Positions 1 through 34,460 of a DNA stretch of 34,460 nucleotides are shown in pieces; within the stretch, counting starts at the first letter, position 1; the number at the start of each line of letters is the position of its first letter. The notes under the pieces are model-generated. The model was not told the DNA's origin and did not search any database. It saw nothing but the letters and a program-made list of their open reading frames with translations. The stretch comes from a virus (lineage: Duplodnaviria > Caudoviricetes): positions 1-34,460 of the IMG/VR virus record IMGVR_UViG_3300020045_011725, one strand, 5' to 3'. The position numbers and the translations under genes are program-made.

Positions 1-40
1 AAGTCCCCTGATTTACTCCCAACCGATAACATCGATGTTT

Positions 41-1240
41 CTATTGATAGGGGCCTAATATTTTCCATATCAAAATAATCATCAGCATCAAATACCATTG
101 AACGCAATTCTTCACTGGTTCAGGCTTTGGTTTTGTTTTAGATACAGATTTACTCTCTGTTTTCTTTTCACGAGGGATTTCAATATCCATTTCTTTCGCA
201 ATTGCTTTACGTAATGCCATAATATCATCATCGTAATCATCTGCATCAATACCTAAAGAATACCCTTTGATTAGTTTTTCTAATCTGGATTGCGTCATGT
301 CCAATAAACCATCCCAGTCAAAACCACTATCAGGTAATGTTTTTTCTACATGTTTTTCACTGCTTCTTTTTTCCGGTTCTGCTGTTTTTTTGGTTCTGGT
401 TGTTTTTTCGTCCTCATCATCCCCCTCGTCTTCAACTTGTTTTGTTGTTTTTTTATTAGTTGATTTTGTATGCGGTGTGGAATCTGTATCTTCATCCGCA
501 TCTGGTTCGTCTACATCAAAGAACTTAGCCGCCAATTCATCGTAAGATAAAACACGCAAAACTTCATCCAAATTAGGAACTTTTTCCAAAATATCTTCAT
601 CATACCCTTGTTCACGTTCTACTGGGTCAATGCGGCTGGCATCTTCAAATTTATTTTTTCCCAACGTTTTTGTTTCAAAACGAATTTTTAATGAAACGCC
701 TTCTTCAAGGTCTGGAAACACTGCTAAATCTGGATTTTCCTCAATTTCTTCATTTAAAAGATTTTGAAACAAATACTGACTCATATCCCAAATATGTGGG
801 ACTTCTTCAAACTTTTTATGTCCAATAGGTACGACAATGTAAAGATTACGAAGCCCAGCACGCAATGCTTTCAACTCCTCTTGGTCAGCCCCTTCTTTAA
901 ACCGTTTTTGACCATATTCACAAATAGGACATTTTTTACCAAAAGAAGTAGGGCAAACCACGGTATCATTGTCAGCCCCTACATTACGGTGTACTTTAAA
1001 AGGGCGTTTATACCATAGTGTGTCCGGTACTGCTATTTCATGGTCGGCATCTCTGTCCGGGTGTTTTGGGTCTGTTACCAAATAAGGCAGAAAGTCTAAT
1101 ACAACCTTATCCCCAGCAGAAACAGAAAATACATGAACATCGCTGGGGAGTTTTAAATAGCCGTATGATTTCGCTTCTGACTTTTGTTTTTGTGTGTTCC
1201 CGGTTACTTTATCCCGAAAACTACTTTTTGGTTTTTTCAT
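41..1240 (-). CDS. Phage single-stranded DNA-binding protein (gp32-like) with long acidic/Lys-rich tail; last ~25 aa probably artefactual
   Basis: CPTSFGKKCPIC Zn-type motif, OB-fold-like N-half, acidic C-half, position at end of replisome operon; abrupt hydrophobic C-terminus coincides with a suspected junction near nt 115-122. Confidence 0.7.
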   Translation of the reverse strand: MKKPKSSFRDKVTGNTQKQKSEAKSYGYLKLPSDVHVFSVSAGDKVVLDFLPYLVTDPKHPDRDADHEIAVPDTLWYKRPFKVHRNVGADNDTVVCPTSFGKKCPICEYGQKRFKEGADQEELKALRAGLRNLYIVVPIGHKKFEEVPHIWDMSQYLFQNLLNEEIEENPDLAVFPDLEEGVSLKIRFETKTLGKNKFEDASRIDPVEREQGYDEDILEKVPNLDEVLRVLSYDELAAKFFDVDEPDADEDTDSTPHTKSTNKKTTKQVEDEGDDEDEKTTRTKKTAEPEKRSSEKHVEKTLPDSGFDWDGLLDMTQSRLEKLIKGYSLGIDADDYDDDIMALRKAIAKEMDIEIPREKKTESKSVSKTKPKPEPVKNCVQWYLMLMIILIWKILGPYQ

Positions 1241-1397
1241 TGTTTTGTTCTTTTTTAAATTTGTAACTATTTTTATTTACTAATCGTTCAATTTCTACAA
1301 TAAGAAAATATAAAAACATTTTGATGATTAAATAGGCGATGAATACAAAAAACAACATTCCTAAACAACCATAACAAATAAATTTAAAAGTTTCCAT
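1221..1397 (-). CDS. Small membrane protein (58 aa, ATG at 1397)
   Basis: ATG follows the upstream stop at 1399-1401; one hydrophobic segment (LGMLFFVFIAYLIIKMFLYFLIV). Confidence 0.5.
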   Translation of the reverse strand: METFKFICYGCLGMLFFVFIAYLIIKMFLYFLIVEIERLVNKNSYKFKKEQNNEKTKK

Positions 1398-1398
1398 A

Positions 1399-1878
1399 TT
1401 ACTTTTTTCTTGATAAACCTGATGCCACTGCCGTATTAGCAGATTTTTGTTTTTGTTCACGAATCCAATCTAAATCGTGAGGTACTTTTGGGCCAGCAAA
1501 ATATTGTTGGCCGTGAAGTCTGACCAAATTTTCTAAGGCCGCCTTTCGTTGTTCAAAAGCATTCACCGCACTTTGGGCAATATCAACTTCAAATTTCGCT
1601 TCTAAATAGGTTGTGTACGCTTCCTTATAATCTGGATGGATTAAAATAGCATTGGTGACAACGGCATCGGTGGTTTTTTCCAAACCAAATTTAGTAGGAT
1701 TGGTACGTATTTCTTTATCCGCTTCAGCTTTTGCTACATCTAAATTTTGTTTAGCTTCATCCAATTCCTTACGCCTCCTGGCTAAGTTTTTAGAGTAAGT
1801 ATACATTAGCGAAGGTTGCTTTAACCATTCCACATCCAATGCCGATTCATCAATTTCAATGTCTTTTTCGTAATTCAT
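1399..1878 (-). CDS. Helical coiled-coil protein, UvsY-like recombination mediator (tentative)
   Basis: 159 aa, all-helical, lies between clamp loader and SSB; size and pattern resemble UvsY-type proteins. Confidence 0.5.
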   Translation of the reverse strand: MNYEKDIEIDESALDVEWLKQPSLMYTYSKNLARRRKELDEAKQNLDVAKAEADKEIRTNPTKFGLEKTTDAVVTNAILIHPDYKEAYTTYLEAKFEVDIAQSAVNAFEQRKAALENLVRLHGQQYFAGPKVPHDLDWIREQKQKSANTAVASGLSRKK

Positions 1879-1881
1879 TTT

Positions 1882-2793
1882 TTATGATTTAATTATGTTA
1901 TAACAACAATAAACTAATCCCGGGAAACCAATATTATATAATGGTTCCCAAAAAGATTCTATAACTAAGGCCGCCCGGTCATTTTCTGTTTTCAATAAAA
2001 CGCTTTGGGCATACCCCAATACATGTCGGCGAATACCTTCTGGCTCTTGGTCTTTTAACCCTTCCAAAATAGTTAATATTTCTTTCCAGCTACTTTTTTT
2101 CAATAAAGCCCGGCACAAATCAATACTATTTGAAGTTTCGGCGGCAACTTTTCTAGCAACTTCTAAACGTTTTTCAACCGGAGCATTTAAAACTTGCTCC
2201 AATATTTGTATAGCATTTCTTGGGTGTCCTAAAGAATCTTGAATTATTTGTTCATACACCTCTTTTTCTACCGATTGTCCTTCATTTCTAACAATACCCC
2301 GCAGCAGTCCTAAAAGTTGCGTTTCAGACAGCGTATTGACTTGAAACGACATACAACGCCCTACTATTGTTTTAATTAATTTATCCGGGTCGGTGGTGCA
2401 TAAAATAAAATAAACATGCTTTGGCGTATCTTCGAGGATTTTTAATAGTGCGTTTTGCGCATCATTTGTCATTTTGTGGCACTCATCAATTAACCAAATT
2501 CGACAAGGGCTTTGTATAGGCATGAAATTACTGTTTTTTCGTATTTCACGAACGGTATCAATGCCACGAAAGTCCGCTGAATCAACCTCTTTATAATCAT
2601 CCCCATTACAATTCAGTTTGTTTTTAACAATTCGTCCCAACGTAGTCTTTCCGCAGCCGGTTGGTCCATGGAATAGGAAAACATGTGGGCATTTTTCTGG
2701 ATTGGAAAGCATAGATTCCAGGGTTGCCACAATATTAGCATTGCCTTTTACTTGTTCTAAAGAATCGGGACGATATTTCAAATACAAACTCAT
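1882..2793 (-). CDS. Clamp loader AAA+ ATPase (DnaX gamma/tau-like)
   Basis: YLKYRP N-terminus, Walker A GPTGCGKTT, Walker B IDECH, AQNALLKILED, SRC-like GRC. Confidence 0.92.
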   Translation of the reverse strand: MSLYLKYRPDSLEQVKGNANIVATLESMLSNPEKCPHVFLFHGPTGCGKTTLGRIVKNKLNCNGDDYKEVDSADFRGIDTVREIRKNSNFMPIQSPCRIWLIDECHKMTNDAQNALLKILEDTPKHVYFILCTTDPDKLIKTIVGRCMSFQVNTLSETQLLGLLRGIVRNEGQSVEKEVYEQIIQDSLGHPRNAIQILEQVLNAPVEKRLEVARKVAAETSNSIDLCRALLKKSSWKEILTILEGLKDQEPEGIRRHVLGYAQSVLLKTENDRAALVIESFWEPLYNIGFPGLVYCCYNIIKS

Positions 2794-2795
2794 AT

Positions 2796-3014
2796 TTATT
2801 GTTTATTTATTATACAATTTTCTACTTTAATTTTTAAAAATAATTGAGAATGATTTAACCACCAAGCATACGTTCTCCTTAATCTCCCTTTTGGGTGAAA
2901 TCCAAATACAGTATAATGTAATCTTTCAATAAATTTTAATACCCTATGGTCTGGTATTATTAAATCTAAATTAAATTGATTTGATTCTACAATTAATCTT
3001 TTTGGATTTTTCAT
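2796..3014 (-). CDS. Hypothetical protein (72 aa)
   Basis: ATG at 3014 overlaps the polymerase stop (ATGA) and fills the gap to the clamp loader. Confidence 0.55.
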   Translation of the reverse strand: MKNPKRLIVESNQFNLDLIIPDHRVLKFIERLHYTVFGFHPKGRLRRTYAWWLNHSQLFLKIKVENCIINKQ

Positions 3015-4423
3015 AATTTTATTTTTTCTTTTTGAGTCCAATTACCATCAACGGGACATAATTCTGCATCAACTTCCAAAGGAACATTAATCCATTTCCA
3101 ATTTTCTGATAAATCATAACAAGTAACTTGTTTAGTTATCTTCTTAATGTATTCTAATTCATCAGGATGCACATCTAACCAAATGCTATCATGTATTTGG
3201 TTAATCAAACGGGTTTTTAAATTTTCCCTAATGATTATATCATCTAAGGCTATAAAACACCATAATAAACAATGAAACGCTGCCCCTTGTACCGGGTAAT
3301 TGATTACGTCATTTTTACTCATAATCCCCCTACAACGGAATCCAGTTTTCATATCAATATACCCATTCTTTTTGTAGGTATTGTACCAATTTTCCTTCCA
3401 TTGGGCATATACTTTAAAACGATTGCCCCAAAAATCGTTTTCTACTTGTTTTATATGCTCTGTAAAAGCGTCAATTGATTTAATCCCTTTAGAAATCAAA
3501 TGGTCTGATAAATGAAAATCATTAAATTTTGGTTCCCATCCTACCATATCCAATCCCTGACCTGGTTTCCATTTTCCATTGGGTAATTTTCCCCATTCAC
3601 AGGCTAAACTGATAGCACAATTTTTATAGTAATCACCATAAAATTCAGGAAAAACAAAACCGTTTTTGGCCGCTTGTCTAAACGTGTAATGTACTGGTAT
3701 ACTTTTATCAAAGCAGTCTATTAAAAATATCTGCTTTGCCATATCCCCATGCATATCTGTAGTTGGGTCATATAGATATTTTAACATCACGGGGTCTTTA
3801 TGATAACAAGCCGCAATGCGAACTTCCATACCACTGAAGTCAATTTCCATAAGTTGGTGACCCGGTCTTGGGTATAGTGCTTTTCGACATATTTTGTTTG
3901 CTTCTTCATCCCTTTTAGGTATGTTTTGAAAATTAGGATGGTCAGAACTACTGCGGAAAGTTCGAACCAGATGAAGATTAAAAAAAGGATGAATATACCC
4001 ATTCACTTGTTCCCGATAAAAAGATTCCAAATAGGTATCTTTTATTTTTTTAATTTTTTTAATCTGAATCAAAATATCTAATTCTGGGATATTTAATTCA
4101 CGTAAAGCATCTTCATCTGTTGAAAATTTACCAGTTACCGTAGTTTTATCTGTTTTTAATTTTTTTATAGTAAACAAAAAATGAGATAATTGTACCGGGG
4201 AATAAATATTCACAGTACTTTTTGAAGCATGTTGCCAGTGGCGATAAAAAGAAGATGAATAAAATTGATTTTCTAATCTTTCAATTTTTTTAGTTAAATG
4301 TGCTTTTTTTGTTTCTAAATAATTAACATCCACACGGATGCCTTGCATTTCTGCTCGTGATAAAGCTAAAGCCCCATTATGAAACAATTCATAAGCATTT
4401 TTTGTTTTAGGATTTATTGTCAT
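3011..4423 (-). CDS. polA: Family A DNA polymerase, polymerase domain only
   Basis: FRSSSDHPNFQNIP, motif A DFSGMEVR, motif B RQAAKNGFVFPEFYG, NYPVQG, motif C QIHDS; no exonuclease domain in this ORF. Confidence 0.93.
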   Translation of the reverse strand: MTINPKTKNAYELFHNGALALSRAEMQGIRVDVNYLETKKAHLTKKIERLENQFYSSSFYRHWQHASKSTVNIYSPVQLSHFLFTIKKLKTDKTTVTGKFSTDEDALRELNIPELDILIQIKKIKKIKDTYLESFYREQVNGYIHPFFNLHLVRTFRSSSDHPNFQNIPKRDEEANKICRKALYPRPGHQLMEIDFSGMEVRIAACYHKDPVMLKYLYDPTTDMHGDMAKQIFLIDCFDKSIPVHYTFRQAAKNGFVFPEFYGDYYKNCAISLACEWGKLPNGKWKPGQGLDMVGWEPKFNDFHLSDHLISKGIKSIDAFTEHIKQVENDFWGNRFKVYAQWKENWYNTYKKNGYIDMKTGFRCRGIMSKNDVINYPVQGAAFHCLLWCFIALDDIIIRENLKTRLINQIHDSIWLDVHPDELEYIKKITKQVTCYDLSENWKWINVPLEVDAELCPVDGNWTQKEKIKL

Positions 4424-4425
4424 AC

Positions 4426-4698
4426 TTATTTGTTTAAAACTTGGATTTTTCTTTCTTTAGCTTTCACAGTAAGTAACATTTTGAAAACAATTTGATTTCT
4501 CCCGTCTATTTCAAGGCATTTATCCCCAATAAGTGAATCGGCATCTTGGTAAGCTACGACATAACCAGAATCAAAAGCATTTTTAATGGCTATTTTTTGT
4601 TTTTCTTTTTGATTGTTTATAAATCCAGTTACAACCAAAGTTATAACCAAACAAATCAATAAAAAAATAATTAAATAATTATTTACCCAATGTCTCAT
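4426..4698 (-). CDS. Small protein with N-terminal membrane anchor
   Basis: Hydrophobic LIIFLLICLVITLVVTGFI; tightly packed between the exonuclease and polymerase genes. Confidence 0.65.
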   Translation of the reverse strand: MRHWVNNYLIIFLLICLVITLVVTGFINNQKEKQKIAIKNAFDSGYVVAYQDADSLIGDKCLEIDGRNQIVFKMLLTVKAKERKIQVLNK

Positions 4699-4709
4699 AA
4701 TTTCAAAAT

Positions 4710-5918
4710 TTAAAAGTTTAGTAATTTCATTTGTTTTATTGCTAATCTGTATTCAAATACAGAATCTAAAGCGCAATATCTAAGTAGTTTTTCTTTACCC
4801 CCCTGTGATTTTTGAACTAATTCCAATACTTTGTTAATCGAATTAGCATTTTTATTGTCTGCAGATAAATATGGAGAAATCTCACTGGCATAATCAACAA
4901 CCCCAAAATTAACATATGTTTGAAATTTAAGTCCAGTAATACCTTGGCGATTATCTAATATATGAGCGGCTTGCATCGTGTCAAAAGCCCAATTATTTAC
5001 TTCAATGCCTAATTTTGTTTTAGTCCAATTATACTCATATTTCATATTATGGGCTATTTTTCCAATATTATGATTTTCTAATAAATCAGTAAACGGTTTT
5101 AATTTTCTTTTAGAATCAGGTAACATAAAAGTATATACTTTATTGGGTTCATAACAAACCGAAGCACAAACAATTTTATGTTTTTCATCTTGAGGTTTCA
5201 AGCCAGTAGTTTCATAATCAAAAGCGACTAAATCACTTTTAATAGTACGTAAAACCTGTAAATCTTCTATTATTTCAATAATAGGTTCTTTATTCGTTTT
5301 AAATTCTGGTAAATTAAAAACCTGTTCCAAATCATCCTCAAAAATAATAACATCCAATCCATTTTCAGAACTTTCGATTTGTTTAGGGTGGAATACTGGA
5401 CAAATCCAAGTTTTTAAATCTTGGTCGGGTATGGTAAAACCACGCCATTTTTGAATATTACCAAAATCATTTTTCCAACGATTCCCAATTAAACTAAATA
5501 AAGCTAATTCACCAAAAACTAATACCAATTTAGGTTTATATTGATTTATTATTTGAAGTGTTCTTTTTCGACAGTTCGAAACCTCATCCATACTTGGTTC
5601 CCGGTCTTCATTATTTTTATCAATACAACGGCAATGACAAGCATTTATATGTAAGCAATCTTCATATAAATCAATACCAAACTTATTAAATGATTTTTTT
5701 AAAATTCGTCCCGTATTACCAGACCATAATTTATTTTGAAAATCATCATTTTCCGTGGGGGCTAAACCAATAGTGAGTATTTGTTTTTTAAATAGCCCCC
5801 ACGGTTCCATTCTTGGATTTTTGGAATTTTTATATAAACCACAAGAGATACAGGAACGCACTTTGCCGTCTGGGTTAGAAGTGGATTGTGTTTGTTTATA
5901 TGTAAAAAAACCTTGCAT
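4710..5918 (-). CDS. Family-4 uracil-DNA-glycosylase-like domain fused to DnaQ-like 3'-5' exonuclease (N-terminal half of a split PolA)
   Basis: CISC..C..C Fe-S-type cysteines, GLAP (canonical GEAP), VFHP motif B; ExoI FDYETTG, ExoII HNMKYE, ExoIII YCALDS. Confidence 0.85.
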   Translation of the reverse strand: MQGFFTYKQTQSTSNPDGKVRSCISCGLYKNSKNPRMEPWGLFKKQILTIGLAPTENDDFQNKLWSGNTGRILKKSFNKFGIDLYEDCLHINACHCRCIDKNNEDREPSMDEVSNCRKRTLQIINQYKPKLVLVFGELALFSLIGNRWKNDFGNIQKWRGFTIPDQDLKTWICPVFHPKQIESSENGLDVIIFEDDLEQVFNLPEFKTNKEPIIEIIEDLQVLRTIKSDLVAFDYETTGLKPQDEKHKIVCASVCYEPNKVYTFMLPDSKRKLKPFTDLLENHNIGKIAHNMKYEYNWTKTKLGIEVNNWAFDTMQAAHILDNRQGITGLKFQTYVNFGVVDYASEISPYLSADNKNANSINKVLELVQKSQGGKEKLLRYCALDSVFEYRLAIKQMKLLNF

Positions 5919-5920
5919 AG

Positions 5921-6910
5921 TTATGCTTTTTGTAAAGCAGCAACATATTGCCAGTTATCTGCTGAAAACTTAATCAAATTCCCATTATGAATCCCAATAT
6001 GAGTTTCATTCAAAACATTTTTTAAAAGATTAGGATTAACTAATATTTTTATTGGTTCTTTAGCGTCATATTTTACTTTAGCCGTTTCTTTATACCATCC
6101 GGCATCGGACGTTCCTTTAATCTTAATTAAATTATTTTCAATAAGCAATTCAACAGAATCCGTATTAAAAACGGAAGCCCTGTCAAGAATATCGTTGATA
6201 GTTTTTGGAAATTCTAAAGAAACCCCTTCAACTTTTAAAAAATTGGCGGTATCTGGAAATTTATCTTCAAAAATACGGCATGAAAGAATCGTATTTTCTT
6301 CATTTTTAAAATGAACCCAACCATTACCCTCTGTTATTTTCGTAGGTTTCGTTTTAAGTAATACTTGGGCCGATGAGGCGGGCAATAAAAAAGTGCCAAT
6401 TGGAAATTTATCGCAAACATTACACCGTGTAATCCTAAAACTGTCTGAACTTTCCACAAATCCATTTTCATTGATATGAATACATGTAAGTATTGGTTGA
6501 CTGCTATCTTTGGACACGGACTGTACGGTTTTGCTTACGGCTTCAATAAAACCAACAGGTAACGTTTTCCATTTTCCAAGTTTTCCAATTTCCTCCAATG
6601 GTAATTTGATTTCTTGGTGTAACGTCATGCCTGCTTTAGATTTTCCGCACGCAATTAAAATTTCAGATTCGGTAACTTCAATTTCAAAATCATCTACTTT
6701 TAACTTTGTTAAAAGTTTATGAAGCTCTTGGGCCTGAACGGCGCCAGTAACATTTAACCCTTCCACTGGATGGGAAATGCTTATTTCATCGTTATAAGTA
6801 ACAACCCGGTCATTGATAAAAGCAAATGAGGTACTTTGTTCAATTATTTCTTTATTTGCCAATCCCGGCTTAACTACCTCTAAAGCGTGCAATAATTCTT
6901 GTTTTTTCAT
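5921..6910 (-). CDS. Sliding clamp, DnaN beta-like
   Basis: 329 aa three-domain size; QPILTCIHI...SSDSFRI matches the DnaN RPxLxG...ATDGxRL pattern; FPD linker; clamp loader nearby. Confidence 0.8.
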   Translation of the reverse strand: MKKQELLHALEVVKPGLANKEIIEQSTSFAFINDRVVTYNDEISISHPVEGLNVTGAVQAQELHKLLTKLKVDDFEIEVTESEILIACGKSKAGMTLHQEIKLPLEEIGKLGKWKTLPVGFIEAVSKTVQSVSKDSSQPILTCIHINENGFVESSDSFRITRCNVCDKFPIGTFLLPASSAQVLLKTKPTKITEGNGWVHFKNEENTILSCRIFEDKFPDTANFLKVEGVSLEFPKTINDILDRASVFNTDSVELLIENNLIKIKGTSDAGWYKETAKVKYDAKEPIKILVNPNLLKNVLNETHIGIHNGNLIKFSADNWQYVAALQKA

Positions 6911-6921
6911 ATGTTTTTTAT

Positions 6922-7692
6922 TTATAAATAACTGTAAACTTTTCTTTTTCTAATGGGGTTTAATTTATCTTTGAAGCGTTCTAATCCTGAATTACCAACA
7001 GAACCCCCATCATTAACTAATTTACCACTATTAATGATATCATTCGAAGTATAAAATAACCATCTGGAAAATTCGTCCACAAATGGCTCTTTTTTATCGA
7101 CAATACATAATCTGTAGTTTATATACTTCCAATTGGTATCCCAAACATTTACGGCCTTCAAATGTTCGTTTTCATCATATAAAGCCCGTTTACATAATCC
7201 AGGAAAATCATTTAGTAAAATATTGGTTATTATTTCAGCATCTTCGGCATCATTTTTGTGTTCAAACCAGTTGGATAATAAAACAGAACATTGTTTTATA
7301 TCAATCCAATCACAATATACCCAATTAGCATGATTTTTAGAAAATTTTCTAATATTTTTCCTGAAAACTTCCCATTGACCCCCTTTTAATTCTAAGAAAT
7401 GGGAAGGGTTATAGACATACTCCCAATCTAAAAAAGAAATAGTAGAATAAGATGGGTATATCTTACAAAAATCAGACCAAATTGGTTTGTTTGATTTTTC
7501 TTGTCTATTATCGCAAACATAAATTGGGGGGAATAATAACCAACCATCGGCATCAACATAAGCCCAGTCATTTTCAAAATAACATTGAGCCCCAGAAGCT
7601 AATAAATAAGATTCACTGCAATAAAAATTTGGTTCAATCTTCTTTTTCTTCAGAAATTCCAAATAAATTGATGGAGGTATTATTTTTTTCAT
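6922..7692 (-). CDS. DUF2156/MprF-C-terminal-like GNAT-fold (aminoacyl/acyl) transferase
   Basis: EYVYNPSHFLELKGGQWEVFRKNIRKF and VNDGGSVGNSGLERFKDKLNP match the two conserved blocks I recall for this family. Confidence 0.65.
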   Translation of the reverse strand: MKKIIPPSIYLEFLKKKKIEPNFYCSESYLLASGAQCYFENDWAYVDADGWLLFPPIYVCDNRQEKSNKPIWSDFCKIYPSYSTISFLDWEYVYNPSHFLELKGGQWEVFRKNIRKFSKNHANWVYCDWIDIKQCSVLLSNWFEHKNDAEDAEIITNILLNDFPGLCKRALYDENEHLKAVNVWDTNWKYINYRLCIVDKKEPFVDEFSRWLFYTSNDIINSGKLVNDGGSVGNSGLERFKDKLNPIRKRKVYSYL

Positions 7693-7795
7693 TTATTTTA
7701 GGTTTTCCACAACAGTTTTTTTCATAACTACCATTTTTTAAAGATTGGATGAGTTTTTGAGAAACACCCCCTGTTTTTCTTGATTTTCCTCCCAT
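7634..7795 (-). CDS. Unannotated 53-aa peptide MGGKSRKTGGVSQKLIQSLKNGSYEKNCCGKPKINEKNNTSINLFGISEEKED
   Basis: ATG 2 nt after the stop of the upstream gene; fills the only gap in the cluster; below ORF-track cutoff; overlaps the start of the next gene by 59 nt. Confidence 0.5.
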   Translation of the reverse strand: MGGKSRKTGGVSQKLIQSLKNGSYEKNCCGKPKINEKNNTSINLFGISEEKED

Positions 7796-7797
7796 AA

Positions 7798-8556
7798 TTA
7801 TTTTCTCCTTGTTATTGGTTTACTTTCCCGGGCTTCTTTTATTTGTATGATTTCATCATATAAACAACACGCAATAATGCCTGTGAAATTACGCTTGTTC
7901 ATATCTGCGCTTTTTACCAATATGAAATCTTCTTTTCCTTTTTTCGGAAATGAAAATTTAAGGTTGTCTTGAAAATTGAATAAGGCTTTAAAATCATCTG
8001 TTTTTATAGCGATAGGCCCAAAATCGTTCGCTAATTTTTCAGAAAACATTCCCGTTTCGTTTTTTTCAATTTCAACAACACCCCCTGAGTATATGTTTCT
8101 TTGAATCATTTTTAAAGTACCCCCGGCACTTCCAATAAACTCAATATGACTTAAATCATTATCTATTAATTCCAAAATATCACGAGGCAAAAGAACAGTG
8201 GGACGTTCCTCCAAATCTTCCATATAGGATTGGTATAATTCTTTAACCTCTGCCGGTGACAATTCGGTAGTGCCACATATTTTTTTCCTTTGAAAATCCC
8301 CTTTTTTAGAATAAAAAACAATTTTATTATCTTTTATATCAAATTCATTACTGTCGTAATCGTTTGCTTTAAAAGATATGGGTGTTTCGAAGCGTCCTTC
8401 TGATTGTCGCAATCTAAAAGACAATAACACCGTATGGTCATAATTCATAATAAATATTTCACTATCTTGGGCATAAATAGTATTTTTTAAACCACCATTT
8501 TGGTCTAATGCCACGGCTTGAGCGAAAATAGCCTCAACTAAATTGTTTATTTTCAT
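7798..8556 (-). CDS. Putative second sliding clamp (PCNA/gp45-like two-domain fold)
   Basis: 252 aa; IFIMNYDHTVLLSFRL resembles the PCNA AMDxSHVxLVxLxL strand pair; C-terminal FTGIIA strand; fold is inferred only. Confidence 0.45.
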   Translation of the reverse strand: MKINNLVEAIFAQAVALDQNGGLKNTIYAQDSEIFIMNYDHTVLLSFRLRQSEGRFETPISFKANDYDSNEFDIKDNKIVFYSKKGDFQRKKICGTTELSPAEVKELYQSYMEDLEERPTVLLPRDILELIDNDLSHIEFIGSAGGTLKMIQRNIYSGGVVEIEKNETGMFSEKLANDFGPIAIKTDDFKALFNFQDNLKFSFPKKGKEDFILVKSADMNKRNFTGIIACCLYDEIIQIKEARESKPITRRK

Positions 8557-9953
8557 ATTATTTCTTTTATTAAATTTTCACGATAATCTGTATTCTCTTT
8601 AATCCAAATCAAGCCATCTGAATCCATCCCACAAGGGATTAATCCAGCACACCAACGTTGGCTATATGCCATATTCCCCCCCAAATTCCAAAGCATTTTT
8701 ACTTCTTTTTTTAAATCTTCAGTAAGAAAACCCCCATTTTTATTTACATAATTTTCAAAATCTGACCAAGAAACAGCGACCCCTTTTTTTAATATGTATC
8801 TTGCGGCCATAACCGTACATCCATAATTCCAACCACCTTCAAAATAATCCTCAACTTCACAACAAATAGATTGGTCATTATTAATTTGATTACCCATATC
8901 AAAAGTACTACAACTAAATCCGTAGTCCCTAAATAATTCCATGAATTTACCCAATAAAAGAGAGCCTAATGGCTGACTATCACACCCCACTGTAAAAATA
9001 CGGTCATAATCTAAGCCAATATTCATAAAACATTGACGTAATCCAGAATTATTTGCTGTATACGAATAAGTATCAAAAGTTATATTCCTAACACCAGCCC
9101 CCCACATATCTTCCATGTATTTTGTTAAATATTCCGGTTCATCATTGGTTAAAAATAAATAGGGTTCTATTCTTGCCACTACACGAACTCCAGCCGCACA
9201 TAAATTTTTAATACCTTCTAAGCGTTGTTCATATGATGGCGCTCCAGGCTCTAATGCTTTTAATAAAGTATTATTTGCCGAAATAACAGTAACATGTACT
9301 GCGGCTTTCGCTTTATTTTCTGACAATGCTTTCACATAGGGGTCAGTCCCAACTACATTTGATTTAGTGTTCAACATTACTGGGTAAGCTATTTCTTTCA
9401 GATATTCTAACATAGATAGGCTGACCCCGGCTTTTTGTTCATTTCTTAAAAAATCTTCAAAACGAATACCCATTCGAACCGGAATTTCTAAAGCAAAGGC
9501 TTTATTAATATGCGTCAATTTTTGTTTTTCAGGCATGGTCATGCCTCTAAAACGTTCCATTTTATCTAATTCTTTTTTGTAGTATTCCGGGTTGCAATGT
9601 CGTAGCCCCATTGTTTTACTATTGTCAAAAAAAGCAGTATATAAAGAAGCCCGGAAAGCATTCGCAAAACAATAAATACAATTATAAGGACAAACCAAAC
9701 CATCCCAAATATCCATATTAAAAGGTAAGGGACAAGCAGCGGCACGAACGGATATTTCCAGAAAATTATTAATTTCTTCAGTGTTGAGCAACCGCTCTTG
9801 TTTTCGCCATTCCCCTATTTTTAAATTGAATTGGCTATAATTTTTTTTTCGTCCTTTCTCTTGTACAATTTCGGCCTTTCTATTTGAAGAATACAACTGA
9901 GTCATCCGGGGGACAACTCTGGCAATAATTTTTCTTAACTCCCAATAATTCAT
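8553..9953 (-). CDS. Radical SAM enzyme (SplB/COG1533-like)
   Basis: CPYNCIYC CxxxCxxC motif, NTKS, LEPGAPSYEQRL, RIEP, C-terminal CC. Confidence 0.88.
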   Translation of the reverse strand: MNYWELRKIIARVVPRMTQLYSSNRKAEIVQEKGRKKNYSQFNLKIGEWRKQERLLNTEEINNFLEISVRAAACPLPFNMDIWDGLVCPYNCIYCFANAFRASLYTAFFDNSKTMGLRHCNPEYYKKELDKMERFRGMTMPEKQKLTHINKAFALEIPVRMGIRFEDFLRNEQKAGVSLSMLEYLKEIAYPVMLNTKSNVVGTDPYVKALSENKAKAAVHVTVISANNTLLKALEPGAPSYEQRLEGIKNLCAAGVRVVARIEPYLFLTNDEPEYLTKYMEDMWGAGVRNITFDTYSYTANNSGLRQCFMNIGLDYDRIFTVGCDSQPLGSLLLGKFMELFRDYGFSCSTFDMGNQINNDQSICCEVEDYFEGGWNYGCTVMAARYILKKGVAVSWSDFENYVNKNGGFLTEDLKKEVKMLWNLGGNMAYSQRWCAGLIPCGMDSDGLIWIKENTDYRENLIKEII

Positions 9954-9987
9954 AATGTAGTTTTATAATATTATACAATTTTTGTAT

Positions 9988-10800
9988 TTAATGACCGATA
10001 TTCCAAAATAAAATTGGTGCTTTTAATGATTTTTCATTTTCTATCAGCCATTGCCAGGCTTTAGCGTCATAATAAGGGTGACATGGAAATGGTGGAGTTA
10101 TTTGACTTTTTTGAGTATATTCCCATCCAGGGTCTACTAACTTAAAATTATTAGTTTTAAATATTCCCGAATTTATTGATTGGGCTTTATTTAAAATTTG
10201 ATTTGCTTTTTTATTAACATCTCCTGTTCGGGTCATTATCCCATATAAATCCCAAGATGAAGGCCATTCGTTTAATATACTCATTATACCAGAACATATA
10301 GTACCACTACCAACGCAAACTATTATGGATTTAATATTAAAATCCAAATAATTTAAAGTGCCCCAAAATTCATGGGCTGTTTCCTGTATTGTTTCTTTAA
10401 AAGGTAATCCTAATGGCAATAATACAGAATTTGGTATTTTTTTTAAAATGGATTTACTAATATACCAATTCACCTTAGCCATACCAGCTTTAATTGGTAT
10501 GATTTCAGCCCCTAATTTATACCATTGTTTCCTATGATATTCCAATACTTCTGGAGTTTTAATATATTGAGGGTCAAAAATAATAGCTTTCATCCCTAAT
10601 TCTTTACACGCCCAGGTAACCCCCCACCCAGCCATTGATATACTGGTTTCTGTGTACCCAACAGTGGTTATTCCTTGTTTTTTTAATTTTTCTAAATGTG
10701 GGATGATGCCCCGGCACTTGGAAAACGGAGGGGCAGGGGATTCAAAACATAAGTCCTCCCGTTTAACATAAATATTTCCATACAATTCCACAGGGGTCAT
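9988..10800 (-). CDS. PLP-dependent fold-type II enzyme, phage type
   Basis: IYVKREDL...SKCR (Schiff-base Lys), phosphate loop VGSGTICSG, PYYDAKAW, terminal LFWNIG. Confidence 0.85.
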   Translation of the reverse strand: MTPVELYGNIYVKREDLCFESPAPPFSKCRGIIPHLEKLKKQGITTVGYTETSISMAGWGVTWACKELGMKAIIFDPQYIKTPEVLEYHRKQWYKLGAEIIPIKAGMAKVNWYISKSILKKIPNSVLLPLGLPFKETIQETAHEFWGTLNYLDFNIKSIIVCVGSGTICSGIMSILNEWPSSWDLYGIMTRTGDVNKKANQILNKAQSINSGIFKTNNFKLVDPGWEYTQKSQITPPFPCHPYYDAKAWQWLIENEKSLKAPILFWNIGH

Positions 10801-11849
10801 AGTCCGGCATCTTTTAAATTAAACATTTTTTTATTAGTCCCATTAATTAAGGCTAAACCGTCATTAAAATCACCAGTACCATCATTTGTTTCTTTTATCG
10901 TTTTTTCAATGGAATATCCTTTTTGACGACATAATTTAAAATGATGCGAGTTAAAAGTACAAGGATTTGGAACATTAACGCCACAACAAGTATTCGCTTT
11001 TTCAACCCAATCTTTACCAGTATTAACAAAGTCTGGACAACCAAGTATTATATTATATTTTTTGGAAATTTCTAACAAATTAGGTAGTATTTTTTTCCAT
11101 TCTTTATCTTGATTGTAAAACCAAATTTTTTCAATATCCACACCAATCGAATGTAATCTTTTAGCCACGTACGCATTGAAATGGAAATTATATGTATTGT
11201 ATCTATTAATTTTATGGGCTTTTAAGAGTTTTAAAGTATCTTCAAAATCTTTTTCGGTATGAAACCCTGGAATAAACGGTTCCCCATTAACGCCTCCTGG
11301 TATGCCTAAACTTTGTAAATATGATAAATGTTTAATTCTATCTAAAGGGGGGGTTGTTCTTTTTCTTTCAAATATTTCCCAATCTTTTTCTAATCCAGGG
11401 GAAACAACAGGCATAATGGTAATTAAATTTTTTTTATATGCTCTTATTATTTTCTTTTCGTATTCCATCATTATCCCTGTAAACCGGGTCTGTATTACGA
11501 AAGTCCAATCTAATTTTGTTAATATATTGAATATTTCTTTGCTAATTTTATGTTCTTTTTCGGCTTCTTGAAAGGGGTCTGTCTTATTACCCCATCGTAT
11601 TGTTTTTTTATGCGCTAAAGCGCTTGAAAGTGTAGTTTTTGGAAATTTATTTTGTAAAGACGTTATTAGTTTTTTTTCTAATAAGAATAAATCAGCGGGT
11701 TTTAATTCTTTTCCCCAAACATGATTCAAATTTCGTAAATAACAATGGTGGCAATCAGTAAGACAATTACCATAACTGTCTAAAGATAACGAAAGGGGGC
11801 AATATAAACTGTCCCCCCTTATCGTTATACTGTTTTTTAATAGTTCCAT
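10797..11849 (-). CDS. Radical SAM enzyme (SplB/COG1533-like), paralog of 8553-9953
   Basis: CLTDCHHC CxxxCxxC motif, GNKTDPFQ, EPFIPG, C-terminal TCCG. Confidence 0.88.
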   Translation of the reverse strand: MELLKNSITIRGDSLYCPLSLSLDSYGNCLTDCHHCYLRNLNHVWGKELKPADLFLLEKKLITSLQNKFPKTTLSSALAHKKTIRWGNKTDPFQEAEKEHKISKEIFNILTKLDWTFVIQTRFTGIMMEYEKKIIRAYKKNLITIMPVVSPGLEKDWEIFERKRTTPPLDRIKHLSYLQSLGIPGGVNGEPFIPGFHTEKDFEDTLKLLKAHKINRYNTYNFHFNAYVAKRLHSIGVDIEKIWFYNQDKEWKKILPNLLEISKKYNIILGCPDFVNTGKDWVEKANTCCGVNVPNPCTFNSHHFKLCRQKGYSIEKTIKETNDGTGDFNDGLALINGTNKKMFNLKDAGL

Positions 11850-11859
11850 TTTTTAGTTA

Positions 11860-12465
11860 TTACTTAGATGGAACCTCCATGCCTAATGCTATAAAAGCAC
11901 GATGTATCATTTTAATCATGTTAAGACTCTCTTTCACATTGTCCCGGCCGCCATGCTCAATATTAATTTTGTTGGCGTTTTTAGCCCAATCTTCAAAAGA
12001 TTTTGGCTTTGTATTTTGTAACGCCAAAGCAATGGCCTCAGAACGGGAAAAATTTGATTTTTTAACCTCTTTTTTAGGGGTTGTTTTGGTTTCCTTTTTG
12101 GCCGGTTTTTCTTCAGGTATGTCCTCTTGGTCATCATCTTGGGCATCCTCGTCATCGTCCTCTGGTTCTTCAACTTTAGCAACTGGTTTTGCTACTTTTT
12201 TAACCTCTTTTTTAGGGGTTGTTTTGGTTTCCTTTTTGGCCGGTTTTTCTTCAATTTCTTCTTCAGGTTCCTCCCTCAAAGTATCAATCAATTCTTGGGT
12301 TTCTTCAGAAAACTCATCATCTTCAGTAGTCAAAGAGATTGCTTTTTTTACTAAAGGTAACAAAGCAACAACCTTTAAACTGGAATCAATTGCAGGGTCA
12401 AGTCCAAGAACTTCATTAAGTTCGTCAGCCGCTTTTTTAAGCGTTTTTTGTGAAATAGTACTCAT
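11860..12465 (-). CDS. Charged low-complexity protein with duplicated Lys-rich repeat
   Basis: EEKPAKKETKTTPKKEVKK occurs twice around an acidic tract. Confidence 0.75.
   Translation of the reverse strand: MSTISQKTLKKAADELNEVLGLDPAIDSSLKVVALLPLVKKAISLTTEDDEFSEETQELIDTLREEPEEEIEEKPAKKETKTTPKKEVKKVAKPVAKVEEPEDDDEDAQDDDQEDIPEEKPAKKETKTTPKKEVKKSNFSRSEAIALALQNTKPKSFEDWAKNANKINIEHGGRDNVKESLNMIKMIHRAFIALGMEVPSK
12058..12253. repeat. 58-bp perfect direct repeat (12058-12115 and 12196-12253)
   Basis: ttttttaacctcttttttaggggttgttttggtttcctttttggccggtttttcttca read twice. Confidence 0.92.
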
Positions 12466-12515
12466 TTTGATTAAATTTTAAATTTATATTAAAGTTAAAA
12501 ACAATTTTTCGATAC

Positions 12516-12550
12516 AAAACCCCGGAAATCCTTAATTTGATTTTCCGGGG
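12516..12550 (-). terminator. GC-rich hairpin with short U-tract (terminator/attenuator-like)
   Basis: Minus strand ccccggaaaatc-aaattaag-gatttccgggg-tttt, about 55 nt upstream of the ATG at 12465. Confidence 0.45.
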
Positions 12551-12639
12551 CAATTTAACAAAAACTAAACTTTCCTCATAACCTAATAATTTAATTAACA
12601 ACTAATTAAGAGTTATTAAATAACTAACCTAAACAGATA

Positions 12640-12648
12640 GTAAAAATA
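12640..12648 (-). promoter_or_regulatory. Putative promoter -7 box TATTTTTAC
   Basis: One of four intergenic TAnnTTTAC boxes facing downstream operons; resembles the Bacteroidota TAnnTTTG element. Confidence 0.45.
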
Positions 12649-12708
12649 AAGTATAATTATCAAATTTCAAAATAATTTATGATTTATTTTTTAAAAAATT
12701 TTTAAAAA

Positions 12709-14247
12709 TCATAAATAACTCCCAATAATGGGTCTCCCTCGTTTTAAATTCTGTAAAACAACAATCTCATCGGCGCTGCTAAACTCGTCCTCCCTCAATA
12801 TTAACTTATTGATACGCATCAAACCAATCTTTTTTTCCCGGTCTTTCGGGTCTTGGTTTAATCCATACATTGCCGTAACATGTCCGTACTTACGCTTATC
12901 CTCACTAAAATTACTAAGTTTCAAGCGGTGTTGATCATACGATTTAGAATCAGCTTGGGTTGCTGTTATTAGTATACAATTTTTCTCTTGGTTCAGTCCT
13001 CTCAAATCTTTCCATATTTGATTTTGTTGATGTCTAAATTCAACCCGGGCATCACAAACTAATAAATCAGCGTAATCAATAATAATAAAATCAGGCGCAA
13101 ATCCATCTTCTTTTTCCCAAATACCCAAAATAGCTTTTATTTGCTTAACAGACAAACTACCATTGGCGTGGGTGGATAGTCTAAATTTTCGTTTATGTTT
13201 AATGAAGAACTCCGAATATACATCTTTGGCCTCTTCTTTTTTTAATGGACTAATTGCCGGGGTTTCTTTAATCCAAGGAACGCCCCAATGAGCGTCTTCG
13301 TATTCCTCACAATTATAACAGGGTTTATAATCTGGATTTTCTTTTAAAGCATCTACAAGAGCGTCTTTCGTAACCTCCTCCCGAATCATTTCTTCAGTCA
13401 TATTATCAAATACACCAAAATCACATTCTCTTTCTTTTTTCCGGCATGTATTTCGTTGGTTATGTATACAATCCCGCAATGGCTCGTGGGAAGCTACGCA
13501 ATATTTTTCTTTGTTTGATTTTCCCGTTAAATTTATAGCAATACGCATTAGTTGCTGCCCTTCACTCATATCCCCGGCTTGGAAAAAGGCAACTTTGTAT
13601 TTTTTACAAGCCCGTAAAGCTATTTCAATCATTAAAAATGTTTTACCTCTTTTTTCTGAAGCCATAAAAGCAATAAAAGCCCCTCGAACAAACTGGTCAT
13701 TCCAAAATTTACCTAATTGCTTTGGCCATTTTAAAAGTGGGTCTGCCTGAGCCTCAAAAGCCTTTTCAATTTTTTCCAAAACAGCATTACTGCTTAAATC
13801 GATATCAGTATCAGAAGCGTCTGGGATGGGCTTAAAATCACAAGCATTTTTTTCGGCTTCTTCAATCTGACTACTGGCAATCAAGGCTTGTAATGTATCA
13901 CAATATAGGATCAACCTACGTTCTCTGAAATGCTTTTTTGATTGGGCAATAGCGTAATCTAAATTGAAGGACTCTTGTTCATACTCTTCTGACAATCCGG
14001 GCAATATTTCTTCTTCAATCTCGTTTGTTATTTCTTTAGAAATCTTCGATGAAGCAACCTTTTCATAAAAAATACTTTCAATATTACGTCCCGGGGCTTT
14101 ATCGAATTTTTCGAAATATTCCCAAACCCAACTTGCCAGTCGTTTTGCTGTAGGGGATTCTAAGTAGGAAACATCCCAAATATTTCTGATTTGACGTAAA
14201 AAATCAGTGGATGTGATTAAATAGATTATTATTTTACGTTCAATCAT
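12709..14247 (-). CDS. dnaB: Replicative helicase, DnaB/gp41-like (SF4), with Cys-rich insertion
   Basis: Walker A-like ASEKRGKT, IIIDYADLL, TATQA, FSEDKRK; insertion DCIHNQRNTC..EC..PCYNC. Confidence 0.85.
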   Translation of the reverse strand: MIERKIIIYLITSTDFLRQIRNIWDVSYLESPTAKRLASWVWEYFEKFDKAPGRNIESIFYEKVASSKISKEITNEIEEEILPGLSEEYEQESFNLDYAIAQSKKHFRERRLILYCDTLQALIASSQIEEAEKNACDFKPIPDASDTDIDLSSNAVLEKIEKAFEAQADPLLKWPKQLGKFWNDQFVRGAFIAFMASEKRGKTFLMIEIALRACKKYKVAFFQAGDMSEGQQLMRIAINLTGKSNKEKYCVASHEPLRDCIHNQRNTCRKKERECDFGVFDNMTEEMIREEVTKDALVDALKENPDYKPCYNCEEYEDAHWGVPWIKETPAISPLKKEEAKDVYSEFFIKHKRKFRLSTHANGSLSVKQIKAILGIWEKEDGFAPDFIIIDYADLLVCDARVEFRHQQNQIWKDLRGLNQEKNCILITATQADSKSYDQHRLKLSNFSEDKRKYGHVTAMYGLNQDPKDREKKIGLMRINKLILREDEFSSADEIVVLQNLKRGRPIIGSYL

Positions 14248-15050
14248 ATTGGTAATTGTATTTTTTGCAAACTAACTGTACTTACATGGGTATAGATTTC
14301 TGTTGTTTTACTTGAATAATGTCCTAATATTTTTTGAATATACCGTAAATCAACTCCAGCTTCTAACATAGCCGTTGCCGATGAATGTCGGAGTAAATGA
14401 AAATGATATTCTTTCCCTAAATATTGTTTAACTATTTGATTACAACTTGTTGCGGAGTATTTTAAATCAAATTGTCCGTTAAATAAATAAACAGAAGGTC
14501 TACAAGATTTAAAATATAAACGTAATAAATCAAGTATTTTTATGGAAAGTGGGACTATCCTATCTTTTTTACCTTTTGCTTGTCTAATATTTATTATCAT
14601 TCTTTTTGAATCTATATCTTCAATTTTTAAGTTAATAATTTCACTTACCCGTAACCCAACTGAATACGCTAATGAAATAATAGCTTTATGTTTTATATTT
14701 GGAATTTTATCAATCTTATCCAATAAAAATTCTTTATCTATAACTTGTGGTAAATGTTTTTCTTTACGGGGTCTTTGAAAATCAATTTTATCATATTTCT
14801 TTTTTAATACTTTTTCATATTCAAATTTCAAAGCATTAATTATTTGGTTTTGTTGAGAAATAGATGAAAATTTGTATGTAGTTAAGTATTCTGAAAAATC
14901 ATTTGATGTAAGATGTTGGTAATATTTGTTTCTATTTTCTATAAACTTCTCAAAATAATGAGAATACATTTGAATAGTTCTTTCCGAATAATTAAAATAT
15001 TTTAAAGATTGTGTATAAATCTTTAAAAATTCGTCTATATTTTTATTCAT
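14244..15050 (-). CDS. Tyrosine recombinase (integron-integrase-like/XerD-like) lacking the IntI-specific insertion
   Basis: N-terminal SAM-like YSERTIQMY; catalytic GLRVSE, KGKKDR, HLLRHS, LGH, TTEIYTHV; stop overlaps the helicase ATG; ATG at 15050 (TTG at 15056 possible). Confidence 0.92.
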   Translation of the reverse strand: MNKNIDEFLKIYTQSLKYFNYSERTIQMYSHYFEKFIENRNKYYQHLTSNDFSEYLTTYKFSSISQQNQIINALKFEYEKVLKKKYDKIDFQRPRKEKHLPQVIDKEFLLDKIDKIPNIKHKAIISLAYSVGLRVSEIINLKIEDIDSKRMIINIRQAKGKKDRIVPLSIKILDLLRLYFKSCRPSVYLFNGQFDLKYSATSCNQIVKQYLGKEYHFHLLRHSSATAMLEAGVDLRYIQKILGHYSSKTTEIYTHVSTVSLQKIQLPI

Positions 15051-15056
15051 ACTCAA

Positions 15057-15093
15057 ATAGTTATGCGTTAAAATTTATATATTATAGTTATGT
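15057..15093 (+). other. attI-like primary recombination site (core G/TTATGT at 15087)
   Basis: First GTT of the array, no upstream hairpin, directly 5' of the recombinase; 9-bp direct repeat ATAGTTATG at 15057-15065 and 15084-15092. Confidence 0.6.
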
Positions 15094-15108
15094 TTAATTT
15101 TTAAAATT

Positions 15109-15405
15109 TTATGAATTTGTTTTATACTTCGCAATCCATTCATCATAAGTCAGTGTATTAAATTGTAAATATCTCTTTGCAATTTCAGAATTATATTGTC
15201 TGTTTTCTTCCATTAAATTACCATCTCTAAACATTTCACCAGTTCTAATTGCTTTCCAATCTAATCCACCATTCCATTCAACAATTAACATTTGTGACAT
15301 CACATCTTTTAAATGCTCTTGTGTTGTTGTTTCACTTTGCATATTTATAAAACCATCAGTTACTTGTTTCATATATGCTTCGTATTCCTTTTGATATTCT
15401 CTCAT
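15109..15405 (-). CDS. Cassette 1 hypothetical protein (98 aa)
   Basis: ORF fills cassette 15087-15484. Confidence 0.75.
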   Translation of the reverse strand: MREYQKEYEAYMKQVTDGFINMQSETTTQEHLKDVMSQMLIVEWNGGLDWKAIRTGEMFRDGNLMEENRQYNSEIAKRYLQFNTLTYDEWIAKYKTNS

Positions 15406-15436
15406 ATTTTCATTTGTATAAAATTTTTAAAACTAA

Positions 15437-15490
15437 ACATAACAACAAATATATTGCATTAAAACGACAATATATTTGCAACCGTTATAG
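15437..15490 (+). repeat. attC-like site 1 (short, 54 bp)
   Basis: ACATAAC-aa-CAAATATATTG...CAATATATTTG-caacc-GTTATAG. Confidence 0.8.
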
Positions 15491-16126
15491 TGCATTGTAA
15501 AAAGACTGCCACTCCGATTGAGATTTGAATTTTGAAAAGTATTCATTTCCTTCAAATATCAATTTAAAATCAGTCCATTTTAATTTCTCATTTACAGTTG
15601 GGGTATATTTTTCAACTCCAAACGTTTTCGCTCCTATTCGTTTTGCAAAGTCAACAGTAAAGTAAAAAGCCTTTAAATTATTTTCTGCCAACACTTTAAA
15701 CCCATGCTCTAAAATATCAATTACTTCTTGTTTGCTTTTCTCTTTGCCGATAATCATTGATAATCTTCCACTATGTATAAAGTTATGGCAATAATGGCAA
15801 AGTGGCTCAATACTTTTTACTTCGCAAATTCCCGTATTATAATCAATATTCCAAAACTCATGTGCCTCTAACCATTTATGTTTTTTAGCCTCTGATTTAG
15901 CAACTCCACAAGCTACGCAATGGTAATCTGTGCTTTTATATGTTTTTTGCCTTGTTTCATCCCACCAATTTTGACCCTTAATTTCTCGTGGTGCAACACC
16001 ATGTAAGGGTTTTGGAATGTGGGGGTGGCAAAGAATTTCAGGTTTCAAAACCAACGCACTATAACACTCGCTATAAGTAATGGCGGAGTTCGTGCTGTTA
16101 TTATCGTTTGTGCTTTCTATTGTCAT
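15485..16126 (-). CDS. Cassette 2 HNH-like Zn-binding nuclease-domain protein
   Basis: CVACG...LEAHEFW...LCHYCHNFIH; stop codon is the TAA of the core site; likely ATG lies inside the attC loop. Confidence 0.7.
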   Translation of the reverse strand: MTIESTNDNNSTNSAITYSECYSALVLKPEILCHPHIPKPLHGVAPREIKGQNWWDETRQKTYKSTDYHCVACGVAKSEAKKHKWLEAHEFWNIDYNTGICEVKSIEPLCHYCHNFIHSGRLSMIIGKEKSKQEVIDILEHGFKVLAENNLKAFYFTVDFAKRIGAKTFGVEKYTPTVNEKLKWTDFKLIFEGNEYFSKFKSQSEWQSFYNAL

Positions 16127-16188
16127 TTGTTGTATTTTGATAGTGAGTAGTTCTAAATCCGCCACTACTCATAGCGGAACCGTTAGCG
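16059..16188 (+). repeat. attC-like site 2 (130 bp)
   Basis: CTATAAC-act-CGCTATAAGTAATGGCGGA...TCCGCCACTACTCATAGCG-gaacc-GTTAGCG. Confidence 0.88.
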
Positions 16189-16425
16189 TTCATGATAAAA
16201 GACTGTACCAACAATCTTATCCGAATTATTGAAACATTGGTTAATAAATTGAGCATGAAGCAACGCTTCGTATTTGTTTTTAGTTGTTAATATCTCTGAA
16301 CCGTCAACAACTAAATAAGGTATTCTGGCAATTTTGTATTTGCCACCTAATTGCTCACCGATAATATTCCAAGCTGTTTTTGATTGGCTGTGAACTACTT
16401 TTGTTTTGATTTTTGGATTTTCCAT
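16183..16425 (-). CDS. Cassette 3 hypothetical protein (80 aa)
   Basis: ATG at 16425 (MENPKIKTK); stop is the TAA of the core site. Confidence 0.75.
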   Translation of the reverse strand: MENPKIKTKVVHSQSKTAWNIIGEQLGGKYKIARIPYLVVDGSEILTTKNKYEALLHAQFINQCFNNSDKIVGTVFYHER

Positions 16426-16468
16426 TATGTTCTTTTTTAAAATTAATACTCTGAAATAAAGCACGAAA

Positions 16469-16598
16469 CGCTAACACAGCGTATAAAACAAAAGGGTTGC
16501 AGTAGTATGCGTTGTGTAGTGATTTCTATTGGCGTTCATCTCGTGGGATAAAGACACACTCTTTAATCCCTTTCGATTTCATACGCTCATCGTTATGC
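16469..16598 (+). repeat. attC-like site 3 (130 bp)
   Basis: CGCTAAC-ac-AGCGTATAAAACAAAAGGG...CCCTTTCGATTTCATACGCT-catc-GTTATGC. Confidence 0.85.
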
Positions 16599-17111
16599 CC
16601 CATATTGGATAATGACCGTCTCCGAAGCATTGTATTTGTTTTTATAATATTTATCTCCCTTGTAAAGACTAATAAATGGGCAATCAATATTCAATTCCTT
16701 CCATTTTTCAACCGCAAACTCAACAAGTTGCTCAAAAGTATCAAACCTTTCAGTTAATCCCGTATCTGGATTTTCTTTGATAAAATCAGCGTGTTCAATA
16801 TCATTTGCCCACCTAAAGGCTCTTTGATTTGAATTATGTCCATCTTTTTCATCCAATTGTTTTGCTAACTCCAATGTTAAAGGCCTTTTAAGTTCAATAT
16901 TTTTACCCAAGTATTTTACGTTATGGTCGTCAACATTATCAATGGTTACATTCTCTTTTTCTGACAAAATTAGAGTGCCGTATAAATGAGTTGCATCGGC
17001 ACATTGCCCAGCCCACGAATCAATATTCAGAATAGCTAAATAAATACGGGGCATAACACTCGCTATAAGTAATGGCGGGTTAGTCTGTTGTTTATCTTTT
17101 GTGCTTTTCAT
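16593..17111 (-). CDS. Cassette 4 hypothetical protein
   Basis: Stop is the TAA of the core site; start at 17111 (attC loop) or 17054 (within the inverse core). Confidence 0.72.
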   Translation of the reverse strand: MKSTKDKQQTNPPLLIASVMPRIYLAILNIDSWAGQCADATHLYGTLILSEKENVTIDNVDDHNVKYLGKNIELKRPLTLELAKQLDEKDGHNSNQRAFRWANDIEHADFIKENPDTGLTERFDTFEQLVEFAVEKWKELNIDCPFISLYKGDKYYKNKYNASETVIIQYGA

Positions 17112-17178
17112 ATAGTTTATTGTATTTCGATAGTGAGTAGTTCTAAATCCGCCACTACTCATAGCGGAAACGTTATAA
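17051..17178 (+). repeat. attC-like site 4 (128 bp), near-identical arms to site 2
   Basis: Shares ataacactcgctataagtaatggcgg and gatagtgagtagttctaaatccgccactactcatagcggaa with site 2. Confidence 0.9.
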
Positions 17179-17184
17179 CCAACC

Positions 17185-17958
17185 TTAAAAGAGCGTCGGT
17201 GCTTTTTGATAGTTGGTTACTAAAATTTCAGTTCTTTTGTTCTTTAAGTTTGTTCTTTCTCCAATGTAGATAACATTTAGTCTCCTTTCTTTTGCTTGGT
17301 TTAAAATAAATTCGTTATCAAATTCACTCATTGCAAACATGCACTTGCTATTTTGGAGCGTATCAAATAAATCAATACTATCCTGTTCAGTAAATGAGTG
17401 GCTGTAATTGTCATTTGTTGCTATGTATGGAGGGTCTGCATAAATAAGCGTTTTTGCTTCATCATTTCGCCCATCAGTTTGAAAAGAAATATCCTTTATA
17501 AACTTTCTAAAGTCGGTATTCCCAAACTGCACGCCAAATAAATATTTTGCCGTTGCATCAAGTAAGTATTCAAAGTTTTCAGGATATTCATTTTTAGTTG
17601 CTGTAAACCTCATTTGCTGCCCAGTTCCTAAGTATGTAAAATTGCTTAAAAATATAAACCTCAAAGCCTTTTTTATAGTGTCTGTTTCTTCATTTTGTTT
17701 CCAGTAGTCAAGTAATCCTGCATGTAGAGGCATTAGTTTAAATGCTTCTTTTAACTCATTTCGGTTATTAGTAGCAACATTAAACAAGTTAAAAACATCG
17801 TTATCAATATCATTTACAATATTGTAATTTGCTTTTGGTTTGTTAAAAAACATCCCACCTGCCCCAAAAAACGGCTCAATATAAATTCTATGCTGTGGAA
17901 AATGCTTTTGTATTTCCTTTGCAATTTTCTGTTTATTTCCTAATCTCCTTAAAATCAT
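17185..17958 (-). CDS. Cassette 5 DNA adenine methyltransferase (Dam/D12 class)
   Basis: RLGNKQK, motif I YIEPFFGAG, VNDID, motif IV YADPPY, terminal TEILVTNY; ATG at 17958. Confidence 0.92.
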   Translation of the reverse strand: MILRRLGNKQKIAKEIQKHFPQHRIYIEPFFGAGGMFFNKPKANYNIVNDIDNDVFNLFNVATNNRNELKEAFKLMPLHAGLLDYWKQNEETDTIKKALRFIFLSNFTYLGTGQQMRFTATKNEYPENFEYLLDATAKYLFGVQFGNTDFRKFIKDISFQTDGRNDEAKTLIYADPPYIATNDNYSHSFTEQDSIDLFDTLQNSKCMFAMSEFDNEFILNQAKERRLNVIYIGERTNLKNKRTEILVTNYQKAPTLF

Positions 17959-17971
17959 AACAAAAGGCTGG

Positions 17972-18101
17972 TTATAACACGCGGTAAAAAACATGCCGGG
18001 TGTAGTGGTTTATTAAAATATATAGCTCTGTTCATAATTCTCTGTATCTTGATAGTGTTTCGCTCGCAATCCGGCACGATTTCTTACCGCAGCCGTTAGT
18101 G
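17972..18101 (+). repeat. attC-like site 5 (130 bp)
   Basis: TTATAAC-ac-GCGGTAAAAAACATGCCGG...CCGGCACGATTTCTTACCGC-agcc-GTTAGTG. Confidence 0.85.
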
Positions 18102-18105
18102 CCAA

Positions 18106-18534
18106 TTATGAAAGACACTTCTGCGTAGCTTTTTCGGGATTTGAAGCAAAATAAGGTTGCCCCCATTCTCTGGATTTAGAATCAATACATTGAAATCTAT
18201 TCCAAGCACGTTCTAATGGTCTAATTCCGTAATCACCAAGTAATCTACCAACCCATGAAGGATGAACAGTTTCATCATCAATTGATTGTTGAATCCATTT
18301 ATGGTCAATGTATTCTTTGCAAATAATTAATAAGCTAACTTTTGCGTTTCTTAATGTGGTTTTATCGTGTTGCAAATAACCACTACCATTTGAAAAGTCA
18401 CAAGAATCGGGGTGTTTAGGTAATGTATTCATAATTGAATTTACTCTATCAATAAGTAATTCATACTTAATACATTCTTGCTTGTCGGTAAATTCTACTC
18501 CGTCAATTGCTTTAAATTTTGTAATTGTTTCCAT
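18106..18534 (-). CDS. Cassette 6 hypothetical protein (142 aa)
   Basis: ORF fills cassette 18095-18698; N-terminal FKAIDGVEFTDKQECIKYE. Confidence 0.78.
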   Translation of the reverse strand: METITKFKAIDGVEFTDKQECIKYELLIDRVNSIMNTLPKHPDSCDFSNGSGYLQHDKTTLRNAKVSLLIICKEYIDHKWIQQSIDDETVHPSWVGRLLGDYGIRPLERAWNRFQCIDSKSREWGQPYFASNPEKATQKCLS

Positions 18535-18574
18535 TATTATAATTTTAAAAGTTGATAATCAAATAAATAACTGG

Positions 18575-18704
18575 CACTAACACCGTATATAAAAAATAGC
18601 GGTTTTAGTGGGCTTATTTAGGCTACTGCTACTAATTAATATTCTACTATTTTGATAAGATATTGCTTCTAAATCGGCTACTGCTCATACACGAACCGTT
18701 AGCA
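18575..18704 (+). repeat. attC-like site 6 (130 bp)
   Basis: CACTAAC-ac-CGTATATAAAAAATAGCGG...TCGGCTACTGCTCATACACG-aacc-GTTAGCA. Confidence 0.82.
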
Positions 18705-19019
18705 TTAATTTGCCACTACACTATTCATCCACCATTTATAAGCTCGCATTTTTAAATAGCATGTGTCGTTTCCAGTAACATATTTGCCACCCTTATCTTC
18801 AAGTTTAAAATAGTATTTTTTATCCACAAGTACATACTTGCCATTATTCATTTTTGCAATCTTCCAGTCAGTTTTTGACATATCAAAATCACAAAACTCT
18901 TTTACTTCTTTATTAGTGTAGTGGTTATTGTCAGAGTGGCATCCCACGCACAAAACTAATGCTAACAAAGTATAAATAAAATACCTTGCTTTTTCGGTTA
19001 ATTTAAAACTGTTTTTCAT
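18705..19019 (-). CDS. Cassette 7 predicted lipoprotein (104 aa)
   Basis: Basic N-terminus, hydrophobic core and lipobox-like LCVG/C; signal peptide is encoded by the attC-7 loop and left arm. Confidence 0.68.
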   Translation of the reverse strand: MKNSFKLTEKARYFIYTLLALVLCVGCHSDNNHYTNKEVKEFCDFDMSKTDWKIAKMNNGKYVLVDKKYYFKLEDKGGKYVTGNDTCYLKMRAYKWWMNSVVAN

Positions 19020-19088
19020 ATCAATTTATTTTTATAATTAAAAATTCGTGTTTCAAATCCGGTACTTTACTTATACCAACCGTTATAA
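18960..19088 (+). repeat. attC-like site 7 (129 bp)
   Basis: TGCTAAC-aaa-GTATAAATAAAATACC...GGTACTTTACTTATAC-caacc-GTTATAA. Confidence 0.85.
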
Positions 19089-19094
19089 AACAGT

Positions 19095-19496
19095 TTAAGA
19101 CAGCGTTTCAAAGTAGAATCTGCCTGAAAATGCTTTATCAGTTGTTATATCGAAAAGCCTTGCAATTTCTAACATATACGCTTTTCTTTTAATTGATTTC
19201 TCAATTTTAGGGTTCTTTGGTAGTTTTGAAATTCTAATATGAAAATCTTTCATAAAATTTCTAAACTGTTCTAAATCCATCGAGTGTTTATAGTGGTTTA
19301 CAATTCTTTGAGAAGGTAGCATATTTTGTAAATTATGATTCTCTTCAAACATTGCAGAATTATTTACCCACCAGTTTCTTCTTACTGCCTTTACGTGATC
19401 AACTTGCCAATCGGGTAGTAATTCTGTCCCCGTATAGGCACATTTGCCACCAAGCAAGGTTCTAACTATTTCCCTATTTTTCTTTGACATATACAT
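19095..19496 (-). CDS. Cassette 8 HNH endonuclease-like protein
   Basis: GGKCAYTG...WQVDHVK...NMLPSQRIVNHYKH; start 19496/19490, or 19592 inside attC-8. Confidence 0.78.
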   Translation of the reverse strand: MYMSKKNREIVRTLLGGKCAYTGTELLPDWQVDHVKAVRRNWWVNNSAMFEENHNLQNMLPSQRIVNHYKHSMDLEQFRNFMKDFHIRISKLPKNPKIEKSIKRKAYMLEIARLFDITTDKAFSGRFYFETLS

Positions 19497-19509
19497 AATA
19501 AAAACCGTT

Positions 19510-19638
19510 TTATAACACATAATATAAAATAGCTGGGTGTTATCGGACTTTTTAGCCCGCTTGCTACCTGTTAGTTTTATGGCGTTGGACATGTTAGTAG
19601 CTCCAAATCCCAGCCATTTCATATTATCAACGTTATAT
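19510..19638 (+). repeat. attC-like site 8 (129 bp)
   Basis: TTATAAC-ac-ATAATATAAAATAGCTGGG...CCCAGCCATTTCATATTAT-caac-GTTATAT. Confidence 0.87.
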
Positions 19639-19681
19639 GCCACTTTAAGAAGCAACAGCACATTGTTTAATATTCCAATGA

Positions 19682-20593
19682 TTATAATTTTAATAAATCC
19701 CCTTTTTTATTTCTATATTTTCCATCCCCAGATAAATACCATGTTTCTCCATTTTCAATTACGCTATCTGGTTTATTATTATACAATTTTTCGCGAGAAT
19801 ACAACTTCATTTCCGCATGGTCATCTAACCAACGACATTGGTTGATCCAAGTTGTTGGATTTGGTATATATTCTTTTATGGACCATTGTTCAGATTTAAT
19901 TTGGGAATTAATTGCTTTTTCTATTATTTCAAAAGTTGGTCGTATTTTATCCTTGGATTTTTGGGAACATAATTCCATCCAAGATATTAGCGCACTACCC
20001 TTTCCAGCTTTTTTTGGGTATATGTTCCAAAAGTTTTCAAATTGATTTATAGATAATTTTTTGGGTTGTATTTCTTTTGAAAAAAGTCCATCATCGATAG
20101 AGTTAGTATTTTTTTCTTTAGTATTATTTTCTTTTAGTCTTATTAGTAGTTGGTTTCCCGTAGGCGGGTTTCCCGTAGGCGGGTTTCCCGTAGGCGGGTT
20201 TCCAGTATATGGCTCAATAGGCTCTAATTTATGGGATTTTAATATTGATAAGTGTTTTTCTATGTTAAAATTGAATGGAAAATCTGTATATGCCCAAAAA
20301 GAACCTTTAAACTTTTTCGTCAATCTATCCCTGTATCTTACTCTTTTTAAATAGCCAAATGTTTCCAATTCTTTTATTCCGGCGCGAATAGCAAAATTTT
20401 GTTCCGGCATCATTGTTTTGATTGTTTCAATATAACTTTTCCACCCTTTTTGGTTAGACAACAAAATTCCCAAAATGACTTTGGCTTTGGCTGTGATATT
20501 TGGGTTTTTTAAAAATTCATTAGGGATTTGAGTGAAATTAGAATCAAGGCTGCAATTGATAGCGTCCGGGAGGTTTAAATTAGTACGTTCCAT
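19682..20593 (-). CDS. Phage replication initiator / replisome organizer (wHTH N-terminus)
   Basis: NFTQIPNEFL..AKAKVILGILLS N-domain, (GNPPT)3 linker, FENFWNIYPKK and YIPNPTTWINQCRW C-domain; ATG at 20593. Confidence 0.8.
   Translation of the reverse strand: MERTNLNLPDAINCSLDSNFTQIPNEFLKNPNITAKAKVILGILLSNQKGWKSYIETIKTMMPEQNFAIRAGIKELETFGYLKRVRYRDRLTKKFKGSFWAYTDFPFNFNIEKHLSILKSHKLEPIEPYTGNPPTGNPPTGNPPTGNQLLIRLKENNTKEKNTNSIDDGLFSKEIQPKKLSINQFENFWNIYPKKAGKGSALISWMELCSQKSKDKIRPTFEIIEKAINSQIKSEQWSIKEYIPNPTTWINQCRWLDDHAEMKLYSREKLYNNKPDSVIENGETWYLSGDGKYRNKKGDLLKL
20152..20203. repeat. Tandem 15-bp repeats GGTTTCCCGTAGGCG x3.5 (putative origin iterons)
   Basis: Perfect GC-rich copies at 20152, 20167, 20182 plus partial at 20197, next to an AT-rich tract inside the initiator gene. 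Confidence 0.75.
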
Positions 20594-20605
20594 AATTTTT
20601 AAAAT

Positions 20606-20684
20606 TAAAAAACCTGATTGATTTCGGGGTGGCGTCCCTACTCTCAATCAGGTCTGTTTAAAAATATATCGTTAAGCTCGCCAC
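20606..20684 (-). promoter_or_regulatory. Structured 5' leader of the initiator (hairpin, U-tract, loop-complementary upstream hexamer)
   Basis: 10-bp perfect stem 20612-20621/20644-20653; loop CGCCAC complementary to GTGGCG at 20679-20684 on the minus strand. Confidence 0.55.
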
Positions 20685-20707
20685 AAGCATTAGAATCGAA
20701 TTATAGG

Positions 20708-20716
20708 GTAAAAGTA
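20708..20716 (-). promoter_or_regulatory. Putative promoter -7 box TACTTTTAC
   Basis: Shared TAnnTTTAC motif directly upstream of the structured leader. Confidence 0.45.
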
Positions 20717-20744
20717 ATATTACTTTTTCGAATAAAAAAATTCA

Positions 20745-21662
20745 TTAGTATATTTTTTTAACTAATTGTTTTACAAGATAATCCGCTTCTTTTTGAGCCA
20801 TTCCACCTGGGTCTCCATGAATATCAACTCGAAAAGCATCTACGTTTCTAAATTTAAGTTCAGAAACCAGTTTGTTGGCTTGAATACGGGCTTGTACTTC
20901 ATCACCATCAAAGCAAACGGCAACTCTTTTCCATTGTTTAGCAATTACCCGTATTTGCTCTGGTTTAAATTCAATTCCACTCACGGCCACGCTCTTCGGA
21001 CCAAATCGCCAAACATCTGTTGGGCCTTCTAAAATAATTCCTGTTTCTCCCCATAATTTTTGTTTTCCGTATAAAATTGATTTGTGGGGGGTAAATTCAC
21101 GTTCTTTTGGGCAAGCCATATACTTAGCCAGGTGTTTGCCTGTTACGTCTCTGGAATCAAATGAAACCACCTTCATTTGCCAATTGAAAGGGATTATTAT
21201 CCGGTGTTTATAATCAATCGTGTCTAAAACACTAATTGGGCCAGTTCCTTTTAATCCCCATAATTGTTCTAAATAATCAGGGTCAAAATTACGGGATTCC
21301 AAGTATTTGCGGTGGTTTTTTTGTAAAATTCCTGTATTAGTAGGAAATCTAAATGATTTTACCCGAATATGTAGTAATGGTTGTTTTACTTGTCTATTAA
21401 TAGAATTTCCATAATTTTTTAAAATTTTGGTAGTTTCTGGAATAGATTGGGAAAGTAATTTAGACAGCGTGGGAATCGTTGGATGCCAACCACACGACCA
21501 ACAATTACAATGTACTGAATTTAATTCAAATCCCAAGTGTGGCCCAGGACTATTCGCAACGCAGTATGGACAATCCACATTAACCCAACCGGGGCGACAA
21601 TATTTATACCCCTCGGTGGCGTAATTTACTCCAAAATCTTGAAAAAGTTGAATCAAGTCCAT
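20745..21662 (-). CDS. DNA primase (Zn finger + TOPRIM)
   Basis: CPYC...CWSC Zn finger, RIIIPF, TOPRIM ILEGPTD and CFDGDE. Confidence 0.88.
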   Translation of the reverse strand: MDLIQLFQDFGVNYATEGYKYCRPGWVNVDCPYCVANSPGPHLGFELNSVHCNCWSCGWHPTIPTLSKLLSQSIPETTKILKNYGNSINRQVKQPLLHIRVKSFRFPTNTGILQKNHRKYLESRNFDPDYLEQLWGLKGTGPISVLDTIDYKHRIIIPFNWQMKVVSFDSRDVTGKHLAKYMACPKEREFTPHKSILYGKQKLWGETGIILEGPTDVWRFGPKSVAVSGIEFKPEQIRVIAKQWKRVAVCFDGDEVQARIQANKLVSELKFRNVDAFRVDIHGDPGGMAQKEADYLVKQLVKKIY

Positions 21663-22021
21663 TATTTCGTAGCATAATAGGAGTGTTTAATCAAATCAAC
21701 AATATTCAAGTTTTTCTTAAATATTTGTTTTTCTTTTAATACTTTAATTTTTTCACGATTTACGACAATTAAACGTTCCTTTCCATACGGTAATACATAA
21801 TGCCTTTTATTACCAAATAGTTTGTTTTTTGAAGTCAAATAGGCTCGTTTATCAGCGTATTTACAGGCAAATTTGTAATGCCACCAACCGGAGAAAATAC
21901 GAGGGCCATTTTTAAATTGTATATAAACAGCCCATACATTGATAATCCACCATTTTAGGTATGTAAAAAATTCAGATAAAAATAATATCAAATTAAATAA
22001 TAGTATACCTACTTTTTTCAT
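21662..22021 (-). CDS. Hypothetical protein with N-terminal hydrophobic segment
   Basis: Likely ATG at 22021 (MKKVGILL); stop abuts the primase start. Confidence 0.6.
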   Translation of the reverse strand: MKKVGILLFNLILFLSEFFTYLKWWIINVWAVYIQFKNGPRIFSGWWHYKFACKYADKRAYLTSKNKLFGNKRHYVLPYGKERLIVVNREKIKVLKEKQIFKKNLNIVDLIKHSYYATK

Positions 22022-22038
22022 AATTGTAATTTTTAATT

Positions 22039-22488
22039 TTATGATAATGCTAATTTTAATTCGTGAATGCCTTTCCAAATACGAGGCATATCCCAATTTT
22101 GTCTGAGTAGTAATTGGCAAATTCGGTTGGTTGCTTTTTTTGGTTTTTTAAGGTAAGGATTAGGTGCAGAAAGTATTAATTTTGATATTTGAATTGCGTC
22201 ATTTGTACAAGATTCATAAAAGTATTCGACAAACGATTCTTTTTCAATTTTTAAATCATGTATAGAAATTAACACAGGTTGCTTAGTATAGTTCTTTTTT
22301 ATGTAATTTTTCAAATGATTGGGAATGTAAAAGTACATAAATGTAGTTATTTTACCTTTTTCTGACTTGTAGTACTTCAGCCCCTCATAGTATGCCAAAC
22401 AGGATTCCGAAAACAAATCTTCAAATTCAATTCCGGTACTCTTATGAAAAGACCAAGCAATCTTGCGTATTAGGTTTAGGTTTTCCAT
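22039..22488 (-). CDS. Sigma-70 region 2-like transcription factor
   Basis: NLNLIRKIAWSF..EFEDLFSE..YYKSEKGKITTFMYFYI matches the region 2 pattern. Confidence 0.75.
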   Translation of the reverse strand: MENLNLIRKIAWSFHKSTGIEFEDLFSESCLAYYEGLKYYKSEKGKITTFMYFYIPNHLKNYIKKNYTKQPVLISIHDLKIEKESFVEYFYESCTNDAIQISKLILSAPNPYLKKPKKATNRICQLLLRQNWDMPRIWKGIHELKLALS

Positions 22489-22520
22489 TTTTTATAAATT
22501 TATTTCGAGTTGTTTTTTAT

Positions 22521-22883
22521 TTAAAAAAAAAATAAATTTTGAATTTCGTGAATGTATTTTAATTCTTGGTAATTGTGTGCTACGAGGATAGAATTGTAAT
22601 CGTACCCAAAATAATATTTATTTTCAGATAGATTAATATAAAATTCATCTTTCCCCTCAAAATCAAAAGCAAAACAAGTATTATTGGGTCGTTGTTTCCA
22701 GTTGGGGCATTGTATTATCTTTATTTTTTCCAATAATTCACTCGTGATAGGAATTGGTGAATATAGTTCTAAAGGAAGTTCGTTGATTTTATCAATAAAT
22801 ATCCCATTGGTTATTGAACGCACTTTTTCAAATGAATTATTAAACATTAACCAATTTCCAATTCTTAGTTCATCTATTATCAT
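22521..22883 (-). CDS. Phage hypothetical protein
   Basis: ELRIGNW..PIPITSELL..KYIHEIQNLFF pattern; packed in the operon. Confidence 0.7.
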   Translation of the reverse strand: MIIDELRIGNWLMFNNSFEKVRSITNGIFIDKINELPLELYSPIPITSELLEKIKIIQCPNWKQRPNNTCFAFDFEGKDEFYINLSENKYYFGYDYNSILVAHNYQELKYIHEIQNLFFF

Positions 22884-22884
22884 A

Positions 22885-23088
22885 TCAATATGTTATTTTA
22901 GTATTAATTAATTCCGGTGATTTAACCACATAATCTTTATACGGTTTTGATAACCAATAATAATCATTAATTTTAACCACATAAAAATTATTAAGTTTTA
23001 TAAAATCAATGATATTTTCAGTATTTTCATGGACTTTTGTGAATCCATGTTCTATTAAACACTGTTCTTCAGATTGTGGGACTTTCAT
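22885..23088 (-). CDS. Hypothetical protein (67 aa)
   Basis: Tightly packed in the operon. Confidence 0.6.
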   Translation of the reverse strand: MKVPQSEEQCLIEHGFTKVHENTENIIDFIKLNNFYVVKINDYYWLSKPYKDYVVKSPELINTKITY

Positions 23089-23091
23089 AAT

Positions 23092-24681
23092 TTAATTTTT
23101 GTAAAATTTAAAAATTTCAAGTAATAACGATTTTGAATCGGTATTTATGCCATCTAATACTTTATCAGATATTATTCTTTTTTTATCTTGTATGGCAAAG
23201 ATTTTTTCTTCGATTGTGTTTATTGCTAAAAAATAACGATTATTTACAGCATTTTTTTGACCTATTCTATGAACCCGGTCATCCGCCTGGTCATGAACAG
23301 ATGGGGTATATCTGTATTCTGTCGTGATTGTGTCTGATGCCGCTGTCAACGTTATACCCACTCCGGCTGGCTTTCCTTGGTTATCCAACATGCCTATAAA
23401 TATTTTTTTTGAAGGGTTTGTTTGAAATTCTTGTATTATTTTTTCACGTTTTTCTAAATTAACAGAACCATCGTAAACAAGGGATTCAGGAAAGGCTGAT
23501 ATGATAGAGGTAATCATAAAACGATGAGTAACAAATATGACTAATTTTTTATCACTTACCAAAAAATCAGATACCCATTCTATTATGCTTTTTAATTTAC
23601 CCTTTGAAGATAACTGTTGTAGTTTTTCTATAAAAGAAAATATTTCAGTATTGTCTTTTTTGTGTGTTTTTAAATATTTTATGAATTTTTGTTCTTCTGC
23701 ATCATATGCGCTTCTATTATCAATTTGTATAGGTATTATTGTTTTTTGTTTATCGGGTAATTCAGGCAATACATCTTTTTTTAATCTTCTTATCAATATA
23801 GTTTTCTTTAGTATATTATGCAATTCTGAAAGATTTGTAGCCCCTTTATAATCTACAAAAGAACCGCCGCAATATAAATTACCAAAAGTGACAAACGGGG
23901 GACAGTTTTCCGGGTCTATTATTTTCCAAGCATTGTATATATCTAATGGGCGATTTTCTAAAGCGGTTCCACTTAGTGCTATTATTTTAGGTATGTTTTT
24001 TGCTATTTTTTTAACCAATTTGGTTCTAATAGCCTCGTTATTTTTAAAATAATGACATTCATCTGCGATTAAAATTTTAAAATTATATTTTATTAATTTT
24101 TTATACCAAAAAGATAATATATCATAATTTATTATGATAATCTTTCCTATAAGTTCCGTGTCTTGATTTGTGCTATTGATTACCTGTACTTTAGAAACAG
24201 GTAACCATTTTCTAACTTCATTTTTCCAATTGTATTTTAATGAAGCTGGGGTTATAATAAGTGTAGGCCGACACTCTTTATGCAATTGTAACCAAGCTAA
24301 GGCCTGAACAGTTTTACCCAATCCCATTTCATCAGCTAATAATACCCGACCGTTTTTTGATTCAATCATCGAAACGCCTATTTCTTGGAATGGCATCAGC
24401 GTTCCTTTTAATCCTGGAATTGGAATAGGTTTAAAAATAGATGGTTTTGGAGCATTATTACCTGCATACCAATCTTCTAAAGATTTATCTAAAATATACC
24501 CCCAAGATAAAAGTGTTTTAACGTTTTCCGCTAATAAAGGAACAGACCAACAAAACTGCTGTTTATGGTATTGCCTTTGCGGGATAGTTCGTACCCGGTT
24601 TACTTCAGCGTAATCAAATGGAAATTTAATTTTAATCACACCAAACCCTTCTTTATTTTTGGTAATGGAAGCGTATTTCAT
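23092..24681 (-). CDS. SNF2-family (SMARCAL1-like) ATPase/helicase
   Basis: LLADEMGLGKT, DECH, LSGT, GVGITLT, QADDRVHRIGQ. Confidence 0.92.
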   Translation of the reverse strand: MKYASITKNKEGFGVIKIKFPFDYAEVNRVRTIPQRQYHKQQFCWSVPLLAENVKTLLSWGYILDKSLEDWYAGNNAPKPSIFKPIPIPGLKGTLMPFQEIGVSMIESKNGRVLLADEMGLGKTVQALAWLQLHKECRPTLIITPASLKYNWKNEVRKWLPVSKVQVINSTNQDTELIGKIIIINYDILSFWYKKLIKYNFKILIADECHYFKNNEAIRTKLVKKIAKNIPKIIALSGTALENRPLDIYNAWKIIDPENCPPFVTFGNLYCGGSFVDYKGATNLSELHNILKKTILIRRLKKDVLPELPDKQKTIIPIQIDNRSAYDAEEQKFIKYLKTHKKDNTEIFSFIEKLQQLSSKGKLKSIIEWVSDFLVSDKKLVIFVTHRFMITSIISAFPESLVYDGSVNLEKREKIIQEFQTNPSKKIFIGMLDNQGKPAGVGITLTAASDTITTEYRYTPSVHDQADDRVHRIGQKNAVNNRYFLAINTIEEKIFAIQDKKRIISDKVLDGINTDSKSLLLEIFKFYKN

Positions 24682-24683
24682 TT

Positions 24684-25187
24684 TTATTTTTTTCTTTTTA
24701 GGGCTTCTTCAATAGTTTCATAAAGCAAAGAACAACAATCAAATTCCCCGCATTCTGGGCATATCCTATTAGAGTAACACTCATTATCCTCACTTACGTC
24801 TGTTTTTAAATTATTAGACATTATGTTTTTACCACAATTATCACATTTGATTTTAGTATTTCTGTATGAAAAAGCGTAACGAGGGATTGGCCAATGCGTT
24901 ATGGTTCTGTAATTTTGGGAAACTGTGATATTTAAGTTTTCTATTTTTTCTTCAATGCATTTTTCTAAAAGCACCGCATCTATTATTTCTCCTTGAAAAT
25001 TATGACAAATCCCATCAGTAACATCACAAGAATTAATTAAACAGTTAATGCCATCCATAAAAAAATCAGGCAATTTGTTTGTTTGAAAAGTTATTGTTTT
25101 ATGGGTTGGGATGCGGGTTTCTGTTTGCCCCCAATTTTCATTTTCTTTAATAGTAGAAAGGTCAATTTTAATAAAAAAAGTTTTCAT
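24684..25187 (-). CDS. Hypothetical protein with C-terminal Zn ribbon
   Basis: CDNCG...CPECG. Confidence 0.7.
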   Translation of the reverse strand: MKTFFIKIDLSTIKENENWGQTETRIPTHKTITFQTNKLPDFFMDGINCLINSCDVTDGICHNFQGEIIDAVLLEKCIEEKIENLNITVSQNYRTITHWPIPRYAFSYRNTKIKCDNCGKNIMSNNLKTDVSEDNECYSNRICPECGEFDCCSLLYETIEEALKRKK

Positions 25188-25200
25188 TCGTATTATTAGT

Positions 25201-25383
25201 TTAGTTATAAAAATAGTAAAAACGCATAATTAATATAATATTGCTTTTATTATCAATAGGTTCATCTGAAATTAAAAAATGATCAACCGGAACTCTCCTG
25301 AAATAAATAACAGGAGTTTCAATAGATTTTCCCAAAGTATTTGGAACCCATTGTTCGTAATGTATACAATCTTGGATAGTCAT
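25201..25383 (-). CDS. Hypothetical protein (60 aa)
   Basis: Packed in the leftward operon. Confidence 0.5.
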   Translation of the reverse strand: MTIQDCIHYEQWVPNTLGKSIETPVIYFRRVPVDHFLISDEPIDNKSNIILIMRFYYFYN

Positions 25384-25387
25384 ATCA

Positions 25388-25621
25388 TTAATTTTTTAAG
25401 GTAAAATTATCATAGTGTAATTGGTATAAATCGCCACCAACATATTCAGCTTTAATAGCTACTGTATTTTGAAACTTAATAGTAAAATCATACGGGGGGA
25501 GGGTTCTAAACTCTTGACGTAATTCATTATCGCAAACGCCTTGTAAAATGGTTGGTTGGGAATTGATTATCATTTCAATCAGTTCTTGCTTGGTATGGAA
25601 ATATTGGGAAGGTTTCATCAC
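25388..25621 (-). CDS. Hypothetical protein (77 aa)
   Basis: Packed in the leftward operon. Confidence 0.6.
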   Translation of the reverse strand: MMKPSQYFHTKQELIEMIINSQPTILQGVCDNELRQEFRTLPPYDFTIKFQNTVAIKAEYVGGDLYQLHYDNFTLKN

Positions 25622-25750
25622 ATTGTTTTTTAGGTTTAAATACTAATATGTTTTTCACTTTCAAAAAAACCGTATATTTGAATTGCTATGAAAAGTATAA
25701 TAATAATTGTAAGTATCATGGTATTGTGATTTAATATGGTTTTTTAAATT

Positions 25751-25775
25751 AACCCCGGTTTTGCGCCGGGGTTTT
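25751..25775. terminator. GC-rich hairpin, intrinsic terminator-like
   Basis: aaccccgg-ttttgcg-ccggggtt then tt; a second imperfect hairpin follows at 25779-25813. Confidence 0.55.
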
Positions 25776-25811
25776 ATAAACCCGCCAAGAACTTTGCGGG
25801 AAACTTACGGG

Positions 25812-25982
25812 TTATTTTATCTTTACAGAAATATTAGACCAAATGCCATTATTGAATTTATTAACTGCATTACGCATTGCCTTAGTAATTGTATAAGCAG
25901 TAACAGTTCCAATTTTTTTATTTTCGATAACTGTGTTATCATTATTATTTCTAAAAGTTTTTATTACATTAAAAGTTTTCAT
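25812..25982 (-). CDS. Unannotated 56-aa basic protein, first gene of the leftward arm
   Basis: MKTFNVIKTFRNNNDNTVIENKKIGTVTAYTITKAMRNAVNKFNNGIWSNISVKIK; lies between the promoter box at 26026 and the hairpins. Confidence 0.65.
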   Translation of the reverse strand: MKTFNVIKTFRNNNDNTVIENKKIGTVTAYTITKAMRNAVNKFNNGIWSNISVKIK

Positions 25983-26025
25983 TTTGCAAAGTTTTTAATT
26001 AATAAATTATTGTTTCAATTACAAA

Positions 26026-26204
26026 GTAAAGATACGCCCTATTTTATCAAATTCCTAATTTCTTTTAAACTTTTTTTAAACTTTTTTTAAACTTTTTAAT
26101 TTAAAAATATACTGATTATCAATTAATTAACAGTATCATGCTTAAAATATAGGGATTAATTTCGAATAATTTTAATATTTCAAATAATAAAAAATTAATT
26201 TTAC
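26026..26204. promoter_or_regulatory. Divergent promoter region: TATCTTTAC (minus, 26026-26034) and TAATTTTAC (plus, 26196-26204)
   Basis: Strand switch between early and late arms; both boxes fit TAnnTTTAC; very AT-rich spacer. Confidence 0.55.
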
Positions 26205-26227
26205 TAAAATTTTTTAGTAAAAATGAT

Positions 26228-26800
26228 ATGATACGTACCAATTTTAAAAAAATAAACAAATCAAAACCAGGGCCAAAAGGATTATTTGAGGAAAGTATGA
26301 TATCAGAAGTTTTTCAATTAGCCCGTTTTGGACTCACCAACAAAGAAATAGCAGCATTCTATAATATAGGCATATCCACATTTGAAGGCTACCAAAGAAA
26401 GTTCCCAGAGTTTAATCAAGCCTTACTACAAGGGCGTATGGTAGACAGTTTAAAAGTAGTCGCCTCTATACATAAACAAGCATTAGGGTATGAAGTCCAA
26501 GAAACAGAAATATCAGAACACTTAACTAAATGGGGGGACGTTGTCAAACTAAAAAAAGTTACCACCAAACATATTCAACCATCTGTAACAGCCGCTATCT
26601 ATATCCTTAAAACCCGTCATGGTGATAAATGGATGGATATTATTAAAACAGAAAGCACCCAAAATTATAACATCAACACCAAAATAGACCTTACCGGCAT
26701 ATCAAGTGAAGAACTTATCATGCTTGAAAAATTAGGTATGAAAATAACTACAAATAAATTAGGTCAAAAACAATTAGCCGAAACCGTTGGAGAGAACTAA
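26228..26800 (+). CDS. terS: Terminase small subunit
   Basis: HTH GLTNKEIAAFYNIGIST, QPSVTAAIYILK; directly upstream of TerL. Confidence 0.85.
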   Translation: MIRTNFKKINKSKPGPKGLFEESMISEVFQLARFGLTNKEIAAFYNIGISTFEGYQRKFPEFNQALLQGRMVDSLKVVASIHKQALGYEVQETEISEHLTKWGDVVKLKKVTTKHIQPSVTAAIYILKTRHGDKWMDIIKTESTQNYNINTKIDLTGISSEELIMLEKLGMKITTNKLGQKQLAETVGEN

Positions 26801-28325
26801 AACCATATCAAACAGTCATATCAATGGTATGAGTAAAGAGGAAATCATGAAAACCGCTTTACTAAGCCCGCTATGTATATCTAAAGAGTTAAACAATAGG
26901 TCTTTTTATCATTTTGTAGAATATTTTTGGGATGAGTATAGTAGTCATCCATTCGAATCTAATTGGCATATAGTTTATTTATGTGATGAATTGCAAAAGG
27001 TGGCTGAAAGAGTAGCTGAAGGATTACTGAAGGAAAATGATATACTAATTAATATACCTCCCGGGATGACCAAAACGGCTATATGTAGTATAATGTTTCC
27101 AGTATGGTGTTGGACACGGTGGTATTGGATGAAATTTATCACGGCCTCGTACAGTAGTGATTTAAGTTTAGAGAGTGCTGAATATAGTCGTGATTTGATA
27201 CGGAGTGCGAAGTTCAAAGCGATGTACACGGAGCTTGATATCAAAGAGGACAAGGATTCTAAATCAAATTACAAGGTTATTAAAAAATCATATTCCAGAC
27301 CAAACAAGGTTCCAACAATTTTAAATGGGGGAAATCGCTACAGTACTTCGGTGGGGGGTACTTTGACAGGCTACCACGCTGATATCATTATATGGGACGA
27401 CCCATTGAATCCGCAAAAGGCGGCTTCTGAAAAAGAGTTAATAAGTACGAATAGGTGGATTGATTTAACCCTACCAACTCGTAAAACAAATAAAGCAGTT
27501 AGCGTGGTTATTGGCATCATGCAACGATTACACCAAAACGACCCTACTGGACATATTCTTGCTAAAAATAAGACTAATGTTAAGTTGATATCATTGCCGG
27601 GGGAAATCGTTAATTATAAGGATAAGGTAAGACCGATTGAATTGCTTGAAAAATATGAAGATGGGCTATTGGACGTAAATAGATTATCATGGGCGGTTCT
27701 AAAAGATTTAGAAGCTGATTTGGGACAATATGGTTATGCCGGACAAATAGGACAAGACCCAACACCACCAGGTGGGGGGATGTTTAAAGTAGACCATTTT
27801 CAAATTGTACAGAATAAACCCGCGGATGTTAATTTTATATCAACCATACGTTATTGGGATAAAGCAGGCAGTCAAGGAAAAGGGTGCTATACAGTAGGGA
27901 CAAAAATGGCGTCATTGGCGCATGGTCGTTGGATTATATTAGACGTAAAGAGGGGGCAATGGGCAGCAGAAGAAAGGGAGCGAATCATAAAAGAAACAGC
28001 AATTACAGATGGGGGGAATGTTTTGGTGTATATTGAACAAGAACCCGGCAGTGGGGGAAAAGAAAGCGCAGAAGCTACTGTGAGAAATTTAGCCGGGTTC
28101 TCAGTTCACCCAGAATTACCAACAGGCAATAAAGTATTAAGGGCAGACCCTTATTCAGTGCAAGTAAATAATGGAAATGTTATGATATTACAAGGGGCTT
28201 GGAATACTGAGTTTATTGAAGAACATAGATTTTTTCCATTCAGCACTTATAAAGACCAAGTGGACGCTTCATCAGGGGCTTTTAATAATTTAGTTGTTAA
28301 ACGAATGGCTGGGAGAGTAACATAA
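26787..28325 (+). CDS. terL: Terminase large subunit
   Basis: Walker A-like NIPPGMTKT, Walker B IIWDDP, IMQRLH, nuclease WDKAG...EQEPGSGG...DQVDA. Confidence 0.95.
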   Translation: MERTKTISNSHINGMSKEEIMKTALLSPLCISKELNNRSFYHFVEYFWDEYSSHPFESNWHIVYLCDELQKVAERVAEGLLKENDILINIPPGMTKTAICSIMFPVWCWTRWYWMKFITASYSSDLSLESAEYSRDLIRSAKFKAMYTELDIKEDKDSKSNYKVIKKSYSRPNKVPTILNGGNRYSTSVGGTLTGYHADIIIWDDPLNPQKAASEKELISTNRWIDLTLPTRKTNKAVSVVIGIMQRLHQNDPTGHILAKNKTNVKLISLPGEIVNYKDKVRPIELLEKYEDGLLDVNRLSWAVLKDLEADLGQYGYAGQIGQDPTPPGGGMFKVDHFQIVQNKPADVNFISTIRYWDKAGSQGKGCYTVGTKMASLAHGRWIILDVKRGQWAAEERERIIKETAITDGGNVLVYIEQEPGSGGKESAEATVRNLAGFSVHPELPTGNKVLRADPYSVQVNNGNVMILQGAWNTEFIEEHRFFPFSTYKDQVDASSGAFNNLVVKRMAGRVT

Positions 28326-29411
28326 ATGAAAGACCCAAATGGTAGAACAATGATGGGAATGGATGAAAATATTCCTGTATTTATCAAATCACATGATGGT
28401 TGCTTATTTGCTATGGATTATTTATTGGCTATTGCTGATAATAAAATAGAAAATCATAGCAAATTTCAAAATATAGGGTTTTTACCATCCCAAACCGCTT
28501 CTGTTTTAACAGATTTATGGAGTTATGGTGGAACTCAGGCCGTGTACGTATTCCCCCCAGCGGAAATGGGAATGGAAATATTATCAAGTAATAACACTGT
28601 TGATATAGGTACGGTGATTCATAGTGGGACGGCCTCGGGGGGTTCTTTAACTACGTTAATATCAGCAGGGGAAAATTTTCAAACTACTACATCAATTGGG
28701 GACGTTGTAATATTGGATAAATCCGGGGATGTCCCAGAATATGGATATATTACCGCAATCATATCAAATACTGAAATACAAATTGCAAATGGGTTTAATC
28801 ATGGGGGGTGGGTTAGTGCCGGGCGTGCGTATAGTATATTGGACATAAGTGATAAAACTGGAGCACACGCTGTTGAGATTACTTATTTAGATAGCTCTTA
28901 CGTAGAGCATCAAGAAATAGTAATATTAAATGGAACCACAGTCGTGCCTACTGTAAAAACAAATATGTTTAGAGTCAATTCATTATTGGTTATATCCGCT
29001 GGTACAGGATTCGTGCCAACCGGGGCTATAACTTTGCGACATTTAACAGATTCCCCAGTTTATGCTTATATTACCGCTGGGTATACTCATTCACGAAGTA
29101 CAGTATACACAGTACCCGTTGGTAAAGAAATACATATAACAGATATTTCTATGGCTTATGCCACATCGGGTTCCCCGAATAAAGAATATGCCAGATTGTT
29201 ATTTCGCGCAGCTTTAGATGAAAATACTCGTTTTAAAACTAATGGCATCATGTATACTTTAGTTGAGTTTTTAGCCCAAAATAATACTGGCTTTATTTCT
29301 TTGCGCATACCGATAACGATTCCAGAAAAAGTTGATTTAAAAATAAGTGTAATAACATCTTCCAATGGGGTATGTACCGCATCCTTGATTGGTTGGAAAG
29401 AATTAGAATAA
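28326..29411 (+). CDS. Beta-rich putative virion protein
   Basis: G/T/S-rich composition, late-arm location. Confidence 0.6.
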   Translation: MKDPNGRTMMGMDENIPVFIKSHDGCLFAMDYLLAIADNKIENHSKFQNIGFLPSQTASVLTDLWSYGGTQAVYVFPPAEMGMEILSSNNTVDIGTVIHSGTASGGSLTTLISAGENFQTTTSIGDVVILDKSGDVPEYGYITAIISNTEIQIANGFNHGGWVSAGRAYSILDISDKTGAHAVEITYLDSSYVEHQEIVILNGTTVVPTVKTNMFRVNSLLVISAGTGFVPTGAITLRHLTDSPVYAYITAGYTHSRSTVYTVPVGKEIHITDISMAYATSGSPNKEYARLLFRAALDENTRFKTNGIMYTLVEFLAQNNTGFISLRIPITIPEKVDLKISVITSSNGVCTASLIGWKELE

Positions 29412-29426
29412 TTAAAAATAAATAAA

Positions 29427-29621
29427 ATGAAAACAGGAACAATTAAATTTTACAGTACTTCTAAAGGTTACGGGTTTATCACAGATTCTTTAGATGCAAA
29501 AGAGTATTTTTTTCATATCAGTGGGGTTATTGGGGCTATCCCGGATAAAGGGGAAAGGGTTCAATTTTCCTTGATGGAAACAAAAAAAGGAATGCAAGCT
29601 GAGCAGGTTTTGGTTCTTTAA
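29427..29621 (+). CDS. Cold-shock domain protein
   Basis: GTIKFY, RNP1 KGYGFI, RNP2 YFFHIS, terminal KGMQAEQV. Confidence 0.9.
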   Translation: MKTGTIKFYSTSKGYGFITDSLDAKEYFFHISGVIGAIPDKGERVQFSLMETKKGMQAEQVLVL

Positions 29622-29645
29622 TTTTTATGAAAATAAAAAAAGATA

Positions 29646-30002
29646 ATGGCAACAACAACACGTTTAATCATAAGAAAAGGTAATCCCCATAGTTTTAATT
29701 TACATGTGAAAGATGACGCGGGGAATGATTACAATTTAACAGGGAAAACCGTAATGTTTACGGTTAAAGAAATTGAGGATGATTCAGATACCGATAGTTT
29801 AGCCATTATTCAAAAAGACATCACCGTACATTCACTACCATTGGAGGGGAGGACTATTTTATCATTGACTTCTGATGATACCAATGTTCCAGTAAAAGTT
29901 TACAAATGGGATATTCGCATTGCGGAAGACCCCAATGTTCAAATGAATACAGACATGGCTGTTTGTGAAGTGAAAGATATTGTAACAAAACGCACATTAT
30001 GA
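29646..30002 (+). CDS. Ig-like/BppU-N-like structural protein
   Basis: YNLTGKTVMFTVK..GRTILSLTSDDT..YKWDIRI pattern. Confidence 0.6.
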   Translation: MATTTRLIIRKGNPHSFNLHVKDDAGNDYNLTGKTVMFTVKEIEDDSDTDSLAIIQKDITVHSLPLEGRTILSLTSDDTNVPVKVYKWDIRIAEDPNVQMNTDMAVCEVKDIVTKRTL

Positions 30003-30166
30003 TAGAGCATATCACCGTAATTATTCAAACTTCATCTATTGAAGTAACCATTGGGGAACCAAGCCCTACGTTATCTGATTTTTTAACAACGGATAATGCT
30101 ATTTTATTAACGGATAATAGCAAAGTAACGACAGACCAAACTTTTTATTTTAGTAACCAATTATAA
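29999..30166 (+). CDS. Unannotated 55-aa protein
   Basis: ATGA overlap with the upstream stop; MIEHITVIIQTSSIEVTIGEPSPTLSDFLTTDNAILLTDNSKVTTDQTFYFSNQL; three TD repeats. Confidence 0.65.
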   Translation: MIEHITVIIQTSSIEVTIGEPSPTLSDFLTTDNAILLTDNSKVTTDQTFYFSNQL

Positions 30167-30173
30167 ATAAGAT

Positions 30174-30728
30174 ATGGCACGACGAGCAATACCAATTGGG
30201 ACAGTTGCAAATGACAGAACTGGAGTAACTAACCGGGAGGCATGGGAAATAACAAATGAAAATTTTCAAGAACTTTATGCAGATGCCTCTGACTTAACAG
30301 AAGACATGGCAGTATTGGATGCTGAATTTTCTGGACTAAACGAGAACGTAAATAATATTAATAGTGATTTAGGGGAAATTGACGCAGATATTTCTGACCT
30401 AAATGAAGAAGTGGGCACAAAAATATCACAAAGTAATAAGGCTGTTTCTTTTACCCCTGCGAATGGGGTAAATTTAACTAATGAAGGCGGTGTTATTTAC
30501 TCACAATATACACAATCAGGGGCATTGGAATTAACCATTGCCGCAGATTCGATAATTGGCGGGTGGGCCATATTGCCTATCACAGTAGATGGGGCGACAA
30601 TCACTGTAACCGGAGCAACAAAAGACCCTAAAAGTAATGATGCAAGCTCGACTGCTACGGATGTAGATAGATATGTGTTTTGGAAAGACACAATGGGGGT
30701 TTGGTACTCAATCACTAATTTAGGGTAG
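30174..30728 (+). CDS. Fibre/adaptor-like virion protein with coiled coil
   Basis: N-terminal IGTVANDRTG..REAW..NENFQELY resembles the gp9/gp10-type attachment motif; acidic heptads follow. Confidence 0.6.
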   Translation: MARRAIPIGTVANDRTGVTNREAWEITNENFQELYADASDLTEDMAVLDAEFSGLNENVNNINSDLGEIDADISDLNEEVGTKISQSNKAVSFTPANGVNLTNEGGVIYSQYTQSGALELTIAADSIIGGWAILPITVDGATITVTGATKDPKSNDASSTATDVDRYVFWKDTMGVWYSITNLG

Positions 30729-30729
30729 T

Positions 30730-32925
30730 ATGAATGATATTGTTTTTAATGCCGTAAAAGGTGGGACAGAACAAACCCCCACGTCATCTGATTTGCTTTT
30801 TAAATTAGACGGAACAATATTAAATAGTTTAGGTACATATTATTTCGTAGACAAAACTGCAAATAATCGGAACTTTTTAATAACTAATTATGATTTTCCA
30901 ATAGGATGGGTTAAAGGATTCCCGTATAAATCACGAGCCACTATTTCAGCCCCTATTGGCGATACTACATTGATAGCGGCTGATATAAATAATTTTCTAT
31001 ATGATAGTGGGGGGAATCCCAATCAAATAAGTGTTAATCAATTATTCTCAAATGTTGAATTTGCTAATATAATTTATTCTAAAAGAGTTGAACAATCTGT
31101 TAATATATTAGGGGTTGAGACATATCAGCCAAAAGTAATAGAGGTGGCCATGTACAATAGTGCGAGAACTGGCGGAGAAATCACAGCATGTGATACTTAT
31201 TTTAACGCTGAAACTAAGCTTGGCAGTGGCTTTAGAGAAGTAGGGTCAGGCAAAACATACTCGACAATTAACGCAGCAATAACAGCCGCAAGCGCAGGCG
31301 AAACTATTTATGTTTACAACGGAACCTTTAAGGAAACCACATATTTAAACATTTCAAAAAATATTACCATACAGGGCGTTGGTCGCTGTATAGTGCAGTC
31401 AACAGGGGGGACAAACACGATATACACGACATCAACGGCCACTATTAAAAATATCAACATTGATTCAGAAAACCTAAAAACAAATGTTATAGGGGGGTCT
31501 AATGCTGTATATACTTTAACTTTAGACAGGTGCAATTTTATAAATATTCAAGCCGGAATTATAGCCAATCAAACAAATCCAAGGTTTAATATTAAAAATT
31601 CTATTATTTGGAAAGACACTAATACGTTTGCATCAGCTACAATAAATAATAGTACGATAGATACGTGCTATAGCAAAAATATACTATTTGGAGTAAGGCA
31701 GGACAGCACTGTAAAAAATAGCTTATTGTTTGGCAATTTAAATACACAAGCGGCATACATTACATTATACGATGCTAATTACACGATGTACGGTTGTACG
31801 ACTGAGCATAACGGGGTCATGGTTGTCCAGTCAGGGAGCGTTGGTATGACTACTTTAAAAACAAACACTATTCATCATAATATTTTCAATATTATTGATG
31901 CAACCTCAAGCGGTCGACAAAACGGTGTTGCTAATTTGGGAAATACGGCGATAAATAGAAATGTTGTTTTCGAAAATAATTATATATCACAAGTTGGGCA
32001 GTTTACCAGCAATGCTACACTATTTGGCGTGAAAACATTAGATAGTTCTTTGACTGCTCGATTTAATATTTGTTTATCCGAAACAACTACTACTTATTTT
32101 CAAGCGCTGTATACTGATTATAGTGCCTCAGCAGTGGCCATGCCAAGTTACTTAAACTACAACACTATCACCAGTGCCGCAACGAGTGATATTATTTTAG
32201 GAATAGGAGGCGAACGTGGGTATCTAAATATTTCTGATAATTCAGAAATAATTGGGAATAGGATAATAGGCGGAAGCTATGTAACTGGTGGTGTTCATGG
32301 TATAATGGCAAACTGCGGCATAAATATTACAGTAAAATATAATTATGTTTCAAATTGTCGTTATGGGATAGTTGTTAAAACAGGATTACAAGATACATAC
32401 ACAGCCAACGGAGTTTCGTACAACATAGTCAAAGATTGCAATGAAGGTATTCGGGTAAGAGGCGTAATTGGCTTGCAAATTGTAAATAATTCAATAAAAT
32501 CCAATACAGGTATATATTTGGATGAAAATAGCGTTCAAGCCGGTACTCAGAATTGCGCTGATATTGATTGTATAAACAATGCTATTGATGCGGCCACTGT
32601 ATGTTTTAATTTCGATACTGCTGCCGCATTGACATGTACGGCTAATAACAACTATGTTTACAGCAGTTCAAATATGATGACAGTAGGGGTAACAACTTAT
32701 GCTACGTTGGCAGAAGCGCAAAGTGCCGGATATATGAACAACTGCATAAATGCTAATCCTGGATTTGACAGCAATTTGATACCAGCAACTGCGTTATTAA
32801 ATGCAGTTGAAACAGTAGGTTACAATGTAGGGCTAAATATTTCCAGTGTTTTTGGTGTTGAAAATGGCATTGTAACTAAAAATCAGAATGCTATTTGGGA
32901 GTTTGGTGGATTTATTAAGAATTAG
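30730..32925 (+). CDS. Right-handed parallel beta-helix protein (spike/depolymerase-like)
   Basis: VGSGKTYSTINAAITAASAGETIYVYNGTF cap followed by Asn/Ile-rich repeats. Confidence 0.8.
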   Translation: MNDIVFNAVKGGTEQTPTSSDLLFKLDGTILNSLGTYYFVDKTANNRNFLITNYDFPIGWVKGFPYKSRATISAPIGDTTLIAADINNFLYDSGGNPNQISVNQLFSNVEFANIIYSKRVEQSVNILGVETYQPKVIEVAMYNSARTGGEITACDTYFNAETKLGSGFREVGSGKTYSTINAAITAASAGETIYVYNGTFKETTYLNISKNITIQGVGRCIVQSTGGTNTIYTTSTATIKNINIDSENLKTNVIGGSNAVYTLTLDRCNFINIQAGIIANQTNPRFNIKNSIIWKDTNTFASATINNSTIDTCYSKNILFGVRQDSTVKNSLLFGNLNTQAAYITLYDANYTMYGCTTEHNGVMVVQSGSVGMTTLKTNTIHHNIFNIIDATSSGRQNGVANLGNTAINRNVVFENNYISQVGQFTSNATLFGVKTLDSSLTARFNICLSETTTTYFQALYTDYSASAVAMPSYLNYNTITSAATSDIILGIGGERGYLNISDNSEIIGNRIIGGSYVTGGVHGIMANCGINITVKYNYVSNCRYGIVVKTGLQDTYTANGVSYNIVKDCNEGIRVRGVIGLQIVNNSIKSNTGIYLDENSVQAGTQNCADIDCINNAIDAATVCFNFDTAAALTCTANNNYVYSSSNMMTVGVTTYATLAEAQSAGYMNNCINANPGFDSNLIPATALLNAVETVGYNVGLNISSVFGVENGIVTKNQNAIWEFGGFIKN

Positions 32926-32944
32926 GTATTAAACACGTTATAAT

Positions 32945-34345
32945 ATGAAGCGTACAAAAAATATACATATAAATAAGGCTGAAGATTTAAAAACATTAGC
33001 GAGTGCTTTAGTCGCGCGTTCTAATCTTGCTATGCAATTGGGGATTCAATCGTATGGTGGGGATAGAAATATCACGCAAGCTTTAGGTTATTTAGATATT
33101 ATAAAGTACGAAGATTGCGTTGCTCGTTATTTACGTCAAGACATGGCGAAAGCAATCATTGACCGGCCTGTTAAAGCTACTTGGCAGGGTGATTTATGTA
33201 TACAGGAAAACAATACAGAAAAAGACACTCAAATTGAATTAGCTTGGAAACGATTGAATAAAGATTTGCGGTTAAAATCGAAATTTATCCAACTTGATAA
33301 ATTGGTTGGGTTGGGGAAATACGGTGTTTTGTTAATGGGTACCAATGATGTAAAAACAAATGAGGATTTTGCCAAACCAATACAAGGTAAATTGGCATTG
33401 AAGTTATTGTATATAATGCCATTTGGTGAAAAAAATGCACAAATAACACAATGGGAAACAAATCCAAATGACCCTCGTTATGGAAAACCTTTGTTATACT
33501 CTTTATCTATTATAGAATCAGAAACAGGGATATCCAATACAATTCGCGTCCACTATTCCCGTATTATTCACGTAGTTGAAGATTCTTTGGATTCAGATAT
33601 TTATGGATTACCAAGATTGGATGTAGTATTTAATCGTTTGATGGATTTGGAAAAAATAGTTGGTGGGGATGCCGAAATGTTTTGGCGCAATGCCCGTCCT
33701 GGGTACCAGGGAAAAGTGGATGACGATTACCAAATGACTACGGAAACAAAAGAAGATTTACAAAATCAAATCGATGAGTATGAGCATAATTTACGGAGGC
33801 TTTTGGTAACCAAGGGGGTTTCCTATGAAAGTTTATCGCAGGTTGTTTCAGAGCCAACCGCCCATGTTGATATTCAAATACAAATGATTAGTAGTGTTAC
33901 CGGAATTCCAAAACGAATATTAGTGGGGAGTGAACGCGGGGAATTAAGTAGTGGCCAAGATGCTGATGAATGGGATTCTTATGTTCAAAATCGCAGAGAT
34001 GAATTTGCTGGACCAATGATTATTACCCCTTTTGTTGAATTTTGTATTAAATATAAAATATTACCGGAACCATCAACTAAAGATTGGGCAATAAAATGGA
34101 GTGATTTATTTGCGGAGAGTGAAAAAGAAAGAATTGAAATCGGAGCAAAAAGGGCAACTGCTTTGAAAGACTATTTAGCAAGTCCAATAGCACAATCGAT
34201 AGTAACCCCTGAAGCATTTTTAGAATTTTTTCTTGGTTTAACAAACGACCAAATAGATTTGATTAACAAAATGGTTAGTTCGGAAATAAAAAAAGAATTA
34301 CCTTTTCCAGAAGATATAGAACCATTACCAGATGAACAAGTTTAG
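32945..34345 (+). CDS. Portal protein (DUF1073-type); extreme C-terminus may be truncated
   Basis: AKAIIDRP, VHYSRIIH, TGIPKRILVGSERGELSS; late-arm position. Confidence 0.85.
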   Translation: MKRTKNIHINKAEDLKTLASALVARSNLAMQLGIQSYGGDRNITQALGYLDIIKYEDCVARYLRQDMAKAIIDRPVKATWQGDLCIQENNTEKDTQIELAWKRLNKDLRLKSKFIQLDKLVGLGKYGVLLMGTNDVKTNEDFAKPIQGKLALKLLYIMPFGEKNAQITQWETNPNDPRYGKPLLYSLSIIESETGISNTIRVHYSRIIHVVEDSLDSDIYGLPRLDVVFNRLMDLEKIVGGDAEMFWRNARPGYQGKVDDDYQMTTETKEDLQNQIDEYEHNLRRLLVTKGVSYESLSQVVSEPTAHVDIQIQMISSVTGIPKRILVGSERGELSSGQDADEWDSYVQNRRDEFAGPMIITPFVEFCIKYKILPEPSTKDWAIKWSDLFAESEKERIEIGAKRATALKDYLASPIAQSIVTPEAFLEFFLGLTNDQIDLINKMVSSEIKKELPFPEDIEPLPDEQV

Positions 34346-34460
34346 CCGGGATAAACCGGCCTAAAGTGTCCGTAATCCCTAATTCACCCATACCAGTACC
34401 GTCAATCGTAGCTACTAATTTACGGGCTAATACTTTTGGATTATCCCCATCGGCTATCCC
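34341..34460 (-). other. Inverted fragment of a probable head-morphogenesis (SPP1 gp7-like) gene
   Basis: Open minus frame GIADGDNPKVLARKLVATIDGTGMGELGITDTLGRFIPAK running in from the window edge. Confidence 0.5.

Follow-up and report, generated by a model that had tools for sequence, protein, structure and literature searches.

A phage replication-region module with a conserved core and M6-like tailoring enzymes, predicted to place an amino-acid-derived group on DNA

To our knowledge, every amino-acid mark described on phage thymine begins with 5-hydroxymethyluracil and the action of a kinase and an ADDT. How, then, might a phage build such a mark if it carries a finishing enzyme of this chemistry and none of the enzymes that begin it? 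The question is raised by a 34,460-base viral stretch (IMGVR_UViG_3300020045_011725:1-34460, hereafter the window), in which an earlier note had proposed that two radical SAM enzymes, a PLP enzyme, a DUF2156-like transferase and a clamp-like protein form a new DNA hypermodification pathway.

A six-gene block among replication genes

The five proposed genes are contiguous open reading frames on the minus strand with two 4-nt overlaps, at 10797-10800 and 8553-8556 (Table 1). Their reported position between the helicase region and the clamp and polymerase genes is borne out by matches of the flanking genes: a DnaB-like helicase lies on one side, and genes for the beta clamp, UDG-exonuclease, PolA and clamp loader lie on the other. 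All five genes are real, but the count was one short, as a sixth, invariant gene for a small peptide had been overlooked; the six occupy less than 5 kb in all. In 60 of 66 locus groups the phage beta clamp is the next gene after the transferase, and module-less sister loci have it too, so it belongs to the backbone, as does the acidic protein beside DnaB, which has homologues in module-less sisters. The window avoids GATC (observed/expected 0.06) and CTAG (0.02) and encodes a Dam-like methylase, which suggests that any mark gives no blanket restriction protection.

Table 1. Features of the module and its immediate context in the window
Feature	Coordinates	Strand	Remarks
rSAM350, SPL-like radical SAM enzyme	10797..11849	-	350 aa
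PLP enzyme, fold type II, M6 gp52 family	9988..10800	-	270 aa
rSAM466, core SPL-like radical SAM enzyme	8553..9953	-	466 aa
Two-domain PCNA-fold protein	7798..8556	-	252 aa; PCNA-like fold of model
AGGAG Shine-Dalgarno of peptide gene	7805..7809	-	within 3' end of clamp gene
Basic peptide gene	7634..7795	-	53 aa; sixth gene of set
DUF2156/MprF/FemX-type tandem GNAT	6922..7692	-	256 aa; PF09924 match below cut-off
Phage beta-type sliding clamp, context	5921..6910	-	backbone gene
Acidic low-complexity protein between DnaB and cassette, context	11860..12465	-	backbone, not module-specific
DnaB-like helicase	12709..14247		flanks block

The PLP enzyme (PALP and phrog_7093 matches) aligns end to end with gp52 of phage M6 (33% identity, 286 columns, E 1e-47). 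Its K28 corresponds to the gp52 Schiff-base lysine K36 and is invariant in 32/32 aligned sequences, which identifies it at the sequence level as a gp52-type PLP decarboxylase. According to PMC8989533, gp52 decarboxylates C-alpha-glycyl-thymine in DNA, and the window enzyme is predicted to be a decarboxylase too, acting on an amino acid carried by a base in DNA. It matches 67 phage records, and the 40 listed are all from Pseudomonas, Stenotrophomonas or Sphaerotilus phages, M6 included.

Both radical SAM enzymes belong to the SPL-like branch of the superfamily, judging from their motifs and profile matches. Each has a CX3CX2C motif (C29/C33/C36 in rSAM350, C88/C92/C95 in rSAM466), invariant in 60/60 and 56/56 sequences of the two families, and each matches the PA0069/Rv2578c models below their cut-offs (PA0069: E 2.4e-12 and 3.6e-14, well short of the equivalog cut-offs); PF04055 is above cut-off for rSAM466. 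The extra cysteines of rSAM350 (C17, C271, C288 and C289) likely hold a second Fe-S cluster, and C74, C120, C364 and C365 of rSAM466 are also invariant. The latter enzyme and rSAM350 are distant paralogues (hhalign probability 98.4), and no other gene of the region has as high a median identity to its relatives as rSAM466 (57%). Kinship with the M6 radical SAM gp53 is remote and closer for rSAM350, with E 1.9e-9 for the rSAM350 profile against gp53 and pairwise values of 1e-4 and 0.032 for the two enzymes. A gp53-family profile gives them 9.5 and 5.0 bits, compared with 288-637 bits against gp53 for its orthologues in ADDT loci, and we therefore rejected both as gp53 orthologues (N-to-C glycyl isomerases). 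Neither rSAM profile matched any radical SAM enzyme among solved-structure sequences, which suggests that neither is SPL itself.

The transferase matches PF09924 (E 6.6e-6), and its predicted model (pLDDT 95.7) superposes on the DUF2156 structure 2HQY by VIA-align (Z 23.4, rmsd 2.6, 251 aligned), followed by the MprF-like L-PGS (Z 16.1), Sbb17 (Z 14.5) and FemX (Z 14.1), ahead of the next tandem GNATs (11.7). Helix 98-120 has a mean net charge of +5, and R111, K112, N113 and K241 are invariant. The model therefore predicts an aminoacyl-tRNA-dependent enzyme, its tandem GNAT fold being closest to that of aminoacyl-tRNA users. It had no Mom match in Pfam or PHROGs, and Mom was not among the 50 fold matches listed.

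The clamp-like assignment also stands. The best Foldseek matches of the predicted model (pLDDT 85.6) are PCNA (E 1.9e-8; VIA-align Z 15.0, rmsd 4.3, 208 aligned), and the modelled protein has a two-domain clamp fold, so that the phage has a clamp-like protein in addition to its beta clamp. Its helices have mean charges of -2.1, -1.2, -0.1 and -0.8, against +1.3 to -0.5 for helices of the beta clamp placed by eye; as they are neutral to acidic, the protein may not encircle DNA.

An invariant core with an exchangeable cassette

We surveyed 53 locus groups, namely those fully spanned from DnaB to the transferase. rSAM466, the PCNA-fold clamp, the peptide and the transferase occur together in all 53, with the clamp gene found by ORF call in 52 and by tblastn in one (L185). 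This co-occurrence is far beyond chance, and the genes of this core do recur together in other phages. As a pathway, the block nevertheless is not the one fixed set of five that had been proposed: the PLP gene is present in 27/53 groups and is exchanged in relatives for an aldo-keto reductase, joined in some by a PaMx11 gp47-type oxidase. A flavin oxidase occupies the tailoring slot in 3/53 groups, and an intact PLP gene and the reductase are both absent from 16/53. Every group has a second, swappable radical SAM enzyme that travels with the tailoring cassette; it is rSAM350 in 47 groups, and the other 6 carry a DUF362 gene and a radical SAM gene of ~400 aa instead. The rSAM350 members of loci with a reductase and a methyltransferase form a single clade (8/8). 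The module is widespread in uncultured phages, with 307 peptide clusters at 50% identity in addition to the 53 groups; the core was not found in any cultured phage searched, nor the module in literature searches.

The peptide opens with an invariant GGKSRKxG, continues through an amphipathic-looking [VI]SxxL[IV]xxL stretch and ends in a variable tail with a hydrophobic xLF-type motif. It is present in 62/62 groups that have the clamp and the transferase. Synonymous codon changes occur among 65 distinct peptides, and the invariance is at the protein level. The best 150 of the 307 clusters are all 40-73 aa and keep GGKSRK, G8, S11 and L14 throughout; among these 150, the hydrophobic tail motif occurs in 99 (shuffled mean 19), and in 11 the GG is set back from the start by extra residues, so the position of the alpha-amine is not fixed. 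A similar C-terminal motif ends 10/13 cassette methyltransferases versus 127/1374 background proteins. No Pfam family is common to the peptide members, and an alpha/beta-type SASP was rejected because 0/63 peptides match Pfam SASP at E up to 1. Of 28 window genes checked, the peptide gene alone has a 5-nt Shine-Dalgarno (AGGAG) and a strong ribosome-binding site, and such a site is present for 56/65 peptide genes versus 3-7 of 23-54 for the four enzyme genes. Strong translation signals and protein-level invariance are as expected if the peptide is needed in bulk, and we regard it as a candidate amino-acid carrier or adaptor.

The tailoring genes tie the module to DNA hypermodification, as the earlier note had supposed. 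In addition to the end-to-end match with gp52, three of the PLP genes carried by modules fall within the ADDT-linked gp52 enzymes in our tree, so the slot accepts a canonical enzyme. The L006 flavin oxidase, the one of the three that was searched, matched 20 phage records: PaMx11 and 19 others, from Pseudomonas-, Stenotrophomonas- or Rhizobium-type phages. The PaMx11 match is gp47 (27% identity, E 4e-22), the substrate of which is N-glycyl-thymine. GNAT and methyltransferase families of the module cassette recur in canonical ADDT+gp53 loci (E down to 2e-39 and E 1e-8 to 2e-4, respectively).

Where the first step might come from

HMUDK (PF18748) and ADDT/aGPT-PPlase2 (PF18724) were each found in 0/21 module records, including 0/9 that are at least 90% complete, with M6 positive as a control for both. 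A purpose-built kinase profile found none in G001-G004 or in the window, which is a genome fragment, a purpose-built ADDT profile (16 sequences) also found none, and other kinase Pfams were covered by Pfam scans of the window and G002 ORFs. The earlier statement that no kinase or aGPT-PPlase-type transferase is recognizable in the window is thus correct and extends to near-complete relatives. A thymidylate-synthase fold is present in 2/21 module records and 0/9 near-complete ones, the G001 gene being a synthase or a hydroxymethylase, and TET/JBP dioxygenases were found in 0/21 records in a search where no control rang either. The dUMP hydroxymethylase, kinase and ADDT of 5-hmdU-type pathways (M6/ViI/PaMx11) are therefore not a feature of these loci by profile search. 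The module reuses proven finishing enzymes, so another way of starting must reside in its core.

We consider it likely that the module adds an amino-acid-derived group, an amine, to phage DNA after replication without a kinase or ADDT. A specific route through tRNA, a peptide carrier and radical coupling at thymine has, in our estimate, slightly less than an even chance. Both are favoured by a core that is invariant in 53/53 groups, next to a second radical SAM that changes along with the tailoring genes. On this specific route, a charged tRNA would give up its amino acid, probably glycine, to the transferase for loading onto the tiny peptide, in which an invariant Lys or Ser may be the acyl acceptor and the xLF tail may dock on a clamp. 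rSAM466, the candidate coupling enzyme, would join the amino acid radically to the base, most likely at the thymine methyl group, at some point with release of the carrier. SPL-family enzymes form thymine allyl radicals, and adducts arise in the absence of the quenching cysteine, as described in PMC3467042. The candidate rearranging enzyme rSAM350 might then act on the attached amino acid, before decarboxylation by the PLP enzyme to an aminoethyl-type group. By analogy with gp52, the PLP substrate would be a DNA-bound amino acid with both amine and carboxyl free; by analogy with its fold relatives, the transferase would use aminoacyl-tRNA as donor. If a base were aminoacylated directly, the very carboxyl that a gp52-type decarboxylase removes would be engaged, so a carrier or another amino-acid source seems to be needed. 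The earlier proposal of tRNA-dependent installation accordingly keeps its predicted enzyme and conflicts with decarboxylation in its direct form. Taken whole, with a tRNA-charged peptide docked on the clamp and a radical SAM welding its amino acid to an unactivated thymine methyl in fresh DNA, the picture is tentative and on balance unlikely to be right in every part.

Another amino-acid source might be SAM. A radical SAM would place a 3-amino-3-carboxypropyl (ACP) group on the base, the PLP enzyme would trim it to aminopropyl, the tRNA-dependent transferase would cap the amine with an amino acid, and the peptide would merely be a clamp adaptor. In seven sister loci that have none of the core genes, the PLP gene still occupies the tailoring slot, paired with an N6/N4-methyltransferase-fold gene in 6/7 or a lone SPL-like radical SAM gene in 1/7, and their PLP clade adjoins that of the module. 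No ADDT was found in five sister records (33-80% complete; a search without positive control) or, with purpose-built profiles, in three of these five, and L258, L265 and L270 have a radical SAM and a PLP gene with no ADDT nearby. The PLP substrate can thus apparently be made without the tRNA transferase or the peptide, which makes the ACP route a real rival. We still judge it unlikely: the oxidase of gp47 type and the PLP enzymes nested in the gp52 clade indicate glycine-thymine chemistry, the methyltransferase-fold family occurs in module phages with and without a PLP gene, so the pairing may be incidental, and nine invariant peptide residues are left under-explained.

The target might instead be the peptide itself, or a tRNA or protein, with a RiPP-like pathway yielding a modified basic peptide such as a DNA-binding or host-inhibiting factor. 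A short peptide with an invariant segment and a strong ribosome-binding site, beside radical SAMs and an aminoacyl transferase, is a layout usual in peptide-modifying clusters, and FemX-type enzymes acylate peptide lysines. Peptides are also named among FemX targets in PMC13219725. We give this reading a somewhat lower chance than the ACP route, as the tailoring enzymes are related to the DNA-acting gp52 and gp47 and are common to canonical thymidine-hypermodification loci, the module is fixed in a replisome operon and brings its own clamp fold, and neither a peptidase nor a transporter is a recurrent occupant of the slot in the module loci surveyed. Less probable again is direct aminoacylation of an exocyclic amine of adenine or cytosine, with the radical SAMs rearranging the adduct and the clamp and peptide acting only as a tether. 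Mom, a GNAT, sets a precedent by transferring the glycine of Gly-tRNA onto N6 of adenine in DNA (PMC13219725), and the modelled transferase has a tRNA-type GNAT fold; yet the amide-linked amino acid would have no free carboxyl for a gp52-type decarboxylase, the nearest folds acylate lipids and peptides, and many module loci encode adenine and cytosine methylases. That the radical SAMs repair DNA in the manner of SPL and have a clamp for themselves, with the other genes as unrelated passengers, we consider very improbable despite their SPL-like family matches and an Atlas neighbour cluster automatically named DNA repair photolyase: M6 gp53 bears the same database name and is an isomerase, the second radical SAM co-varies with the tailoring genes, and the transferase and peptide are never missing. 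Several findings also count against our preferred route: neither radical SAM is a gp53 orthologue, 16/53 groups have neither an intact PLP gene nor the reductase, the alpha-amine position of the peptide varies, the helices of the clamp-like protein are neutral to acidic, the window avoids GATC and CTAG, and tRNA-Gly is only 1/9 distinct tRNA genes across 283 loci.

Comparison with known systems

If the preferred reading is correct, the module would modify viral DNA by a path not described before that bypasses the known starting enzymes, and would be an oxygen-independent way of functionalizing ordinary DNA. It could be the first thymine hypermodification to need no modified nucleotide precursor, kinase or dioxygenase, and its swappable cassette would yield a range of differently modified bases. 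According to PMC8989533, the published metagenome survey was seeded with the kinase, and so it could not have seen this module.

M6 makes 5-(2-aminoethyl)-deoxyuridine with the dUMP hydroxymethylase gp58, the kinase gp54, the ADDT gp51, the radical SAM isomerase gp53 and the PLP decarboxylase gp52 (PMC8989533). The window resembles it in its gp52-family decarboxylase, in adjoining SPL-like radical SAMs with extra invariant cysteines (gp53 has a second cluster) and in its site among replication genes. Unlike M6, hydroxymethylase, kinase and ADDT were not found even in near-complete relatives, and there are two radical SAMs that are not gp53 orthologues, together with a tRNA-type transferase, a PCNA-fold protein and the invariant peptide. 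The PaMx11 pathway to 5-AcNmdU comprises the ADDT gp46, the flavin oxidase gp47 and the acetyltransferase gp48. A gp47 homologue in the tailoring slot of related loci reproduces the PLP-versus-flavin swap between M6 and PaMx11, whereas the window has the PLP option, and the oxidase in related loci always comes with an aldo-keto reductase and a retained second radical SAM.

Mu Mom, a Gly-tRNA-dependent GNAT that makes 6-NcmdA, establishes that Gly-tRNA can feed a DNA mark (PMC13219725). Like Mom, the transferase is a phage GNAT-fold enzyme, and the charged tRNA that Mom uses for a post-replication mark is the donor predicted here; the module would be, after Mom, a second instance in which charged tRNA supplies DNA chemistry. 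Mom works by itself and is built on one GNAT core bearing an insertion, whereas the transferase is a tandem protein of DUF2156/MprF type, always accompanied by radical SAMs, a clamp fold and a peptide. It shares with the MprF/aa-PGS synthase domain, FemX, Sbb17 and DUF2156 (2HQY) the tandem GNAT fold, a basic helix and a GLxxFKxK-type motif, and differs from the MprF group in being soluble, stand-alone and phage-borne, without a flippase.

Elp3 combines radical SAM and GNAT domains and adds carboxymethyl to uridine C5; an activated acyl donor is radically coupled to the base and then hydrolysed (PMC7261163). The likeness to the proposed scheme is one of logic only. In scaffold-peptide pathways such as PEARLs, a ribosomal peptide carries a tRNA-derived amino acid. 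Elp3 and PEARLs act on tRNA or make small molecules, whereas the module would possibly work on DNA through a peptide carrier, as the first scaffold-peptide pathway with that target.

A six-gene module in the replication arm

The five open reading frames (ORFs) reported in the earlier note are all present where it had placed them, and a sixth, of 53 codons, is flanked by the clamp-like and transferase genes (table). The window comprises a complete phage contig of 34,460 bases. A search for sequencing runs covering positions 6900-11900 turned up none. In the minus-strand replication arm, genes for an SNF2 helicase, sigma factor, primase and DnaB-like helicase are followed by the module block and then by genes for the beta clamp, a UDG-exonuclease, PolA and the clamp loader. 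PolA is split here; relatives carry a fused form or a DnaE replacement, and the UDG domain is kept in both DnaE relatives checked (L029 and L030). We consider it very probable that the module as a whole encodes DNA hypermodification.

Coordinates of module genes, their surroundings and features of related loci (L-numbers)
Record	Coordinates	Strand	Feature
Window	10797-11849	-	rSAM350
Window	9988-10800	-	PLP enzyme
Window	8553-9953	-	rSAM466
Window	7798-8556	-	clamp-like protein
Window	7634-7795	-	peptide
Window	6922-7692	-	transferase
Window	3011-5918		PolA split into UDG+exonuclease gene and polymerase gene
Window	14244-19661		integrase-family gene, two HNH genes, Dam-like methylase
Window	17185-17994		Dam-like methylase
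Window	29427-29621		cold-shock domain gene, between terminase and portal
Window	30730-32925		731-aa repeat-rich protein without family match, between terminase and portal
L029	13536-14996		third SPL-like radical SAM gene
L049 (genome G001)	13271-14086		tRNA-Gly(CCC) and thymidylate-synthase-fold gene directly after beta clamp
L008, L004, L026	3767-4591, 5716-6600, 7556-8449		slot upstream of cassette: TET-associated glycosyltransferase (PF20691) and two unassigned ~295-aa genes, GT-A-like by eye
L032 (genome G002)	15964-19783		sugar-nucleotide cluster: two epimerases, DegT aminotransferase, FemAB-like GNAT, deacetylase
L033 (genome G002)	1620-2708		GT2 gene near sugar-nucleotide cluster, among virion genes
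L258, L265, L270	3609-4883, 2839-3906, 4683-5978		unrelated phage loci: SPL-like radical SAM gene adjoining gp52-family gene

The PLP enzyme (270 aa) aligns end to end with gp52, the PLP decarboxylase of phage M6 (33% identity, E 1e-47), keeps the Schiff-base lysine named for gp52 in PMC8989533, and matches 67 of 50,697 phage records. Two further proteins, rSAM466 (466 aa) and rSAM350 (350 aa), are distant paralogues in the radical SAM branch resembling spore photoproduct lyase (SPL), and each has a CX3CX2C motif and four further cysteines, kept at 98-100%. These extra cysteines are in keeping with a second cluster like that measured in gp53, the M6 radical SAM isomerase (PMC8989533). By profile, rSAM350 is closer to gp53 (E 1.9e-9) than rSAM466 is (E 1.6e-3); sequence comparisons led us to reject both as gp53 orthologues. 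The rSAM466 gene is often interrupted near CX3CX2C by an intein or endonuclease-bearing insertion (L022, L023, L024, L056, L064, L084, L091, L146 and L174), a mark typical of essential conserved genes.

Predicted models give the 252-aa protein a two-domain clamp fold (PCNA, Z 15.0, rmsd 4.3, 208 aligned); the neutral to acidic charge of the helices makes a ring around DNA only a possibility. The 256-aa transferase is predicted to be a tandem GNAT fold with a basic helix; its nearest match is 2HQY (Z 23.4, rmsd 2.6, 251 aligned), followed by the aminoacyl-tRNA users L-PGS/MprF, Sbb17 and FemX (Z 16.1-14.1). Searching the sequences of solved structures with the clamp-like and both radical SAM profiles returned nothing useful, and complex prediction for peptide residues 1-36, rSAM466, clamp and transferase (score 0.01, where the mark is 0.32) counts neither for nor against an interaction.

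A constant core and an exchangeable cassette

Three scans of viral contigs yielded 30, 66 and 80 loci in 73 groups, and our tallies cover the 53 groups spanning DnaB to the transferase, the remaining 20 being excluded. In this gene-neighbourhood survey, which the earlier note had proposed, rSAM466, clamp-like protein, peptide and transferase are all present, in the same order, in 53/53 groups; these core genes were the queries for fetching loci, and the information therefore lies in the partner genes. Within the cluster of five genes originally put forward, rSAM466, clamp and transferase thus hold throughout, and the PLP gene (27/53) and rSAM350 (47/53) do not.

Every one of the 53 groups has a second radical SAM enzyme, either rSAM350 or, in six groups (L026, L076, L086, L132, L172 and L183), a ~400-aa enzyme encoded with a DUF362 Fe-S protein; the two never occur together, and the DUF362 cassette is never accompanied by a PLP gene or reductase (6/6). 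The rSAM350 proteins of loci with reductase and methyltransferase form one clade (8/8, support 100) and their clamps are scattered, so the second radical SAM enzyme is part of the tailoring cassette. Trees were quick or FastTree builds, midpoint-rooted without outgroup, and show grouping, not direction. In 5/53 groups (L029, L106, L089, L146 and L169) yet another SPL-like radical SAM gene (~490 aa), the third of the locus, lies downstream of the transferase behind an 85-118-aa gene; it has relatives also in L244, L252 and L261, canonical loci of the amino acid:DNA transferase ADDT.

Among tailoring genes, an aldo-keto reductase occurs in 11 groups, a methyltransferase-fold protein in 12/53 and a flavin oxidase in 3/53, always alongside the reductase. 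PLP gene and reductase co-occur in 1 group, with PLP only in 26, reductase only in 10 and neither in 16, one of which (L099) has a PLP fragment (Fisher p 0.002, kinship ignored). Nine distinct tRNA genes were found in 283 loci; one, a tRNA-Gly, closely follows the beta clamp in G001, a number too small to carry weight. The G001 cassette also contains a dCMP deaminase, and the sugar-nucleotide cluster of G002 possibly serves virion glycosylation.

The transferase and clamp-like protein had no match among annotated phage records. Across 185,579 prokaryotic species, rSAM466 was found on 6 contigs, every one of them MAG-derived; where a contig is long enough to judge, its gene order is that of the phages.

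The core peptide

We gathered 65 distinct viral-locus peptides via their motif, which makes a motif count among them circular. Non-circular evidence comes from the peptide's presence in 62/62 locus groups with both clamp and transferase, and from codons that vary synonymously, serine and arginine each being drawn from both of their codon families. Searching 1.84 billion representatives with a profile gave 307 clusters; the best 150, a set biased towards the motif, are all of 40-73 aa and keep GGKSRK, G8, S11 and L14 in every one, with GG directly after the start codon in 139 and intervening residues in 11. A hydrophobic tail motif, putatively clamp-binding, is found in 99/150 (19 after shuffling). 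A similar tail ends the cassette methyltransferase in 10/13 cases (background proteins, 127/1374), and the window's Dam-like methylase has an xLF-type C terminus like the peptide's. The tails of the peptide and of the cassette methyltransferase co-vary (permutation p 0.02, 12 pairs), a weak signal because about two clades account for it.

A 5-nt Shine-Dalgarno site lies upstream of the peptide gene in 56/65 cases, as compared with 35/55 for the beta clamp, 24/63 for the clamp-like protein, 6/54 for rSAM466, 7/53 for rSAM350, 3/25 for PLP and 3/23 for the transferase; of 28 window genes checked, no other has one. This strong site makes it likely that the peptide is produced in bulk. Across the whole contig Shine-Dalgarno sites are almost lacking and start contexts are A-rich, resembling Bacteroidota-type translation and hinting at the host. 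A SASP-like identity was rejected, there being no Pfam SASP match. Two longer singletons among 7988 scored (P0391 and P0392), not interpretable, place the peptide behind an unrelated radical SAM domain in one and before a PF11300 domain in the other.

Possible routes to a modified base

Several parts are shared with thymine hypermodification. Three PLP genes from module loci group within the ADDT-linked gp52 enzymes, the cassette GNAT and methyltransferase families are also found in canonical ADDT+gp53 loci, and the sister-locus flavin oxidase is a homologue of PaMx11 gp47, which takes the place of gp52/gp53 in PaMx11. The earlier note recognised no kinase or aGPT-PPlase-type transferase in the window, and profiles agree; ADDT and the kinase HMUDK occur in 0/21 long module records, of which 9 have a completeness of 90% or more, in a search whose M6 control scores. 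Purpose-built profiles found no entry enzymes in the window or genomes G001-G004, nor did a Pfam scan of 90/113 listed ORFs of the complete genome G002, the other ORFs being small and on the opposite strand or belonging to the module or to replication. Of the 21 module records, 2 have a thymidylate-synthase fold and 0 a TET/JBP dioxygenase, the latter in a search without any scoring control. Searches of openly accessible literature found no description of the module, parts of which may be mentioned in the 2013 Iyer/Aravind survey of systems that modify DNA bases.

For gp52 the substrate must be an amino acid attached to DNA, its amine free and its carboxyl available for removal (PMC8989533), whereas an aminoacyl-tRNA transferase would tie up that carboxyl; a carrier is the simplest reconciliation. 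We infer a scheme, every step included, in which the transferase would charge the peptide with an amino acid, rSAM466 would couple this amino acid to a base, after which the acyl link would be cleaved, rSAM350 would rearrange the adduct and the PLP enzyme would decarboxylate it; we hold this peptide-carrier scheme as plausible but tentative. The thymine methyl is the favoured coupling site, since the tailoring enzymes have their origin in thymine pathways and enzymes of the SPL type generate allyl radicals on thymine, which can be captured as adducts (PMC3467042). Neither dinucleotide nor palindrome counts told 5 module genomes apart from 3 module-less ones, and they indicated no target base.

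The argument from the PLP gene is limited by module-less sisters. Among the best 80 of 139 matches examined in a PLP-alignment scan, seven sister loci (L234, L237, L239, with L240 its repeat, L241, L242, L245 and L247) have no core gene, yet a PLP gene occupies the same slot, which lies between DnaB and the beta clamp or polymerase. These PLP proteins make up a separate clade (7/7); 6/7 loci carry an SPPY-type N6/N4-methyltransferase-fold gene, 1/7 a single radical SAM gene, and 4/7 share an uncharacterised ~150-aa gene. ADDT, rSAM466 and transferase were not found in three sister records by purpose-built profiles, nor in five (33-80% complete) by searches without a scoring control. The gp52-type decarboxylase family therefore apparently has other upstream routes, probably with SAM as their source, and an aminocarboxypropyl-to-aminopropyl DNA mark is a candidate in these sisters. 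PLP proteins of the unrelated loci L258, L265 and L270 form a further clade, and no ADDT was found in the available stretches.

These seven sisters favour SAM, through its 3-amino-3-carboxypropyl part, as the source of the DNA-bound group in the module too, a reading we consider unlikely. Strong avoidance of GATC and CTAG in the window contig was counted against hypermodification by a peptide carrier. That the target is a peptide or protein, not DNA, seems to us quite unlikely, a Mom-like direct route is improbable, and employment of the radical SAM enzymes in repair is very improbable indeed.

The peptide-carrier scheme has partial precedents. Like Mu Mom, for which Gly-tRNA can supply a DNA mark (PMC13219725), it would draw on a charged tRNA, and like Elp3, in which an acyl donor is coupled by a radical and then hydrolysed (PMC7261163), it would combine radical coupling with later breakage of an acyl link. 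With M6 and PaMx11 hypermodification the module shares the finishing end, but the entry enzymes ADDT and HMUDK were not found in the module records searched.

Follow-up and report, generated by a model that had tools for sequence, protein, structure and literature searches.

The window, by which we mean the whole stretch of 34,460 nucleotides analyzed here, carries a tyrosine recombinase gene and an array of eight short units between the genes for a replication initiator and a DnaB-like helicase (Table 1). Gene families place terminase, portal, primase, and polymerase on the same contig, and its relatives suggest that the phage infects a member of the Bacteroidota. The elements named in the initial annotation (a tyrosine recombinase, an attI-like site, and eight units of 384–923 bp) were all found again, as was their location inside the replication operon. 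The recombinase gene ends in a stop codon that overlaps the start codon of DnaB, and at the opposite end the residual sequence adjoins the stop codon of the initiator gene. No public sequencing run contains the window phage (best share 0.07), nor is any RNA run listed as containing it.

Table 1. Features of the recombinase and array locus. Units are measured from G|TT to G|TT.
Feature	Position	Strand	Description
DnaB-like helicase (flank)	12709..14247	−	Family matches
Tyrosine recombinase	14244..15050	−	268 aa from ATG; Pfam Phage_integrase and Phage_int_SAM_4
attI-like docking site	15070..15097	+	No hairpin; conserved left half, variable right half
Unit 1, 397 bp	15088..15484	+	98-aa ORF 15109-15405 (−), no family; 48-nt site 15440-15487
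Unit 2, 698 bp	15485..16182	+	HNH-like nuclease ORF 15485-16126 (−), phrog_5200; site 16062-16185
Unit 3, 410 bp	16183..16592	+	~80-aa ORF 16183-16425 (−), phrog_38014 (unknown function); site 16472-16595
Unit 4, 580 bp	16593..17172	+	ORF 16593-17111 (−), no family; site 17054-17175
Unit 5, 923 bp	17173..18095	+	Dam-type (D12) adenine methyltransferase 17185-17958 (−); site 17975-18098
Unit 6, 603 bp	18096..18698	+	142-aa ORF 18106-18534 (−), no family; site 18578-18701
Unit 7, 384 bp	18699..19082	+	104-aa ORF 18705-19019 (−); site 18963-19085
Unit 8, 550 bp	19083..19632	+	HNH-like ORF ending 19095 (−), phrog_2118; site 19513-19635
Residual right end	19633..19681	+	Resembles unit start (GTTA-N6-A), no partner site
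Replication initiation protein (flank)	19682..20647	−	Family match
Divergence points of public contigs	15484, 15488, 16596, 17170-17177, 19635

Units and hairpin sites

Each unit holds one main ORF, always on the − strand, and, as had been described, eight palindromes on the + strand begin with TAACA and end with CGTTA. The seven longer ones, previously given as 128–130 bp, measure 122–124 nt, or 128–130 when three flanking bases are counted on each side. The proposed organization RYYYAAC-hairpin-GTTRRRY holds for the AAC/GTT core, whereas the full RYYYAAC or GTTRRRY occurs in none of the eight sites. Sites were called by sequence pattern and arm pairing; seven passed the arm-pairing filter in positions 15000–19700, compared with no site in 493 of 500 shuffles and one site in the other 7. 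The arms of sites 2 and 4 are near-identical. In all eight units, the unit's own two ends pair over 6–7 nt beyond GTT/AAC, and any other pairing, between ends of different window units, is limited to at most 4 nt.

The ORFs of units 2 and 4 likely start in the hairpin loop. In unit 5, a 26-codon frame from the loop precedes the methyltransferase, its stop overlapping the methyltransferase start, and in unit 7 the hairpin arm encodes a hydrophobic N-terminus. The start of the HNH-like ORF in unit 8 is uncertain (19490/19496 or 19592). Scored as defense systems, the cargo gave a clear score for the methyltransferase only. Rfam covariance models produced 0 matches at E ≤ 1 in positions 14000–20000; Flavo-1 and other Rfam RNAs were rejected as the identity of the sites. 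A single Flavo-1 match among seven related loci lies upstream of the integrase, away from any site.

The recombinase and the hairpin sites compared with integrons

The six catalytic residues (R134, K159, H218, R221, H244, and Y253) are intact in the window recombinase and invariant across 52 aligned homologue rows, and the enzyme is probably active in recombination. The best fold match of the predicted structure is the Vibrio cholerae integron integrase IntI4 (2A3V, TM 0.70), which, together with the N-terminal SAM_4 domain shared with integron integrases, points to kinship with IntI. The IntI insertion, however, is absent: residues 175–215 align over IntI4 174–262, leaving the window enzyme ~47 residues shorter across this region, and no extra helix is predicted there. 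The TIGR02249 score reaches 151 bits, in two stretches, against a cut-off of 265. In length, lack of the insertion, and top sequence matches (the XerA-like 4A8E and 5HXY), the enzyme resembles the chromosome dimer resolvases XerA, XerC, and XerD. In contrast to these, it is tied to cassette arrays rather than to dif, and resolvase identity was rejected by scores below each curated cut-off (XerA 174 < 220, XerC 137 < 335, XerD 135 < 330 bits). In a quick tree that included no canonical IntI, the viral enzymes fall on their own side of a long branch (SH-aLRT 99), a side comprising 64 viral or window rows and two genome rows with the viral layout.

With the integrons of IntI1 and IntI4 the locus shares the divergent integrase–attI–array layout, the G|TT core, self-complementary cassette ends, and insertion at attI. 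The probable crossover point is between G15087 and T15088, which puts it 36 nt away from the start of the recombinase. Of 83 loci, 70 match a permissive attI-like pattern, 29 of them at 36–37 nt from the recombinase start and 23 at 45–47 nt. In one other contig, window unit 5 is joined to an attI-like left half, and comparative data indicate that the attI beside the integrase takes new cassettes at a GTT crossover.

The sites are built like attC, with R''/R' boxes, an unpaired central spacer, a stem, and a variable terminal loop. Their lengths increase stepwise (48, ~88, and ~124 nt), with variation confined to the loop; the pairing of positions 7–18 and of the unit ends is conserved, and the primary sequence between sites barely so. 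Position 19 is A in 97%, its opposition being non-Watson-Crick in 135/147 sites and of the T.G type in 106. Likewise, unit position +10 is A in 156/156, non-Watson-Crick in 150 and T.G type in 118. This conserved A/C opposition distinguishes window-type sites from those of integrons, as do the lack of a GTTRRRY consensus and of a conserved extrahelical base. A search for a bulged base found none conserved: 124 of 132 longer sites have no register shift through position 19, and a single extra base occurs past that position in 21. In an unbiased comparison, six of the eight window sites fold better on the − strand; the preference for that strand in 135/147 sites is inflated because the site finder scored it. 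Among the integrated sites, 3, 5, 6, and 7 are not clearly better than shuffles on the − strand (z = −1.4, −1.1, +0.6, and −0.9), and the remaining four reach z values of −2.3 to −3.8.

The orientation of the genes also departs from integrons. In 163 of 170 viral units the longest ORF is on the bottom strand, antisense to classical cassettes, with the site at the gene's 5' end and the ORF often starting inside it, rather than upstream of attC on the top strand and read from Pc. Genome units are normally oriented, with a top-strand ORF in 34 of 38. Of 91 long sites, 55 have a loop ATG whose frame continues uninterrupted through the arm in register with the cargo gene; each of the other two frames gives 4 such sites. 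A reading along the gene strand, with a site after each gene in classical style, was ruled out by assigning the + strand as top strand, because one half of the docking site is conserved and the hairpin moves together with unit 5; the classical layout occurs in 0 of 115 cargo-homologue loci. A promoter inside the sites was likewise discarded (31 sigma-70-like matches compared with 29.4 in shuffles), and a Bacteroidetes −7 consensus shows no enrichment in the sites. Most cargo homologues stand outside units, and one gene exists in near-identical free and cassette-borne versions.

Gain, loss, and reordering of units in related loci

Relatives were identified in at least 220 viral stretches and at least 537 genome stretches, the genomes, mostly of Bacteroidota, carrying a version with a longer integrase and sites of the same family. 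Among the 55 viral loci with ≥1500 nt upstream of the recombinase, 52 have a site there and 47 have two or more. Polarity is strict: across 80 viral loci, 333 site calls, counted with overlapping calls unmerged, lie upstream as in the window, 9 downstream, and 3 on the other strand. Of 284 adjacent pairs in relatives, not dereplicated, 170 (60%) show pairing of 6 nt or more, compared with 1.5% when shuffled.

The proposal that the system is a core part of the phage genome did not survive this comparison. The recombinase is present in just 2 of 57 DnaB-relative loci, or 2 of 43 where the interval from primase or initiator to DnaB is covered, and in L089 the initiator adjoins DnaB directly with nothing between. 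The recombinase and array are an accessory module. On the question of a single origin, the five enzymes of the initiator–DnaB insertion require four changes on the quick tree.

Comparison of related phages revealed units gained, lost, and reordered at G|TT boundaries. Different first units stand beside the same or nearly the same recombinase in L026/L028 (100% identity) and L039/L040 (99.5%); a 956-bp unit occupies the first position in L042/L043 and the seventh in L050; and L005 has one unit at both positions 1 and 7. Window unit 5 recurs with other neighbors in public contigs, and contigs matching window units or sites part ways no more than a few bases from CG|TT. Metagenomic reordering could partly reflect misassembly through shared 48-nt sites.

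Seven cultured isolates of Polaribacter phage Freya, whose enzyme is 36% identical to the window recombinase, vary at G|TT junctions. Compared with isolate 10, isolates 1, 2, 5, 6, and 9 show differences at the GTT of the docking site, with backbone stretches identical; these include four nested deletions and, in isolate 6, a 472-bp unit that is not in the isolate 10 stretches compared. In Freya, a homologue could also come from the host chromosome. Sites of this kind occur in phage P12002L, in which no integrase is annotated; Ingeline_1 has an attI-like site and, by the site finder, no convincing array. A search of cultured phages for sites close to those of the window gave a single weak match.

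A model for cassette movement and its alternatives

Cassette capture and shuffling, as initially proposed, is well supported because the docking site is conserved, unit ends are self-complementary, and units are gained, lost, and reordered at G|TT. The stricter designation as a canonical integron fails, given the missing IntI insertion, the TIGR02249 score below cut-off, and the lack of a conserved extrahelical base. We consider it quite probable that the eight-unit array, docking site, and short recombinase form an integron-type platform, in which the enzyme would excise units as circles and insert them at G15087|T. The pairing of a unit's own ends would be the mark of the circular stage. If the analogy with integrons holds, the − strand at each site may fold when single-stranded during phage replication, the enzyme would cut it at AA|C, and replication would resolve the junction. 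Conservation suggests two inverted binding boxes (TA-N6-A), each closed by the A/C opposition, which on the folded − strand would form a T.G wobble and may stand in for the flipped-out bases recognized by IntI through its insertion. From their layout on the replication-operon strand, the recombinase and cargo genes would be read with the operon, so that no separate cassette promoter would be needed, and the loop of long sites would often supply the start codon.

Alternatively, real and mobile units could be moved by a host chromosomal homologue, the phage gene being a bystander or a lysogeny integrase that uses the attI-like sequence. Genomes, mostly Bacteroidota, that combine a related, longer integrase with this site family fit this proposal, and so do the sites of P12002L, as does the view of the authors of Freya, Leef, and Ingeline, in the portion of their paper available to us, that the integrases are signs of temperate life (PMC8776804). 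We regard it as unlikely, however: the viral enzymes occupy their own well-supported branch with catalytic residues intact, the docking site keeps a fixed distance, and arrays are present in 52/55 loci.

It is quite unlikely that the enzyme acts on double-stranded core sites like Xer or Cre and that the palindromes serve at the RNA level (translation start or processing) or are by-products. The missing insertion, XerA-like sequence matches, lack of a conserved bulge, start codons in loops, and weak folding of some sites would suit such an enzyme, but pairing at positions 7–18 and at unit ends is kept despite barely conserved sequence, and length steps are restricted to the loop. Pairing also reaches beyond the site, across the whole gene, and is therefore more than an mRNA hairpin would need. 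Inert repeats, MITE-like insertions, or an assembly artefact are very improbable and already largely refuted by unit reordering, the exact G|TT differences among cultured Freya isolates, end pairing internal to each unit, and strict polarity beside the recombinase, even though the window is a single contig with no reads among public runs and the near-identical arms of sites 2 and 4 mean that unit order could be misassembled.

Phage attC clusters with methyltransferase genes have already been published; the CALINs and integrons of Qi et al. (2023, PMC9892861), in the available part of that paper, resemble the window in this combination. Their P12002L_attC1 is a 49-nt member of the window site family, with a loop nearly that of window site 1, and was the single site of six without IntI1 recombination, in a phage described as lacking an integrase. 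According to the same text, complete integrons are very rare in phages, and those in phages of Vibrio, Escherichia, and Shewanella rely on canonical IntI; they are also very rare in Bacteroidetes (PMC9024848, consulted in part). A cognate enzyme, docking site, and antisense layout are absent from the account of Qi et al. as far as the available text goes. The portion of Smyshlyaev et al. (2021, PMC8138268) at hand terms the catalytic-domain insertion essential for integron function and, in integron-like proteins, "not fully conserved". The window enzyme resembles these "Integron-like" simple tyrosine recombinases by description rather than by their profiles, and that portion assigns no cassette arrays to insertion-less members. 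No description of the complete system (enzyme, docking site, and array) was found in the literature searched, most subscription papers lying outside it.

More broadly, we lean slightly toward a second, widespread class of integrons in Bacteroidota and their phages, which would escape IntI/attC detectors and whose insertion-less enzyme would read T.G wobbles in place of flipped-out bases. The phage branch would have reversed its cassettes, making the hairpin a portable translation start, and would assemble them from ordinary phage genes and reshuffle them during growth, as in Freya; the chromosomal branch would be the "xerD" beside tet(X3).

In the accepted view, hairpin recombination depends on the IntI insertion and extrahelical bases, and a family without either that swaps hairpin-bounded cassettes would directly test this model. 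The gene that occurs in nearly the same form both free and in a cassette bears on cassette birth, and the cultured phages Freya and Leef open the system to experiment now. If the model is true, phages would have their own route to methylases and nucleases.

Unit boundaries in the array

Judged by its sequence and by its relatives, the array is genuine and mobile, and its cassettes likely function in the manner of an integron. The tailed-phage contig, which is the whole of its genome record, encodes terminase, portal, primase, polymerase and DnaB, and the tyrosine recombinase sits with eight units between the replication initiator and DnaB genes. The initial annotation had described eight units of 384–923 bp with TAACA...CGTTA palindromes, and these were found, each unit being closed on the + strand by a site of 48 nt (one) or 122–124 nt (seven). 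The RYYYAAC/GTTRRRY pattern, which it named as defining integron architecture, is matched in full by 0 of 8 window sites, and Rfam returned no match to these sites.

An arm-pairing filter passed 7 sites, compared with at most 1 in any of 500 shuffles. In 8 of 8 units, the 6–7 bases that follow GTT form an exact reverse complement to those preceding the next AAC, and pairing between ends of different window units reaches at most 4 bases in all combinations. Among relatives, end pairing of at least 6 bases occurs in 170 of 284 adjacent pairs, redundant loci counted in, versus 1.5% when shuffled. By established integron logic, self-complementary unit ends are the trace of a cassette closed into a circle. 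In sequencing run X12, a contig over the arm common to sites 2 and 4 has a depth of about 6000, which suggests that the sample contains very many copies of that site.

Features of the window and of two other replicons
Feature	Record	Coordinates	Remark
Family A polymerase	window	3011-5918	split in two ORFs (UDG-like/exonuclease; polymerase), 90-aa ORF in between
Radical SAM, PLP-dependent (threonine dehydratase-like) and acyltransferase-like genes	window	6922-11849	adjoin polymerase; possibly a DNA-modification cluster
DnaB	window	12709-14247	left flank of array
Arm common to sites 2 and 4	window	16117-16185	covered by X12 contig
Replication initiator	window	19682-20647	right flank of array
Three 15-bp tandem repeats	window	20152-20207	within initiator gene; possible origin iterons
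Lone TAACA...CGTTA pair	window	24775-24901	127 nt, outside array; weak arm pairing (-9.4)
Lone TAACA...CGTTA pair	window	29983-30073	91 nt, outside array
Family sites flanking antisense methyltransferase genes	phage P12002L (L219)	29170-32500; 38035-39245	
Recombinase beside tet(X3)	Acinetobacter indicus plasmid p80-1-2-tetX3 (L220)	5022-7160	49%-identical family member

The recombinase and its candidate sites

The phage's own enzyme probably acts on the folded sites to move the units. Its catalytic residues are invariant among aligned homologues, it has a SAM_4 domain, and its closest fold is IntI4 (predicted model, pLDDT 87). In the alignment, the insertion region comprises 40 residues versus 88 in IntI4, and the enzyme scores under the curated cut-offs for the integron integrase and Xer families. 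Passages of one study call the catalytic-domain insertion essential to integron function and "not fully conserved" within an integron-like subgroup (PMC8138268).

The first GTT (G15087), in the attI-like docking site, has no hairpin. Across viral homologues the left half of this site is conserved and the right half variable, which points to the + strand as the top strand and to G/TT as the crossover. A permissive pattern matched it in 70 of 83 loci, mostly 36–37 or 45–47 nt from the recombinase start.

Over 147 distinct sites, an R box is followed by an asymmetric unpaired spacer and a stem at positions 7–18; in 124 of 132 longer sites the two arms stay in register through position 19. T11 is conserved in 98% and A19 in 97%; A19 is non-Watson–Crick in 135 of 147, mostly as a T.G wobble on the - strand, the one proposed to fold. 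In the circular form (the excised unit with its ends joined), a second TA-N6-A pattern outside the R box ends in the same opposition, which is non-Watson–Crick in 150 of 156; the window circular forms keep the pattern, with C opposite in 7 of 8. Extrahelical bases are listed among classical attC features in the relevant passage of PMC8946536. The conserved TA-N6-A pattern and its opposition suggest that two putative inverted binding boxes, marked by wobbles, may stand in for them. Counting against such boxes, four window sites, as integrated, fold no better than shuffles, and - strand folding is favoured in just 6 of 8 window sites.

Mobility and distribution among relatives

When relatives were compared for cassette content and order, first units differed, whole units changed position and isolates differed at the docking GTT, in line with the shuffling that had been proposed. 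The recombinase genes of loci L026 and L028 are identical, their first units are not; a 956-bp unit heads the array in L042/L043 and stands seventh in L050; and L005 holds one unit twice, at positions 1 and 7. All are metagenomic assemblies, in which misjoins at shared sites are possible. Contigs of 8 of 24 listed public runs align with single window units or sites and lose the match within a few bases of CG/TT, and one public-run contig joins an attI-like left half to window unit 5.

Polaribacter phages Freya and Leef carry an enzyme 34–36% identical, a docking site in the same place and the same site family. Seven of the 10 Freya isolates were compared over their end stretches. Isolates 1, 2, 5 and 9 match isolate 10 except for nested deletions beginning at the docking GTT, and isolate 6 differs from isolate 5 by an added 472-bp unit at that GTT; the isolate 8 record lacks its first 902 bp (its tail lies outside the comparison). 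The source paper interprets the integrase as a gene for lysogeny, and its main text contains neither "integron" nor "cassette" (PMC8776804).

The viral-contig scan returned at least 220 relatives, 80 of which were kept for analysis. At least one site occurs at 52 of 55 viral loci with enough flank, in three length classes (48 nt, some 88 nt and some 124 nt). Of the site calls (overlaps unmerged), 333 lie upstream as in the window, 9 are downstream and 3 are on the opposite strand. At 80 genome loci, mostly Bacteroidota, the homologues are usually longer than the viral enzyme (most full ORFs 344–388 aa), and the same site family recurs downstream of them, on the strand of the integrase (54 calls versus 2 upstream and 1 other). 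Of the genome units, 34 of 38 have their cargo on the top strand; of the viral units, 163 of 170 have it on the bottom strand. In a quick tree of 131 proteins a long branch sets off the viral enzymes, together with two genome rows of viral layout. Flavobacterium saccharophilum (L167) and F. limicola (L188) have chromosomal arrays with 120–128 nt sites and normally oriented cassettes downstream of, and co-directional with, the longer integrase, a layout like that of the Treponema denticola integron.

The initial annotation had also made the system a core part of the phage genome; this is contradicted by the DnaB-relative loci, where the recombinase occurs in 2 of 57, or 2 of the 43 that cover the interval. 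In L089 initiator and DnaB abut directly, with no recombinase between them. Four further contigs (L002, L008/L091, L029, L098) have it at the initiator–DnaB junction, and its stop overlaps the next start codon in the window, L008 and L029. L001 has sites downstream of the recombinase as well, and L119 has sites near DnaB where no recombinase is visible; both were read as second arrays. On plasmid p80-1-2-tetX3, an attI-like GTT precedes tet(X3) and the left part of a TAACA site follows, end pairing being only 4 of 7 bases. The tet(X14) paper, in the passage concerned, notes xerD adjacency, finds no integron and terms the role of xerD untested (PMC7473080).

Known systems, cargo and expression

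Clusters of attC in phages were reported by Qi et al., whose P12002L_attC1, a member of the window site family, was, in the section concerned, the sole site of six that IntI1 did not recombine (PMC9892861). Their P12002L attC2 lies over a family end but runs the opposite way, and it makes no clean test of a family site; the published stretch is more like the docking-site end than the hairpin. Our literature search found no account of a complete system of recombinase, docking site and array. The label "integron-like" stands for a mobile cassette system that likely works as an integron does, but not for the IntI insertion, attC extrahelical bases and cassette ORF orientation, three defining traits that it fails to show.

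The eight units carry one Dam-type methyltransferase, two HNH-like nucleases and five genes of no assigned function. Of 91 long sites, 55 have a loop ATG whose frame runs open across the arm and is that of the cargo, versus 4 and 4 for the other frames. For the unit 2 protein, an HNH-like nuclease, 15 viral loci match the hairpin-encoded N-terminus and nothing else, and the majority of the other 42 match the remainder alone. No promoter signal stands out in the array, which suggests that cargo genes would be read by transcription continuing from the replication operon.

Among 73 methyltransferase homologues, 8 are full units, 8 have the 5' site only, 54 have no site and 3 are too short. None of 42 HNH homologues is a unit, and the closest (94% aa) resembles the window sequence only over the ORF and some 8 nt upstream of it. 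This distribution is compatible with units that may be built from ordinary phage genes, or may release them.

Follow-up and report, generated by a model that had tools for sequence, protein, structure and literature searches.

The closest described systems are the classical integrons, represented here by IntI1/attC-aadA7 and VchIntIA/VCR, as described in the available parts of PMC2727003 and PMC5027507. According to these parts, classical cassettes self-pair over 9-11 nt (PMC2727003), and the G:T pairs of attC sites are biased towards the bottom strand (1.24 versus 0.39 G:T, PMC5027507). The I2 helix of the integrase and the extrahelical bases of the site are held to enable integron integrases to act on folded single strands (PMC4792948 and PMC7790495, available sections). 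Phage-borne integrons and CALINs, whose cassettes often carry methyltransferases as is the case here, were described by Qi et al. 2023 (PMC9892861). In the accessible portion of that paper the sites were handled as ordinary attC, IntI1 was the only integrase assayed, on sites trimmed to 7-nt R boxes, P12002L_attC1 was the sole site of six without a verified junction, and neither an I2-less integrase nor a position-11 rule was found. P12002L_attC1 is a 40-nt-class hairpin of the family analyzed here, with a loop identical to that of the first hairpin of our locus. No description of this site type was found in the available parts of PMC11523902, PMC13616975, PMC8618304 and 10.1101/2022.02.06.479319.

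The window, i.e. the whole 34,460-nt stretch of DNA that was analyzed (IMG/VR record IMGVR_UViG_3300020045_011725, a virus of the Caudoviricetes), contains a tyrosine recombinase gene, a docking site and an array of eight cassettes (Table 1). AAC and GTT cores around a palindrome folding into R and L arms were found at 8/8 window junctions and also at 213 phage junctions. The loop motif of C1 is common to 24/25 sites of the 40-nt hairpin class. The terminal half-site is likely left over from a cassette that was lost or from the original docking site.

Table 1. Features of the recombinase-cassette locus (positions refer to the window; A11, A at position 11 counted from the GTT)
Feature	Coordinates	Strand	Ends (left/right)	Hairpin (nt)	Remarks
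Tyrosine recombinase gene	14244..15056	-			270 aa from TTG (ATG at 15050); PF00589 + PF13495
attI-like docking site	15060..15101	+			ATATAT 15077-15082; crossover GTT 15087; no hairpin upstream
Second GTTAT with A11 in docking site	15060	+
Cassette C1	15087..15483	+	15087/15443		Position 11 = 15097/15433; ORF of no assigned function on -
C1 hairpin	15444-15483			40
Cassette C2	15484..16181	+	15484/16065	116	HNH-like ORF on -
Cassette C3	16182..16591	+	16182/16475	116	ORF = phrog_38014, no assigned function
Cassette C4	16592..17171	+	16592/17057	114	ORF without assigned function on -
Cassette C5	17172..18094	+	17172/17978	116	Dam-family adenine methyltransferase on -
Cassette C6	18095..18697	+	18095/18581	116	ORF without assigned function on -
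Cassette C7	18698..19081	+	18698/18966	115	104-aa ORF
Cassette C8	19082..19631	+	19082/19516	115	HNH-like ORF on -
Terminal GTT half-site	19632..19646	+			A11 present, no partner end

The first-pass annotation had claimed that each cassette has its own matching inverted ends with an invariant mismatch at position 11. In seven cassettes (C1, C2 and C4-C8) the ends matched over 14-15 nt and their first 14 nt differed only at position 11, where the left end has A and the right end, read as its reverse complement, has G. These were all the GTTA...TAAC pairs that are 150-2500 nt apart and have at most two mismatches in the whole window. In 200 dinucleotide-type shuffles of the window the mean number of pairs with at most one mismatch was 0.25 (maximum 2) as against the observed seven, and position-11 A/G pairs did not occur at all. 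C3, for which a 1-nt bulge had been suggested, had A/G at position 11 and matching bases at 1-10 and 12-13 when one right-end T, located on the G-bearing strand, was looped out. Pairing was within the cassette and not across an attC, as had been proposed: own ends had mismatches at 1/14 positions (5 for C3 without the bulge), whereas non-own combinations had 4-10. A was also confirmed at position 11 in 9/9 GTT sites (the left ends of C1-C8 and the terminal half-site, Table 1).

Position 11 was tabulated in 159 cassettes from 39 phage loci, which had been defined from hairpin junctions without use of position 11. The left end had A in 159/159 and the right end G in 156/159 cassettes (39 of these after a 1-nt bulge). 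The cassette ends are reused and related, so that the counts do not represent independent events. No Watson-Crick pair at position 11 was found among the 98 phage cassettes matching at positions 5-10, and 195 of the 252 one-mismatch pairs of the phage relatives were position-11 A/G pairs; perfect pairs numbered only nine. The same mark was present in 52 one-mismatch pairs of cellular loci (80 loci, mostly Bacteroidota chromosomes). It recurs in the inner L arm, where A occupies the mirror position in 208/213 phage junctions, and of the 205 units, 152 have the partner G directly opposite and 48 have it displaced by one base. Exceptions were the three right ends lacking G, the perfectly paired first cassette of a Nitrospirae locus (L128) and the family site in phage P12002L, which has no G11. 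Among 45 classical control rows, in which a few cassettes are represented by both strands, position 11 was A/G in four and had a matching base in 26, and the 739-kb scan made for this control yielded no position-11 A/G pair. This comparison (156/159 versus 4/45) favors the earlier suggestion that position 11 may be a recognition determinant specific to this system.

On the bottom strand the position-11 difference would form a G·T wobble, and on the top strand an A·C mismatch. When the cassettes were circularized and both strands folded, a check that the first-pass annotation had recommended, the bottom stem was more stable in 204/204 phage and in 44/47 cellular circles, and the circles contained 3.7 G·T pairs on the bottom as compared to 0.1 on the top strand. 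C3 folded without constraints favored the top strand. These sites and classical attC sites (PMC2727003 and PMC5027507, available parts) have much in common. The AAC and GTT cores are alike, both sites form hairpins whose R and L arms enclose a variable loop, self-pairing is best in the circular cassette, the bottom strand is more stable and richer in G:T, strands cross over within the GTT, at the distal end of the hairpin, and a hairpin-free docking site heads the array. In integrons, pairing of a cassette's own ends over 9-11 nt and a general bias towards G·T have been described before. There are, however, several differences. Self-pairing extends over at least 14-15 nt here (132/205 units at 14-15) versus 9-11 nt, a length also seen in the 45-cassette control. 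The first-pass annotation had compared the 14-15 bp match with the 7-bp classical core, but the fair value for classical self-pairing is 9-11 nt (PMC2727003, available part). There is one fixed wobble per arm as opposed to an average of about 1.2 G:T per classical site. The central spacer is 2 against 4-7 nt (best offsets 2 and 5 in 170/418, 2 and 6 in 95/418) and not 5-6 nt on each arm, and some sites have a T bulged out of the G-bearing strand near position 10. The extrahelical bases of the R''-L'' arm (G16, T23/24) are absent: in 99-100% of the 213 junctions, in-register pairs are formed at L positions 3-5 and 7. The optional L-arm bulge is on the opposite (L') side here, whereas the classical control was selected for, and shows, an L'' bulge.

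The recombinase adjoining the array has an IntI/XerA-like N-terminal domain. It shares the PF13495 N-terminal family and the catalytic residues with IntI (TIGR02249; VchIntIA, PDB 2a3v): in the alignment R136, K161, H220, R223, H246 and Y255 are all present and invariant with canonical IntI. Both adjoin a docking site and a cassette array. The window recombinase, however, lacks approximately 46 residues, among them the I2 insertion of integron integrases, which is a gap in the alignment with IntI4 (2a3v) and two canonical IntI. It scored below the NF040815 and TIGR02249 cut-offs and reached 151 of 265 bits against the integron-integrase family. The spacing from the catalytic R to HxxR was 83-90 aa in 133/133 family proteins (83-85 aa in the phage members) versus 130-132 aa in 68/70 canonical IntI, and I2 was absent in all 133 family integrases read. 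In a quick tree of 76 of the 203 proteins, the family integrases branched apart from canonical IntI (SH-aLRT 100). The best protein matches among cultured phages were Cellulophaga phage integrases (39% identity). An AlphaFold single-sequence model of the integrase had a mean pLDDT of 40 and was set aside.

In 39 distinct first-cassette junctions the docking sites were hairpin-free, were located 20-75 nt from the estimated integrase start and had a conserved ATATAT. Positions -8 to -6 were invariant (39/39), -10 and -9 were conserved in 37/39, and A11 of the L half (position -16) was present in only 23/39. The GTTAT repeat found at 15060 has no fixed distance in relatives. A cassette that heads one array can occupy an internal place in another, indicating entry at the docking-site GTT; in classical integrons, too, cassettes enter at a GTT in a hairpin-free attI beside the integrase. 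Homologous cassettes of relatives retained the downstream hairpin, and their neighbors switched exactly at GTT. Common cassettes were found in different order in four loci (L040, L042, L043, L050), duplicate cassettes in three (L005, L086, L110), and duplication was also seen at first position. Across the family the ends are not fully private, as 45 of the 362 left 15-mers have more than one cargo family. Thus the unit of gain, loss and reordering is the cassette with its own downstream hairpin, as in integrons, and the retained hairpins, the exact changes at GTT and the duplicates at first position agree with the earlier idea that each unit was once a circle with a complete hairpin. A circle footprint is a known property of classical cassettes, over 9-11 nt (PMC2727003, available part). 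The sequencing runs matching the window covered pieces of it, all with shares of at most 0.08, and no RNA run was among those listed. In a contig of one run (X2) other sequence was joined to the window exactly at the start of C2; the C8 body (19075-19515) was within an 868-nt contig of another run (X3), the flanks of which were not placed with that piece.

We think it probable that a cassette's own ends are the outer-arm halves of an integron-type hairpin, and that the position-11 G·T tells the I2-less recombinase which strand to bind and cut. In the excised single-stranded circle, the bottom strand would fold into a site with two-fold symmetry, consisting of an R arm of 14-15 bp, a bulged spacer and an L arm of similar length. 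The enzyme would cut the bottom strand at AA/C, and the cut strand would be joined to the duplex docking site adjacent to the integrase gene. Integron-type single-strand exchange on the folded bottom strand, with replication resolving the product, is suggested by the cassette boundaries, the generally known cleavage polarity of tyrosine recombinases and the folding energy. The cut strand would have T at position 11, paired as A:T in the docking site and as G·T in the bottom hairpin, whereas the top hairpin would present C in an A·C pair. As only the cut strand would have T at 11, the system would be restricted to a single fold and a single orientation, a task performed by the extrahelical bases and I2 in classical integrons. 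The position-11 wobble is therefore likely, as predicted from sequence, to be a strand and orientation selector that replaces both. With A11 and G11 universal, any two neighboring cassettes could still form T·G at 11, but the full private arm would exist only in the circle, therefore integration would be favored over excision. The data fit equally well whether the T is read, the shape of the wobble is read, or only the stability of the stem counts.

The wobble could represent only the thermodynamic bottom-strand bias reported for classical attC (PMC5027507, available part), its position inherited from one ancestral site and not read by any protein. Here, too, other positions favor bottom-strand G·T (L6 in 71/213, L8 in 35/213, and optionally position 0), second R-arm mismatches were bottom-type in 29 and top-type in 5 cases, and end scaffolds are reused; part of the position-11 signal is thus a general attC stability bias. 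We nevertheless regard this explanation as unlikely, because stability alone could come from any position, yet position 11 stayed fixed while positions 5-10 diverged into 362 distinct left 15-mers, the mark occupies mirror-equivalent places in both arms, and A11 is retained in double-stranded first-cassette junctions too.

Xer recombinases act on fixed duplex sites. Like Xer and XerA, the window recombinase is a compact two-domain enzyme without I2, its nearest solved structures by sequence are archaeal XerA/XerC-like (4a8e, 5hxy), and no inverted homologous cassettes were detected (0 minus-strand matches). These features would suit Xer-like action on double-stranded DNA, with G11 as an anti-determinant against inversion between a cassette's own ends and the hairpins incidental. 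Such a mechanism is very improbable, since the partner sites here belong to mobile cassettes, vary in sequence and fold back on themselves, and a fixed dif-type duplex site with two conserved arms was not found: what is conserved in the L arms is pairing rather than sequence, and positions 5-10 match only within a cassette (cross-junction identity 0.28-0.53), which is sensible only for fold-back pairing.

We consider more doubtful still the view that the A/G pair is a scar that arose when the cassette was created, one end having been copied from the other with the same non-matching base always at 11. It would account for the match of the variable positions within a cassette, for the left end that is shared by up to eight cargo families without relation to each other and for the cargo family that is found between either of two end pairs. 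However, the L arm bears the same mark, a neutral scar would revert from G to A, yet perfect pairs were 0/98, and the array encodes no copying enzyme.

The genes of the phage units were antisense in 145, sense in one and unassigned in 59 cases (n=205), those of the cellular units sense in 39, antisense in four and unassigned in five (n=48). By these orientation counts the phage units depart from the integron pattern of sense genes behind a Pc promoter; a Bacteroidota -7 promoter box occurred in only 33 of the 205 loops on the top strand and in 12 on the bottom strand. As gene orientation flips between phage and cellular units and the mark does not change, the mark tracks recombination geometry and not the gene strand. 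The HNH-like ORF of C2 has an in-frame ATG within the hairpin loop, and the 104-aa ORF of C7 starts in its own hairpin loop. That the stems act in RNA (as G·U-containing hairpins for termination or processing) or that protein coding fixes the base is hardly credible: the phage coding strand is the bottom strand and an in-frame loop ATG, by which the arm is translated, occurs in 47/94 long-loop units, but the cellular genes are on the opposite strand with the mark unchanged, R-arm pairing is confined to the two ends of one cassette, G11 is retained in the 40- and 80-nt classes (translated through in 2/78), and no Rfam family reached its gathering score in the window, with a single chance-level match over the array.

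The preferred reading, a hairpin whose strand is chosen through the position-11 wobble, would mean that cassettes move here without I2 or extrahelical bases, and one base position offers a direct handle on the mechanism. No description of the fixed wobble position mirrored in both arms was found in the literature searched. IntegronFinder 2.0 reported one complete integron in Bacteroidetes (PMC9024848). Set against this single annotated integron, the 26/80 cellular and 56/81 phage loci with at least two such cassettes imply that a large gene-capture system would escape annotation, and the A11/G11 rule provides a simple detector for such arrays. Tentatively, these arrays may belong to a second lineage of hairpin single-strand recombination that does not depend on I2, is widespread among Bacteroidota and their phages, uses a fixed G·T per arm in place of the extrahelical-base/I2 code for strand choice and could possibly serve as a living model of an intermediate between Xer and integron.

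The eight small cassettes of the array (C1-C8) had been described in the first-pass annotation as each having its own matching inverted ends with a mismatch at position 11, the eleventh base from the GTT crossover (A at the left end, G in the reverse complement of the right end). All seven end pairs quoted there did differ at position 11 alone, and C3, said to fit with a 1-nt bulge, paired once one T was looped out. These seven were the only GTTA...TAAC pairs with two or fewer mismatches per 14 nt in the whole window, and the position-11 A/G pair was absent from all 200 shuffles of the window. Pairing was confined to the cassette as claimed: the two ends of one cassette differed at one of 14 positions, ends taken from different cassettes at 4-10.

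The window is a complete contig of 34,460 nt with phage genes for terminase, portal, DNA polymerase A, DnaB-like helicase and primase, and the recombinase gene and the array lie between the helicase gene and a replication-initiation gene. A Dam methyltransferase and two HNH-like proteins are among its cargo. Because the Dam gene or a hairpin is common to the window and cultured Flavobacteriaceae phages, and the cellular relatives of the recombinase are mostly from Bacteroidota, the phage probably infects a member of that phylum.

Features of the window
Feature	Position	Strand	Remarks
Tyrosine recombinase	14244-15056	-	270 aa
Docking site (attI-like)	15060-15101		
Cassette array C1-C8	15087-19631		
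Hairpins after C1-C8, in order			40, 116, 116, 114, 116, 116, 115, 115 nt
Tandem repeats in the replication-initiation gene beside the array	20101-20144		15-nt unit, four copies, encoding PPTGN repeats; possibly iterons
Radical SAM, PLP-dependent and LPG-synthase-like domain genes in a row	6922-10800		adjoins DNA polymerase; possibly a DNA-modification cluster

The larger phage sample consisted of 80 viral loci carrying a related recombinase, in which position-11 A/G made up 195 of 252 one-mismatch end pairs and nine pairs were perfect. To avoid selecting for the position-11 result, hairpin junctions in these loci and the window were located with no more than the core sequences and the initial 12 nt of the inner arm, and were then chained. 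Of 212 distinct candidate cassettes 98 matched at positions 5-10; all 98 had A on the left, 87 had G and 11 had T-G (a one-base bulge) on the right, and none had a Watson-Crick pair at position 11. When one bulge was permitted, 159 of the 212 qualified, with left A in 159/159 and right G in 156/159 (117 direct, 39 after a bulge; bulged base T in 38/42). Such counts do not represent independent events, since the same end may occur in several cassettes: the 436 cargo families had 362 distinct left 15-mers, 45 of which served more than one family. End matching fell to background by position 16, the pairing being 14-15 nt long in 132 of 205 units and 20-27 nt in some. Homologous cargo was found with two different matched end pairs (loci L030:rc 11295-11780 and L060:rc 12782-13331), and a single left end was paired with up to eight unrelated cargo families; ends and cargo seem to have been combined independently during cassette creation.

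As a classical control, 45 cassettes from 11 loci adjoining integrases with I2, the helix insertion typical of IntI, were analyzed. Their own ends matched at position 8 in 42/45, at 9 in 29/45, at 10 and 11 in 26/45 and at 13-14 in 8-9/45, a decay that agrees with the self-pairing of 9-11 nt given in PMC2727003. A/G at position 11 occurred in four of the 45, and a 739-kb scan gave no position-11 A/G pair. For classical attC sites, a general excess of G:T on the bottom strand is described (1.24 vs 0.39 per site; PMC5027507). Unlike classical attC, the family sites have no L'' extrahelical bases. No description of a fixed position-11 wobble or of I2-less cassette arrays was found in the literature searched, which included few subscription journals and no preprint supplements.

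The mark was also seen in 52 one-mismatch pairs of 80 cellular loci, any other class reaching at most three. Cellular arrays lie behind the integrase stop codon with mostly sense genes (39 vs 4 antisense), whereas phage arrays begin ahead of the start codon with antisense genes (145 vs 1 sense). As the mark is the same despite the opposite gene orientation, it tracks recombination geometry and not the transcribed strand. Phage sites are inverted relative to genes and integrase when compared with chromosomal arrays (window 14244-19646 vs loci L110, L119 and L131), which may mean that phages and hosts draw on separate cassette pools; in phages, genes are encoded on the strand that can fold. Three Nitrospirota loci (L099, L106, L128) have related I2-less integrases with arrays, hairpins of ~50 nt and arms of 18-20 nt; one first cassette there is perfectly paired at position 11, and in another a further wobble occurs at position 9.

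The first-pass annotation was right about the outer (R) arm but overlooked a mirrored mark in the inner (L) arm. With inner-arm positions counted from the spacer outward, T stood at 3 in 210 and A at 11 in 208 of 213 junctions. Among 205 units, G lay directly opposite this A in 152 and was displaced by one base in 48. The site thus has two-fold symmetry, each arm bearing the mark. A/G differences at L6 and L8 were optional, and the core-adjacent bases were A and C in most sites. All of these form G·T pairs on the - strand and A·C mismatches on the + strand. When the cassettes were circularized and both strands folded with loops kept unpaired, the bottom (- strand) stem was the more stable in 8/8 window, 204/204 phage and 44/47 cellular circles (mean advantage 4.5 and 3.6 kcal/mol for phage and cellular circles); free folding favored it in 7/8 window circles.

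Inner hairpin lengths of the 213 phage junctions cluster at ~40, ~80, ~117 and 180-198 nt, in steps of ~38-40 nt. The loop of the 40-nt class is nearly invariant (24/25; window 15444-15483, L163:30012-30053 and 30926 region). Of 94 long-loop (~117 nt) phage units, 47 contain an ATG that lies in frame within the loop on the bottom strand, mostly 50-66 nt ahead of the core after an A-rich stretch (window 16066-16181, 18967-19081 and related loci), so that the recombination arms are translated as protein N-terminus; the 80-nt and 40-nt classes had 2/55 and 0/23.

The window recombinase has intact catalytic residues. All 133 family proteins read had a spacing of 83-90 aa from R to HxxR; among 70 canonical integrases it was 130-132 aa in 68. 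Family and canonical IntI separated in a quick tree of 76 proteins with a midpoint root only, where 31 phage proteins and one Flavobacterium bin formed one branch among the cellular ones.

Cassettes occupied different places in related loci: cassette 353 headed the arrays of L042 and L043 and was internal in L050, cassette 347 headed that of L040 and came third in L042, and L005 and L086 each had one cassette at the first and a later position. Identity of shared cassettes ran from GTT through the downstream hairpin up to the next GTT. C2 and C8 were also found in contigs from other sequencing runs, and in the contig with C2 a different sequence joined exactly at 15484.

One site of this type, P12002L_attC1, belongs to the 40-nt class. 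In PMC9892861 the IntI1 junction was verified for all of six phage sites except this one, which was cloned with 7-nt R boxes; because of these boxes and of a right end without G11, the missing junction is a hint only. The cultured Polaribacter phage P12002L has the 40-nt-class loop twice, with own-end cassettes, and was absent among the matches listed for the window integrase.

Unit boundaries, symmetry, invariance and the fact that I2 and L'' extrahelical bases are missing are direct observations, beyond which a mechanism may be proposed. In tyrosine recombinases the 3' phosphate stays on the binding-arm side; with the crossover in GTT at the far end of the hairpin, the cut strand would be the bottom one. 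T11 would then be on the cut strand in both the duplex docking site and the bottom hairpin; the top hairpin would present C in an A·C mismatch. Since besides A only G can pair with that T, G11 would keep the bottom stem paired but disturb both the top fold and the right end in duplex form. Judged from sequence, the mark probably acts in strand and orientation choice, and read-out of T, read-out of the wobble and stability are candidate modes that fit the present data alike. The system is integron-like in its working, yet it lacks the I2 and extrahelical bases by which membership is tested, and its site grammar is real and highly conserved.
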